From the NCBI RefSeq assembly GCF_016903815.1, contig NZ_CP069973.1: a DNA stretch of 64,000 nt; one strand, written 5' to 3'. Made by a program: the position numbers and the translations under genes. How positions within the stretch are numbered: position 1 is the stretch's first letter; each line of letters begins with the position of its first letter. The notes beneath the pieces were generated by a model. It was not told the origin of the DNA and did not search any database. It saw only the letters and a program-made list of their open reading frames with translations. The stretch is from Escherichia coli. GTDB taxonomy: Bacteria; Pseudomonadota; Gammaproteobacteria; Enterobacterales; Enterobacteriaceae. Positions 1-64,000 of the stretch are shown here, in pieces.

Positions 1-358
1 AATCAGGAAAAATGTCTGAAGGAAAAGCAAAACTTTTGAAACCCTGGTTAGTCGCAATCTCATTTGCAGCAATAGCAACATATCCAATCGGTGCCCGGCT
101 ACTAAAAAGTATAGTGCCTTTGGGCATTAGTTTTGCTGAACAAGAGGAATAGCCTAGTGTAGTTAAATCTCTGGCACCATGTGAGATATATTTCTCTTTA
201 TAACCGCTCAAATCGGCAGGCGTAAGCCAGGCGACTCCCTCACCCGAAGGTGCAAAATTTTCAGCGACTCCCGATTTTGGTGTCCCACCAGAGATGACAT
301 CAGCAATGTCGCCTATTTCAATCTGTTCCCACCCCTCCGGCAATTTCCCAGCACTCAT
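1..358 (-). CDS. hsdS: Type I restriction-modification specificity subunit HsdS, N-terminal 119 codons (gene continues past the left edge)
   Basis: The reverse-strand ATG at 358 overlaps the hsdM stop (ATGA). Translation is MSAGKLPEGWEQIEIGDIADVISGGTPKSGVAENFAPSGEGVAWLTPADLSGYKEKYISHGARDLTTLGYSS...APIGYVAIAANEIATNQGFKSF. It has the conserved type IA HsdS N-terminus followed by a TRD-like region, and the frame stays open to position 1. Confidence 0.85.
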   Translation of the reverse strand, partial: MSAGKLPEGWEQIEIGDIADVISGGTPKSGVAENFAPSGEGVAWLTPADLSGYKEKYISHGARDLTTLGYSSCSAKLMPKGTILFSSRAPIGYVAIAANEIATNQGFKSFAFPSDIFPD

Positions 359-1944
359 TCCTTCACCCCACCAAATGCTTCTTCCAGCAACTGGCGCTGC
401 GCATCCGCCTCATCGCTCGCCCCCAGTTCACGCATCAGCGCATCCAGTTCAGACAGCGCCTGTACCAGTTCACCCATCGCTTCTGCCGCTAATACATCCG
501 GCTCCGGCAGGTTGTCGGCATCAATACTGTCTTTATCTTTCAGCCAGGAGATATCCAGCGAATCGGATTTCGCGGTGCGGATCCACTCGCGGCTGAACTT
601 GCGCCAGCGGCTGGTAGCAAGATGCTGGTCGGTGTTTTTGTTCTCTTCGCTGTCGGCAATTTCCGTCTCTTCGGCGTTAAAACTCCATTCACCTTCAGTG
701 CGCGGGCTTAAGCCGTGCGGGTCTTCGCCAAACACGCGCTCAAACGGTTGCAAATGCTCGTCGGTAAACGGCGTGCGTTTACCAAAGCTCGGCATATTGG
801 TCCGCAGGTCGTACACCCACACGTCATCGGTGCAGTTCTTATCCTGATTCGGGTTCGCCACCGTCCCTTTGGTAAAGAACAGCACGTTGGTCTTCACGCC
901 CTGCGCGTAAAAAATACCGGTCGGCAGACGCAGAATAGTGTGCAGATGACACTTATCCATCAGGTCACGACGGATGTCCGTACCTTTGCCGCCTTCAAAC
1001 AGCACGTTATCCGGCACCACCACCGCCGCACGACCGCCGGGGTGCAGCGTTTCGATAATATGCTGCATAAAGCACAACTGTTTGTTGCTGGTCGGGTGAA
1101 CAAAGGTGCGGGTAATGTTGGTGCCTGCGGCGCTGCCAAACGGCGGGTTAGTGGCGACAATATGCGCCTTCGGCAGGTTTTCGCCGTCGCTGCCCAGGGT
1201 GTTGCCCAGACGGATTGCGCCGCCGTGGTCGAGGTTGCCTTCAATATCGTGCAGCAGGCAGTTCATCAGCGCCAGACGACGGGTGCCGGGCACCAGTTCG
1301 AGGCCGATAAACGCGCGGTGGATCTGGAAATCCTGCGTGTCGCCATCAAGGTCGTCCAGATCGTTAGTCTGCGACTTAACGTAGCGGTCGGCTTCAATCA
1401 AAAAGCCCGCCGTACCGGCTGCCGGATCCTGTACCACTTCACGTGGCTGCGGTTTCAGCAGATGAATAATGGTTTTAATCAGCGGACGCGGGGTGAAGTA
1501 CTGGCCCGCGCCAGACTTGGTTTCATTGGCGTTCTTCTGCAGCAGCCCTTCGTACATATCGCCGAAGTCATCGCGCGACTTACCGTGCGCACCGTTGTAC
1601 CAGTCCAGTGAATCCATATTGCTGACCAGTGCGGTTATTTGTTTCGGCTCGGTGATGGTGGTACTAACATTATGAAAAACTGCCTGTACCAGCTTTTTGT
1701 CATCTTCGCCTAAATGCACGAGCATTTTTCGGTAGAACTGCAACTGCTCCTGGCCGATGCGGGATTTCAGGTCATCCCAGCGGTAACCTTCCGGCAGGTA
1801 TTCCGCTTCCTGCCCGGTCTCTTTACACATTTTCAAAAACAGCAGCGAGGCGAGTTCATTGACGTAGTTTTGATAGGAAACGCCGCCATCGCGCAGGTTG
1901 TCGCACAGCTTCCACAGCTTCGCGACCAGATCGTTATTGTTCAT
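355..1944 (-). CDS. hsdM: Type I R-M DNA methyltransferase subunit HsdM (EcoKI family)
   Basis: 529-aa ORF starting MNNNDLVAKLWKLCDNLRDGG. It has an AdoMet-binding DPAAGTAGFL motif and the catalytic NPPF motif. Confidence 0.97.
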   Translation of the reverse strand: MNNNDLVAKLWKLCDNLRDGGVSYQNYVNELASLLFLKMCKETGQEAEYLPEGYRWDDLKSRIGQEQLQFYRKMLVHLGEDDKKLVQAVFHNVSTTITEPKQITALVSNMDSLDWYNGAHGKSRDDFGDMYEGLLQKNANETKSGAGQYFTPRPLIKTIIHLLKPQPREVVQDPAAGTAGFLIEADRYVKSQTNDLDDLDGDTQDFQIHRAFIGLELVPGTRRLALMNCLLHDIEGNLDHGGAIRLGNTLGSDGENLPKAHIVATNPPFGSAAGTNITRTFVHPTSNKQLCFMQHIIETLHPGGRAAVVVPDNVLFEGGKGTDIRRDLMDKCHLHTILRLPTGIFYAQGVKTNVLFFTKGTVANPNQDKNCTDDVWVYDLRTNMPSFGKRTPFTDEHLQPFERVFGEDPHGLSPRTEGEWSFNAEETEIADSEENKNTDQHLATSRWRKFSREWIRTAKSDSLDISWLKDKDSIDADNLPEPDVLAAEAMGELVQALSELDALMRELGASDEADAQRQLLEEAFGGVKE

Positions 1945-2014
1945 TGTGAGTTCCGTAAATTAAACAACGGCCCGCATTGTTTGGGGCCGCAGAAGAAGAA
2001 ATTGCCGAGGGTAA

Positions 2015-2141
2015 TATACACAAAATCATTCAGGTTGCATCAAGGCGGCAAGTGAGTGAATCCCCGGGAGCGTACAGAAGTACGTGACCGGGGTGAACGA
2101 GCGCAGCCAACGCAGAGGCAGCCTGAAGGATGAAGTGTATA
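2015..2141. repeat. ERIC (IRU) element, about 127 bp imperfect palindrome
   Basis: Contains GTGAATCCCCGGGAGCGTACAGAAGTACGTGACCGGGGTGAACGAGCG, which closely matches the ERIC core targeted by the ERIC1R/ERIC2 primers. The outer arms TATACAC...TTCAGG.TGC at 2015 and the reverse complement ending at 2141 pair with each other. Confidence 0.8.
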
Positions 2142-2145
2142 CGTG

Positions 2146-5100
2146 TCAGGCCAGCTCGTCCCAGATATAATCGCTGAATTTATCAAGCAGGTTGTCGAGA
2201 TTATCGTCAAAGGTTCTTTGTAGCATCGCCTTACCGCCGCGGCGGTGGAAGTTGCCGGTTTTGAAGACATCGTCGTCGAGCACCACTTTCTCTTTCAGCG
2301 CCTGCGCTAAACGATCGAGCCAGCTTAATTGCTCGCTGCTCCAGTCGTTTTCACCCTTAATGCGCGTCAGCGCGTGATCGACACGTTCCTCAAACGGTTT
2401 CAGCGCATCGCCCACCGCAGCGCGGCGAATATGACCAATCAGCCGGGCGGCGATATCTTCATTGCGCGTCTCTTTCCATGCTTTGCGCAGGGAAGATTCC
2501 TCAAAATGCTGGCGGTCAAACCACTCCTGGAGCTCGACCAGCCCTTTACGGGTGAGATCGCGCGGGCGATTGATCACCGCCTGCAATGCCGGCTGCGCGT
2601 TCGGGGAACGTTGCACCAGCGAGTCAAAGGCTTCGAGGAAATCCTGCGGCGTGTCGTAATCACCGTACAGCGATTTTACACTCACCACTTCATCGTCGAT
2701 ATCGAGGAAGATCGGCGCATCATTCAGGTTGTTGATGTCCGTTTTCAGCTTTTCCAGACGGGCGATAAAGCCAGGCAGTTTGTTAAAGACTTCGGCGCTC
2801 CAGTGCGGCCCTTTTTCCCGCAGGCGCGAGGCGAAGCCGTTAAAGTTCACGCCCGCCGCGTCCTGGCATAGCTCATCCAGACGACGCACCTGTTTATCTA
2901 TCGTTTCGCTGCGGTCACGGTTAAACGTGGCCAGGCCGATGATGCGCTGGAGCTTCGCCACCAATTGTTCATGGCTGTGCTCGGCAAAGCTACGGCCATC
3001 CGCTTCGGTGATTTTATAGGTTTCTGAATCGGTAATTTCATTGACCAGCGTTTGCAGTTCCACCTTCGGACGCACCACCACCGGACGCATGGTGTCGACG
3101 CTCTCCAGCGTGCTGTAGATATCGACACAGTCGAAAATCTTAAAGCTGGTTTTATTCACGTCCGGGCATAAGCGCGTGGCGCGGCCTTTCATCTGCTCGT
3201 ACAGAATACGGCTGCGTACTTTACGCAGGAACACGATATTACAGATCGACGGAATATCGACGCCGGTTGTCAGCAGGTCGACGGTTACCACGATATTGGG
3301 CAGCCGCTCTTTATTGAAGCGGGTGATCATGGTCTGCACTTTGCGCGCGTCTTTATCGGCATCACCGGTGATCTTGATGATCGCGTCGTGCTCCAGTTGC
3401 GGATACTTTTTCTTGAACGCGGTACGCAACTCTTCCACCACCATATCGGCATGGGCATTGGTAACGCAGAAGACCAGCGTTTTTTGCGACCCGGTCGGGT
3501 CAAGGTAGTTGGTGAGCTCGTTACAGACGGCGCGGTTAAACGCCGGGATCACCAGGCCACGGTTAAAGTCGGCGACCTCAAAATCCTGATCGTCTTCCAG
3601 GGTATCGTTGATCACTTCTCCCTGCGGGCTGATGCGCTCTACCTGTTCGCCCTTGGAGAGATAAACCCCCTCCTGGGCGTTGCGGGTGATGATCTGAATC
3701 GGCGGATCCTGGTCGATCAGAAAACCGTCGATAACCGCGGTACGGTAGGTATAACGGTAAACCGGCTCGCCGAAAATCTGCACCGTATGCAGCGCCGGGG
3801 TGGCGGTGAGGGCGATTTTTACCGCATCGAAGTGATCGAGAATGCGACGGTAGGCAGAAACGTAATCCAGCTGGCTGCGGAACTGCAGCTCGCCTTCGGT
3901 CTGCTCTTTATCGAGAATATAGCCGCGATGCGCTTCATCGACGACGATACAGTCGTAACGGGCCACCGGCATCGGTTCATCTGATTGTAGGGTGCGTTTC
4001 ACCAGCGACTGTACGGTGGCAACGTGAATTTTGGTGCTGTCTTCGGGGAATTTATCCGTCAGCCCTTTAATGTCGAAAATGCTGTTGAAGGTGTCGCCGT
4101 TAATACGCGTATCTTCAAACGCCCCCAGTGCCTGCTCGCCAAGAGAACGGCGATCGACAAGGAAGAGAATGCGTTTAAAACGCTGGGACTGGATCAGGCG
4201 GAACATCATGGCAATTGCGGTGCGGGTTTTACCGGTACCGGTCGCCATCGCCAGCAGGATCTCTTGTTGACCCTTGACGATTGCCTTTTCCACCGCGCGG
4301 ACGGCATCTTCCTGGTAATAACGCAGGCCCAGCTCGCTCATGCCCGGGTTATCGGCAAACCACTGATTCTGTTTTTGCGGTTCGCTGCCGAGCATTTCCA
4401 GCAGCTCTTCCGGGCGATGCCACTCGGGTAAGGCTTTCGACATATTGCGGGTATCACGCACGTCGCGATACCAGATGCCACTTTTAGTCTTCATTGCTGC
4501 GCGATATTCGCGCCCGTTGGTGGAGTAGCAGAAGGGGATTTTAAACCGTTGTTGGCCGCTGGTGTCCTGCCAGCTAGTTTCATACTCCGGCACAGCTTCA
4601 TGCACTTCATCCGGTGAGTAATGCTCAAGCAAGGTTTCCCGCAGGAAGCCATTATCGAAGCATTTGCTGTAGCGATACGACTCATTGAGCTTGCCGGGAA
4701 CGTCGATATTTTTACGTTTCGCCTCTACCACCGCGATGGGCTTGAGGCCGACAAACAGCACATAATCCGCAAAGCCCTGATTACCCGTTTCATCTTTCCC
4801 GGTCGGCCATTCGGCAATGGCTTTATTGACGCCGGGTTCCGGGCGTGCGCCTTTGGAGAAGCGCAGGGTTTTGCTATCGGCCTGCCAGCCTGCTTTACGC
4901 AGTTGCGCGTCAATCAGGAAGCGACTCTCTTCTTCGCTAAGGTTGAGTGTGCGCTTGATGGCCTGATCGGTAATTTCTTTGTGGTAAGCCTTACGTTCCT
5001 GTTCGGTCTGTTTGGCCAGCTCCGCGTTCTTCTCGGCGAGCTGTGCTTCCAGCGCCGCAAGGCGAGCCTGGGTTTGCGCTTCTGTTTCCTGCTGTTTGCC

Positions 5101-5658
5101 TTCCAGAATGGCGATATAGCCGTTCAGGGCAACCAGCTTCTGCTGTTGCGCTTCGACTTCTGCCTGAGTCTGCGCTTTTTCTCGCGCCTGCTGTTCAAGC
5201 TGTTGTTTTAGCGTCAGCACTTCCTGGTGATAGAGGTTTTCGCCACGTTCCGGCAACACAAATACCGGCACCGGGAAGTCATAATCTTTGGTGACCAGAC
5301 GGTAGTACCAGACAGCCAGGCGGAACCCGAGTCGCAGGCACATCTGGGCATCGTCGAGATCGTTATGGTATTCGTGCACCGCCTGGTTACCAATGCGGCG
5401 TAATTTGTGGAATACAGAGAGAATGTTGTCATCAACGAAGGCGATTTTGCCGAGTTCGCGCAGGAGATCGTGTTGATTCTCACAAGGGGGGATGTTGAGT
5501 AACAGACCAAGATGTTTCGCTGTAGCTTCGCCAAACATACGCATTTTAATCAGCGTCGTGTTGGGATCATCCGGGTAGTTATTTTCCGCCGCACAGGCGA
5601 TGGCATAAGTGAAGTCGTTGACGCCCTTCAGGAATTCGAAGTTGGATTTATTCATCAT
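2146..5658 (-). CDS. hsdR: Type I R-M restriction/translocase subunit HsdR (EcoKI family)
   Basis: 1170-aa ORF. It has helicase motifs MATGTGKT (Walker A) and VVDEAH, and the EcoKI-type N-terminus MMNKSNFEFLKGVNDF. Confidence 0.97.
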   Translation of the reverse strand: MMNKSNFEFLKGVNDFTYAIACAAENNYPDDPNTTLIKMRMFGEATAKHLGLLLNIPPCENQHDLLRELGKIAFVDDNILSVFHKLRRIGNQAVHEYHNDLDDAQMCLRLGFRLAVWYYRLVTKDYDFPVPVFVLPERGENLYHQEVLTLKQQLEQQAREKAQTQAEVEAQQQKLVALNGYIAILEGKQQETEAQTQARLAALEAQLAEKNAELAKQTEQERKAYHKEITDQAIKRTLNLSEEESRFLIDAQLRKAGWQADSKTLRFSKGARPEPGVNKAIAEWPTGKDETGNQGFADYVLFVGLKPIAVVEAKRKNIDVPGKLNESYRYSKCFDNGFLRETLLEHYSPDEVHEAVPEYETSWQDTSGQQRFKIPFCYSTNGREYRAAMKTKSGIWYRDVRDTRNMSKALPEWHRPEELLEMLGSEPQKQNQWFADNPGMSELGLRYYQEDAVRAVEKAIVKGQQEILLAMATGTGKTRTAIAMMFRLIQSQRFKRILFLVDRRSLGEQALGAFEDTRINGDTFNSIFDIKGLTDKFPEDSTKIHVATVQSLVKRTLQSDEPMPVARYDCIVVDEAHRGYILDKEQTEGELQFRSQLDYVSAYRRILDHFDAVKIALTATPALHTVQIFGEPVYRYTYRTAVIDGFLIDQDPPIQIITRNAQEGVYLSKGEQVERISPQGEVINDTLEDDQDFEVADFNRGLVIPAFNRAVCNELTNYLDPTGSQKTLVFCVTNAHADMVVEELRTAFKKKYPQLEHDAIIKITGDADKDARKVQTMITRFNKERLPNIVVTVDLLTTGVDIPSICNIVFLRKVRSRILYEQMKGRATRLCPDVNKTSFKIFDCVDIYSTLESVDTMRPVVVRPKVELQTLVNEITDSETYKITEADGRSFAEHSHEQLVAKLQRIIGLATFNRDRSETIDKQVRRLDELCQDAAGVNFNGFASRLREKGPHWSAEVFNKLPGFIARLEKLKTDINNLNDAPIFLDIDDEVVSVKSLYGDYDTPQDFLEAFDSLVQRSPNAQPALQAVINRPRDLTRKGLVELQEWFDRQHFEESSLRKAWKETRNEDIAARLIGHIRRAAVGDALKPFEERVDHALTRIKGENDWSSEQLSWLDRLAQALKEKVVLDDDVFKTGNFHRRGGKAMLQRTFDDNLDNLLDKFSDYIWDELA

Positions 5659-5845
5659 TGTTATTAATCCATTGCTGTGTGGGCCTGTCCAAATATTTAA
5701 GGCCCATAACGCCCTATCTTAGCTTTCTGTACCTTTCCGGGCAATGACCGGAGTCACAGCAACTGACTCATTTCTAACGTGTTCGTCTATTTTGGTAGTG
5801 TTATAGTAGCCGAAAAACATCTACCTGATTCTGCAAGGATGTACT

Positions 5846-6760
5846 ATGACGGTTCCTACCTATGACAAATTTATTGAACCTGTTCTGCGTTATCTGGCAA
5901 CAAAACCGGAAGGTGCAGCCGCGCGTGATGTTCATGAGGCTGCCGCGGATGCATTAGGACTGGATGACAGCCAGCGATCGAAAGTCATTACCAGCGGACA
6001 ACTTGTTTATAAAAATCGTGCAGGCTGGGCACATGACCGTTTAAAACGTGCCGGGTTGTCGCAAAGTTTGTCGCGTGGCAAATGGTGCCTGACTCCTGCG
6101 GGTTTTGACTGGGTTGCGTCTCATCCCCAGCCAATGACGGAGCAGGAGATGAACCATCTGGCCTTCAATTTTGTGAATGTCAAACTTAAGTCACGGCCGG
6201 ATGCCGTCGATTTAGATCCGAAAGCCGACTCTCCCGATCATGAAGAACTTGCAAAGAGCAGCCCGGACGATCGGTTAGATCAGGCGCTAAAAGAGCTTCG
6301 TGATGCGGTGGCTGATGAGGTTCTGGAAAACTTATTGCAGGTTTCTCCTTCGCGCTTTGAAGTCATTGTTCTGGATGTTTTGCATCGCCTGGGGTATGGC
6401 GGCCACCGTGATGATTTGCAGCGTGTTGGCGGTACTGGAGATGGTGGCATCGATGGTGTGATATCGCTTGATAAACTTGGCCTGGAGAAAGTTTATGTTC
6501 AGGCAAAACGTTGGCAGAATACTGTAGGCAGGCCAGAATTACAGGCATTTTACGGCGCACTGGCTGGGCAAAAAGCGAAACGTGGGGTGTTTATTACCAC
6601 TTCTGGATTTACTTCTCAGGCGCGTGACTTTGCCCAATCCGTCGAGGGTATGGTGTTGGTTGATGGGGAACGCCTGGTGCACTTAATGATCGAAAACGAA
6701 GTAGGGGTTTCTTCACGTTTGTTGAAGGTGCCGAAACTGGATATGGATTATTTTGAGTGA
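5846..6760 (+). CDS. mrr: Type IV methylation-dependent restriction endonuclease Mrr
   Basis: 304-aa ORF MTVPTYDKFIEPVLRYLATKPEG... matching E. coli Mrr. It is divergent from hsdR. Confidence 0.96.
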   Translation: MTVPTYDKFIEPVLRYLATKPEGAAARDVHEAAADALGLDDSQRSKVITSGQLVYKNRAGWAHDRLKRAGLSQSLSRGKWCLTPAGFDWVASHPQPMTEQEMNHLAFNFVNVKLKSRPDAVDLDPKADSPDHEELAKSSPDDRLDQALKELRDAVADEVLENLLQVSPSRFEVIVLDVLHRLGYGGHRDDLQRVGGTGDGGIDGVISLDKLGLEKVYVQAKRWQNTVGRPELQAFYGALAGQKAKRGVFITTSGFTSQARDFAQSVEGMVLVDGERLVHLMIENEVGVSSRLLKVPKLDMDYFE

Positions 6761-6766
6761 AATATC

Positions 6767-6797
6767 AGGCCGGATGCGGCTGCGCCTTATCCGGCCC
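6767..6797. repeat. REP palindromic unit
   Basis: AGGCCGGATGCGGCTGCGCCTTATCCGGCCC lies between the convergent mrr and yjiA. Confidence 0.85.
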
Positions 6798-6805
6798 ATA
6801 ACCCC

Positions 6806-7762
6806 TTACTTCCTCAACCCCGCAAACGCCGCCCGAATCTCATCCTCCGGCAGCTGAATCCCGATAAACACCATCGTGCTATGCGGTTTTTCATCGCCCC
6901 ACGGCCTGTCCCAGTCGGCGCTGTAGAGGCGCTGGACGCCCTGGAACAGCAGGCGGTTAGGTTCGCCGTCAATCCACAGCATCCCTTTGTAACGCAGCAG
7001 TTTATCTGCCGATTCCAGCAGCAGGTTTTCCATCACGCGGGAAACTTCGCTGATATCTACCGGGTAATCCAGTTCCACCACAATCGACGAAATATCGTTT
7101 TGTTTGTCCGCGATAAAGTGAAAACGTGGCTTGGTGCTGACGACGTTTTCTTCCAGCATAAAACCGTTGGTGTTGAACAACAGGCCCAGGTCGATGTCGC
7201 CGTGGGTGACGGTGTAGACCGGTGCACGGGCGTTGATGCGCGCCAGGCGTTCACGCAGTTTTTCTGCTTCGCCTGCGACGTCGGTTTTAGTCAGCAGAAT
7301 ACGGTCGGCGTAGCCAACCTGGGACTGGGCGATGGTGAACTGGTTCATCTGCTCATCGGCATGTACCGCATCCACCAGCGCAATCACGCCATCCAGCAGG
7401 TAACGCTGGCATAAAATCTCATGGGAGAAAAAGGTCTGAATAATCGGGCCGGGATCGGCCATGCCGGTGCATTCAATGACCAGACGGTCGAACTGAATAT
7501 TGCCCTTGTCGAGATTATCCAGCAGGTCGAGTAGGGCGTCTTCCAGCTCGTTGGAGCGCGAACAGCAGATGCAGCCGTTGGTCAGCGTTTTGATCTGCGT
7601 GGCGCGGTCGCCAATCAGTTGATCATCAACGGAGACTTCGCCGAATTCGTTTTCAATCACGGCAATCTTGTAGCCGTGTTGTTCGTTAAGAATATGGCGC
7701 AGCAGGGTGGTTTTTCCTGCGCCTAAAAAACCGGTGAGTAGGGTAACTGCAATCGGGTTCAT
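6806..7762 (-). CDS. yjiA: COG0523-family metal-binding GTPase YjiA
   Basis: The ORF track extends to 7846, but the start is placed at MNPIAVTLLTGFLGAGKTT (P-loop). A GCICC motif is present. Length is 318 aa. Confidence 0.92.
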   Translation of the reverse strand: MNPIAVTLLTGFLGAGKTTLLRHILNEQHGYKIAVIENEFGEVSVDDQLIGDRATQIKTLTNGCICCSRSNELEDALLDLLDNLDKGNIQFDRLVIECTGMADPGPIIQTFFSHEILCQRYLLDGVIALVDAVHADEQMNQFTIAQSQVGYADRILLTKTDVAGEAEKLRERLARINARAPVYTVTHGDIDLGLLFNTNGFMLEENVVSTKPRFHFIADKQNDISSIVVELDYPVDISEVSRVMENLLLESADKLLRYKGMLWIDGEPNRLLFQGVQRLYSADWDRPWGDEKPHSTMVFIGIQLPEDEIRAAFAGLRK

Positions 7763-7772
7763 GCTCTCTCCA

Positions 7773-7976
7773 TTAACAACAGCGCATACCGCCTTTACCA
7801 TCGCCGCCGTAGCGCGCGTTCTGGCGTTCGCGGAAGAATTCTTCATAGCTCATGTACGGCTTGTCGGGATGGTTGGTCTTCATATGCTCGACGTAGTTGT
7901 CGTAGTCTGGAATGCCAATCAACATCTTCGCCGCCTGGCCGAGATATTTTTTTGCCTGTCCTAAGTTACCAAACAT
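7773..7976 (-). CDS. yjiX: Small conserved protein YjiX (CstA/BtsT-associated, DUF466)
   Basis: 67-aa [31 protein letters not shown]... located immediately downstream of btsT. Confidence 0.9.
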
Positions 7977-8024
7977 TTTGCCTTCCAGATATGCGTAAAG
8001 CCCGGAAGGTCCGGGCTGGGGATT

Positions 8025-8093
<69 letters not shown>

Positions 8094-10244
8094 TTAGTGG
8101 TGCGAAGAGATCTTCACGCCGCCTTCCGGGATTGGAACGTACGGTGTTTCTTTGTCAGTACGTTTGTCGCTGTTACGCACCTTCAGCCAGGTTTTGAAAC
8201 CGTAGAAGATGATGCTGTACACCACAATCAGGAACAGAATACTCAGGCCTGCGTTGGTGTAGTTGTTCACAACGATGTGGTTCATGTTGGCAATCTGCTG
8301 CGCCGTCAGGTCAGTACCGTTAGCAATCTTCTCTTTGTACTGGCTCGCCATGTAGAAGAAGCCTTCCATCTGCGGGTTGGTGCTGAACAGTTTCAGGCCC
8401 AGCGCCCAGGTGGTGCAGATAAGCAGCCATACTGCCGGGATAACGGTAACCCAGATGTATTGGGTGCGCTTCATCTTAATCAGTACAACGGTGCCCAGTA
8501 CCAGCGCCACGGCTGCCAGCATCTGGTTGGAGATACCGAACAGCGGCCACAGGCTCTTAACGCCGCCCAGCGGATCGACCACGCCCTGATACAGCAGGTA
8601 GCCCCACAGACCCACACAGCCCGCAGTACCGATGATACCGGCAACCAGAGAGTCGGTTTTTTTCAGGAACGGGATGAAGTTACCCAGCAGGTCTTGCAGC
8701 ATAAAGCGGCCAGAACGGGTACCCGCATCCAGCGCGGTCAGGATGAACAGGGCTTCGAACAGAATACCGAAGTGATACCAGAAGCCCATGTCAGCCATCG
8801 GCAGCACTTTGTGGAACACGTGAGCGATACCTACCGCCAGCGTTGGCGCACCACCTGCACGGTTCAGGACAGAAGGCTCACCAATGTCTTTCGCGGTTTG
8901 CAGGATCTGCTCTGGCGAAATCACGAAGCCCCAGGAGCTGACGGTCGCTGCCGCGTGTGCGGTAACGTCTTTCAGCTGTGCCATGATGATCGGCGCGTTC
9001 TCGCCACCCATTTCATGCAGGTTAGGCATGGTGATGCCGAGGCCAGCAGGCGGGGTGTTCATCGCGAAGTAAAGACCCGGTTCGATGATGGACGCAGCAA
9101 CCAGCGCCATAATCGCCACGAAGGACTCCATCAGCATTGCGCCGTAGCCGATGAAACGCGCGTCGGTTTCATTAGCCAGCAGTTTCGGCGTCGTACCGGA
9201 AGAGATCAGCGCGTGGAAGCCAGATACCGCACCACAGGCGATGGTGATGAACAGGAACGGGAACAGAGCGCCTTTCCACAGCGGGCCAGTACCGTCAATG
9301 TACTGGGTCATGGCAGGCATTTTCAGTTCCGGGTTCAGCACCACGATACCCAGCGCCAGGCCGACGATAACGCCGATTTTCAGGAAGGTTGCCAGATAGT
9401 CGCGCGGTGCGAGGATCAGCCACACTGGCAGCAGTGCGGAAACAAACGCATAGCCAATCAGCGCGAAAGTAATGGTGGTATCTTTAAAGGTCAGTGCCGG
9501 ACCCCAGTACGGATCGTGAGCAATCACGCCACCGAAGTAGATAGAGGCAACCAGCAGCACGATACCAATGACAGAGACTTCACCCACACGCCCCGGACGA
9601 ATAAAGCGCATGTAGATACCCATAAACAGCGCAATCGGTACGGTTGAGCAAACGGTGAAGACCCCCCACGGACTTTCGGCCAGGGCTTTAACCACAATCA
9701 GTGCCAGAACGGCGAGGATGATGATCATGATTAAGAAACAGCCAAACAGCGCGATAGTCCCCGGTACTGGTCCCATCTCTTCTTTGATCATCTCACCAAG
9801 AGATGCGCCGTTACGGCGAGAGGAGATAAACAGCACCATAAAGTCCTGAACCGCACCGGCCAGCACGACCCCCGCCAGCAGCCACAGCGTGCCAGGCAGG
9901 TAGCCCATCTGCGCGGCGAGAACCGGACCCACCAGCGGACCAGCACCGGCGATAGCGGCGAAGTGGTGACCAAACAACACGTAACGGTTGGTCGGAACGT
10001 AGTTCAGACCGTCGTTGTTAATAACCGCAGGCGTCGCGCGCGTGGGGTCGAGTTTCATCACCTTCTGGGCGATGTACAGACTGTAGTAGCGATACGCCAC
10101 CAGATACACCGACACAGAGGCGACCACGATCCACAGGGCGCTGACGTGCTCCCCCCGACGTAATGCAACTACCGCGAGGCAGAATGCACCGATGATTCCG
10201 AGAATCACCCAGGGTATGTGCTTGAATATCTTTTTAGTATCCAT
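8094..10244 (-). CDS. btsT: Pyruvate/H+ symporter BtsT (YjiY), CstA family
   Basis: Long polytopic membrane ORF. The start is chosen at MDTKKIFKHIPWVILG (716 aa); the ORF track begins 5 codons earlier. Confidence 0.93.
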   Translation of the reverse strand: MDTKKIFKHIPWVILGIIGAFCLAVVALRRGEHVSALWIVVASVSVYLVAYRYYSLYIAQKVMKLDPTRATPAVINNDGLNYVPTNRYVLFGHHFAAIAGAGPLVGPVLAAQMGYLPGTLWLLAGVVLAGAVQDFMVLFISSRRNGASLGEMIKEEMGPVPGTIALFGCFLIMIIILAVLALIVVKALAESPWGVFTVCSTVPIALFMGIYMRFIRPGRVGEVSVIGIVLLVASIYFGGVIAHDPYWGPALTFKDTTITFALIGYAFVSALLPVWLILAPRDYLATFLKIGVIVGLALGIVVLNPELKMPAMTQYIDGTGPLWKGALFPFLFITIACGAVSGFHALISSGTTPKLLANETDARFIGYGAMLMESFVAIMALVAASIIEPGLYFAMNTPPAGLGITMPNLHEMGGENAPIIMAQLKDVTAHAAATVSSWGFVISPEQILQTAKDIGEPSVLNRAGGAPTLAVGIAHVFHKVLPMADMGFWYHFGILFEALFILTALDAGTRSGRFMLQDLLGNFIPFLKKTDSLVAGIIGTAGCVGLWGYLLYQGVVDPLGGVKSLWPLFGISNQMLAAVALVLGTVVLIKMKRTQYIWVTVIPAVWLLICTTWALGLKLFSTNPQMEGFFYMASQYKEKIANGTDLTAQQIANMNHIVVNNYTNAGLSILFLIVVYSIIFYGFKTWLKVRNSDKRTDKETPYVPIPEGGVKISSHH

Positions 10245-10400
10245 AGTAAAACCTGGCATGTATTGATTAATAGTTGGCCGAAGCCGTTCTAGGTTTGCGT
10301 TGCGTTTGAGGAGGTAAATTGACCGCTATCCTGCAGTGATGTTGCCAGAGTTACGCGCGCGTAAAGTAAGGTAAATAACTGAGTGGTTATTTTAGGGACG

Positions 10401-10428
10401 TAAGCGGTCAGGAATGGCGGTGAGCGGC
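10401..10428 (-). promoter_or_regulatory. Candidate BtsR (YehT) binding site, a direct repeat upstream of btsT
   Basis: The minus strand reads GCCGCTCA-ccgccattcctg-ACCGCTTA. This resembles the published ACC[G/T]CT[C/T]A direct repeat (about 13-bp spacer) of the yjiY promoter. The match is judged from memory of the motif. Confidence 0.5.
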
Positions 10429-10563
10429 AAAGGCGTCGTTTAAGTGACCATAAATATGTGATTTATATCACATATTTATATTGCGAATAATTTATGTAAA
10501 TAATGGCTTTTTAAATTCAGGGGGTGAATAAAATTACTCGGCGTCATCTCCGCGGGATTTTCA

Positions 10564-10590
10564 TAAAGTTTTTCCTTTCCAGGCCGAAAA
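10564..10590 (+). promoter_or_regulatory. Sigma-28 (FliA) promoter of tsr
   Basis: TAAAGTTT-N11-GCCGAAAA compared with the consensus TAAAGTTT-N11-GCCGATAA. It lies about 30 bp upstream of the tsr ATG. Confidence 0.8.
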
Positions 10591-10620
10591 TCTTGCATCG
10601 GTCCACAGGAAAGAGAAACC

Positions 10621-12285
10621 ATGTTAAAACGTATCAAAATTGTGACCAGCCTACTGCTGGTTTTGGCCGTTTTTGGCCTTTTACAACTGACTTCAGGCGG
10701 TCTGTTCTTTAATGCCTTAAAGAACGACAAAGAAAATTTCACTGTTTTACAAACCATTCGCCAGCAGCAATCCACGCTGAATGGCAGCTGGGTCGCTTTG
10801 TTGCAGACGCGTAACACCCTCAACCGCGCGGGTATCCGCTACATGATGGATCAGAACAATATTGGTAGCGGTTCAACCGTTGCTGAGCTGATGCAGAGTG
10901 CCAGTATTTCGCTGAAACAGGCGGAAAAAAACTGGGCGGATTACGAAGCGTTGCCGCGTGACCCGCGTCAGAGCACCGCCGCAGCGGCAGAGATCAAACG
11001 TAATTACGATATTTATCACAATGCGCTGGCGGAGCTGATACAACTGTTAGGTGCAGGCAAAATCAACGAGTTCTTTGATCAGCCGACCCAGGGATATCAG
11101 GACGGTTTCGAGAAGCAGTATGTGGCTTACATGGAGCAAAACGATCGGCTCTATGATATCGCCGTCAGCGATAACAATGCCTCCTACAGCCAGGCGATGT
11201 GGATTCTGGTAGGCGTGATGATCGTCGTACTGGCGGTCATCCTCGCCGTCTGGTTCGGTATTAAAGCCTCGCTGGTAGCGCCAATGAATCGCCTGATTGA
11301 CAGCATTCGTCATATTGCAGGCGGCGATCTAGTGAAACCGATTGAGGTGGATGGCTCTAATGAGATGGGGCAACTGGCAGAGAGTTTGCGCCATATGCAG
11401 GGAGAGCTGATGCGTACCGTCGGTGATGTGCGCAACGGGGCCAATGCCATCTATAGCGGTGCCAGCGAAATCGCCACCGGCAATAACGATCTCTCTTCGC
11501 GCACCGAGCAACAGGCCGCTTCGCTGGAAGAGACGGCAGCCAGCATGGAGCAACTGACCGCAACGGTGAAACAGAATGCCGAAAATGCGCGCCAGGCCAG
11601 CCATCTGGCGTTAAGTGCTTCCGAAACGGCGCAACGCGGCGGCAAAGTGGTGGATAACGTGGTGCAGACCATGCGCGATATCTCCACCAGTTCGCAGAAA
11701 ATCGCCGATATTATCAGCGTAATTGACGGCATTGCCTTCCAGACCAATATTCTGGCTTTGAACGCGGCGGTTGAGGCTGCGCGTGCGGGTGAGCAAGGAC
11801 GCGGTTTTGCGGTGGTCGCGGGAGAAGTGCGTAATCTGGCCCAGCGTAGCGCTCAGGCTGCTCGTGAAATTAAAAGCCTGATTGAAGACTCGGTGGGGAA
11901 AGTGGATGTTGGCTCTACGCTGGTCGAAAGCGCCGGGGAAACAATGGCGGAGATTGTCAGTGCCGTGACCCGCGTGACGGACATTATGGGCGAAATTGCT
12001 TCTGCTTCTGATGAGCAGAGCCGTGGTATCGATCAGGTTGGCTTAGCGGTTGCTGAGATGGACCGGGTAACTCAACAGAACGCCGCGCTGGTGGAAGAAT
12101 CTGCCGCCGCCGCCGCCGCGCTGGAAGAACAGGCCAGTCGCCTGACCGAAGCAGTGGCAGTGTTCCTGATTCAGCAACAGCAGCAACAGCAGCGTGAAGC
12201 ATCGGCTGTGGTAAAAACCGTGACGCCAGCTACGCCGCGCAAAATGGCCGTGGCAGATAGCGAGGAGAACTGGGAAACGTTTTAA
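10621..12285 (+). CDS. tsr: Methyl-accepting chemotaxis protein I (serine receptor) Tsr
   Basis: 554-aa ORF with a highly conserved MCP signalling domain and the C-terminal NWETF pentapeptide. Confidence 0.96.
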
Positions 12286-12294
12286 CGTAATGAT

Positions 12295-12324
12295 GCCGGA
12301 TGAGTATTTCATCCGGCGTTTTTA
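12295..12324. terminator. Rho-independent terminator between tsr and the TRAP operon (possibly bidirectional)
   Basis: Hairpin GCCGGATGA-gtatt-TCATCCGGC followed by GTTTTTATTATT. Confidence 0.8.
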
Positions 12325-12327
12325 TTA

Positions 12328-13599
12328 TTAAACCAGGAACAGTGAAATCGCCGGGATATATGTCACCAGCATTAGCATTAACAGTAGAGCCGCCAGTAGG
12401 GGCAGGGATTGTTTAAAGAAATTTCCCACCGAAACTTGCGTGATATTACATACCAGCAGCATCACGGTACCTACCGGTGGCGTGAATGCGCCAATCGACA
12501 GGTTGAAGATCATGATGATGCCAAAATGCACCGGATCGATGCCAAAGTGTTCGACCACCGGTTTTAATAGTGGTACCAGGATCAGCAAAATGGCGTTTCC
12601 TTCCAGAAACATCCCCAGCGTCAGCAGCAATATGTTGATAATCAACAGGAACATGTATTTGTTTTCGGTCAGCGAAGTCACAAAATTCGCCACTGCGACA
12701 CCAGCATGTTCCATTGAGAAAATCCATCCCAATGCGGCGCTGGCCATGATTACCAGCATCACCGATGCGGTTGCGCGTGCCGTTTCGCCCAATGCTTTGA
12801 CGACATGAGAAATCCGCATTTCACGATAGATAAAAAAGCCAATCGCCAGCACGATTAGCACCGCTACTGCACCTGCTTCTGTTGGGGTGAAAATGTTAGC
12901 GCGAATACCACCCACCACAGCAAAAATGAGGAACAGCGCAGGCCAGGCCTGTCCCAGCGAGAACACCATCTCTTTGCCCGTAGGCCAGCTTTCACGCGAG
13001 GGTTTAGCGTTAGTTTTGCGGGCGACAAGGTAGACGGTAAACATCAGTACGACTGCGCATAGCAAACCAGGTACCAGTCCGGCGATAAACATTTTTCCGA
13101 TAGAGACATCGGCAACCAGACCGTAAATAATCAGGGCTATTCCAGGCGGTATGATCGGGGTGACTAACGAGCCACCAGCGGTAATGGCGGCGGCAAACGC
13201 GCGATTGTAGCCTTTACGTTCCATCTCCGGCACCATCATGCGCGACAGCATCGCCGCGTCAGCAAGGTTAGAGGCGCTGACGCCGCCCATCATGGTGCTG
13301 ACGAGAATGTTTGCCACGCCCAGTCCGCCGCGCATTTTCCCCACCAGAACGTTGGCAATGTGCAGGATGCGTTCGGCAATGCCGGTGTAGCTCATTAGTG
13401 TGCCGAGCAAGATAAAAAACGGAATTGCCAGCAATGATGGGCTTTGCGTTGGCGCGATTAGTCTTTGCACGGCAATTTCAATCGGTACGCTGGAGAAGAA
13501 TAAAAAGTAAGCGATGATGCCAATAAACATCGCCAGATAGACCCGAATGTTGAGAAACAAACAGACGATCATTAGCGGAATAATCAATAACCAACTCAT
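12328..13599 (-). CDS. TRAP transporter large permease (DctM family)
   Basis: 423-aa polytopic ORF. Its start overlaps the stop of the upstream small permease (ATGA). The composition is typical of DctM. Confidence 0.88.
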   Translation of the reverse strand: MSWLLIIPLMIVCLFLNIRVYLAMFIGIIAYFLFFSSVPIEIAVQRLIAPTQSPSLLAIPFFILLGTLMSYTGIAERILHIANVLVGKMRGGLGVANILVSTMMGGVSASNLADAAMLSRMMVPEMERKGYNRAFAAAITAGGSLVTPIIPPGIALIIYGLVADVSIGKMFIAGLVPGLLCAVVLMFTVYLVARKTNAKPSRESWPTGKEMVFSLGQAWPALFLIFAVVGGIRANIFTPTEAGAVAVLIVLAIGFFIYREMRISHVVKALGETARATASVMLVIMASAALGWIFSMEHAGVAVANFVTSLTENKYMFLLIINILLLTLGMFLEGNAILLILVPLLKPVVEHFGIDPVHFGIIMIFNLSIGAFTPPVGTVMLLVCNITQVSVGNFFKQSLPLLAALLLMLMLVTYIPAISLFLV

Positions 13600-14069
13600 T
13601 GCATTTTGTCTCCGCTATCGGATTGTTTTGTATCGTTTATTAACCAGTAGAGGGTATAAATAGCCGTTGCCAGTGCGCCGACAGGGACCGCCAGATCGAT
13701 CCAGAACCAGGAAACTTTCAGAATTTGTGTCACTTTAAACTGCGCCATTTCGGCTAGTCGGTAGCCCAGCCAGGCCATATAAAGCAGCAGTGCGATGGAG
13801 AGAAGGGCGACCAGTACTGCAATAACACGCCTGAGTTTGCCTGGAAGCATCTCCATCAGGAAGGGAATGGTCAGGTGCGCCCTGTCACGTTCCGCCACCA
13901 CTCCACCTAACATCACCACCCAAATCATCAGCATTCCCGACATTTCTTCTGTCCATTGAAGCGGTTGGCCGATGAAATAACGCATAAATACCGCTCCAAT
14001 TGTCACCACAACCAGAACGAATAGCGCAAAGGCAGCACTAAATTCTGCCACTTTGCCAAAAAGACGCAT
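13596..14069 (-). CDS. TRAP transporter small permease (DctQ family)
   Basis: 157-aa ORF with four hydrophobic segments, located between the DctP-like and DctM-like genes. Confidence 0.85.
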   Translation of the reverse strand: MRLFGKVAEFSAAFALFVLVVVTIGAVFMRYFIGQPLQWTEEMSGMLMIWVVMLGGVVAERDRAHLTIPFLMEMLPGKLRRVIAVLVALLSIALLLYMAWLGYRLAEMAQFKVTQILKVSWFWIDLAVPVGALATAIYTLYWLINDTKQSDSGDKMQ

Positions 14070-14132
14070 GAAACCTCCTGTTAGTGCGTGTCCTGCCTAA
14101 GAGAGATGAGGCAGGACGCTGAGCATTAATGC

Positions 14133-15104
14133 TTATTGCAGTTGCTGTTGAATGGTTTCGTACAGACCTGGTGTCCATTCCGGGAATTGAGAGTAAACTT
14201 CGCGTGCTTTCTTCTGGAATGGTCCAGTATCGGGATAGATCACTTCGACGCCGGCTGCCTGCATGGTTTTCAACATTTCGGCATCACGCTCAAGAGTGAG
14301 TTTCTGGCTATAGACACCCGCTTCATAGCCGGTCTGGTGGATCATCTCCAGTTGTTCTGGTGAAAGGGTGCTAAAGAAGGCTTCACCACCTATCCACACT
14401 GAGGTATTTGTCAGGTAGTTAACCATTGTCAGATATCTTGCCTGCTCATACAGTTTTTGCCCTTGCAGCACTGAAATTGGGTTTTCTACGCCGTCAATAA
14501 CGCCCTGGGTTAATGCGGGATAAACTTCGCCTAATGGCATGGGAGTTGGTGTTGCCCCCATCGCCTGAATGGCTTTTATTTGCATGACGTTATTAGGAAC
14601 GCGAATTTTTAAACCTGCGAGATCGTCAACGGTGCGAATGGGTTTTTTCGAAATAATCTGTCGAGTGCCATAGAGATAATTATTCATTACCACATGAATT
14701 CCCTTTTTCTTCAGACTTTCATTTTTTTGTTTAAACCAGTCGCTTTCATATATTTTGAACAGTTTTTGCGGATCGTCAGTCAGATACGGTCCAAACAAAA
14801 TCCCCAAATCGGGTTCATAATCGGCAAGAAAAGCCACATCACTCAAGGTTATGACATTCATGCCCATCATGGCTTGCTCGGTGACATCCTGTTTTGATCC
14901 CAATTGGGAGCTGGGATAGAGCGCAAGTGTTATTTCGCCATTACTTTTTTTATTTAATAGGTCTGCCCAGTAACGCATGACCACATCCAGGGGTTCTCCA
15001 GGGTTATTTTCATAGGCAACTTTTATTGAAATAGGTTTTGCCTGGATTATTGACGGTAAAAAAAGGGTACTGACAGTAATTAGCATCGCTATTATTTTGC
15101 TCAT
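14133..15104 (-). CDS. TRAP transporter periplasmic solute-binding protein (DctP family)
   Basis: 323-aa ORF with a signal peptide (MSKIIAMLITVSTLFLPSIIQA) and DctP-family features, including the conserved Arg in YGTRQI. Confidence 0.88.
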   Translation of the reverse strand: MSKIIAMLITVSTLFLPSIIQAKPISIKVAYENNPGEPLDVVMRYWADLLNKKSNGEITLALYPSSQLGSKQDVTEQAMMGMNVITLSDVAFLADYEPDLGILFGPYLTDDPQKLFKIYESDWFKQKNESLKKKGIHVVMNNYLYGTRQIISKKPIRTVDDLAGLKIRVPNNVMQIKAIQAMGATPTPMPLGEVYPALTQGVIDGVENPISVLQGQKLYEQARYLTMVNYLTNTSVWIGGEAFFSTLSPEQLEMIHQTGYEAGVYSQKLTLERDAEMLKTMQAAGVEVIYPDTGPFQKKAREVYSQFPEWTPGLYETIQQQLQ

Positions 15105-15451
15105 CTTTACTTACTCCATGCTAAGGAAATAAAACTCCAACATTGTTGTCGGGAGTGAAACCTTATGAAAAAGCAGTCATTACTGAAAAGTAGTCAGCGA
15201 ATAGCAGAATGGCTGCAGATGTATCATAAATTCGTGCACCGGGTAATACTTTGCTGCTTTTAATCGGTTTTTAATGCATTTTTTGATTGTATATCTTAAA
15301 GTTATGTAATGCATGACGTTACAAGGAACACCCTCTGATGAGTTTAGTTACCGCTGATAAGATCTCTTATTCTGTTGATGATTTATTAAAAATAAAATCA
15401 TTAATTTGGCTGCGGCCATTTTAAATTGTCAATACAGATAAAAACTAAGTG

Positions 15452-15480
15452 TTGACGCAGAATGGTGGTATCCATTAAAT
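15452..15480 (+). promoter_or_regulatory. Candidate sigma-70 promoter facing the Na+/H+ exchanger gene
   Basis: TTGACG-N17-TTAAAT. A perfect TATAAT also occurs at 15514-15519. This is a prediction only. Confidence 0.35.
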
Positions 15481-15773
15481 TTATTTAGTGCTGATTTAAT
15501 ACATTTGCTGAACGTATAATTCATGCTGATATTAAAAGAAAACCGTCATTCACTAAATAACTTGTTCGGCAAGGAAATCAGAGAGTAACGGATGATTCGT
15601 TACAACGGGGAAAGGCAGTAAATATTCACGTGGTGAATTTGTTATCAACTTGAAAACTCATTTTACTGGGTTCCTTCTGATCATGTGAGTGAACGCAGTG
15701 ATTAATGATTAACGTTAAGTGCTAACCAGAGCGCTTTTTATGAAGTTAAATTAATAATATCCATTATTTATGA

Positions 15774-17447
15774 ATGAGGAAGCCTGTTTATTATATGGAA
15801 ATACTTTTAACAATTTTAATTCTTACGTTGGTAGTATCATTAACCAGCGTGCTTACACGTCTGTCTCCTGTCCAGATACCACTTCCTTTAATCCAGATTG
15901 CCGCTGGCGCAGTACTGGCCCAGCCTATATTTGGTCTGCATGTGGAATTCAATCCTGAACTTTTTCTCTTATTGTTTATACCACCCCTGTTGTTTGCTGA
16001 AAGTTCAAAAATACAACCTAAAGAATTGATCAAGCACAGCCGGGAAATTATCAGCCTGGCACTTGTGTTGGTACTAATCACTATTTTTGGTGTCGGCTAT
16101 GTGATTCATTTACTCTTACCGAATGTGCCGCTCATCGCTGCTTTCGCATTAGCCGCCGTGTTGTCGCCTACCGATGCCGTGGCGTTGCTGGGGATTGTCG
16201 GGAAAGGGCGTATCAGCAAAAACATCCAGGAAGTGCTCGAAGGCGAAGCGTTGATGAATGATGCTTCCGGCCTGGTGGCGTTGAAATTTGCTGTTGCAGT
16301 GACGATGGGAACGATGGAATTCAGCGTTCATGGCGCAACCATTGCGTTTTTTGTCGTTGCGTTGGGCGGTATTGCCGTGGGGATCGCTGTTACCTGGTTA
16401 TATGGTAAAGGGCTGCTGTTGATCAGCCGATATGCTCACGATGAACCTTCCATTCAGATTGTATTGATGCTTCTGTTGCCGTTTATTGTTTATCTGGTTG
16501 CGGAACATTTTGGCTTATCTGGCATTCTTGCCGCTGTCGCCGCGGGGTTAACAACCAGTCGCATTGGTGTAGTCCACCACGCGCCTATTCGCCTGAGAAT
16601 TAAAGCTAAAAGTAGCTGGTCGATGCTTGAATATGTCTTTAACGGCATGGTGTTTCTGATTTTAGGCTTACAACTGCCGGGCATTATTTCGGAATCACTG
16701 ATCCGTGCAGAAAACGATCCACTGGTGGACACCGGATCGCTGCTCCTTGATGTCATTTGGATCTACCTGGCGTTAATGGTTGTGCGCCTGGGCTGGCTTT
16801 GGCTGATGCGTCTGTATAGCCGTAAACGACCCGGCAAACATCCGATGCTGTTTGCTGGATATAAAACGCGTCATATGCTGCTGGCGACCTTTGCGGGGGT
16901 GCGCGGAGCTATCACGCTTGCGGGGGTGCTTTCTATCCCGTTATTGCTGCCGGATGGCACACCTTTTCCCGGGCGTTACTTGCTGGTATTTCTCGCCACA
17001 GGTGTGATCCTCTTTTCGCTGGTTTGCGGCATTATTATTCTGCCGTTATTACTGGGGAAAAATGTGGGGATTTTCAGCGATAACCGACAAAAAGAAGAGG
17101 AAGCTGCCGATCTGTTTATGGCTAAAATGGCCATACTGAGTGTGCAAAAGACCGAGCAACGTTTGCTGCGCGCCAGAACAGAAAACCTCGATAACGAGTT
17201 GATTATGGAAACGGGGGCCAGAGTTATCGGTTATATGCGACATAGTGAAGAGGATATGTCGCCTAATGATAATTCCCTGCATATGCAGCGTGCGAAGCTG
17301 GAAAGAACATTTAATCTGGCGGCGTTAAATGCCAAACGCGCGGCTATTTACCAGATGCGCGCAAGGCAAGAAGTCAGTGATGAAACACTGGCAAAAATAG
17401 TCAGTGAATTAGATGTGCTGGAAACGTTAATCATGGATAGCCGATAA
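15774..17447 (+). CDS. CPA1-family Na+/H+ exchanger, YjcE paralogue
   Basis: 557-aa ORF (alternative start at ATG 15795, MEILLTILILTLVVSL). There are long identical stretches to E. coli YjcE as I recall it (FGLHVEFxPELF, LSPTDAVAL, EGEALMNDASGLV, FAGVRGAITLAGVLSIPLLLP). Confidence 0.88.
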   Translation: MRKPVYYMEILLTILILTLVVSLTSVLTRLSPVQIPLPLIQIAAGAVLAQPIFGLHVEFNPELFLLLFIPPLLFAESSKIQPKELIKHSREIISLALVLVLITIFGVGYVIHLLLPNVPLIAAFALAAVLSPTDAVALLGIVGKGRISKNIQEVLEGEALMNDASGLVALKFAVAVTMGTMEFSVHGATIAFFVVALGGIAVGIAVTWLYGKGLLLISRYAHDEPSIQIVLMLLLPFIVYLVAEHFGLSGILAAVAAGLTTSRIGVVHHAPIRLRIKAKSSWSMLEYVFNGMVFLILGLQLPGIISESLIRAENDPLVDTGSLLLDVIWIYLALMVVRLGWLWLMRLYSRKRPGKHPMLFAGYKTRHMLLATFAGVRGAITLAGVLSIPLLLPDGTPFPGRYLLVFLATGVILFSLVCGIIILPLLLGKNVGIFSDNRQKEEEAADLFMAKMAILSVQKTEQRLLRARTENLDNELIMETGARVIGYMRHSEEDMSPNDNSLHMQRAKLERTFNLAALNAKRAAIYQMRARQEVSDETLAKIVSELDVLETLIMDSR

Positions 17448-17463
17448 TTTTATCGCTGCCAGT

Positions 17464-17519
17464 AATAGGGAATTAAATGATGGCTGAGAGTAATACTTCC
17501 AGCATCGTTTATTCCCTAT
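17464..17519. terminator. Compound hairpin between the convergent exchanger gene and lgoR
   Basis: AATAGGGAAT ... ATTCCCTAT outer stem with an inner GATGGCTG...CAGCATC stem. There is no clear U-tract. Confidence 0.35.
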
Positions 17520-17617
17520 GTATTTCCTTATGGGCAGAACAATCGCCTGGATTAATACTGCATTAATACAACATAGTGATATAAACCAAGAATCAATGTT
17601 TTTAATCTGTACTTAAT

Positions 17618-18523
17618 TTATCGGTGATGTTGCCTGATGGAACGAATCATTGATTGTTTGGCGGTATCCAGATGGTTTCGCAACGCCGTTATTGCATCTA
17701 AATCGCTACGGCAAATCAGGGCGCTGAGAATGGTCATATGTTCATCAACAGCAATGATATTGCGCTGTTTGAGATCGCTTTCATCCCATTGATAGTGAAA
17801 ATGAAAGATCACCGATATAATTTCAAGTGATTGATTAAAAAAGATGTTGTCAGCAGCGGATAACAGCATGGCATGAAAATCACGGTCTAATTGAGAAAAC
17901 ATTCGAAAGTTGCTGCCAATGCTGTCGCGCAATGTCCTGTGACGTTCGAGCATGGTTTTCGCCTGCAACCAGCGAGGGTCATCATCGGGAAGGTTGAGAA
18001 AGTGTTGCAGGGAATGTGTTTCGAGCATTTCGCGTAGCTCAAACAGCTGCTCGGCGTAGGATTGATCGAACTGCTTCATGCTCCATTGGCCGCGCTTTTC
18101 GCTTTGAATAAGATTATAACGACCGAATTTCAAAAGATATTCTCGTACCACTACCGGACTGACGCTTGCCGCTCGCGCCAGCTGAAGTTCGGAAAAGCTT
18201 TCTCCGGCGCGTAACTGGCGCAGGTTAATCATGGTGAAAAATGCCTGCTCGAAAAGACGGTTTTGCTCTTTCAGCGAGGCCGTGATGCAATCAAATCCAT
18301 CGTTCTGTTCGGGTTTGCGGGCGATAACATAATTTTTCCCCACCAGGGTGAGCACGCCACATGCGCTTAAATGCTGGAGTATGTGGCGTACCGTAGTGCG
18401 ACTGATGTTATACATTTCTGCCAGTCCGCTTTGTGAAGGCAGCGGAGAAGGAATATTGCCCCTCGCCATATCTTCAATCACCTGATTTATGACGCTATGA
18501 CGTAAATTCTGCGAACGACTCAT
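17618..18523 (-). CDS. lgoR: GntR/FadR-family regulator of L-galactonate catabolism LgoR (YjjM)
   Basis: 301-aa ORF with an N-terminal winged HTH (GLAEMYNISRTTVRHILQHL). It is divergent from lgoD. Confidence 0.9.
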   Translation of the reverse strand: MSRSQNLRHSVINQVIEDMARGNIPSPLPSQSGLAEMYNISRTTVRHILQHLSACGVLTLVGKNYVIARKPEQNDGFDCITASLKEQNRLFEQAFFTMINLRQLRAGESFSELQLARAASVSPVVVREYLLKFGRYNLIQSEKRGQWSMKQFDQSYAEQLFELREMLETHSLQHFLNLPDDDPRWLQAKTMLERHRTLRDSIGSNFRMFSQLDRDFHAMLLSAADNIFFNQSLEIISVIFHFHYQWDESDLKQRNIIAVDEHMTILSALICRSDLDAITALRNHLDTAKQSMIRSIRQHHR

Positions 18524-18661
18524 TCTTCCCTCCAGTCCGGCATTAAAAGCCGATTTAAAACATTTTTATGCGCGATCATCCGCATATTTTATGGGTAAAT
18601 TCAGGCGCTCTTATAAATTCGACGATATCTGAAAGTCATAAAATAAAAGGAGCGGTGAATC

Positions 18662-19684
18662 ATGTCCACAATGAAAGTATTAATTTGTCAGGAAATAAAG
18701 AATTTAGTATGGGAAGTCCGGGAAAGACCGGTGCCAGGCGATAATGAAGCATTAATTAAAATTAAAACTGTCGGGATTTGCGGTACAGATATTCATGCCT
18801 GGGCGGGCAATCAGCCATTTTTTAGTTATCCACGCGTTTTAGGCCATGAAATATGTGGGGAGATTATTGAATCAGGAAAAAACATTCACAATTTTAATAT
18901 CGGACAGCAAGTTGCGGTAATTCCGTATATTTCTTGTCAGCAATGCCCGGCGTGTAAAAGCGGTCGTACCAATTGCTGTGAAAAAATTTCAGTCATTGGC
19001 GTGCATCAGGATGGCGGTTTTAGTGAGTATTTGAGCGTGCCGGTGGCGAACATTTTGCCCGCAGACGGTATTGACCCGCAGGCGGCAGCATTGATTGAAC
19101 CTTTCGCTATTAGCGCTCATGCGGTGCGTCGTGCCGCCATTGCACCCAGCGAGCAGGTGCTGGTGGTCGGGGCGGGGCCAATCGGTCTGGGCGCGGCGGC
19201 AATCGCTAAAGCCGATGGCGCGCAGGTGGTGGTGGCGGATACCAGTCCGGCGCGTCGTGAACATGTGGCAACGCGTCTGGAATTACCTGTTCTGGACCCG
19301 TCAGCCGAAGATTTTGACGCGCAGCTGCGGGCGCAGTTTGGTGGTTCGCTGGCGCAGAAAGTGATTGACGCGACAGGTAATCAACATGCGATGAATAACA
19401 CCGTAAATCTGATTCGTCACGGCGGCACGGTGGTATTTGTCGGCCTGTTTAAAGGTGAGTTGCAGTTCTCCGATCCGGAATTCCATAAAAAAGAAACGAC
19501 GATGATGGGCAGCCGCAACGCCACGCCGGAAGATTTCGCTAAAGTCGGTCGATTGATGGCGGAAGGGAAAATCACTGCCGACATGATGTTAACCCATCGC
19601 TATCCGTTCGCCACGCTGGCAGAAACCTACGAGCGCGATGTGATTAACAATCGTGAGTTGATTAAGGGTGTAATTACTTTCTGA
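18662..19684 (+). CDS. lgoD: L-galactonate-5-dehydrogenase LgoD (YjjN), Zn-dependent MDR family
   Basis: 340-aa ORF with Zn-ADH motifs (GICGTDIH, GHEICGEI) and a GAGPIGLG Rossmann fold. Confidence 0.92.
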   Translation: MSTMKVLICQEIKNLVWEVRERPVPGDNEALIKIKTVGICGTDIHAWAGNQPFFSYPRVLGHEICGEIIESGKNIHNFNIGQQVAVIPYISCQQCPACKSGRTNCCEKISVIGVHQDGGFSEYLSVPVANILPADGIDPQAAALIEPFAISAHAVRRAAIAPSEQVLVVGAGPIGLGAAAIAKADGAQVVVADTSPARREHVATRLELPVLDPSAEDFDAQLRAQFGGSLAQKVIDATGNQHAMNNTVNLIRHGGTVVFVGLFKGELQFSDPEFHKKETTMMGSRNATPEDFAKVGRLMAEGKITADMMLTHRYPFATLAETYERDVINNRELIKGVITF

Positions 19685-19710
19685 TAAGGCGAGATTATTA
19701 AAGTTGCCAT

Positions 19711-19746
19711 GCAGCGTCCGGGGAAGTGTTGGGCGCTGTTTTTTTC
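19711..19746 (+). terminator. Rho-independent terminator after lgoD
   Basis: GCAGCGTCC...GGGCGCTG hairpin followed by T7. Confidence 0.7.
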
Positions 19747-19764
19747 TGTTTCTCAATGATGTTT

Positions 19765-19812
19765 TGTAGGCCGGAGAAGGTGTGTAGGTCGCACCTTATG
19801 CGACCTACACAT
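19765..19812. repeat. REP-like palindromic units
   Basis: TGTAGGCCGGAGAAGG followed by TGTAGGTCGCACCTTATGCGACCTACA. Confidence 0.7.
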
Positions 19813-19822
19813 CAGTCAGGAA

Positions 19823-22114
19823 TTACCCTTCACGTTCCACAACTTTAATTTCCACCATGCCGATCCCGAGCTTACGCGGCGAGTGTCCGAGGATATTCCC
19901 TTCGTTGGTTGAGACAGGTTCCGGCGGCACAATTACCAGTGTGTCGGCATCGGTTGGGTTATCGAAATGCAGTGTGGTGGTGGTTACTTCATTGCCCAGC
20001 ACAAGAGTTTGTTCTTCATTGCCTACGCGTACCGGAATAGGACGGCTGGCGTTATTGCCGTATGCTTTGGCGGTAATCACCAGGTCAAATTTCTTCGGCA
20101 GCGGATGCTTGTACTCGATTTTTACTTCATCGCCCAGCTGAGCGTTGGACCAGCGGCCCCACGACTCCGGACGGGAAATCCCGCTAAACTGTTTCACCTC
20201 TTCTGGCGCACCGGCGACGTTGAAGATGAAACTGTCGGCTTTGTAGCGAATATCGTTATCAACAATTTTCAGCGTATCGACATTGCTTTTGTAACGCGCC
20301 ATGTCGATGACCGTATCTTTAAATGCCGTTTTGCCCTTCCACATTGTTTTATCAACATGCTGGACAATTTGCTGACCGCCAAGCTGCCCTTGCGAGACAC
20401 ACCAGTCGGTGGAGAGTGCCAGTTCCAGAGCCCAGAGTTGTGCCATCTTGTAGCAACGGTCAACCCAGACGAAATTGTCGCGTGGAGCGAAATCTGCCAG
20501 CTGGAAACGCAGCGGTGCTGAGTATTCGCTTTCCGGCAGCGGTTCCACGCGTTTGTCTGAAACCCGCAACAGCAGCGGCAAACGGAAATGGCTACCTGAG
20601 AAGGCAATCATGTTTTTCTGCTGGTCGATGGTGAACTCTTTCATCTCTTTAGGGAATTTCCACAGGCGGATGATATCCGGCTTCCACGCCAATGTTTTCT
20701 CTTTGATATTGAGGAAGATTTCCGACATCGACTGCCCGGATAAACTGCTACGGCCAAGTCCGAGATAGTTATCGCCACCGAGAATGTCCAGCACCGTCGC
20801 GCCGTTATCCATCGTATTACGCTTCACTGCCAGCGTCTCTTGCTGCGGCTTGTCGCCACGGATGACAAAAAACAGGTTATTGCGATCCTGCTTATTAAGG
20901 TATTTCCACGCCGTATTGTTCATCGCTAAATGGTCAGAAGAGACGACGATGACGGTATCTTTAAACCACGGTGACGCTTTGATTTTGTTGATAAACGTCG
21001 CAATATTCTCCTGGCTGCAACTTACCGCGCTGAATGACTGATTCGGCTTACCGTCAAAATCATATTTTTTGCGGTTACAGGTGCGCGAGATAAAACCATC
21101 CGGGTGATGGGTATCGACTGTCAGGGTAAACAGTGAGAATCGCTGACCTGAGCGGGAAAGCTCTTCAAATTTTTTCCACGCTTCATCGAGAACGGTATCG
21201 TCGTAGAATCCCCAGTCGTTGCGATAGTGCGGGTCGGCCACCACGCTTTTCAGCTCTTCTGAGCCGTATAAGTGGTCGAAGCCGTGCGATTTCAGGAACA
21301 CATCTTTACCGGCAAAACGCAGATTCGCGCCCTGCACGAAATAGTTCTGATAACCCGAGTTTTTCATAATATCGCCCAGACAGATGTTCTGCGGGAAGAA
21401 GCTGGAAACAGAAGCGGAGGCGTTGCCTTCAAATGGGGCAAACAGCGGTATGCCGCACTGAGAAGCCACCATGCCCGCAATCGTGTAATCCGTTCCTGGC
21501 AGCTGCTGCGTGTGGCTGAAATCCAGGCCTTCATTTTTCAACGCGCCCAGTTCAGGCGTGAGATCCGGGAAAGCCTCGTTATCAAAATAGGTCCGCTCGA
21601 GACTTTCGCCGTAGATATAAACCAGGTTGAGTTTCGGGTCAGGGATAGTTTTCGACGGCTCTTTATAATAAGCCGCAAAGTCCGGGTCGCCGTCGCGTGA
21701 CTGGGATTTCACCAGTTCCGTTATCTGACGAAATGCCGGGCTGGCATCCACTGAACCCAGCGCCAGTAAGAGTGCCAGCAGGCTGTAACCAAAATGGTGC
21801 GGATGATGACGACGACGGCGCAGGATCCAGCCCAGCGCACCGAACACCGCCGCCAGCCCCAGCACAATGCCGATACCAGGCAGGATGTATTTGCTGACAC
21901 CAGCACCGGTCAGGCTGTTGGTTAAGGTATAGAGAACCGCGTCGTTAATACCATCGCCAGTAAAATAGTCGCTGGCAAACAGGGTGATATTTAAAACGAC
22001 AAATAGCCCCAGTACCGTTAATGTGGCTGCAAACCACCAGGTGTTACGTCCCGCTTTCCATGCGTAAATCAGCACAGAGGCGAGAAAAAGGGCGAAAGAG
22101 AGTAGTTCTGACAA
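19823..22114 (-). CDS. opgB: Phosphoglycerol transferase I OpgB (MdoB)
   Basis: 763-aa [25 protein letters not shown]... with a sulfatase-family domain. Confidence 0.96.
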
Positions 22115-22367
22115 CGGGCGATCCTCACTAAACCGGGCCGTTTAGCCAACGTTTAAGCTTTTTGAGAAGCACAATGTAATGGCGTCGCCATATTGCTGCA
22201 ATTCTAGTGTCAAAAAAATGCGATGTTGTTAGGAATTAGTTTATAAACAGACTTTTTTGATCGCGGTCACTTCCCGTGTAACAGGGGTAAAACCGTCCAG
22301 GAGCAGGGAAAAGGGCAGGAGAGAGCCGCGTCAGCCGGGTAACAGCTAAAACGCGGCGTTTCGCGGT

Positions 22368-22865
22368 TCAGGAAATGAAGTTCAGCCCCTGCTTTAACAC
22401 CAGATCGCAGGCTTTGGTTTTCACCTTTTCTGCCAGCGGAGTCGTTCCAATATTATCCAGATTGAGTTGCTGACCATCTTTGGTTTTCAGCAAACCCTGA
22501 ATGCCATCCAGATAGTTGGTGTCTTCTTTTTGCTCTTCACTGTTCAGGCCCAGTTTTTCCAGTACCTGATTCTTGATGTTTTCGGCATCGGTTACCGAAG
22601 CCAGCTTTTGCTTCGCGCAGTATTGCAGAATGCCTGCGGCGTTGTTCATGTTATCTGCGCTTAAGGCCTGGTTCCCGTTGCTAAGCAAGTTAGTTAATGA
22701 CGCGAGCGACCAACCGCCTTCCTGTGTCGTGTTGTTTTGGTTGCCAAGTTCGCTGGCGGCGCTGGAGAGCGCATCTTTCCAGGACGCAGCATGCACCCCG
22801 GTGGAAATTAATGCGCTGGCGGCAATGGCACAGCACAGAAGATGTTTAATAGTTTTCATCATCAT
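22368..22865 (-). CDS. yjjA: Secreted protein of unknown function YjjA
   Basis: 165-aa ORF with a signal peptide (…ISTGVHA). The exact start among the MMM codons is uncertain. Confidence 0.88.
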   Translation of the reverse strand: MMMKTIKHLLCCAIAASALISTGVHAASWKDALSSAASELGNQNNTTQEGGWSLASLTNLLSNGNQALSADNMNNAAGILQYCAKQKLASVTDAENIKNQVLEKLGLNSEEQKEDTNYLDGIQGLLKTKDGQQLNLDNIGTTPLAEKVKTKACDLVLKQGLNFIS

Positions 22866-22910
22866 TACTCAAGGTTGAATTGTGTCGCAGTATACCGCCA
22901 TAAACGGGGA

Positions 22911-23648
22911 TTAATACTCTTTACCTGTTACACGGCTACGGTAGCTATCCCAGTTGAAGATCACCCACAAACTGTTACCCAGGCGCATACGGTCCATCAC
23001 GCGTTCGCCCAGCAACTTGGTCATCTCTTCCATATTACTGTTGGTCAGCATCCCGGTTGGGCGTTTGGAAGAAGAGCGGCGATCGACGATCTGGTTGATG
23101 ATCACTTTTTCGTATTTCGATTCGGTCTGCACGCCGATCTCATCGATCACCAGCAGATCAACGTTACTCAGATCGTTAAGCAGTTGTTCTTCGCTGGTAC
23201 CGCTATTCCTGAAGGTATCTTTCATCGCCGACATAATATCGGCCACGGTGATGATCAATACGGATTTACCGCGTAGCAGCAGCTCGTTGCAGATTGCCGC
23301 CGCCAGATGGTTTTTGCCGGTTCCTGGCTTGCCAGAAAAGATGAAGCTGGCGATGTTGCCGTCAAACTCTTCGACATACTGGCGCGCTTTGCTTAACGCA
23401 TTCATTTGCCCTTCACACTCAACGCGATAGTTCTCAAAGGAGCAGTTCTGATGCAGTGGACGAATACCGGAGCGGTTAAAGGTGCGCTGCATTTTCATCG
23501 CCCGATTTTCACGTTCGAGAGCGGCGGAGCGGATCGCCCCTTGTTCTTTCTGCCAGGCCAGTAATTCTTCACCCGTTTTGAAAGCAGGTTTGATATGGGC
23601 AGGCATCATTTTTTGCAGGCGTTGCATCAGGTCGCCAACGTTTTTCAT
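22911..23648 (-). CDS. dnaC: Helicase loader DnaC
   Basis: 245-aa ORF with a Walker A motif GKPGTGKNH. Confidence 0.96.
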   Translation of the reverse strand: MKNVGDLMQRLQKMMPAHIKPAFKTGEELLAWQKEQGAIRSAALERENRAMKMQRTFNRSGIRPLHQNCSFENYRVECEGQMNALSKARQYVEEFDGNIASFIFSGKPGTGKNHLAAAICNELLLRGKSVLIITVADIMSAMKDTFRNSGTSEEQLLNDLSNVDLLVIDEIGVQTESKYEKVIINQIVDRRSSSKRPTGMLTNSNMEEMTKLLGERVMDRMRLGNSLWVIFNWDSYRSRVTGKEY

Positions 23649-23650
23649 CG

Positions 23651-24190
23651 TTACCCTCTGAATCCTGGTGGAATTTGGCTGTCAGGTTCACTGACCGTAT
23701 TCACATCTCGTTTCGGCAGTCCGCCGTTGCTGGCACGACCGATTTGCAGGCTGCGCGCCAGTTTTTGTTGCCACTGCACATGGTGAAAGACTTTGCCTTC
23801 CGCCTGCCAGTAGGCAATGAATGACGCCAGTTCTTCGGCGGTCACCGACTCTCTTAGTGCCACGCCCCATAGCGCCGCCAGGCGGATAAAGTCGGCATCG
23901 GGTTGCCAGTCTGGGTACATGGCAAATTTCCCCATGGGTACGGCAACGGGAGCGGTTTGCGGTTCCTGATAGAGTTGATCGTCCAGAGCGACATCGCTTC
24001 CCGGACGCGCCAGCTTTTCTTCCAGCGCCAGCAGTTCAGCCAGGCGTGCAGGAGTGATGGCATAAAACGCCGGGGCATTGTTAGCAAATACGGCAACCAC
24101 ACCGCCTTCAGCTTTTGCCAGAACGGTTTGGTGATCGTGTACCAGGGCGTCAATACCAACGACGTCCGGGGTCAAAACTCTGGAAGACAT
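23651..24190 (-). CDS. dnaT: Primosomal protein DnaT
   Basis: Start placed at [17 protein letters not shown] (179 aa). The stop is 2 nt before the dnaC start. Confidence 0.94.
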
Positions 24191-24297
24191 ACTGTTTCTC
24201 AAATATGGAACGATGAACGAGAAGGGAGATAACTTTTATAGTAACACACGGAGGAGAGGAGGCTGTCTCTCATCCGCGTGCTTTAAGTGAGGCAATT

Positions 24298-25532
<1,235 letters not shown>

Positions 25533-26151
25533 AACTCGCCCTTTGTCATAGACGTGCTGCGTATTGTTCAGATAATGAGAATCCATTTGTATCATGAAGC
25601 ACGGTTGTTTTGCGGTAGGTTAAGATCAAAATTGCGCTGATTAATCCTGGTTATCGGGAGATGCTCGGTGATAAAAAGCGAATTATCTCTCGCCGTAAAC
25701 AAACTATCGCATGAATATTATCACTATAATGAATTTGTTATTTGGCCTTTACGAGTCAGGATAATAGATAGCTGGGCGCGTTTTTTTATGTTAACAAGTT
25801 AAAACCATCAGATTTTATTGAATAAATATTGATTGTGTGATTCCCGCACTCTGCGGGAAGGGATATCATTTAATTATAAATTAAATGAATGTGATTTCTG
25901 TTTTTCATTAAGTATTCCTAACAACTTAATGTAGATATTTTAAATGTCTCCAGGCTATTTCACCAGGTTATCATTTGATGCTAACCTTCTGACACATGCA
26001 GTGGAGTTGTTGTGCAGCAGGAGTATGCTGATATGAAAGTGAATGCTAAGGATAATTTATTCGCTTAATCTATTAATTTGCTGGAAACATTTAAGGAATG
26101 AATATCCTGAATAAACCATCATGATTTTTAGACAGTGGATGTGGAGGAAAT

Positions 26152-26877
26152 ATGTTGCCAGGATGCTGCAAAAATGGAATTGTTATCAGTAAAATACCTG
26201 TTATGCAAGCAGGGTTAAAAGAGGTCATGAGGACTCACTTCCCTGAATATGAAATAATATCCAGCGCCTCTGCGGAGGACCTTACCTTATTACAATTACG
26301 TCGTTCCGGATTAGTCATTGCTGATTTAGCCGGTGAAAGTGAAGATCCACGTTCTGTTTGTGAACATTATTATTCTTTAATCTCACAATATCGGGAAATT
26401 CACTGGGTTTTCATGGTGTCACGCTCCTGGTATTCCCAGGCAGTAGAATTGCTCATGTGCCCTACGGCGACGTTATTGTCTGATGTTGAACCCATTGAGA
26501 ATCTGGTCAAGACCGTACGTTCCGGCAATACGCACGCAGAGCGTATCAGCGCCATGCTGACCTCTCCGGCAATGACTGAAACTCATGATTTTAGCTATCG
26601 CTCCGTCATTCTCACTCTTTCAGAGCGCAAGGTACTGCGGCTATTAGGTAAAGGATGGGGCATCAACCAGATAGCTTCGTTGCTTAAGAAAAGTAATAAA
26701 ACTATCAGCGCCCAAAAAAACAGTGCGATGCGTCGACTGGCAATTCACAGCAACGCTGAAATGTATGCATGGATAAATAGCGCGCAGGGTGCAAGAGAAC
26801 TTAACTTGCCTTCTGTTTATGGAGATGCCGCAGAATGGAACACAGCCGAATTAAGAAGAGAAATGTCGCACTCATAG
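26152..26877 (+). CDS. yjjQ: LuxR/FixJ-type transcription factor YjjQ
   Basis: 241-aa ORF with a C-terminal LuxR HTH ([34 protein letters not shown]). Confidence 0.93.
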
Positions 26878-27512
26878 AAAAATGCGTCATGAGCAGTATC
26901 GGTATTGAGAGTTTATTCAGAAAGTTTGCGGGTAACCCTTATAAGCTCCATACCTATACCAGTCAGGAGTCATTTCAGGATGCCATGTCGCGGATCTCAT
27001 TTGCGGCGGTCATTTTTTCTTTTTCTGCCATGAGAAGTGAGCGCAGAGAGGGATTATCTTGCCTGACTGAACTGGCGATTAAGTTTCCGCGTACCCGGCG
27101 TTTAGTTATTGCGGATGATGATATTGAAGCTCGGCTGATTGGTTCATTGTCGCCATCACCGCTGGACGGTGTATTAAGTAAAGCGTCAACGCTGGAGATT
27201 TTTCATCAGGAACTCTTTTTGTCATTAAATGGTGTACGTCAGGCGACCGACCGACTGAACAATCAGTGGTACATTAACCAAAGCCGGACGTTAAGCCCGA
27301 CGGAGAGAGAAATATTGCGCTTTATGTCGCGTGGCTACTCAATGACACAAATTGCCGAGCAGCTTAAACGCAATATCAAAACGATCCGTGCACATAAATT
27401 TAATGTGATGTCGAAACTGGGCGTCAGTTCTGATGCAGGGTTGTTGGAGGCCGCAGATATTCTGTTATGTATGCGGCATTGCGAAGCAAGTAATGTGTTG
27501 CATCCCTATTAA
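26835..27512 (+). CDS. bglJ: LuxR-type transcriptional activator BglJ
   Basis: 225-aa ORF overlapping the yjjQ 3' end by 43 nt, with a C-terminal LuxR HTH ([25 protein letters not shown]). Confidence 0.93.
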
Positions 27513-27549
27513 TCCGCATTATGCCGGGTTTACTTCCCCGGCAGTGCTT

Positions 27550-28338
27550 TCATTTCAGCGTACAATCGCCACATTGCTGCACATCCGGTAAGCGATAACG
27601 CTGGCAGCAAGTGCGGCGCACCAGCAGGCCGTCGCGCAGTACCACGGTACGCCAGAGTGGATTATCTTCACCGGTAGAAAGCGTTTTCTCAAAAAAGAGG
27701 GCATGGCGCAGCGATTCAACCGTCGCCTCGCCGAGCAGTTGCTTCATCTCAGTGAGATACCAGTTGATCAAATAACCGGTATTACTCCAGATAAGTTTGC
27801 CGTTGATCTCTCCGGTCGCTTCTAGTGCCTGCACAACCGGAACCAGCGCCTGGCTGATTAACGTTTCCATTCGCTGCTGCGGCGAATGTGGTGTTGCGTT
27901 TTTATCTTCACACACATCGACCCAGAAACAGGCGGCACGGCCGGTTTCGTGAAACTCAGCATGGAAATGTTCCGGCGACACATCTAATGCCTTTTCCTGC
28001 GTCAGTAGCGCCAGCATTAATGGTGGCACCATCAGGCCGATATACCATTGTGCCCATAGCGAGATCAGCGGTTTGTTCTCGCGGATCATCGTTGGTTGGT
28101 TGCGATAGATATGATCGGAATAGACCGCGAGTAGAGAACTTAGCGCATTCGGTGATGACCATTGCGCCAGCGTCATGGCGTTAAGCGGAGCGGGTTCATC
28201 CAGGCGGATAAACTCCAGCAAATGTTCACGATGTTCGGCGATCGTCGCACGTACGGCTTGTGCAAGCCCAGCATCCTGTGGCTGGAGATGCGTTCGCCAG
28301 ATAACATCTTCATAGAGCGGTGCGGAACGATAGGCCAT
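27550..28338 (-). CDS. fhuF: Ferric-siderophore reductase FhuF
   Basis: 262-aa ORF with the C-terminal CCxxxxxxxxxxCxxC 2Fe-2S motif (CCQRYRLPDVQQCGDC). Confidence 0.95.
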   Translation of the reverse strand: MAYRSAPLYEDVIWRTHLQPQDAGLAQAVRATIAEHREHLLEFIRLDEPAPLNAMTLAQWSSPNALSSLLAVYSDHIYRNQPTMIRENKPLISLWAQWYIGLMVPPLMLALLTQEKALDVSPEHFHAEFHETGRAACFWVDVCEDKNATPHSPQQRMETLISQALVPVVQALEATGEINGKLIWSNTGYLINWYLTEMKQLLGEATVESLRHALFFEKTLSTGEDNPLWRTVVLRDGLLVRRTCCQRYRLPDVQQCGDCTLK

Positions 28339-28356
28339 AATCGGGATAGTAATCTA

Positions 28357-28376
28357 AATGATAATGATTGCTAATC
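28357..28376. promoter_or_regulatory. Fur box (fhuF promoter-proximal)
   Basis: AATGATAATGATTGCTAATC compared with the consensus GATAATGATAATCATTATC. Confidence 0.75.
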
Positions 28377-28424
28377 CTAGCGATAGGTTTATCCGATAGC
28401 AAGGGATTTCTCTGGCTTGCAAAT

Positions 28425-28460
28425 GATAAAAATTATCATATGATATTGGTTATCATTATC
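28425..28460. promoter_or_regulatory. Tandem or overlapping Fur boxes (yjjZ side)
   Basis: GATAAAAATTATCATATGATATTGGTTATCATTATC contains reiterated GATAAT/ATTATC hexamers. Confidence 0.7.
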
Positions 28461-28478
28461 AATGAAAGAGATGAAACC

Positions 28479-28715
28479 ATGTTGCAACGTACGCTGGGCA
28501 GTGGCTGGGGAGTGTTGCTGCCAGGATTGCTGATTGCAGGGCTGATGTATGCGGATTTATCACCGGATCAGTGGCGGATTGTCATTCTGATGGGATTAGT
28601 ATTGACGTCGGTGATGCTGTATCACAAACAGTTACGGCATTACGTTTTGCTACCATCGTGCCTGGCGCTTATTGCTGCCATCATGCTGATGATAATGAAT
28701 TTGAATCAGGGATGA
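28479..28715 (+). CDS. yjjZ: Small membrane protein YjjZ
   Basis: Start placed at MLQRTLGSGWGVLLPGLL (78 aa). The ORF track extension upstream crosses the Fur boxes. Confidence 0.8.
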   Translation: MLQRTLGSGWGVLLPGLLIAGLMYADLSPDQWRIVILMGLVLTSVMLYHKQLRHYVLLPSCLALIAAIMLMIMNLNQG

Positions 28716-28753
28716 AAAATCAAGGAAGAAACAAGAAAGGAAGTAAAGATAAT

Positions 28754-28840
28754 TGGTGCGAGGGGGGGGACTTGAACCCCCACGTCCGTAAGGACACTAA
28801 CACCTGAAGCTAGCGCGTCTACCAATTCCGCCACCTTCGC
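28754..28840 (-). tRNA. leuQ: tRNA-Leu (anticodon CAG)
   Basis: 87 nt. The reverse complement is GCGAAGGTGGCGGAATTGGTAGACGCGCTAGCTTCAGGTGTTAGTGTCCTTACGGACGTGGGGGTTCAAGTCCCCCCCCTCGCACCA, with an encoded CCA and a long variable arm. Confidence 0.97.
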
Positions 28841-28874
28841 ACAGTCATCTTACTTTTTTTGATATCGCCTCGTT

Positions 28875-28961
28875 TGGTGCGAGGGGGGGGACTTGAACCC
28901 CCACGTCCGTAAGAACACTAACACCTGAAGCTAGCGCGTCTACCAATTCCGCCACCTTCGC
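28875..28961 (-). tRNA. leuP: tRNA-Leu (anticodon CAG), variable-arm variant
   Basis: Same 87-nt sequence apart from one position in the variable arm (plus strand GTAAGAACAC versus GTAAGGACAC). Confidence 0.96.
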
Positions 28962-28989
28962 CCAGTGCGAGCAATATCAACGTGGTTTT

Positions 28990-29076
28990 TGGTGCGAGGG
29001 GGGGGACTTGAACCCCCACGTCCGTAAGGACACTAACACCTGAAGCTAGCGCGTCTACCAATTCCGCCACCTTCGC
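28990..29076 (-). tRNA. leuV: tRNA-Leu (anticodon CAG)
   Basis: Identical to the 28754-28840 copy. It is the promoter-proximal gene of the array. Confidence 0.97.
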
Positions 29077-29117
29077 ATACCATCAATTCTTAAAAAGAAT
29101 TGCTACCACGGAGGCGC

Positions 29118-29145
29118 ATTCTAGTGGTTTTCAGCTTTTCGTCAA
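29118..29145 (-). promoter_or_regulatory. leuV operon promoter with GC-rich discriminator
   Basis: The minus strand reads TTGACG-N16-TAGAAT followed by GCGCCTCC, which is typical of stringently controlled stable-RNA promoters. Confidence 0.75.
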
Positions 29146-29229
29146 TAGTTAATTATCGCCGGAGGTGTAATTGCTGGAAAAATGTCCATCAGGAAACTAG
29201 CGTGCAGGTTTGGTAGGCATGCGGGGGCA

Positions 29230-29336
<107 letters not shown>

Positions 29337-29343
29337 GAGATAA

Positions 29344-30375
29344 TTAACCTTTCTTCGCCTGGCGGGTCATAATGGCGCGATACACCTTGAAACGCCCGGT
29401 TTGCGCAATCACTTCATGGAAGCCAAATGTCTCATCCAGCACGTCCGGGTAAGGCAGGAAGGCGTTCGCTACAATTCGCAGCTCGCCGCCGCTATTAAGA
29501 TGACGCACCGCGCCGCGAATCAGCGTTTGCGCCGCATCCAGGCTGGTTTGCATCCCATCGTGGAACGGCGGGTTGGAGATGATCATATCAAAACGACCTT
29601 TCACCTCGGAAAAGACGTTGCTGGCAAAGACTTCACCTTCAACACAGTTGGCCGCAAGTGTTGCGCGGCTGGCTTCTACCGCTGGCGCAGAGACATCGCA
29701 CAAGGTGAGACGAATTTTCGGCGAATGGCGCGCAAAGGCAACTGAAAGCACCCCCGCGCCACAGCCGACATCCAGCACTTTACCTTTCGTGTGCGGGGTT
29801 AACGTCGAGAGTAACAACTGGCTACCGACATCCAGACCGTCGCGGCTAAACACGCCAGGCAGCGTTTTGACCGTCAGGCCATCGACGCTGTATTCGCCCC
29901 AGAATTTATCCGCATCAAATACTGGCTGTTTTTCCAGACGACCAAAATAGAGGCCACAGCGACGAGCGCTGTCGACTTTATTCAACGGCGCATAATCTGC
30001 CAGCATCTGCTCGGCGCTGCGCACGCCGCTGCGGTTCTCGCCAACGACAAAAATATCCGTCCCCACCGGCAGCAGAGAAAGTAAATTCATCAACTGGAAC
30101 TGGGCTTCCGGTTTGTTCTTCGGCCAGTAGTAAATCAGCGTATCGCAATCTGCGACGTCATCCGCCGTGGCGACCAGACTGAAACGGGCGTTATCCCCCA
30201 TCTGGCGGCTTAATACCTGCCAGTGGTGGAATTGCTGGGTATGAGCACGGCTGGCCGCGGTATCTAAACGCGCGGGCAGGTCATCCTGTAAGTCTCCGGC
30301 AAACAGAATACGGCTTTGTTCGAAATCATCACTGTGACGCAGCAAGACTTCACTTGCCGGGGTAAATGCAGACAT
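29344..30375 (-). CDS. rsmC: 16S rRNA m2G1207 methyltransferase RsmC
   Basis: 343-aa ORF with an AdoMet motif [11 protein letters not shown] and an NPPFH motif. Confidence 0.95.
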
Positions 30376-30477
30376 GGAATGCTCCTCAATTGATACTGGC
30401 GGCGATTATAGCCATATGTTGGCGCGGTATCGACGAATTTGCTATATTTGCGCCCCTGACAACAGGAGCGATTCGCT

Positions 30478-30891
30478 ATGACATCCCGACGAGACTGGCA
30501 GTTACAGCAACTGGGCATTACCCAGTGGTCGCTGCGTCGCCCTGGCGCGTTGCAGGGGGAGATTGCCATTGCGATCCCGGCACACGTCCGTCTGGTGATG
30601 GTGGCAAACGATCTTCCCGCCCTGACTGATCCTTTAGTGAGCGATGTTCTGCGCGCATTAACCGTCAGCCCCGATCAAGTGCTGCAACTGACGCCAGAAA
30701 AAATCGCGATGCTGCCGCAAGGCAGTCGCTGCAACAGCTGGCGGTTGGGTACTGACGAACCGCTATCATTGGAAGGCGCTCAGGTGGCATCACCGGCGCT
30801 CACCGAATTACGGGCAAACCCAACGGCACGCGCCGCGTTATGGCAACAAATTTGCACATATGAACACGATTTCTTCCCTCGAAACGGCTGA
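30478..30891 (+). CDS. holD: DNA polymerase III psi subunit HolD
   Basis: 137-aa ORF MTSRRDWQLQQLGITQWSLRRP... Confidence 0.94.
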   Translation: MTSRRDWQLQQLGITQWSLRRPGALQGEIAIAIPAHVRLVMVANDLPALTDPLVSDVLRALTVSPDQVLQLTPEKIAMLPQGSRCNSWRLGTDEPLSLEGAQVASPALTELRANPTARAALWQQICTYEHDFFPRNG

Positions 30892-31306
30892 TTTACCAGC
30901 GGCTTACCATATTGAACAACGCGCCCACGCCTTTCCGTGGAGTGAAAAAACCTTTGCCAGCAACCAGGGCGAGCGTTATCTCAACTTTCAGTTAACGCAA
31001 AACGGCAAAATGGCGGCGTTTGCGATTACGCAAGTGGTGCTGGATGAAGCTACATTGTTCAATATTGCGGTCGATCCTGACTATCAGCGTCAGGGATTGG
31101 GAAGGGCGCTGCTGGAACATCTGATCGACGAACTGGAAAAACGCGGCGTGGCGACACTATGGCTGGAAGTCCGTGCTTCAAACGCTGCCGCCATTGCCCT
31201 GTACGAAAGTTTAGGCTTTAACGAGGCGACAATTCGCCGCAATTACTACCCCACCACGGACGGTCGCGAAGACGCCATCATCATGGCGTTGCCAATCAGT
31301 ATGTAA
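30860..31306 (+). CDS. rimI: Ribosomal protein bS18 alanine N-acetyltransferase RimI
   Basis: 148-aa GNAT ORF ([13 protein letters not shown]) overlapping the holD 3' end by 32 nt. Confidence 0.94.
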
Positions 31307-31320
31307 GACAAGGTGGAATA

Positions 31321-31998
31321 ATGAAGTGGGACTGGATTTTCTTTGATGCCGATGAAACGCTGTTTACCTTTGACTCATTCACCGGCCTGCAGCGGATGTT
31401 TCTTGATTACAGCGTCACCTTTACCGCTGAAGATTTTCAGGACTATCAGGCCGTTAACAAGCCACTGTGGGTGGATTATCAAAACGGCGCGATCACTTCA
31501 TTACAGCTTCAGCACGGGCGGTTTGAGAGCTGGGCCGAACGGCTGAACGTCGAGCCGGGTAAACTCAACGAAGCCTTTATTAATGCGATGGCGGAAATCT
31601 GTACGCCGCTGCCGGGCGCGGTTTCTCTGCTTAACGCCATTCGTGGCAACGCTAAAATTGGCATCATCACCAACGGCTTTAGCGCCTTGCAGCAAGTGCG
31701 TCTGGAACGCACGGGCCTGCGTGATTATTTCGATTTGCTGGTGATTTCCGAAGAAGTTGGCGTTGCCAAACCGAATAAGAAAATTTTCGATTATGCGCTG
31801 GAACAGGCGGGCAATCCTGACCGTTCACGCGTGCTGATGGTTGGCGACACTGCCGAGTCCGATATTCTCGGTGGCATCAACGCCGGGCTTGCGACCTGCT
31901 GGCTGAATGCGCACAATCGCGAGCAACCAGAAGGCATCGCGCCCACCTGGACCGTTTCTTCGTTGCACGAACTGGAGCAGCTCCTGTGTAAACACTGA
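31321..31998 (+). CDS. yjjG: HAD-family pyrimidine 5'-nucleotidase YjjG
   Basis: 225-aa ORF with the HAD motif [10 protein letters not shown]. Confidence 0.93.
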
Positions 31999-32088
31999 TT
32001 GCCTCCCCCCCGTTGATGGGTAAAATAGCCGCAATTTTTCGTTTTCAACAAGCGCGGCGCGATGCCGCTTACTCAAGAAGAAAGAATT

Positions 32089-33678
32089 ATGACGTTGTCT
32101 CCTTATTTGCAAGAGGTGGCGAAGCGCCGCACTTTTGCCATTATTTCTCACCCGGACGCCGGTAAAACAACCATCACCGAGAAGGTGCTGCTGTTCGGAC
32201 AGGCCATTCAGACCGCCGGTACAGTAAAAGGCCGTGGCTCTAACCAGCACGCTAAGTCGGACTGGATGGAGATGGAAAAGCAGCGTGGGATCTCCATTAC
32301 CACGTCTGTGATGCAGTTTCCGTATCACGACTGCCTGGTTAACCTGCTCGACACCCCGGGGCACGAAGACTTCTCGGAAGATACCTATCGTACCCTGACG
32401 GCGGTGGACTGCTGCCTGATGGTTATCGACGCTGCAAAAGGTGTTGAAGATCGTACCCGTAAGCTGATGGAAGTTACCCGTCTGCGCGACACGCCGATCC
32501 TCACCTTTATGAACAAACTTGACCGTGATATCCGCGACCCGATGGAGCTGCTCGATGAAGTTGAGAACGAGCTGAAAATCGGCTGCGCACCGATCACCTG
32601 GCCGATTGGCTGCGGCAAGCTGTTTAAAGGCGTTTACCACCTTTATAAAGATGAAACCTATCTCTATCAGAGCGGTAAAGGCCACACGATTCAGGAAGTC
32701 CGCATTGTTAAAGGGCTGAATAACCCGGATCTCGATGCTGCGGTTGGTGAAGATCTGGCGCAGCAGCTGCGTGACGAACTGGAACTGGTGAAAGGCGCGT
32801 CTAACGAGTTCGACAAAGAATTATTCCTTGCGGGCGAAATCACTCCGGTATTCTTCGGTACTGCGCTAGGTAACTTCGGCGTCGATCATATGTTGGATGG
32901 CTTGGTGGAGTGGGCACCTGCGCCGATGCCGCGTCAGACCGATACCCGTACTGTAGAAGCGAGCGAAGACAAATTTACCGGCTTCGTATTTAAAATTCAG
33001 GCCAACATGGACCCGAAACACCGCGACCGCGTGGCGTTTATGCGCGTGGTATCCGGTAAATATGAAAAAGGCATGAAGCTGCGCCAGGTGCGCACCGCGA
33101 AAGATGTGGTGATCTCCGACGCGCTGACCTTTATGGCGGGCGACCGTTCGCACGTTGAAGAAGCGTATCCGGGCGATATCCTCGGCCTGCACAACCACGG
33201 CACTATTCAGATCGGTGACACCTTTACCCAGGGTGAGATGATGAAGTTCACCGGTATTCCGAACTTCGCGCCGGAACTGTTCCGTCGTATCCGCCTGAAA
33301 GATCCGCTGAAGCAAAAACAGCTGCTCAAAGGGCTGGTACAGCTTTCCGAAGAGGGTGCGGTGCAGGTGTTCCGTCCGATCTCCAACAACGATCTGATCG
33401 TTGGTGCGGTTGGTGTGCTGCAGTTTGATGTGGTGGTAGCGCGTCTGAAGAGCGAATACAACGTTGAAGCAGTGTATGAGTCAGTCAACGTTGCCACTGC
33501 CCGCTGGGTAGAATGTGCGGACGCGAAGAAATTCGAAGAGTTCAAGCGTAAGAACGAAAGCCAACTGGCGCTTGATGGCGGCGATAACCTCGCTTACATC
33601 GCTACCAGCATGGTCAACCTGCGCCTGGCGCAGGAACGTTATCCGGACGTTCAGTTCCACCAGACCCGCGAGCATTAA
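32089..33678 (+). CDS. prfC: Peptide chain release factor 3 (RF3)
   Basis: Start placed at [28 protein letters not shown] (529 aa). It has translational GTPase motifs. Confidence 0.96.
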
Positions 33679-34070
33679 TTCTTGCCTCCAGGGCGCGGTA
33701 GCCGCTGCGCCCTGTCAATTTCCCTTCCTTATTAGCCGCTTACGGAATGTTCTTAAAACATTCACTTTTGCTTATGTTTTCGCTGATATCCCGAGCGGTT
33801 TCAAAATTGTGATCTATATTTAACAAAGTAATGACATTTCTGACGGCGTTAAATACCGTTCAATGCGTAGATATCAGTATCTAAAGCCGTCGATTGTCAT
33901 TCTACCGATATTAATAACTGATTCAGAGGCTGTAATGGTCGTTATTCATCACCCATCGCTTTTGTGATGGCGACCATTGACTTCTGTAGAGGGTGAAGTC
34001 TCTCCCTATTCAGCAATGCAACCTCGTGTTGCCAGGCTCAAATTACGAGCAAACATACAGGAATAAATCG

Positions 34071-34676
34071 ATGACTATGACAAGACTGAAGATTTCGAAA
34101 ACTCTGCTGGCTGTAATGTTGACCTCTGCCGTCGCGACCGGCTCTGCCTACGCAGAAAACAACGCGCAGACTACCAATGAAAGCGCAGGGCAAAAAGTCG
34201 ATAGCTCTATGAATAAAGTCGGTAATTTCATGGATGACAGCGCCATCACCGCGAAAGTGAAGGCGGCGCTGGTGGATCATGACAACATTAAGAGCACCGA
34301 TATCTCTGTCAAAACCGATCAAAAAGTCGTGACCCTGAGCGGTTTCGTTGAAAGCCAGGCTCAGGCCGAAGAGGCAGTGAAAGTGGCGAAAGGCGTTGAA
34401 GGGGTGACCTCTGTCAGCGACAAACTGCACGTTCGCGACGCTAAAGAAGGCTCGGTGAAGGGCTACGCGGGTGACACCGCCACCACCAGTGAAATCAAAG
34501 CCAAACTGCTGGCGGACGATATCGTCCCTTCCCGTCATGTGAAAGTTGAAACCACCGACGGCGTGGTTCAGCTCTCCGGTACCGTCGATTCCCAGGCACA
34601 GAGCGACCGTGCTGAAAGTATCGCCAAAGCGGTAGATGGTGTGAAAAGCGTTAAAAATGATCTCAAAACTAAGTAA
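34071..34676 (+). CDS. osmY: Periplasmic osmotically inducible protein OsmY (two BON domains)
   Basis: Start placed at [28 protein letters not shown] (201 aa). Confidence 0.95.
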
Positions 34677-34802
34677 TTCGTCGTAATTCGTCCTCCCGAA
34701 CTTTGTCGGGAGGCGCGATGTGCACCACACTAAAAATATCGCATTGTGTGATTTTCACGCTCATATCAAGCGGTGACATTAACTATGGTAAAGGAGACGC
34801 TT

Positions 34803-34964
34803 ATGTTTCGTTGGGGCATCATATTTCTGGTTATCGCGTTAATCGCCGCCGCACTTGGGTTTGGTGGTCTGGCCGGTACCGCTGCAGGCGCAGCTAAAAT
34901 TGTCTTTGTCGTCGGGATTATTCTGTTCCTGGTGAGTTTGTTCATGGGCCGAAAACGACCCTAG
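34803..34964 (+). CDS. ytjA: Small membrane protein YtjA (DUF1328)
   Basis: 53-aa [25 protein letters not shown]..., preceded by AAGGAGA. Confidence 0.85.
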
Positions 34965-34993
34965 ATTTCAGACCATTAAGAAAATTTTATCCA

Positions 34994-35020
34994 AAGCCAG
35001 TCCAGCGGACTGGCTTTTGT
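34994..35020 (+). terminator. Rho-independent terminator after ytjA
   Basis: AAGCCAGTCC-agcg-GACTGGCTT followed by a T-rich run. Confidence 0.75.
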
Positions 35021-35085
35021 GGTTTTAGCGAATAATAAATTGCGTTACTTTGTCATTCTTTCACAACAAAAACAGGAAGGCAGAG

Positions 35086-36159
35086 GTGGGGCAGCGAATA
35101 CCTGTAACGCTTGGTAATATTGCGCCGTTGTCGCTAAGGCCGTTCCAGCCTGGACGAATAGCTCTGGTGTGCGAAGGCGGCGGACAGCGTGGAATTTTCA
35201 CGGCTGGCGTGCTGGATGAGTTTATGCGCGCGCAGTTTAATCCTTTCGATCTTTATCTCGGCACATCTGCCGGGGCGCAGAACCTCTCGGCGTATATCTG
35301 CAATCAGCCCGGTTACGCGCGCAAAGTCATCATGCGCTATACCACAAAACGCGAATTTTTCGATCCATTGCGCTTTGTCCGTGGAGGAAATCTTATCGAT
35401 CTCGACTGGCTGGTGGAGGCCACTGCAAGCCAGATGCCGTTGCAAATGGATACCGCCGCGCGGTTGTTTGACAGCGGCAAATCGTTTTATATGTGCGCCT
35501 GTCGTCAGGATGACTATGCGCCGAATTACTTTTTACCAACCAAACAAAACTGGCTGGATGTGATTCGCGCCTCCAGTGCGATACCTGGCTTTTATCGTAG
35601 CGGAGTGTCGCTGGAAGGCATTAACTACCTGGATGGCGGGATCAGTGATGCGATTCCGGTTAAAGAGGCGGCAAGGCAGGGAGCAAAAACCTTGGTCGTC
35701 ATCCGCACCGTGCCGTCGCAAATGTACTACACGCCGCAGTGGTTCAAACGCATGGAACGCTGGCTGGGTGACAGTAGCCTGCAGCCGCTGGTCAATCTGG
35801 TGCAGCATCATGAAACCAGCTATCGTGACATTCAGCAATTTATTGAGAAACCACCGGGCAAACTGCGGATATTCGAAATTTATCCGCCGAAGCCATTGCA
35901 TAGTATCGCGCTTGGCAGTCGGATTCCGGCGCTGCGTGAAGACTATAAACTTGGGCGTTTATGCGGTCGTTATTTCCTGGCAACGGTTGGCAAGCTATTA
36001 ACTGAAAAAGCGCCGCTAACCCGCCATCTGGTGCCAGTGGTGACGCCGGAATCGATTGTCATTCCGCCTGCGCCAGTCGCCAACGATACGCTGGTTGCCG
36101 AAGTGAGCGACGCTCCGCAGGCGAACGACCCGACATTTAACAATGAGGATCTGGCTTGA
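35086..36159 (+). CDS. yjjU: Patatin-like phospholipase family protein YjjU
   Basis: The GTG start gives (M)GQRIPVTLGNIAP (357 aa). It has the patatin motifs GGGQRG and GTSAG. Confidence 0.9.
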   Translation: MGQRIPVTLGNIAPLSLRPFQPGRIALVCEGGGQRGIFTAGVLDEFMRAQFNPFDLYLGTSAGAQNLSAYICNQPGYARKVIMRYTTKREFFDPLRFVRGGNLIDLDWLVEATASQMPLQMDTAARLFDSGKSFYMCACRQDDYAPNYFLPTKQNWLDVIRASSAIPGFYRSGVSLEGINYLDGGISDAIPVKEAARQGAKTLVVIRTVPSQMYYTPQWFKRMERWLGDSSLQPLVNLVQHHETSYRDIQQFIEKPPGKLRIFEIYPPKPLHSIALGSRIPALREDYKLGRLCGRYFLATVGKLLTEKAPLTRHLVPVVTPESIVIPPAPVANDTLVAEVSDAPQANDPTFNNEDLA

Positions 36160-36935
36160 TTTGCCGTTTTATCGATACCCACTGCCATTTTGATTTCCCG
36201 CCGTTTAGCGGCGATGAAGAGGCCAGCCTGCAACGCGCAGCACAAGCGGGCGTAGGCAAGATCATTGTTCCGGCGACAGAGGCGGAAAATTTTGCCCGCG
36301 TGCAGGCGTTAGCGGAAAAATATCAACCGCTGTATGGCGCGTTAGGGTTGCATCCGGGGATGTTAGAAAAACATAGCGATGCATCGCTGGAGCAGTTACA
36401 GCAGGCGCTGGAAAGGCATCCGGCGAAGGTGGTGGCGGTGGGGGAGATCGGCCTGGATCTCTTTGGCGACGATCCGCAATTTGAGAGGCAGCAGTGGTTA
36501 CTCGACGAACAACTGAAACTGGCGAAACGCTACGATCTGCCGGTGATCCTGCATTCACGGCGCACGCACGACAAACTGGCGATGCATCTTAAACGCCACG
36601 ATTTGCCGCGTACTGGCGTGGTTCACGGTTTTTCCGGCAGCCTGCAACAGGCTGAACGGTTTGTACAGCTGGGCTACAAAATTGGCGTAGGCGGCACTAT
36701 CACCTATCCACGCGCCAGTAAAACCCGCGATGTCATCGCAAAATTACCGCTGGCATCGTTGTTGCTGGAAACCGACGCGCCGGATATGCCGCTCAACGGT
36801 TTTCAGGGGCAGCCTAACCGCCCGGAACAGGCCGCGCGGGTGTTTGCTGTGCTTTGTGAGTTACGCTTGGAACCCGCAGATGAAATTGCCGAAGTGTTGC
36901 TTAATAACACGTATACGTTGTTTAACGTGCTGTAG
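36156..36935 (+). CDS. yjjV: TatD-family metal-dependent hydrolase YjjV
   Basis: 259-aa ORF from a TTG start that overlaps the yjjU stop. It has the IDTHCHFD motif. Confidence 0.9.
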   Translation: MICRFIDTHCHFDFPPFSGDEEASLQRAAQAGVGKIIVPATEAENFARVQALAEKYQPLYGALGLHPGMLEKHSDASLEQLQQALERHPAKVVAVGEIGLDLFGDDPQFERQQWLLDEQLKLAKRYDLPVILHSRRTHDKLAMHLKRHDLPRTGVVHGFSGSLQQAERFVQLGYKIGVGGTITYPRASKTRDVIAKLPLASLLLETDAPDMPLNGFQGQPNRPEQAARVFAVLCELRLEPADEIAEVLLNNTYTLFNVL

Positions 36936-37050
36936 GCCGGATAAGGCGTTCACGCCGCATCCGGCAGTTGGCGCACAATGCCTGATGCGACGCTTGACGC
37001 GTCTTATCATGCCTACAAGTCTGTGCCGAACTGTAGGCCACATCCGGCAT
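36931..37050. repeat. BIME (three REP units)
   Basis: TGTAGGCCGGATAAGGCGTTCACGCCGCATCCGGCA; AATGCCTGATGCGACGCTTGACGCGTCTTATCATGCCTACA; CTGTAGGCCACATCCGGCAT. Confidence 0.85.
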
Positions 37051-37051
37051 G

Positions 37052-37915
37052 TCACAAATACAGCGCCGGAAATATCAACCGGCTCACCCCGCGCACCTTT
37101 AACGCATCAGCCAACGGCTCAACGTCTTCCGGCGTGGCGCTCGCCCAGCTTTGGGCCTCGCCATACACGCCGTGGGCATGAAACGCGTTCAGGCGTACCG
37201 GAACATCGCCAAGTCCCTTGATAAACGCCGCCAGTTCTTCGATGTGTTGCAAATAATCCACCTGGCCAGGGATTACCAGCAAACGCAGTTCCGCCAGCTT
37301 GCCGCGCTCTGCCAGCAAATAGATGCTGCGCTTAATCTGCTGATTATCGCGTCCGGTTAACTGTTGATGACATTCGCTACCCCACGCTTTGAGATCGAGC
37401 ATCGCGCCGTCGCACACCGGGAGCAATTTTTCCCAGCCGGTTTCGCTCAACATACCGTTACTGTCCACCAGACAGGTGAGATGGCACAGTTGCGGATCAT
37501 TTTTGATAGCAGTAAACAGCGCCACCACAAACGGTAGCTGGGTCGTGGCTTCGCCGCCGCTTACCGTTATCCCTTCGATAAACAGCACTGCTTTGCGGAT
37601 ATGGCTAAGCACCTCATCCACGCTCATGGACTGCGCCATTGGCGTGGCATGTTGCGGACACATCTTCAGGCAGGTATCACATTGCTCGCAGACCACAGCG
37701 TTCCACACCACTTTGCCGTCAACAATCTGCAACGCCTGATGCGGACACTGTGGCACGCACTCCCCGCAATCATTGCAACGTCCCATCGTCCACGGATTGT
37801 GACAGTTTTTGCAGCGCAGATTGCAGCCCTGCAAAAACAGAGCCAGACGACTGCCTGGCCCGTCAACGCAGGAGAAGGGGATAATCTTACTGACTAAAGC
37901 GCATCTGCTGTTCAT
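37052..37915 (-). CDS. yjjW: Glycyl-radical enzyme activating protein YjjW (radical SAM)
   Basis: 287-aa ORF with a CNLRCKNC radical-SAM cluster motif plus extra Cys-rich ferredoxin-like motifs. Confidence 0.92.
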
Positions 37916-39437
37916 GGCTTATCACGCGCGGCTGGCGTTCCAGAATACGAGTGTTACGTGCGGCTTCTTCTCCCAGCCAGGTGGTGTTGGTACGTGAGCC
38001 TTCGGCACGATATTTTTCCAGATCCGACAAACGCACCATATAACCAGTAACGCGAACCAGGTCGTTACCGCTGATATTGGCGGTAAATTCACGCATTCCG
38101 GCTTTAAAGGCACCGAGGCAAAGCTGTACCAGCGCCTGCGGATTACGTTTGATGGTTTCGTCGAGCGTCAGAATGTCGCTGATGCCGGAATAATAATAAG
38201 CATGATGCGGGGCGACGGTTTGCAGATGGGTGATCGGATCTGGCTCATCACCATACGGCAAACGTGCGCCCGGCGTGGTGCCGATATCGGAACTTATCCC
38301 CGACTGTGCGTGTAACATGGCGCGTTTTTGCCAGCCATATTTCACGGGGGTATTGGCGACAAACTCCGCCAGTTGCGCGCTGATGCGATAACCCACTTCA
38401 TTTGCGGCGGCCTCTTTACCGTAGCGCGCGGCAATCCCCTCTTTTTCACACAGCAAGTTAACCGCTTCCGCCAGCCCATACATGCCAAACATTGGCACAA
38501 AACGTTCAGGGTTAATCAGCCCTTCTTTCACCAGGAAGCTATTCTCAAAGAAGTGTGATTGTTGATAGAGGAATTCACACCGCGCATCGATGATGGCGAT
38601 CTGCTGCTGGCAGTAGTGCGGTAGAGTGCGCGTAAAGAAGTCTTCCAGCGATTCGCTGCGCTCGGCAATGGCTTTCAGGTTAAGGCGTACCAGCGTGCTG
38701 CCACCACCCGCCAGCGGCAGTGAGTTGTAACAGCTCACAATCCCGTAGCCCCCTTTTGTGAAAATTTTATCATGCACCGGACCGTTGGCGATGTGCGGTT
38801 TGCTACATTCACAGATGTTCTTCGCCACTTCCAGCAGTAGGTCATCAGGGGTGATTTCAGGATCGTAGATAAAGGTCAGGTTCGGTGAAACCTGCTTCAA
38901 CTCTGCGTCTGCACGTAAGATCGCGCGGGTAATGGGCGAATCAGACGGGCCGATATTGGCGTGCATAAAGGCGTCTGGCAGGGTTCTGTCGAGGTAACGC
39001 CAGAAACGTTTTATTCGAATATCGATCTCGTCTTGTGTTAGAATTCTAACATACGGTTGCAACAACGCATCCAGTTGCCCCAGGTAGACCGGCATCGATG
39101 TGACCGACGGTACGTGGTGGTAAAGAATGGTCAGCAGAGAGAGTGCGTCATCAAGATCTTTCGCGCCTTCCAGCTCCAGCCATTCGGAACCGTTCGCCAG
39201 AAAACGGGCGTAATCGGGTAAGACATAGCGCGGTTTGTACGGCGCATGACCTTCAAACATATCGCAGATTACACCCTCATCCAGCGCGTGGCGGGCTTCG
39301 GCAGGAAGCTGCGGATAAGGCAGATTGTTTTCTGCTTCCAGCGCCAGAAAATGGCGCTTCTGCTCCGGGCTAAGCACCGGGCTGGTGACAATTTGCTGGC
39401 AACGTTGTTGCAGTGCATTTTCATGAGAAGTGGGCAT
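37887..39437 (-). CDS. yjjI: Putative glycyl-radical enzyme YjjI (function unknown)
   Basis: 516-aa ORF with the C-terminal glycyl-radical fingerprint LVRVTGY. It overlaps the yjjW start by 29 nt. Confidence 0.92.
38757..38772. promoter_or_regulatory. DeoR operator OE (inside yjjI coding sequence)
   Basis: TGTGAAAATTTTATCA matches 12/16 of the operator palindrome. It is centred 279 bp upstream of O1, which matches the published spacing. Confidence 0.65.
39036..39051. promoter_or_regulatory. DeoR operator O1 at deoP1 (inside yjjI coding sequence)
   Basis: Perfect palindrome TGTTAGAATTCTAACA. Confidence 0.85.
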
Positions 39438-39544
39438 CTTCTTTTCCTTTTATGCCGAAGGTGATGCGCCATTGTAAGAAGTTTCGTGAAGTTCACTTTG
39501 ATCCTGATGCGTTTGCCACCACTGACGCATTCATTTGAAAGTGA

Positions 39545-39630
39545 ATTATTTGAACCAGATCGCATTACAGTGATGCAAACTTGTAAGTAGATTTCCTTAA
39601 TTGTGATGTATATCGAAGTGTGTTGCGGAG
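39545..39630 (+). promoter_or_regulatory. deoP2 upstream region with tandem CRP sites and a CytR target
   Basis: TGTGATGTATATCGAAGTG and TTTGAACCAGATCGCATTACA half-site pairs lie upstream of O2. Assignment is based on the known deoP2 architecture. Confidence 0.6.
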
Positions 39631-39634
39631 TAGA

Positions 39635-39650
39635 TGTTAGAATACTAACA
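39635..39650. promoter_or_regulatory. DeoR operator O2 at deoP2
   Basis: TGTTAGAATACTAACA, centred 599 bp from O1, which matches the published spacing. Confidence 0.85.
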
Positions 39651-39694
39651 AACTCGCAAGGTGAATTTTATTGGCGACAAGCCAGGAGAATGAA

Positions 39695-40474
39695 ATGACT
39701 GATCTGAAAGCAAGCAGCCTGCGTGCACTGAAATTGATGGACCTGACCACCCTGAATGACGACGACACCGACGAGAAAGTGATCGCCCTGTGTCATCAGG
39801 CCAAAACTCCGGTCGGCAATACCGCCGCTATCTGTATCTATCCTCGCTTTATCCCAATTGCTCGCAAAACGCTGAAAGAGCAGGGTACCCCGGAAATCCG
39901 TATCGCTACGGTAACCAACTTCCCACACGGTAACGACGACATCGAAATCGCGCTGGCAGAAACCCGTGCGGCAATCGCCTACGGTGCTGATGAAGTTGAC
40001 GTTGTGTTCCCGTACCGCGCGCTGATGGCGGGTAACGAGCAGGTTGGTTTTGACCTGGTGAAAGCCTGTAAAGAGGCTTGCGCGGCAGCGAATGTACTGC
40101 TGAAAGTGATCATCGAAACCGGCGAACTAAAAGACGAAGCGCTGATCCGCAAAGCGTCTGAAATCTCTATCAAAGCGGGTGCTGACTTCATCAAAACCTC
40201 TACCGGTAAAGTGGCAGTGAACGCGACGCCGGAAAGCGCGCGCATCATGATGGAAGTGATCCGTGATATGGGCGTAGAAAAAACCGTTGGTTTCAAACCG
40301 GCGGGCGGCGTGCGTACTGCGGAAGATGCGCAGAAATATCTCGCCATCGCCGATGAACTGTTCGGCGCTGACTGGGCCGATGCGCGTCACTACCGCTTTG
40401 GCGCTTCCAGCCTGCTGGCAAGCCTGCTGAAGGCTCTGGGCCACGGCGACGGTAAGAGCGCCAGCAGCTACTAA
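39695..40474 (+). CDS. deoC: Deoxyribose-phosphate aldolase
   Basis: Start placed at [20 protein letters not shown] (259 aa). Confidence 0.96.
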
Positions 40475-40483
40475 GGCTTGATT

Positions 40484-40514
40484 TGCCGGATGACGCAGCG
40501 ATGCTCATCCGGTT
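40484..40514. repeat. REP-like palindrome between deoC and deoA
   Basis: GCCGGATGACGCAGCGATGCTCATCCGGT. Confidence 0.6.
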
Positions 40515-40551
40515 CCCCGATTACCTCGTCTCTTTTCCACGGGAGGTTACC

Positions 40552-41874
40552 TTGTTTCTCGCACAAGAAATTATTCGTAAAAAACGTGATGGTCATGCGC
40601 TGAGCGATGAAGAAATTCGTTTCTTTATCAACGGTATTCGCGACAACACTATCTCCGAAGGGCAGATTGCCGCCCTCGCGATGACCATTTTCTTCCACGA
40701 TATGACAATGCCTGAGCGTGTCTCGCTGACCATGGCGATGCGAGATTCAGGAACCGTTCTCGACTGGAAAAGCCTGCATCTGAATGGCCCGATTGTTGAT
40801 AAACACTCGACCGGCGGCGTCGGCGATGTGACTTCGCTGATGTTGGGGCCGATGGTCGCAGCCTGCGGCGGCTATATTCCGATGATCTCCGGTCGCGGCC
40901 TCGGTCATACTGGCGGTACGCTCGACAAACTGGAATCCATCCCTGGCTTCGACATTTTCCCGGATGACAACCGTTTCCGCGAAATTATTAAAGACGTCGG
41001 CGTGGCGATTATCGGTCAGACCAGCTCACTGGCTCCGGCGGATAAACGTTTCTACGCGACCCGTGATATTACCGCAACCGTGGACTCCATCCCGCTGATC
41101 ACTGCCTCGATCCTGGCGAAGAAACTGGCGGAAGGTCTGGATGCGCTGGTGATGGACGTGAAAGTGGGTAGCGGTGCATTTATGCCGACCTACGAACTTT
41201 CTGAAGCCCTTGCCGAAGCGATTGTTGGCGTAGCTAACGGCGCGGGCGTGCGTACCACCGCGCTGCTCACCGATATGAATCAGGTACTGGCCTCCAGTGC
41301 AGGTAACGCGGTTGAAGTTCGTGAAGCGGTGCAGTTCCTGACGGGTGAGTATCGTAACCCGCGTCTGTTTGATGTCACGATGGCGCTGTGCGTAGAGATG
41401 CTTATCTCCGGCAAACTGGCGAAAGATGACGCCGAAGCGCGCGCGAAATTGCAGGCGGTGCTGGACAACGGTAAAGCGGCAGAAGTCTTTGGTCGTATGG
41501 TAGCGGCACAAAAAGGCCCAACCGACTTCGTTGAGAACTACGCGAAGTATCTGCCGACAGCGATGCTGACGAAAGCAGTCTATGCTGATACCGAAGGTTT
41601 TGTCAGTGAAATGGATACCCGTGCGCTGGGGATGGCAGTGGTTGCAATGGGCGGCGGACGCCGTCAGGCATCTGACACCATCGATTACAGCGTCGGCTTT
41701 ACTGATATGGCGCGTTTGGGCGACCAGGTAGACGGTCAGCGTCCACTGGCGGTTATCCACGCGAAAGACGAAAACAGCTGGCAGGAAGCGGCGAAAGCGG
41801 TGAAAGCGGCAATTAAACTTGCCGATAAAGCACCGGAAAGCACACCAACTGTCTATCGTCGTATCAGTGAATAA
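40552..41874 (+). CDS. deoA: Thymidine phosphorylase
   Basis: TTG start after GGGAGG, giving (M)[20 protein letters not shown] (440 aa). Confidence 0.95.
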
Positions 41875-41904
41875 CGGTATACTGATCTGATCATTTAAAT
41901 TTGA

Positions 41905-43149
<1,245 letters not shown>

Positions 43150-43205
43150 TGGATTTGGGCGGAGCGTTGACTCCGCCTTTGTTATGTCACAAAAAGGATA
43201 AAACA

Positions 43206-43925
43206 ATGGCTACCCCACACATTAATGCAGAAATGGGCGATTTCGCTGACGTAGTTTTGATGCCAGGCGACCCGCTGCGTGCGAAGTATATTGCTGAAAC
43301 TTTCCTTGAAGATGCCCGTGAAGTGAATAACGTTCGCGGTATGCTGGGCTTCACCGGTACTTACAAAGGCCGCAAAATTTCCGTAATGGGTCACGGTATG
43401 GGTATCCCGTCCTGCTCCATCTACACCAAAGAACTGATCACCGATTTCGGCGTGAAGAAAATTATCCGCGTAGGCTCCTGTGGCGCTGTTCTGCCACACG
43501 TAAAACTGCGCGACGTCGTTATCGGTATGGGTGCCTGCACCGATTCCAAAGTTAACCGCATCCGTTTTAAAGACCATGACTTTGCCGCTATCGCTGACTT
43601 TGACATGGTGCGTAACGCAGTAGATGCAGCTAAAGCACTGGGCATTGATGCTCGCGTTGGTAACCTGTTCTCCGCTGACCTGTTCTACTCTCCGGACGGC
43701 GAAATGTTCGACGTGATGGAAAAATACGGCATCCTCGGCGTGGAAATGGAAGCGGCTGGTATCTACGGCGTCGCTGCAGAATTTGGCGCGAAAGCCCTGA
43801 CCATCTGCACCGTGTCTGACCACATCCGTACTCACGAGCAGACCACTGCCGCTGAGCGTCAGACCACCTTCAACGACATGATCAAAATCGCACTGGAATC
43901 CGTTCTGCTGGGCGATAAAGAGTAA
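43206..43925 (+). CDS. deoD: Purine nucleoside phosphorylase
   Basis: Start placed at [26 protein letters not shown] (239 aa). Confidence 0.96.
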
Positions 43926-43957
43926 TTGTGTTTTGCTGAAAGGCGATTGCCTTGTGA

Positions 43958-43987
43958 AGCCGGAGCGGGAGACTGCTCCGGCTTTTT
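43958..43987 (+). terminator. Rho-independent terminator of the deo operon
   Basis: AGCCGGAGC-gggagact-GCTCCGGCT followed by TTTTT. Confidence 0.85.
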
Positions 43988-44085
43988 AGTATCTATTCAT
44001 CAATAGCAACTGATTTATAGATTTACTATTATTTTTCATATGGATAGAAAATAAAATCCATTCAAGTATCTATTCACGAATCTAT

Positions 44086-44349
44086 TCATTTATGTTCAGC
44101 CGTCATCCAGGAAGGGCATATCAGCAACTCTGGTGGACAACCATAAATTTCTGCCATTTTGCTTTTGATGTTTGAGCTAAGCCGTTCCGTCTTTTCGATC
44201 TGTTTTAGAGAATTAATCGAGATACCTAACATTTTACTTACTTCAGCAAGCGATAATTTATGCCTGATACGCACGGCGGCTAGCCAGGAAATACGCTGGC
44301 TGAACATTAAATTGATAATCTCCCGTTCCTGGTTTTCCAGATCGATCAT
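44086..44349 (-). CDS. Small XRE-family helix-turn-helix protein (87 aa), accessory
   Basis: ORF MIDLENQEREIINLMFSQRISWLAAVRIRHKLSLAEVSKMLGISINSLKQIEKTERL... has an XRE-type HTH. A strong SD (GGGAAGGAAAT) precedes the ATG. It lies 31 bp downstream of lplA on the same strand, in AT-rich DNA. Confidence 0.6.
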   Translation of the reverse strand: MIDLENQEREIINLMFSQRISWLAAVRIRHKLSLAEVSKMLGISINSLKQIEKTERLSSNIKSKMAEIYGCPPELLICPSWMTAEHK

Positions 44350-44380
44350 ATTTCCTTCCCTGGATATTTTAATCAGCGAG

Positions 44381-54056: not shown

Positions 54057-54073
54057 CCGGATGCGATGCTGGC
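54057..54073. repeat. Left half of a REP palindromic unit split by the IS
   Basis: CCGGATGCGATGCTGGC pairs with the right half at 55506-55522. Confidence 0.8.
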
Positions 54074-54597
54074 TGAACTGCACCCCAAATGTTGGACATA
54101 ATCTGACATCTGAAGGTGCAGTTTATGAAACATTCATTTGAAGTAAAAATTGCCGCTGTAAATCATTACCTGGCCGGTCATGCAGGCATCATTTCTACGG
54201 CAAAACTCTTTCAACTTTCTCACACCAGCCTCTCACACTGGATTAATCTTTTTCTTCTTCACGGTCCTCAGGCACTGGATTGCAGACACAAGCGTAGCTA
54301 TTCTCCTGAAGATAAACTTTGCGTGGTTCTTTATGCTCTCGGGCATTCTGAGTCTCTACCCCGGGTAGCTGCCCGGTTTAACATTCCCAGCCACAACACG
54401 GTTAAAAACTGGATAAAAGGCTACCGCAAATCTGGTAATGAGGCCTTTATCAGGCGCAGGAAGGAGAAAAGCATGACCCGTTCTGATGATACCCATGAAA
54501 ACGAGGCAAACATGACGCCGGAAGAGATGAAGAATGAGCTGCGTTATCTTCGCGCAGAAAATGCATATCTGAAAGCCATGCAGGAGCATCTCCTGGA

Positions 54598-55523
<926 letters not shown>

Positions 55524-55533
55524 ATTTTACGCA

Positions 55534-57201
55534 TTACTTCGCAATACGCTTGTACTTGATACGCTTCGGCTCCAGCGCGTCTGCGCCCAGCGTGCGTTTC
55601 TTGTACTCTTCGTACTCGGTAAAGTTACCTTCGAAGAACTCAACTTTACCTTCATCCTGGTAATCCAGGATGTGCGTGGCGATACGGTCGAGGAACCAAC
55701 GGTCGTGCGAGATAACCATCGCACAGCCCGGGAACTCCAGCAGGGCGTTTTCCAGCGCGCGCAGGGTTTCGATATCCAGGTCGTTGGTTGGTTCGTCGAG
55801 CAGCAGCATGTTGCCGCCAACTTGCAGCAGCTTCGCCAGATGCAGACGACCGCGCTCACCGCCGGAGAGTTCACCAACGCGTTTACCCTGATCAACCCCT
55901 TTAAAGTTAAAGCGGCCAACGTAGGCGCGGCTTGGCATCTCGGTGTTGCCGATTTTCATGATATCCAGCCCGCCGGAAACTTCTTCCCAAACGGTTTTGC
56001 TGTTATCCATTGAATCACGGAACTGATCAACCGATGCCAGTTTCACCGTTTCACCCAAAGTGATGGTGCCGCTGTCCGGCTGTTCCTGACCGGAGATCAT
56101 ACGGAACAGGGTCGATTTACCCGCACCGTTCGGACCGATGATCCCGACGATCGCCCCTTTCGGGATCGAGAAACTCAGATCATCAATCAGCAGACGATCG
56201 CCATAGGATTTACGCAGATTGCTGACTTCCAGCACTTTGTCGCCCAGACGCGGTCCAGGTGGAATAAACAGTTCGTTGGTTTCGTTACGTTTCTGATATT
56301 CGGTGCTGTTCAGCTCTTCAAAGCGTGCCAGACGTGCTTTACCTTTCGACTGACGGCCTTTAGTCCCCTGACGTACCCACTCCAGCTCTTTCTCGATCGA
56401 CTTACGACGCGCCGCTTCTTGTGAAGCTTCCTGCGCCAGGCGCTGATCTTTCTGCTCCAGCCAAGAGGAGTAGTTACCTTCCCACGGAATACCTTCACCG
56501 CGGTCCAGTTCGAGGATCCAGCCCGCCACGTTATCGAGGAAGTAACGGTCGTGGGTAATCGCCACAACGGTGCCTTCGAAGTCGTGCAGGAAGCGTTCCA
56601 GCCAGGCCACGGATTCGGCATCCAGGTGGTTGGTCGGTTCGTCGAGCAGCAGCATGTCTGGTTTTTCCAGCAGCAGGCGGCACAACGCTACGCGACGACG
56701 CTCACCACCGGAGAGGTTAGCGATTTTCGCGTCCCAGTCCGGCAGACGCAGCGCATCCGCCGCACGCTCCAGCTGAACGTTCAGGTTGTGACCGTCGTGA
56801 GCCTGAATGATCTCTTCCAGACGGCCTTGTTCAGCGGCCAGCTTGTCAAAATCGGCATCCGGATCGGCGTACAGCGCATACACTTCATCCAGGCGTTTCA
56901 GGGCGTTAACCACTTCAGAAACCGCTTCTTCAATGGACTCACGCACGGTGTGTTCCGGGTTCAGCTGCGGTTCCTGCGGCAGATAACCAATCTTGATATC
57001 CGGTTGCGGACGCGCTTCGCCTTCGATGTCTTTATCAATGCCCGCCATAATGCGCAGCAGGGTGGACTTACCCGCGCCGTTCAGACCCAGGACACCAATT
57101 TTTGCCCCAGGGAAGAAACTCAGAGAGATGTTTTTCAAAATATGACGTTTCGGCGGAACAACTTTGCCGACACGATGCATGGTATAAACGAATTGAGCCA
57201 C
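55534..57201 (-). CDS. ettA: Energy-dependent translational throttle ABC-F protein EttA (YjjK)
   Basis: 555-aa ORF MAQFVYTMHRVGKVVPPKRHILKNISLSFFPGAKIGVLGLNGAGKST... with two ABC domains. Confidence 0.96.
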   Translation of the reverse strand: MAQFVYTMHRVGKVVPPKRHILKNISLSFFPGAKIGVLGLNGAGKSTLLRIMAGIDKDIEGEARPQPDIKIGYLPQEPQLNPEHTVRESIEEAVSEVVNALKRLDEVYALYADPDADFDKLAAEQGRLEEIIQAHDGHNLNVQLERAADALRLPDWDAKIANLSGGERRRVALCRLLLEKPDMLLLDEPTNHLDAESVAWLERFLHDFEGTVVAITHDRYFLDNVAGWILELDRGEGIPWEGNYSSWLEQKDQRLAQEASQEAARRKSIEKELEWVRQGTKGRQSKGKARLARFEELNSTEYQKRNETNELFIPPGPRLGDKVLEVSNLRKSYGDRLLIDDLSFSIPKGAIVGIIGPNGAGKSTLFRMISGQEQPDSGTITLGETVKLASVDQFRDSMDNSKTVWEEVSGGLDIMKIGNTEMPSRAYVGRFNFKGVDQGKRVGELSGGERGRLHLAKLLQVGGNMLLLDEPTNDLDIETLRALENALLEFPGCAMVISHDRWFLDRIATHILDYQDEGKVEFFEGNFTEYEEYKKRTLGADALEPKRIKYKRIAK

Positions 57202-57411
57202 GTTGGACTTCGCCTCTATGTTTATCGTGATGATGAGTTTTCAAAGGCGAAGTGTAGCCTTTTTCCCCGCCTAATCCCAGCCGGTCGATCACCCTCGCAG
57301 TAAAAGTAAAAAAGTGTCCGTAACGTGGCGTAAACGGCAATGACTGGTTAGCATAAATCTATTACGCGGCATGACGCTGCATTGATGTATTTACACTTAG
57401 AGGATGCGCTT

Positions 57412-59349
57412 GTGGAAAAAGCCAAACAAGTTACCTGGCGGCTGTTGGCTGCCGGTGTCTGTCTGCTGACGGTCAGCAGCGTGGCGCGAGCCGACTCACT
57501 GGATGAGCAGCGTAGCCGCTACGCCCAAATCAAGCAGGCCTGGGATAATCGACAAATGGATGTGGTCGAACAAATGATGCCTGGACTGAAGGATTATCCG
57601 CTTTATCCCTACCTGGAATACCGTCAGATCACCGATGACCTGATGAATCAACCGGTGGTGACGGTCACTAACTTTGTTCGCGCTAACCCCACGCTTCCTC
57701 CCGCTCGCACGCTGCAATCTCGTTTCGTCAATGAACTGGCGCGGCGTGAAGACTGGCGTGGCTTGTTAGCCTTTAGCCCGGAAAAGCCCGGAACTACCGA
57801 AGCGCAATGTAATTACTACTATGCGAAATGGAACACCGGGCAGAGTGAAGAAGCCTGGCAAGGGGCGAAAGAGCTGTGGCTAACCGGCAAGAGCCAGCCT
57901 AACGCCTGTGACAAGTTATTTAGCGTCTGGCGTGCGTCAGGTAAACAAGATCCGCTGGCGTATTTAGAGCGTATCCGTCTGGCGATGAAAGCGGGTAACA
58001 CTGGCCTGGTAACAGTGCTGGCAGGGCAGATGCCTGCCGATTACCAGACTATCGCTTCGGCAATCATTTCACTGGCGAACAACCCTAATACGGTACTGAC
58101 CTTCGCGCGTACAACCGGAGCGACCGATTTTACCCGTCAAATGGCGGCGGTGGCGTTTGCCAGTGTGGCGCGGCAGGATGCTGAAAATGCACGGCTGATG
58201 ATCCCGTCGCTTGCCCAGGCGCAGCAGCTTAATGAAGATCAGATTCAGGAGCTGCGCGATATCGTCGCCTGGCGTTTGATGGGCAATGATGTCACCGATG
58301 AGCAGGCGAAATGGCGCGATGACGCCATTATGCGTTCGCAATCTACTTCGCTTATTGAACGGCGCGTGCGAATGGCGCTTGGCACCGGCGATCGTCGCGG
58401 CCTGAATACCTGGCTGGCGCGTTTGCCGATGGAGGCGAAAGAGAAAGATGAATGGCGTTACTGGCAGGCGGATTTACTGCTGGAACGCGGACGTGAAGCT
58501 GAAGCAAAAGAGATTTTGCATCAACTCATGCAACAGCGTGGTTTCTACCCGATGGTTGCAGCACAACGCATCGGCGAAGAGTATGAGCTGAAGATTGATA
58601 AAGCGCCGCAGAATGTTGACAGCGCCCTGATTCAGGGGCCGGAGATGGCGCGCGTGCGCGAGTTGATGTACTGGAATCTCGATAACACCGCGCGTAGCGA
58701 GTGGGCCAATCTGGTGAAGAGCAAGTCTAAAACAGAGCAAGCTCAACTGGCGCGGTATGCTTTCAACAACCAATGGTGGGATCTTAGCGTTCAGGCAACG
58801 ATCGCCGGGAAGCTGTGGGATCATCTGGAAGAACGATTCCCGCTGGCCTACAACGATCTTTTCAAACGTTACACCAGTGGGAAGGAGATCCCGCAAAGCT
58901 ATGCGATGGCGATTGCCCGTCAGGAGAGTGCCTGGAATCCGAAAGTGAAATCGCCGGTAGGGGCCAGCGGCCTGATGCAGATTATGCCGGGCACGGCGAC
59001 CCATACGGTGAAGATGTTCTCTATTCCTGGTTATAGCAGCCCAGGACAATTGCTGGATCCGGAAACGAACATCAACATTGGCACCAGTTACCTGCAATAT
59101 GTTTATCAGCAGTTTGGTAATAACCGTATTTTCTCCTCAGCAGCTTATAACGCCGGACCAGGGCGGGTGCGAACCTGGCTTGGCAACAGCGCCGGGCGTA
59201 TCGACGCAGTGGCATTTGTCGAGAGTATTCCGTTCTCCGAGACGCGCGGTTATGTGAAGAACGTGCTGGCTTATGACGCTTACTACCGCTATTTCATGGG
59301 GGATAAACCGACATTGATGAGCGCCACGGAATGGGGACGTCGTTACTGA
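57412..59349 (+). CDS. slt: Soluble lytic murein transglycosylase Slt70
   Basis: GTG start giving (M)EKAKQVTWRLLAAGVCLLTVSSVARA (645 aa). It has the catalytic ES motif in AIARQESAWNP. Confidence 0.95.
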   Translation: MEKAKQVTWRLLAAGVCLLTVSSVARADSLDEQRSRYAQIKQAWDNRQMDVVEQMMPGLKDYPLYPYLEYRQITDDLMNQPVVTVTNFVRANPTLPPARTLQSRFVNELARREDWRGLLAFSPEKPGTTEAQCNYYYAKWNTGQSEEAWQGAKELWLTGKSQPNACDKLFSVWRASGKQDPLAYLERIRLAMKAGNTGLVTVLAGQMPADYQTIASAIISLANNPNTVLTFARTTGATDFTRQMAAVAFASVARQDAENARLMIPSLAQAQQLNEDQIQELRDIVAWRLMGNDVTDEQAKWRDDAIMRSQSTSLIERRVRMALGTGDRRGLNTWLARLPMEAKEKDEWRYWQADLLLERGREAEAKEILHQLMQQRGFYPMVAAQRIGEEYELKIDKAPQNVDSALIQGPEMARVRELMYWNLDNTARSEWANLVKSKSKTEQAQLARYAFNNQWWDLSVQATIAGKLWDHLEERFPLAYNDLFKRYTSGKEIPQSYAMAIARQESAWNPKVKSPVGASGLMQIMPGTATHTVKMFSIPGYSSPGQLLDPETNINIGTSYLQYVYQQFGNNRIFSSAAYNAGPGRVRTWLGNSAGRIDAVAFVESIPFSETRGYVKNVLAYDAYYRYFMGDKPTLMSATEWGRRY

Positions 59350-59373
59350 TCCGCACGTTTATGATATGCTATC

Positions 59374-59391
59374 GTACTCTTTAGCGAGTAC
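59374..59391. promoter_or_regulatory. TrpR operator in the trpR promoter (autoregulation)
   Basis: GTACTCTTTAGCGAGTAC is a palindromic GTACT...AGTAC operator, 48 bp upstream of the trpR ATG. Confidence 0.85.
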
Positions 59392-59423
59392 AACCGGGGG
59401 AGGCATTTTGCTTCCCCCGCTAA

Positions 59424-60286
<863 letters not shown>

Positions 60287-60325
60287 TCAGAAAATTAACG
60301 TTACAGCAGTATACGGAAAAAAAGC

Positions 60326-60973
60326 ATGTTACAGGTATACCTAGTCCGCCACGGTGAAACGCAGTGGAACGCCGAGCGACGTATTCAGGGCCAGTCTGAC
60401 AGCCCGCTGACCGCCAAAGGTGAGCAACAGGCGATGCAGGTGGCAACCCGTGCCAAAGAGCTTGGCATTACGCATATCATCAGTAGCGATTTAGGACGCA
60501 CCCGGCGTACGGCGGAAATCATCGCCCAGGCCTGCGGCTGTGACATCATCTTTGATTCTCGCCTGCGTGAATTAAACATGGGTGTGCTGGAAAAAAGACA
60601 TATCGATTCTCTGACCGAAGAAGAAGAGAACTGGCGTCGGCAGCTGGTCAATGGCACCGTTGACGGGCGTATTCCTGAAGGCGAGTCAATGCAGGAGCTC
60701 AGCGATCGCGTCAATGCGGCACTGGAATCTTGCCGGGACTTACCGCAGGGAAGCCGACCGCTGCTGGTGAGCCACGGTATTGCACTGGGATGCCTGGTGA
60801 GTACGATTCTCGGATTACCAGCATGGGCAGAGCGTCGCTTACGTCTGCGTAACTGTTCTATTTCGCGCGTGGATTATCAGGAAAGCCTGTGGCTGGCGTC
60901 TGGTTGGGGCGTTGAAACCGCAGGGGACATCTCGCATCTGGACGCCCCTGCATTAGATGAGCTGCAGCGTTAA
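60326..60973 (+). CDS. gpmB: Probable phosphoglycerate mutase GpmB (YtjC), histidine phosphatase family
   Basis: 215-aa ORF MLQVYLVRHGETQWNAERRIQG with the RHG motif. Confidence 0.95.
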   Translation: MLQVYLVRHGETQWNAERRIQGQSDSPLTAKGEQQAMQVATRAKELGITHIISSDLGRTRRTAEIIAQACGCDIIFDSRLRELNMGVLEKRHIDSLTEEEENWRRQLVNGTVDGRIPEGESMQELSDRVNAALESCRDLPQGSRPLLVSHGIALGCLVSTILGLPAWAERRLRLRNCSISRVDYQESLWLASGWGVETAGDISHLDAPALDELQR

Positions 60974-61839
60974 CGACGGATCGGAATCAGCAGTTCACAG
61001 CGCAGATTAATTGGGCGATCTCCCGCTTTGGCATCTTCTGCCGGGTAGTATCGCTCAATATCCTGACCTTTACGGCGCGTCAGGTTGAGCATTGGCATAC
61101 ACGTTCCGTATACCGTCAGGATAAACTCCTGCACGCCGGTTCCCAGACCTTCATAGGTAAACATCACATATTCGCCGCCCTGCAGCATCACCGGATGCCC
61201 CGTCAGTACATAGCCATCTGCCTGATCCTGGGCTAACGCGGTGGTATAGAATACTTCTTGTTCGTCGTCTTTATCCTGACTCGGACGCGTTTCATTCAGG
61301 CCGTAGAGCACCGGCGGAATGGTCGGCGCGTTGCCGAGAAAATCGTGCCAGAACTGATAACGCATTTCATGGCGGAAATCAGAGATTTGCTCCAGCGAAC
61401 AGGAGTAGCTCTGGGTAACACCAATCAGCGGCGTATCTTCCAGGGTGACAAATTTGTGCTCTGGCATAGTGAATTCACCCAGACGTAGCGGCGGGCGAAT
61501 ACCAAAGGCGCTCCATTCAGGAGAACGGCGGTAAAGTGCAGGAGTCTGGGCAAACTGCTTCTTGAATGCGCGGGTAAATGTCTGTTGAGAGTCGAAGCGG
61601 TATTGCAGCGCGATGTCCAGAATCGGACGCGCAGTCAGGCGTAGTGCGACCGCCGATTTCGACAAACGACGAGCACGAATATACGCGCCAATAGCATGGC
61701 CAGTGACATCTTTAAACATTCTCTGTAAGTGCCACTTGGAATAACCTGCTTTCGCCGCTACATTGTCGAGCGACAGGGGCTGATCCAGATGACCTTCCAG
61801 CCAGATTAAAAGGTCGCGAATAATGCCGGCCTGATCCAT
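60970..61839 (-). CDS. rob: AraC/XylS-family right-origin-binding protein Rob
   Basis: 289-aa ORF MDQAGIIRDLLIWLEGHLDQPLSLDNVAAKAGYSKWHLQRMF... Confidence 0.96.
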   Translation of the reverse strand: MDQAGIIRDLLIWLEGHLDQPLSLDNVAAKAGYSKWHLQRMFKDVTGHAIGAYIRARRLSKSAVALRLTARPILDIALQYRFDSQQTFTRAFKKQFAQTPALYRRSPEWSAFGIRPPLRLGEFTMPEHKFVTLEDTPLIGVTQSYSCSLEQISDFRHEMRYQFWHDFLGNAPTIPPVLYGLNETRPSQDKDDEQEVFYTTALAQDQADGYVLTGHPVMLQGGEYVMFTYEGLGTGVQEFILTVYGTCMPMLNLTRRKGQDIERYYPAEDAKAGDRPINLRCELLIPIRR

Positions 61840-62049
61840 AAAATATCCTCATCCTTTCAACAACGAGCACCTGACATCAGGTAATTGGATAATAGCATTT
61901 TTTGCTGTTTTAGCATTCAGTGTTTTTTTCTTAGTAGAGTATGTTTTAGGACTTGACGGAAATAAAAGTATTGAGATTTTGTTCTTAATCAATATGTTAT
62001 TTACCGTGACGAACTAATTGCTCGTGTAATAGATAAAAATGGTAACAAT

Positions 62050-62523
62050 ATGAAATACAAGCATTTGATCCTGTCTTTAAGCCTGATAATGCTGGGGCCA
62101 TTGGCTCATGCAGAAGAGATTGGTTCGGTCGACACCGTATTTAAAATGATCGGCCCGGATCACAAAATTGTTGTGGAAGCCTTTGACGATCCCGATGTGA
62201 AAAATGTCACCTGTTATGTGAGCCGGGCGAAAACCGGTGGTATTAAAGGGGGATTGGGCCTGGCAGAAGATACCTCCGATGCGGCCATTTCTTGTCAGCA
62301 AGTCGGGCCGATTGAACTGTCGGATCGTATTAAAAACGGCAAAGCTCAGGGCGAGGTAGTATTCAAAAAACGCACGTCCCTGGTCTTTAAGTCGTTACAG
62401 GTCGTGCGCTTTTATGATGCCAAACGCAACGCGCTCGCTTATCTGGCTTACTCCGACAAAGTTGTAGAAGGTTCGCCGAAAAACGCGATTAGCGCGGTTC
62501 CTGTCATGCCGTGGCGGCAATAA
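62050..62523 (+). CDS. creA: Periplasmic protein CreA
   Basis: 157-aa ORF with a signal peptide, upstream of creBC. Confidence 0.93.
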
Positions 62524-62535
62524 CAGAGGCGATTT

Positions 62536-63225
62536 ATGCAACGGGAAACGGTCTGGTTAGTGGAAGATGAGCAAGGGATAGCCGACACGCTGGTCTACAT
62601 GTTGCAGCAGGAAGGTTTTGCCGTCGAGGTCTTTGAGCGAGGCTTGCCGGTGCTGGATAAAGCTCGCCAGCAGGTACCCGACGTCATGATTCTCGATGTT
62701 GGTCTGCCGGATATTAGCGGCTTTGAATTGTGCCGCCAGTTACTGGCGCTCCATCCGGCGTTACCTGTACTGTTCCTGACGGCCCGAAGTGAAGAGGTCG
62801 ATCGCCTGCTTGGGCTGGAAATTGGCGCTGACGACTATGTGGCTAAACCGTTTTCACCCCGCGAAGTGTGCGCCAGGGTGCGCACCTTACTGCGTCGGGT
62901 GAAGAAGTTCTCGACGCCGTCTCCCGTCATCCGTATTGGACATTTTGAATTGAATGAACCCGCGGCGCAGATCAGCTGGTTTGACACGCCATTAACGCTG
63001 ACGCGGTATGAGTTTTTATTGCTGAAGACGTTACTCAAGTCGCCAGGCCGCGTCTGGTCCCGCCAGCAACTGATGGATAGCGTGTGGGAAGATGCGCAGG
63101 ACACATACGATCGCACCGTCGATACCCACATTAAAACGTTGCGTGCCAAGCTGCGCGCCATCAACCCCGATCTTTCACCGATTAATACTCATCGCGGCAT
63201 GGGATATAGCCTGAGGGGCCTGTAA
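62536..63225 (+). CDS. creB: Response regulator CreB (OmpR family)
   Basis: 229-aa ORF with a receiver domain (ILDVGLPD) and a winged-helix output domain. Confidence 0.95.
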   Translation: MQRETVWLVEDEQGIADTLVYMLQQEGFAVEVFERGLPVLDKARQQVPDVMILDVGLPDISGFELCRQLLALHPALPVLFLTARSEEVDRLLGLEIGADDYVAKPFSPREVCARVRTLLRRVKKFSTPSPVIRIGHFELNEPAAQISWFDTPLTLTRYEFLLLKTLLKSPGRVWSRQQLMDSVWEDAQDTYDRTVDTHIKTLRAKLRAINPDLSPINTHRGMGYSLRGL

Positions 63226-64000
63226 TGCGTATCGGCATGCGGTTGCTGCTGGGCTATTTTTTACTGGTGGCGGTGGCAGCCTGGTTCGTACTGGCCATTT
63301 TTGTCAAAGAAGTTAAACCGGGCGTGCGAAGAGCAACGGAGGGGACGTTGATCGACACCGCAACGTTGCTGGCAGAGCTGGCGCGTCCCGATTTGCTCTC
63401 TGGGGACCCAACGCATGGGCAACTGGCGCAGGCGTTTAATCAGCTACAGCATCGCCCGTTTCGCGCCAATATCGGTGGCATTAACAAAGTGCGCAATGAA
63501 TATCATGTCTATATGACCGATGCGCAGGGCAAAGTATTGTTCGATTCGGCAAATAAAGCCGTTGGACAGGATTATTCGCGCTGGAATGACGTCTGGCTAA
63601 CGTTGCGTGGTCAGTATGGTGCGCGCAGCACGTTGCAAAATCCTGCCGATCCCGAAAGTTCTGTGATGTATGTTGCCGCGCCGATTATGGACGGCTCGCG
63701 GCTTATTGGCGTTTTGAGCGTAGGCAAACCGAACGCGGCGATGGCTCCGGTCATTAAGCGCAGCGAGCGGCGAATTTTATGGGCCAGCGCCATTTTGTTG
63801 GGGATTGCACTGGTGATTGGCGCAGGCATGGTTTGGTGGATCAACCGCTCCATTGCCCGGCTCACTCGCTATGCTGATTCCGTCACTGACAATAAGCCCG
63901 TTCCTCTTCCTGAACTCGGCAGTAGCGAACTGCGTAAGCTTGCGCAGGCGCTGGAAAGTATGCGCGTGAAGCTGGAGGGGAAAAACTATATTGAGCAATA
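63225..64000 (+). CDS. creC: Sensor histidine kinase CreC, N-terminal part (runs off the right edge)
   Basis: The ATG overlaps the creB stop (TAATG). The frame MRIGMRLLLGYFLLVAVAAWFVLAIFVKEVKPG... is open to position 64000. It is not in the ORF track because no stop lies within the window. Confidence 0.92.
   Translation, partial: MRIGMRLLLGYFLLVAVAAWFVLAIFVKEVKPGVRRATEGTLIDTATLLAELARPDLLSGDPTHGQLAQAFNQLQHRPFRANIGGINKVRNEYHVYMTDAQGKVLFDSANKAVGQDYSRWNDVWLTLRGQYGARSTLQNPADPESSVMYVAAPIMDGSRLIGVLSVGKPNAAMAPVIKRSERRILWASAILLGIALVIGAGMVWWINRSIARLTRYADSVTDNKPVPLPELGSSELRKLAQALESMRVKLEGKNYIEQ

Follow-up and report, generated by a model that had tools for sequence, protein, structure and literature searches.

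In Escherichia coli K-12 the gene lgoT, which codes for a specific L-galactonate:H+ importer, lies between tsr and lgoR. In the E. coli DNA considered here (a stretch of 64,000 nucleotides, hereafter the window), this slot holds no MFS transporter gene, as an earlier note on the same DNA had claimed, and no LgoT homologue was found anywhere in the 64 kb. The locus thus raises the questions of which system has taken the place of LgoT, what it transports, and why a Na+/H+ exchanger gene stands beside it. The lgo locus of E. coli exists in more than one haplotype, and the interval represents the alternative to that of K-12; the explanation considered likely for the whole is that this haplotype carries a TRAP transporter importing L-galactonate, and that an exchanger gene was inserted beside it later.

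Organisation of the tsr-lgoR interval

Homology between K-12 and the window stops at the tsr stop codon (12285), where a 42-bp gap (12286-12327) separates the convergent stops of tsr and dctM, and restarts at 17597, 21 bp past the lgoR stop. ORFs and family profiles bear out the arrangement previously described between these points: dctM, dctQ and dctP on the minus strand and, divergent from them across an AT-rich spacer, a CPA1 exchanger gene. The TRAP genes code for a large permease of 423 aa (dctM, 12328-13599), a small permease of 157 aa (dctQ, 13596-14069) and a periplasmic solute-binding protein of 323 aa (dctP, 14133-15104), the dctQ stop overlapping the dctM start in a shared ATGA, as had been noticed. 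In profile searches the family bit scores were 366.8 for DctM, 107.6 for DctQ, 222.2 for DctP and 215 for Na_H_Exchanger.

Upstream of dctP, its leader/promoter region (15105-15276, minus strand) has a homologue in Citrobacter, between lgoR and dctP, and includes an operator-like motif, ATTAAAAACCGATTAAAAGCA (15256-15276, minus strand), which is also the dctP-proximal copy of a 21-bp repeat. There follows an inserted segment of 2.3 kb (15277-17596, plus strand), in which the CPA1 gene is preceded by 518 bp of AT-rich DNA and followed by a 3' region of 149 bp, and which is bounded on its far side by the lgoR-proximal repeat copy, ATTAAGTACAGATTAAAAACA (17597-17617, minus strand), which is imperfect (17/21 identical to 15256-15276) and has its orthologue in the one copy that K-12 possesses. 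The exchanger gene is real, but the 557 aa and the 669-bp spacer formerly given for it, with the alternative upstream ATG at 15774, need correction: since RefSeq and all homologues share the start at 15795, the gene most likely spans 15795-17447 (plus strand, 550 aa) and the spacer 690 bp. Beyond it lie a divergent allele of lgoR (17618-18523, minus strand), which codes for a GntR/FCD regulator, the divergent lgoR-lgoD promoter region with the motif CATTAAAAGCCGATTTAAA (18541-18559, plus strand), and lgoD (18662-19684, plus strand), the gene for L-galactonate 5-dehydrogenase. All genes show purifying selection (dN/dS 0.015-0.12 at dS 0.5-1.15). The arrangement of dctPQM and CPA1 is already annotated in RefSeq, and is a known locus variant; the label 'C4-dicarboxylate' that the TRAP system bears there is a generic family name.

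Replacement of lgoT among E. coli genomes

Of 5426 complete E. coli genomes, 859 (about one sixth) carry the TRAP and exchanger module at full coverage, and 4518 carry lgoT. Beavan et al. never found lgoT in company with the gene families siaP, siaT and nhaK, and reported perfect co-occurrence among the TRAP and exchanger gene families; the mutual exclusion of lgoT and TRAP is therefore already in print, without an explanation there. Within E. coli the module falls into two sequence classes, one of 600 genomes at an identity of at least 99% and another of 264 at 95-99%, and it is also present in Escherichia sp. E4742 (96%) and in one lineage at 91%. The presence of TRAP in place of LgoT is almost certainly a like-for-like exchange of uptake systems and not the appearance of a novel type of system.

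Substrate and coupling of the TRAP system

That the TRAP system takes over from LgoT the uptake of L-galactonate, or of a close sugar acid, had been proposed before and is well supported, by inference, on four grounds: the exclusion of lgoT from the slot, orthology to the group of PDB 4OVT, the LgoD, UxaA and UxaB neighbours of related loci, and the lgoT-like cis-element. The window DctP is 70-75% identical to 4OVT and 42-45% to 4O8M (phmmer E = 6e-147 and 9e-81, respectively), and its AF2 model (pLDDT 87) superimposes on 4OVT with a TM score of 0.89-0.95 at 70% identity; sugar-acid and sialic-acid binders are its best structural matches. TRAP binding proteins above some 60% identity are mostly isofunctional, and a documented TRAP system adjoining lgoD, uxaA and uxaB has dual L-fuconate/L-galactonate specificity. 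Genes within 6 kb were counted at 65 orthologous loci with a binding protein 60-79% identical to the window DctP: LgoD-like Zn-dehydrogenases are encoded at 61 of them, UxaA-like proteins at 54 and UxaB-like proteins at 42. The gene order is uxaB-like, GntR, uxaA-like, lgoD-like, dctPQM in a Brucella locus (L020), opgB-lgoD<->lgoR-dctPQM-tsr in Citrobacter and lgoR<->lgoD-dctPQM in Pectobacterium; in Edaphovirga, no lgo genes were found near the orthologous TRAP (83%).

The ligands of the two solved proteins are presumably L-fuconate for 4OVT and L-galactonate for 4O8M. The nearest solved homologue would accordingly have been crystallised with L-fuconate and not with L-galactonate, which leaves some room for a system importing another substrate, such as only L-fuconate, L-gulonate or C4-dicarboxylates. 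Efficient uptake of L-galactonate would then have been lost, and lgoD would be a remnant or serve another substrate; LgoD reportedly acts on L-gulonate as well, and the RefSeq naming, generic as it is, points to C4-dicarboxylates. Such a substrate is nevertheless improbable, for the TRAP haplotype has kept both lgoR and lgoD intact, with purifying selection acting on them, most orthologous TRAP loci hold a complete LgoD/UxaB/UxaA set, in Citrobacter and Pectobacterium the TRAP genes share an operon with lgoR or lgoD, an lgoT-type upstream block is kept before dctP, and the best structural matches bind sugar acids or sialic acid.

In DctP, the signal peptide of which ends in IQA, before KP, the residues R148, R168 and N208 are conserved, the two arginines being invariant in 35 homologues. 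The conserved carboxylate arginine formerly placed in YGTRQI is indeed invariant, but this residue (R148) corresponds to SiaP R127, whereas the canonical SiaP R147 is matched by R168 in KIRVPN. Furthermore, DctM retains features of the Na1/Na2 sites of PpSiaM (S108/S110, the twin prolines P151-P152 and P374-P375, T373 and E333), and the TRAP system is, judging from these residues, most likely Na+-coupled.

Cis-regulatory elements

A block of 51 bp upstream of dctP (15226-15276) is identical at 41 of 51 positions to the K-12 block between lgoR and lgoT; its alignment score of 57 was reached by none of 500 shuffles, the highest of which gave 35. Moreover, the operator-like motif upstream of dctP, taken as 23 nt, matches the motif in the lgoR-lgoD intergenic region at 20 of 23 positions, above all 500 shuffles and above every other tile of the window; the conservation of CATTAAAAGCCGATTTAAA extends to K-12, Citrobacter and, with one mismatch, Pectobacterium. 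Because the lgoT-type block has been kept and the motif is common to the lgoD promoter, dctPQM probably remains within the lgo circuit, with LgoR as its likely regulator. The shared 23-nt motif, a candidate operator, is short and AT-rich, and the sequence adjoining it revealed no sigma-70 consensus promoter.

Extent and origin of the divergent block

The divergent block is wider than the earlier note had it, extending from 12286 to about 18980 and taking in lgoR and the first 320 bp or so of lgoD; these approximately 6.7 kb replace the 3 kb of lgoT-lgoR-5'lgoD in K-12. Identity to K-12 is 67-89% across 17597-18980 and 97-99% further right, a change that falls within lgoD, where it passes from 67-85% to 97-99% at about 18980. 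Both lgoR and lgoD, which had been called retained, are present, though solely in the form of a divergent allele: LgoD is 80% identical to K-12 over its first 105 aa and 99% over the remainder, and LgoR is 86.7% identical to its counterparts in both K-12 and Citrobacter, all pairs among the three being at about 87%.

Regarding base composition, the segment had been described as more AT-rich than its flanks, which holds for the spacer (33.6% GC, against 51.9% for the window) but is modest elsewhere (dctM 50.6%, dctQ 49.4%, dctP 43.6%, CPA1 47.9%), and K-12 lgoR itself has just 47.4%. AT-richness is thus a poor argument for horizontal origin, the real evidence being the divergence of lgoR and 5'-lgoD from K-12, which reaches the level seen between genera. 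This divergence, together with the low GC of the spacer and of dctP, could be read as the mark of a recently acquired island, but such an origin is very improbable: the block holds neither an integrase or transposase gene nor a tRNA, dctM and dctQ are of ordinary GC and K-12 lgoR is similarly low, the module is found in two E. coli sequence classes, in Escherichia sp. E4742 and in the 91% lineage, and the TRAP genes are 78% identical between Escherichia and Citrobacter, in line with the flanking genes (74-75%). Several divergence classes, flank-like identity, ordinary GC and the lack of mobility genes argue instead for an old haplotype, which spreads through homologous recombination in the core genes on either side and not as a mobile island.

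The CPA1 exchanger

The exchanger scores 526.7 bits against TIGR00831 (a_cpa1; cut-off 279.6) and is 58% identical to K-12 YjcE, so that its description as a YjcE paralogue stands. The residues T126-D127, N155-D156 and R370 are present, a soluble C-terminal tail of about 120 aa follows, and purifying selection (dN/dS 0.047) indicates a functional protein. The inserted segment was not found in the Citrobacter or K-12 arrangement, 80 loci with an orthologous TRAP outside Escherichia all lack a CPA1 gene within 10 kb, and the insert junction is the same in the lineage with a 91% identical CPA1. From its sequence context, the exchanger looks like a secondary, later insertion, and not part of a module conserved with the orthologous TRAP.

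As to its role, there is about an even chance that the gene is a passenger, an unrelated YjcE paralogue inserted by chance between lgoR and dctP, which would have persisted through a housekeeping function of its own in cation/pH homeostasis and through tight linkage. The insertion anatomy, with 21-bp repeats at both ends, is consistent with this, as are the absence of the gene from all orthologous TRAP loci elsewhere, its convergence with lgoR, its own conserved upstream region of about 100 bp, and the Edaphovirga relative (75%), which lies in an unrelated, plasmid-like setting with no adjoining TRAP operon. However, the nearest relatives outside Escherichia, in Klebsiella sp. I138 and Limnobaculum (76-77%), are divergent to a TRAP operon across a spacer of 700-750 bp, although this TRAP is unrelated to that of the window (26-27% identity, TakP-like binding protein), and, provided that the two cases are independent, chance would hardly have placed the same exchanger clade next to a second kind of TRAP operon with the same divergent layout.

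This second pairing gives some weight to the recycling of Na+ by the exchanger for TRAP, which is plausible. In its strong form, a self-contained module in which CPA1 expels the Na+ that enters with the sugar acid and is co-expressed from the divergent spacer, the proposal is doubtful. It would account for the strict co-inheritance in Escherichia (859 genomes at full coverage, perfect co-occurrence of the gene families), for the identical layout in the 91% lineage and for the selection on CPA1, and it fits with the Na+-site residues of DctM and the intact TD and ND motifs and conserved arginine of the exchanger. Against it stand the 0/80 count outside Escherichia, Citrobacter, which uses this TRAP at the corresponding position without an exchanger, the Edaphovirga relative away from any TRAP operon, a pairing limited to two independent lineages whose spacers are not homologous, and a sole lgo-type motif located some 520 bp from the CPA1 start. 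Besides, E. coli already possesses NhaA, NhaB and ChaA.

Proposed history and pathway

According to the explanation preferred here, the ancestral layout would have been lgoR-dctPQM, as in Citrobacter, and in an Escherichia lineage the 2.3-kb CPA1 segment would later have been inserted between lgoR and the regulatory block, parting dctPQM from lgoR. The block from 12286 to about 18980 would replace its K-12 counterpart between two crossovers, one inside lgoD and one at the tsr 3' end, the H+-coupled MFS protein LgoT giving way to the binding-protein-dependent DctPQM. DctP would capture L-galactonate, and probably its 6-deoxy analogue L-fuconate too, for import by DctQM, most likely with Na+; LgoD would convert L-galactonate to D-tagaturonate, which would reach KDG by the UxaB/UxaA route. 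With its lgoT-type block and lgoD-promoter motif, dctPQM would probably stay under lgo control, LgoR being the likely regulator, and the exchanger, functional to judge by the purifying selection on it, might export the Na+ co-transported by TRAP.

Comparison with known systems

With LgoT (YjjL; MFS, ACS family) the TRAP system shares the tsr-lgoR slot, the homologous 51-bp upstream block and the presumed pathway partners LgoR and LgoD; it differs in being tripartite, binding-protein-dependent and probably Na+-coupled, where LgoT is a single H+-coupled polypeptide, and the two are mutually exclusive across genomes. A close relative of the whole locus is that of Citrobacter amalonaticus/C. farmeri, with an orthologous TRAP (binding protein 90%, DctM 94%), the same flanking genes and the same lgoR-proximal regulatory block, but without CPA1 and the 518-bp AT-rich segment, dctPQM following directly after lgoR on the same strand. 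As for 4OVT, which is Oant_3902 of Ochrobactrum anthropi from the TRAP binding-protein screen of Vetting et al. 2015, the likeness extends from the binding protein (identity, fold and both arginines) to the dctP-dctQ-dctM order and the LgoD-type dehydrogenase neighbour. The Brucella/Ochrobactrum operon further includes uxaA-like and uxaB-like genes as well as a GntR regulator resembling ExuR, whereas in the E. coli TRAP haplotype UxaA and UxaB have their genes at other loci, LgoR takes the regulator's place and CPA1 is inserted.

The exchanger resembles the uncharacterised K-12 YjcE in its TIGR00831 equivalog assignment, length class, TD/ND motifs and conserved arginine, but YjcE is only 58% identical, lies at another locus (ghxP-yjcE-yjcF) and stands apart from the small clade formed by the Escherichia, Limnobaculum/Klebsiella sp. 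I138 and Edaphovirga proteins. The GntR-TRAP<->CPA1 island of Limnobaculum xujianqingii/Klebsiella sp. I138 has an exchanger of this clade, divergent from dctP over a spacer of about 700 bp; it differs in its TRAP, with a binding protein resembling TakP/2HZK and 4YZZ and a DctM of 493 aa, in its place between acrD-like and aegA-like genes, and in its non-homologous spacer. Finally, SiaPQM of H. influenzae and P. profundum has the same architecture (DctM against PpSiaM, 271.5 bits, E = 1.4e-79), and shares the Na+-site and twin-proline features of DctM and the DctP equivalents of R127 and R147, but the binding protein is only about 27% identical, which points to a different substrate, and in HiSiaQM the Q and M proteins are fused, while in the window they are separate polypeptides.

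Organisation and extent of the variant locus

Between tsr (10621-12285), the left flank of the variant block, and opgB on the far side, the ORF scan recovered every gene named in the earlier note: dctM (12328-13599), dctQ (13596-14069) and dctP (14133-15104) on the minus strand, a CPA1 exchanger on the plus strand (15774-17447 as scanned, with the start corrected to 15795), lgoR on the minus strand (17618-18523) and lgoD on the plus strand (18662-19684). The lack of lgoT between tsr and lgoR is likewise borne out, as K-12 MG1655 has the gene exactly there and LgoT-like sequence is absent from the 64-kb window. The segment had also been called AT-rich. This is true of the spacer between dctP and the exchanger (33.6% GC) and of dctP (43.6%), but dctM and dctQ have an ordinary GC content and lgoR is equally GC-poor in K-12 and in the window.

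The identity profile against K-12 places the borders of the variant beyond the transporter genes. On the left, identity stays at 97-100% as far as the tsr stop codon, where homology ends, to restart 21 bp past the lgoR stop. From 17597 to about 18980 the sliding identity is 67-89%, after which it rises abruptly to 97-99%; this low-identity span takes in lgoR, ~320 bp at the 5' end of lgoD and the intergenic region between the two genes. At the protein level, LgoR of the window is 86.7% identical to that of K-12 and 86.7% to that of Citrobacter, the K-12 and Citrobacter proteins sharing 87.0%, and LgoD is 80% identical to the K-12 enzyme over residues 1-105 and 99.1% beyond. The profile, together with the divergence of LgoR and LgoD, thus delimits a haplotype block of ~6.7 kb, from 12286 to ~18980. 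This block has been swapped by homologous recombination, with one crossover within lgoD, and the two haplotypes have diverged as far as genera do.

The block does not look like a genomic island: the ORF scan found no mobility genes in 12286-18980, atypical composition is limited to the spacer, and flanking repeats (21-bp, imperfect) occur only around the inner 2.3-kb CPA1 segment. The plasmid search gave no close copy, the sole match of at least 99% being a chromosome-sized record, and an Rfam scan of 12000-19000 returned no matches at E <= 1. As regards the flank itself, Tsr is 554 aa long in the window, with a run of seven glutamines near its C-terminus, and the K-12 gene measures 1656 nt (551 aa); the difference is probably a CAG-repeat length polymorphism.

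The TRAP transporter and its predicted substrate

The assignment of dctPQM to the TRAP transporters, made earlier from sequence, stands. A family-7 solute-binding protein (DctP, PF03480, 222 bits), a small subunit with four transmembrane segments (DctQ, PF04290, 108 bits) and a large permease (DctM, PF06808, 367 bits) are encoded contiguously, the dctQ stop and dctM start overlapping in ATGA, and the NCBIfam models TIGR00786 (399.6 against a cut-off of 268) and TIGR00787 (179.5 against 175) agree. The N-terminus of DctP resembles a signal peptide, and residues 1-20 are disordered in the predicted model. All of 35 homologues keep R148 and R168, and the alignment offsets place these residues at R125/R145 of VcSiaP and R127/R147 of HiSiaP, so that DctP keeps both the carboxylate-binding arginine of the sialic-acid binding proteins (SiaP R147) and its partner (R127). 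Moreover, the alignment of PpSiaM (7QHA_B) with DctM pairs SGMSGS with GGVSAS, GPLVPPS with TPIIPPG and GILTPPMG with GAFTPPVG, and equates T369 with T373 and E329 with E333, the hairpin loops and twin-proline breaks of the Na+-site architecture being present. Mutagenesis of PpSiaQM has shown the Na+-site residues to be essential, and DctM keeps them. Na+-driven, binding-protein-dependent uptake by DctPQM is the predicted mode of transport.

Among proteins of known structure, DctP is closest to Oant_3902 of Ochrobactrum anthropi (4OVT, E = 6e-147), followed by a protein of Actinobacillus succinogenes (4O8M, 9e-81). Its AlphaFold model (pLDDT 87) superimposes on 4OVT with a TM score of 0.89-0.95 at 70% identity. 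We take the ligand of 4OVT to be L-fuconate (6-deoxy-L-galactonate) and that of 4O8M to be L-galactonate. TRAP binding-protein clusters are mostly isofunctional at about 60% identity, and DctP, 70-75% identical to 4OVT, lies above this threshold. The two solved proteins figure in a list of TRAP binding proteins "with known ligands" that goes back to Vetting et al., and Leyn et al. cite that work for a dual-specificity L-fuconate/L-galactonate TRAP system adjoining lgoD, uxaA and uxaB.

Whatever the ligands, the gene neighbourhoods are decisive for the predicted substrate. Orthologous TRAP operons were collected at 80 loci from other genomes, 65 of them with a binding protein 60-79% identical to DctP. 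Within 6 kb of these 65, an LgoD-like Zn-dehydrogenase is encoded at 61, a UxaA-like protein at 54 and a UxaB-like protein at 42. This L-galactonate-pathway neighbourhood is conserved, and in the enterobacterial loci the operon is joined to lgoR or lgoD: the order is opgB-lgoD<->lgoR-dctPQM-tsr in Citrobacter amalonaticus and Citrobacter sp. ANG330, and lgoR<->lgoD-dctPQM in Pectobacterium. One Brucella locus, of the Oant_3902 type, has in this order a uxaB-like gene, a GntR regulator, a uxaA-like gene, an LgoD-like Zn-dehydrogenase and dctPQM, a set that would encode the complete route from L-galactonate through D-tagaturonate and D-altronate to KDG.

K-12 takes up L-galactonate through LgoT, a specific importer coupled to H+. 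Since lgoR and lgoD are kept under purifying selection where lgoT is missing, the TRAP haplotype needs another importer, and the TRAP system is the obvious candidate to have taken over this role. The one phenotypic lead found, growth of the E. coli type strain on L-galactonic acid lactone, is uninformative on the TRAP haplotype, as this strain carries lgoT.

Related TRAP systems are also found in other settings. Edaphovirga cremea (locus L005) has an orthologue, with a binding protein 83% identical, without lgoR or lgoD nearby. Furthermore, E. coli SCPM-O-B-8794, E. whittamii and E. albertii (L007-L009, about 4995-12800) carry another TRAP system, a paralogue with a binding protein 72-73% identical. 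It is also matched in some 106 of the 5426 E. coli genomes, and lies in a cluster with a GntR/FCD regulator, an RraA-like aldolase, a Zn-dehydrogenase (36% identical to LgoD), an SDR and a split UxaA-like dehydratase. This paralogue probably works in another sugar-acid pathway, and may correspond to the "GR 21" of the BEN2908 paper.

A putative control element kept upstream of the transporter

A conserved block is shared by the sequence 3' of lgoR in K-12 and Citrobacter and the sequence that precedes dctP in the window. Over 15226-15276, 41 of 51 positions are identical to the K-12 lgoT upstream region, with a local score of 57 against a shuffle maximum of 35 (0/500). The block starts with the motif GCATTAAAAACCGATTAAAAGCA, which recurs as GCATTAAAAGCCGATTTAAAACA in the divergent promoter region between lgoR and lgoD. 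Aligned locally and without bias, the two intergenic regions match in this pair at 20 of 23 positions; this alignment tops 500 of 500 dinucleotide shuffles and outscores every other 690-bp tile of the window. The motif pattern occurs just twice in the 64 kb, at 15258-15276 and 18541-18559, and its lgoD-side copy is the best-conserved element of the lgoR-lgoD intergenic region in K-12, Citrobacter and Pectobacterium. The element shared by the lgoD and lgoT promoters is thus found upstream of dctP as well. To judge from these alignments, the transporter gene has been exchanged and its upstream control element kept; dctPQM would still be under the lgo circuit, with LgoR as the simplest regulator and the motif as its putative binding site.

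A sigma-70 scan gave no convincing consensus promoter beside the conserved block, which is compatible with an activator-dependent promoter and proves nothing. Two other candidate features of the region were discarded. A hairpin in the dctP leader (15137-15152) is not significant (z = -1.2, consensus energy -2.3 kcal/mol). A 32-aa ORF on the plus strand (15165-15263, MKKQSLLKSSQRIAEWLQMYHKFVHRVILCCF), preceded by GGGAG and overlapping the regulatory block, was rejected as coding because it has an in-frame stop in the Escherichia lineage that shares the layout and whose exchanger is 91% identical in amino acids. Its counterparts in K-12 and Citrobacter would end alike (..CCF*), and the similarity probably reflects conservation at the DNA level, not a gene.

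The CPA1 exchanger: family and insertion

The exchanger scores 526.7 bits against TIGR00831 (cut-off 279.6). The TD and ND catalytic motifs and the conserved arginine of NhaP-type CPA1 proteins are intact, as T126-D127, N155-D156 and R370. Its description as a 557-aa paralogue of YjcE is right as to paralogy, the two proteins being 58% identical, but not as to length, since RefSeq and all homologues start at 15795 (MEILLT...), giving 550 aa. It is not the YjcE orthologue: it lies at another locus and shares only 59% identity with true YjcE orthologues (Salmonella, 95%, and Brenneria, 75% identical to YjcE). By this comparison it is a paralogue of a protein that is itself uncharacterised. A dN/dS of 0.047 against the 91% lineage indicates purifying selection.

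The manner of its arrival can be read from the repeats. 3' of lgoR the window has ATTAAGTACAGATTAAAAACA and then diverges. In K-12 the same 21-mer leads into the conserved block, which in the window comes after a second copy, ATTAAAAACCGATTAAAAGCA, identical to the first at 17 of 21 positions. In the 2320 bp between the copies (15277-17596), the CPA1 gene is preceded by a 518-bp AT-rich region and followed by a 149-bp 3' region. There is no CPA1 gene within 10 kb at any of the 80 orthologous TRAP loci, and in Citrobacter the same slot lacks it. The CPA1 segment thus appears to be an insertion into an ancestral lgoR-dctPQM arrangement. In K-12, lgoRT has been described as an operon, and the insertion would split this lgoR-transporter operon. 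Beside the CPA1 start, only ~100 bp (15684-15783) are conserved between E. coli and the 91% lineage; they contain the tandem GATTAATGATTAAC and are presumably the exchanger's own promoter or operator.

Na+ recycling or a passenger gene

The closest relatives of the exchanger outside Escherichia (76-77%) belong to one lineage, found in Klebsiella sp. I138 and Limnobaculum xujianqingii, where the gene is again divergent from a dctPQM operon, across a 700-750-bp spacer. That operon is unrelated to the one in the window (26-27% identity, binding protein like TakP/2HZK), and no homology was found between the Escherichia and Limnobaculum spacers. In these genomes (L084, 5169-11650, L087 and L088) a unit of GntR gene, TakP-like dctMQP and divergent CPA1 gene is bounded by acrD-like (ACR_tran) and aegA-like (Fer4/Pyr_redox_2) genes and looks like an accessory insertion that brings TRAP operon and exchanger together. 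The third relative, from Edaphovirga (L083, 75%), has no TRAP operon adjoining; it lies about 100 kb from the L005 TRAP system on the same contig, beside ParA, ParG and Rep3 genes, which suggests an integrated or misassembled plasmid segment. Adjacency in two of three lineages is a thin sample, and suggestive.

A metagenome scan for further lineages of the exchanger clade yielded the Escherichia module at 58 of 58 loci. An apparent independent lineage on an ENA metagenome contig (L089, 1133-2782) was discarded, its protein P0203 being a chimera of the window CPA1 (residues 1-150, 100%) and K-12 YjcE; genes like those downstream of K-12 yjcE (SSF/actP-like, DUF485/yjcH-like) follow it. The reciprocal chimera, P0192, with K-12 YjcE over ~1-275 (100%) and the C-terminal half of the window CPA1 (100%), occurs in the E. 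coli draft GCA_015160575.1 (L086, 10001-11653) in the order ghxP-chimera-lgoR-lgoD-opgB. Either a collapse of the paralogues during assembly or genuine recombination between the loci, which lie about 300 kb from each other, could account for both.

The earlier proposal that the exchanger recycles the Na+ taken up by the TRAP system draws on the renewed divergence of this clade from a TRAP operon in the Limnobaculum lineage, but has against it that the CPA1 gene stands outside the conserved neighbourhood of the TRAP family (0 of 80 orthologous loci); functional recycling can be entertained tentatively, and we consider it rather unlikely. That the CPA1 gene is a passenger has about an even chance of being correct. 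Slightly more doubtful than recycling itself is its wider form, in which a small YjcE-like CPA1 clade was recruited at least two times as a dedicated Na+-recycling partner beside unrelated TRAP operons, of the sugar-acid type in Escherichia and TakP-like in the Limnobaculum lineage. If this were true, TRAP system and exchanger would form a self-sufficient Na+-cycle uptake module, by which a mainly H+-coupled enterobacterium runs a Na+-driven, high-affinity importer, and H+-coupled (LgoT) and Na+-coupled (TRAP plus exchanger) uptake of one nutrient would coexist in E. coli as a population polymorphism. Should the adjacency prove functional, it would add a modest new idea to transporter energetics.

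Distribution in E. coli and comparison with known systems

The 5.3-kb segment is present at a coverage of at least 80% in 859 of 5426 complete E. coli genomes, always on the chromosome, with 600 genomes at an identity of at least 99% and 264 at 95-99%; K-12 lgoT is found in 4518 of the 5426. The type strain ATCC 11775 (L152, NZ_CP033092.2, 4055740-4061095) has the lgoT haplotype. Its hsd/mrr neighbourhood is unlike that of strain 7/2, of the TRAP haplotype, with BrnTA, a pseudogene for a restriction endonuclease (internal stop) and a different order of the type I restriction-modification genes.

According to the available text of Beavan et al. (bioRxiv 10.1101/2023.03.20.533463), lgoT never occurs together with the gene families siaP, siaT and nhaK in ~2200 genomes, and many independent switches between them were counted. 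Exclusivity of lgoT and the TRAP genes rests here on the genome counts and on this published non-co-occurrence, the search of the window for lgoT covering its 64 kb. The avoidance was read there as one of MFS/efflux versus antiporter, and one shared locus or function goes unmentioned in that text. The present analysis offers a mechanistic reading of this unexplained pattern: lgoT and the siaP/siaT/nhaK set are allelic at a single locus and serve the same nutrient by different transport mechanisms, so that mutual exclusion follows from position and redundancy. The locus would be a clean natural case in which one transporter has displaced a non-orthologous one in place and the cis-regulatory block has stayed. 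The predicted lineage phenotypes are high-affinity, Na+-dependent scavenging of L-galactonate versus lower-affinity H+ symport, a difference in uptake that could matter for gut niche partitioning.

With respect to known systems, the arrangement of the locus is already known and annotated, given the RefSeq label of the segment ("TRAP transporter ... / Na+/H+ antiporter") and the exclusion reported by Beavan et al., and the TRAP system, by its homology, is an uncharacterised orthologue within a structurally characterised sugar-acid TRAP family. What is new is the reading of lgoT exclusion as a probable positional and functionally equivalent replacement that keeps the cis-element, together with the true borders of the haplotype, the anatomy of the exchanger insertion and the recurrence of the exchanger clade beside an unrelated TRAP operon.
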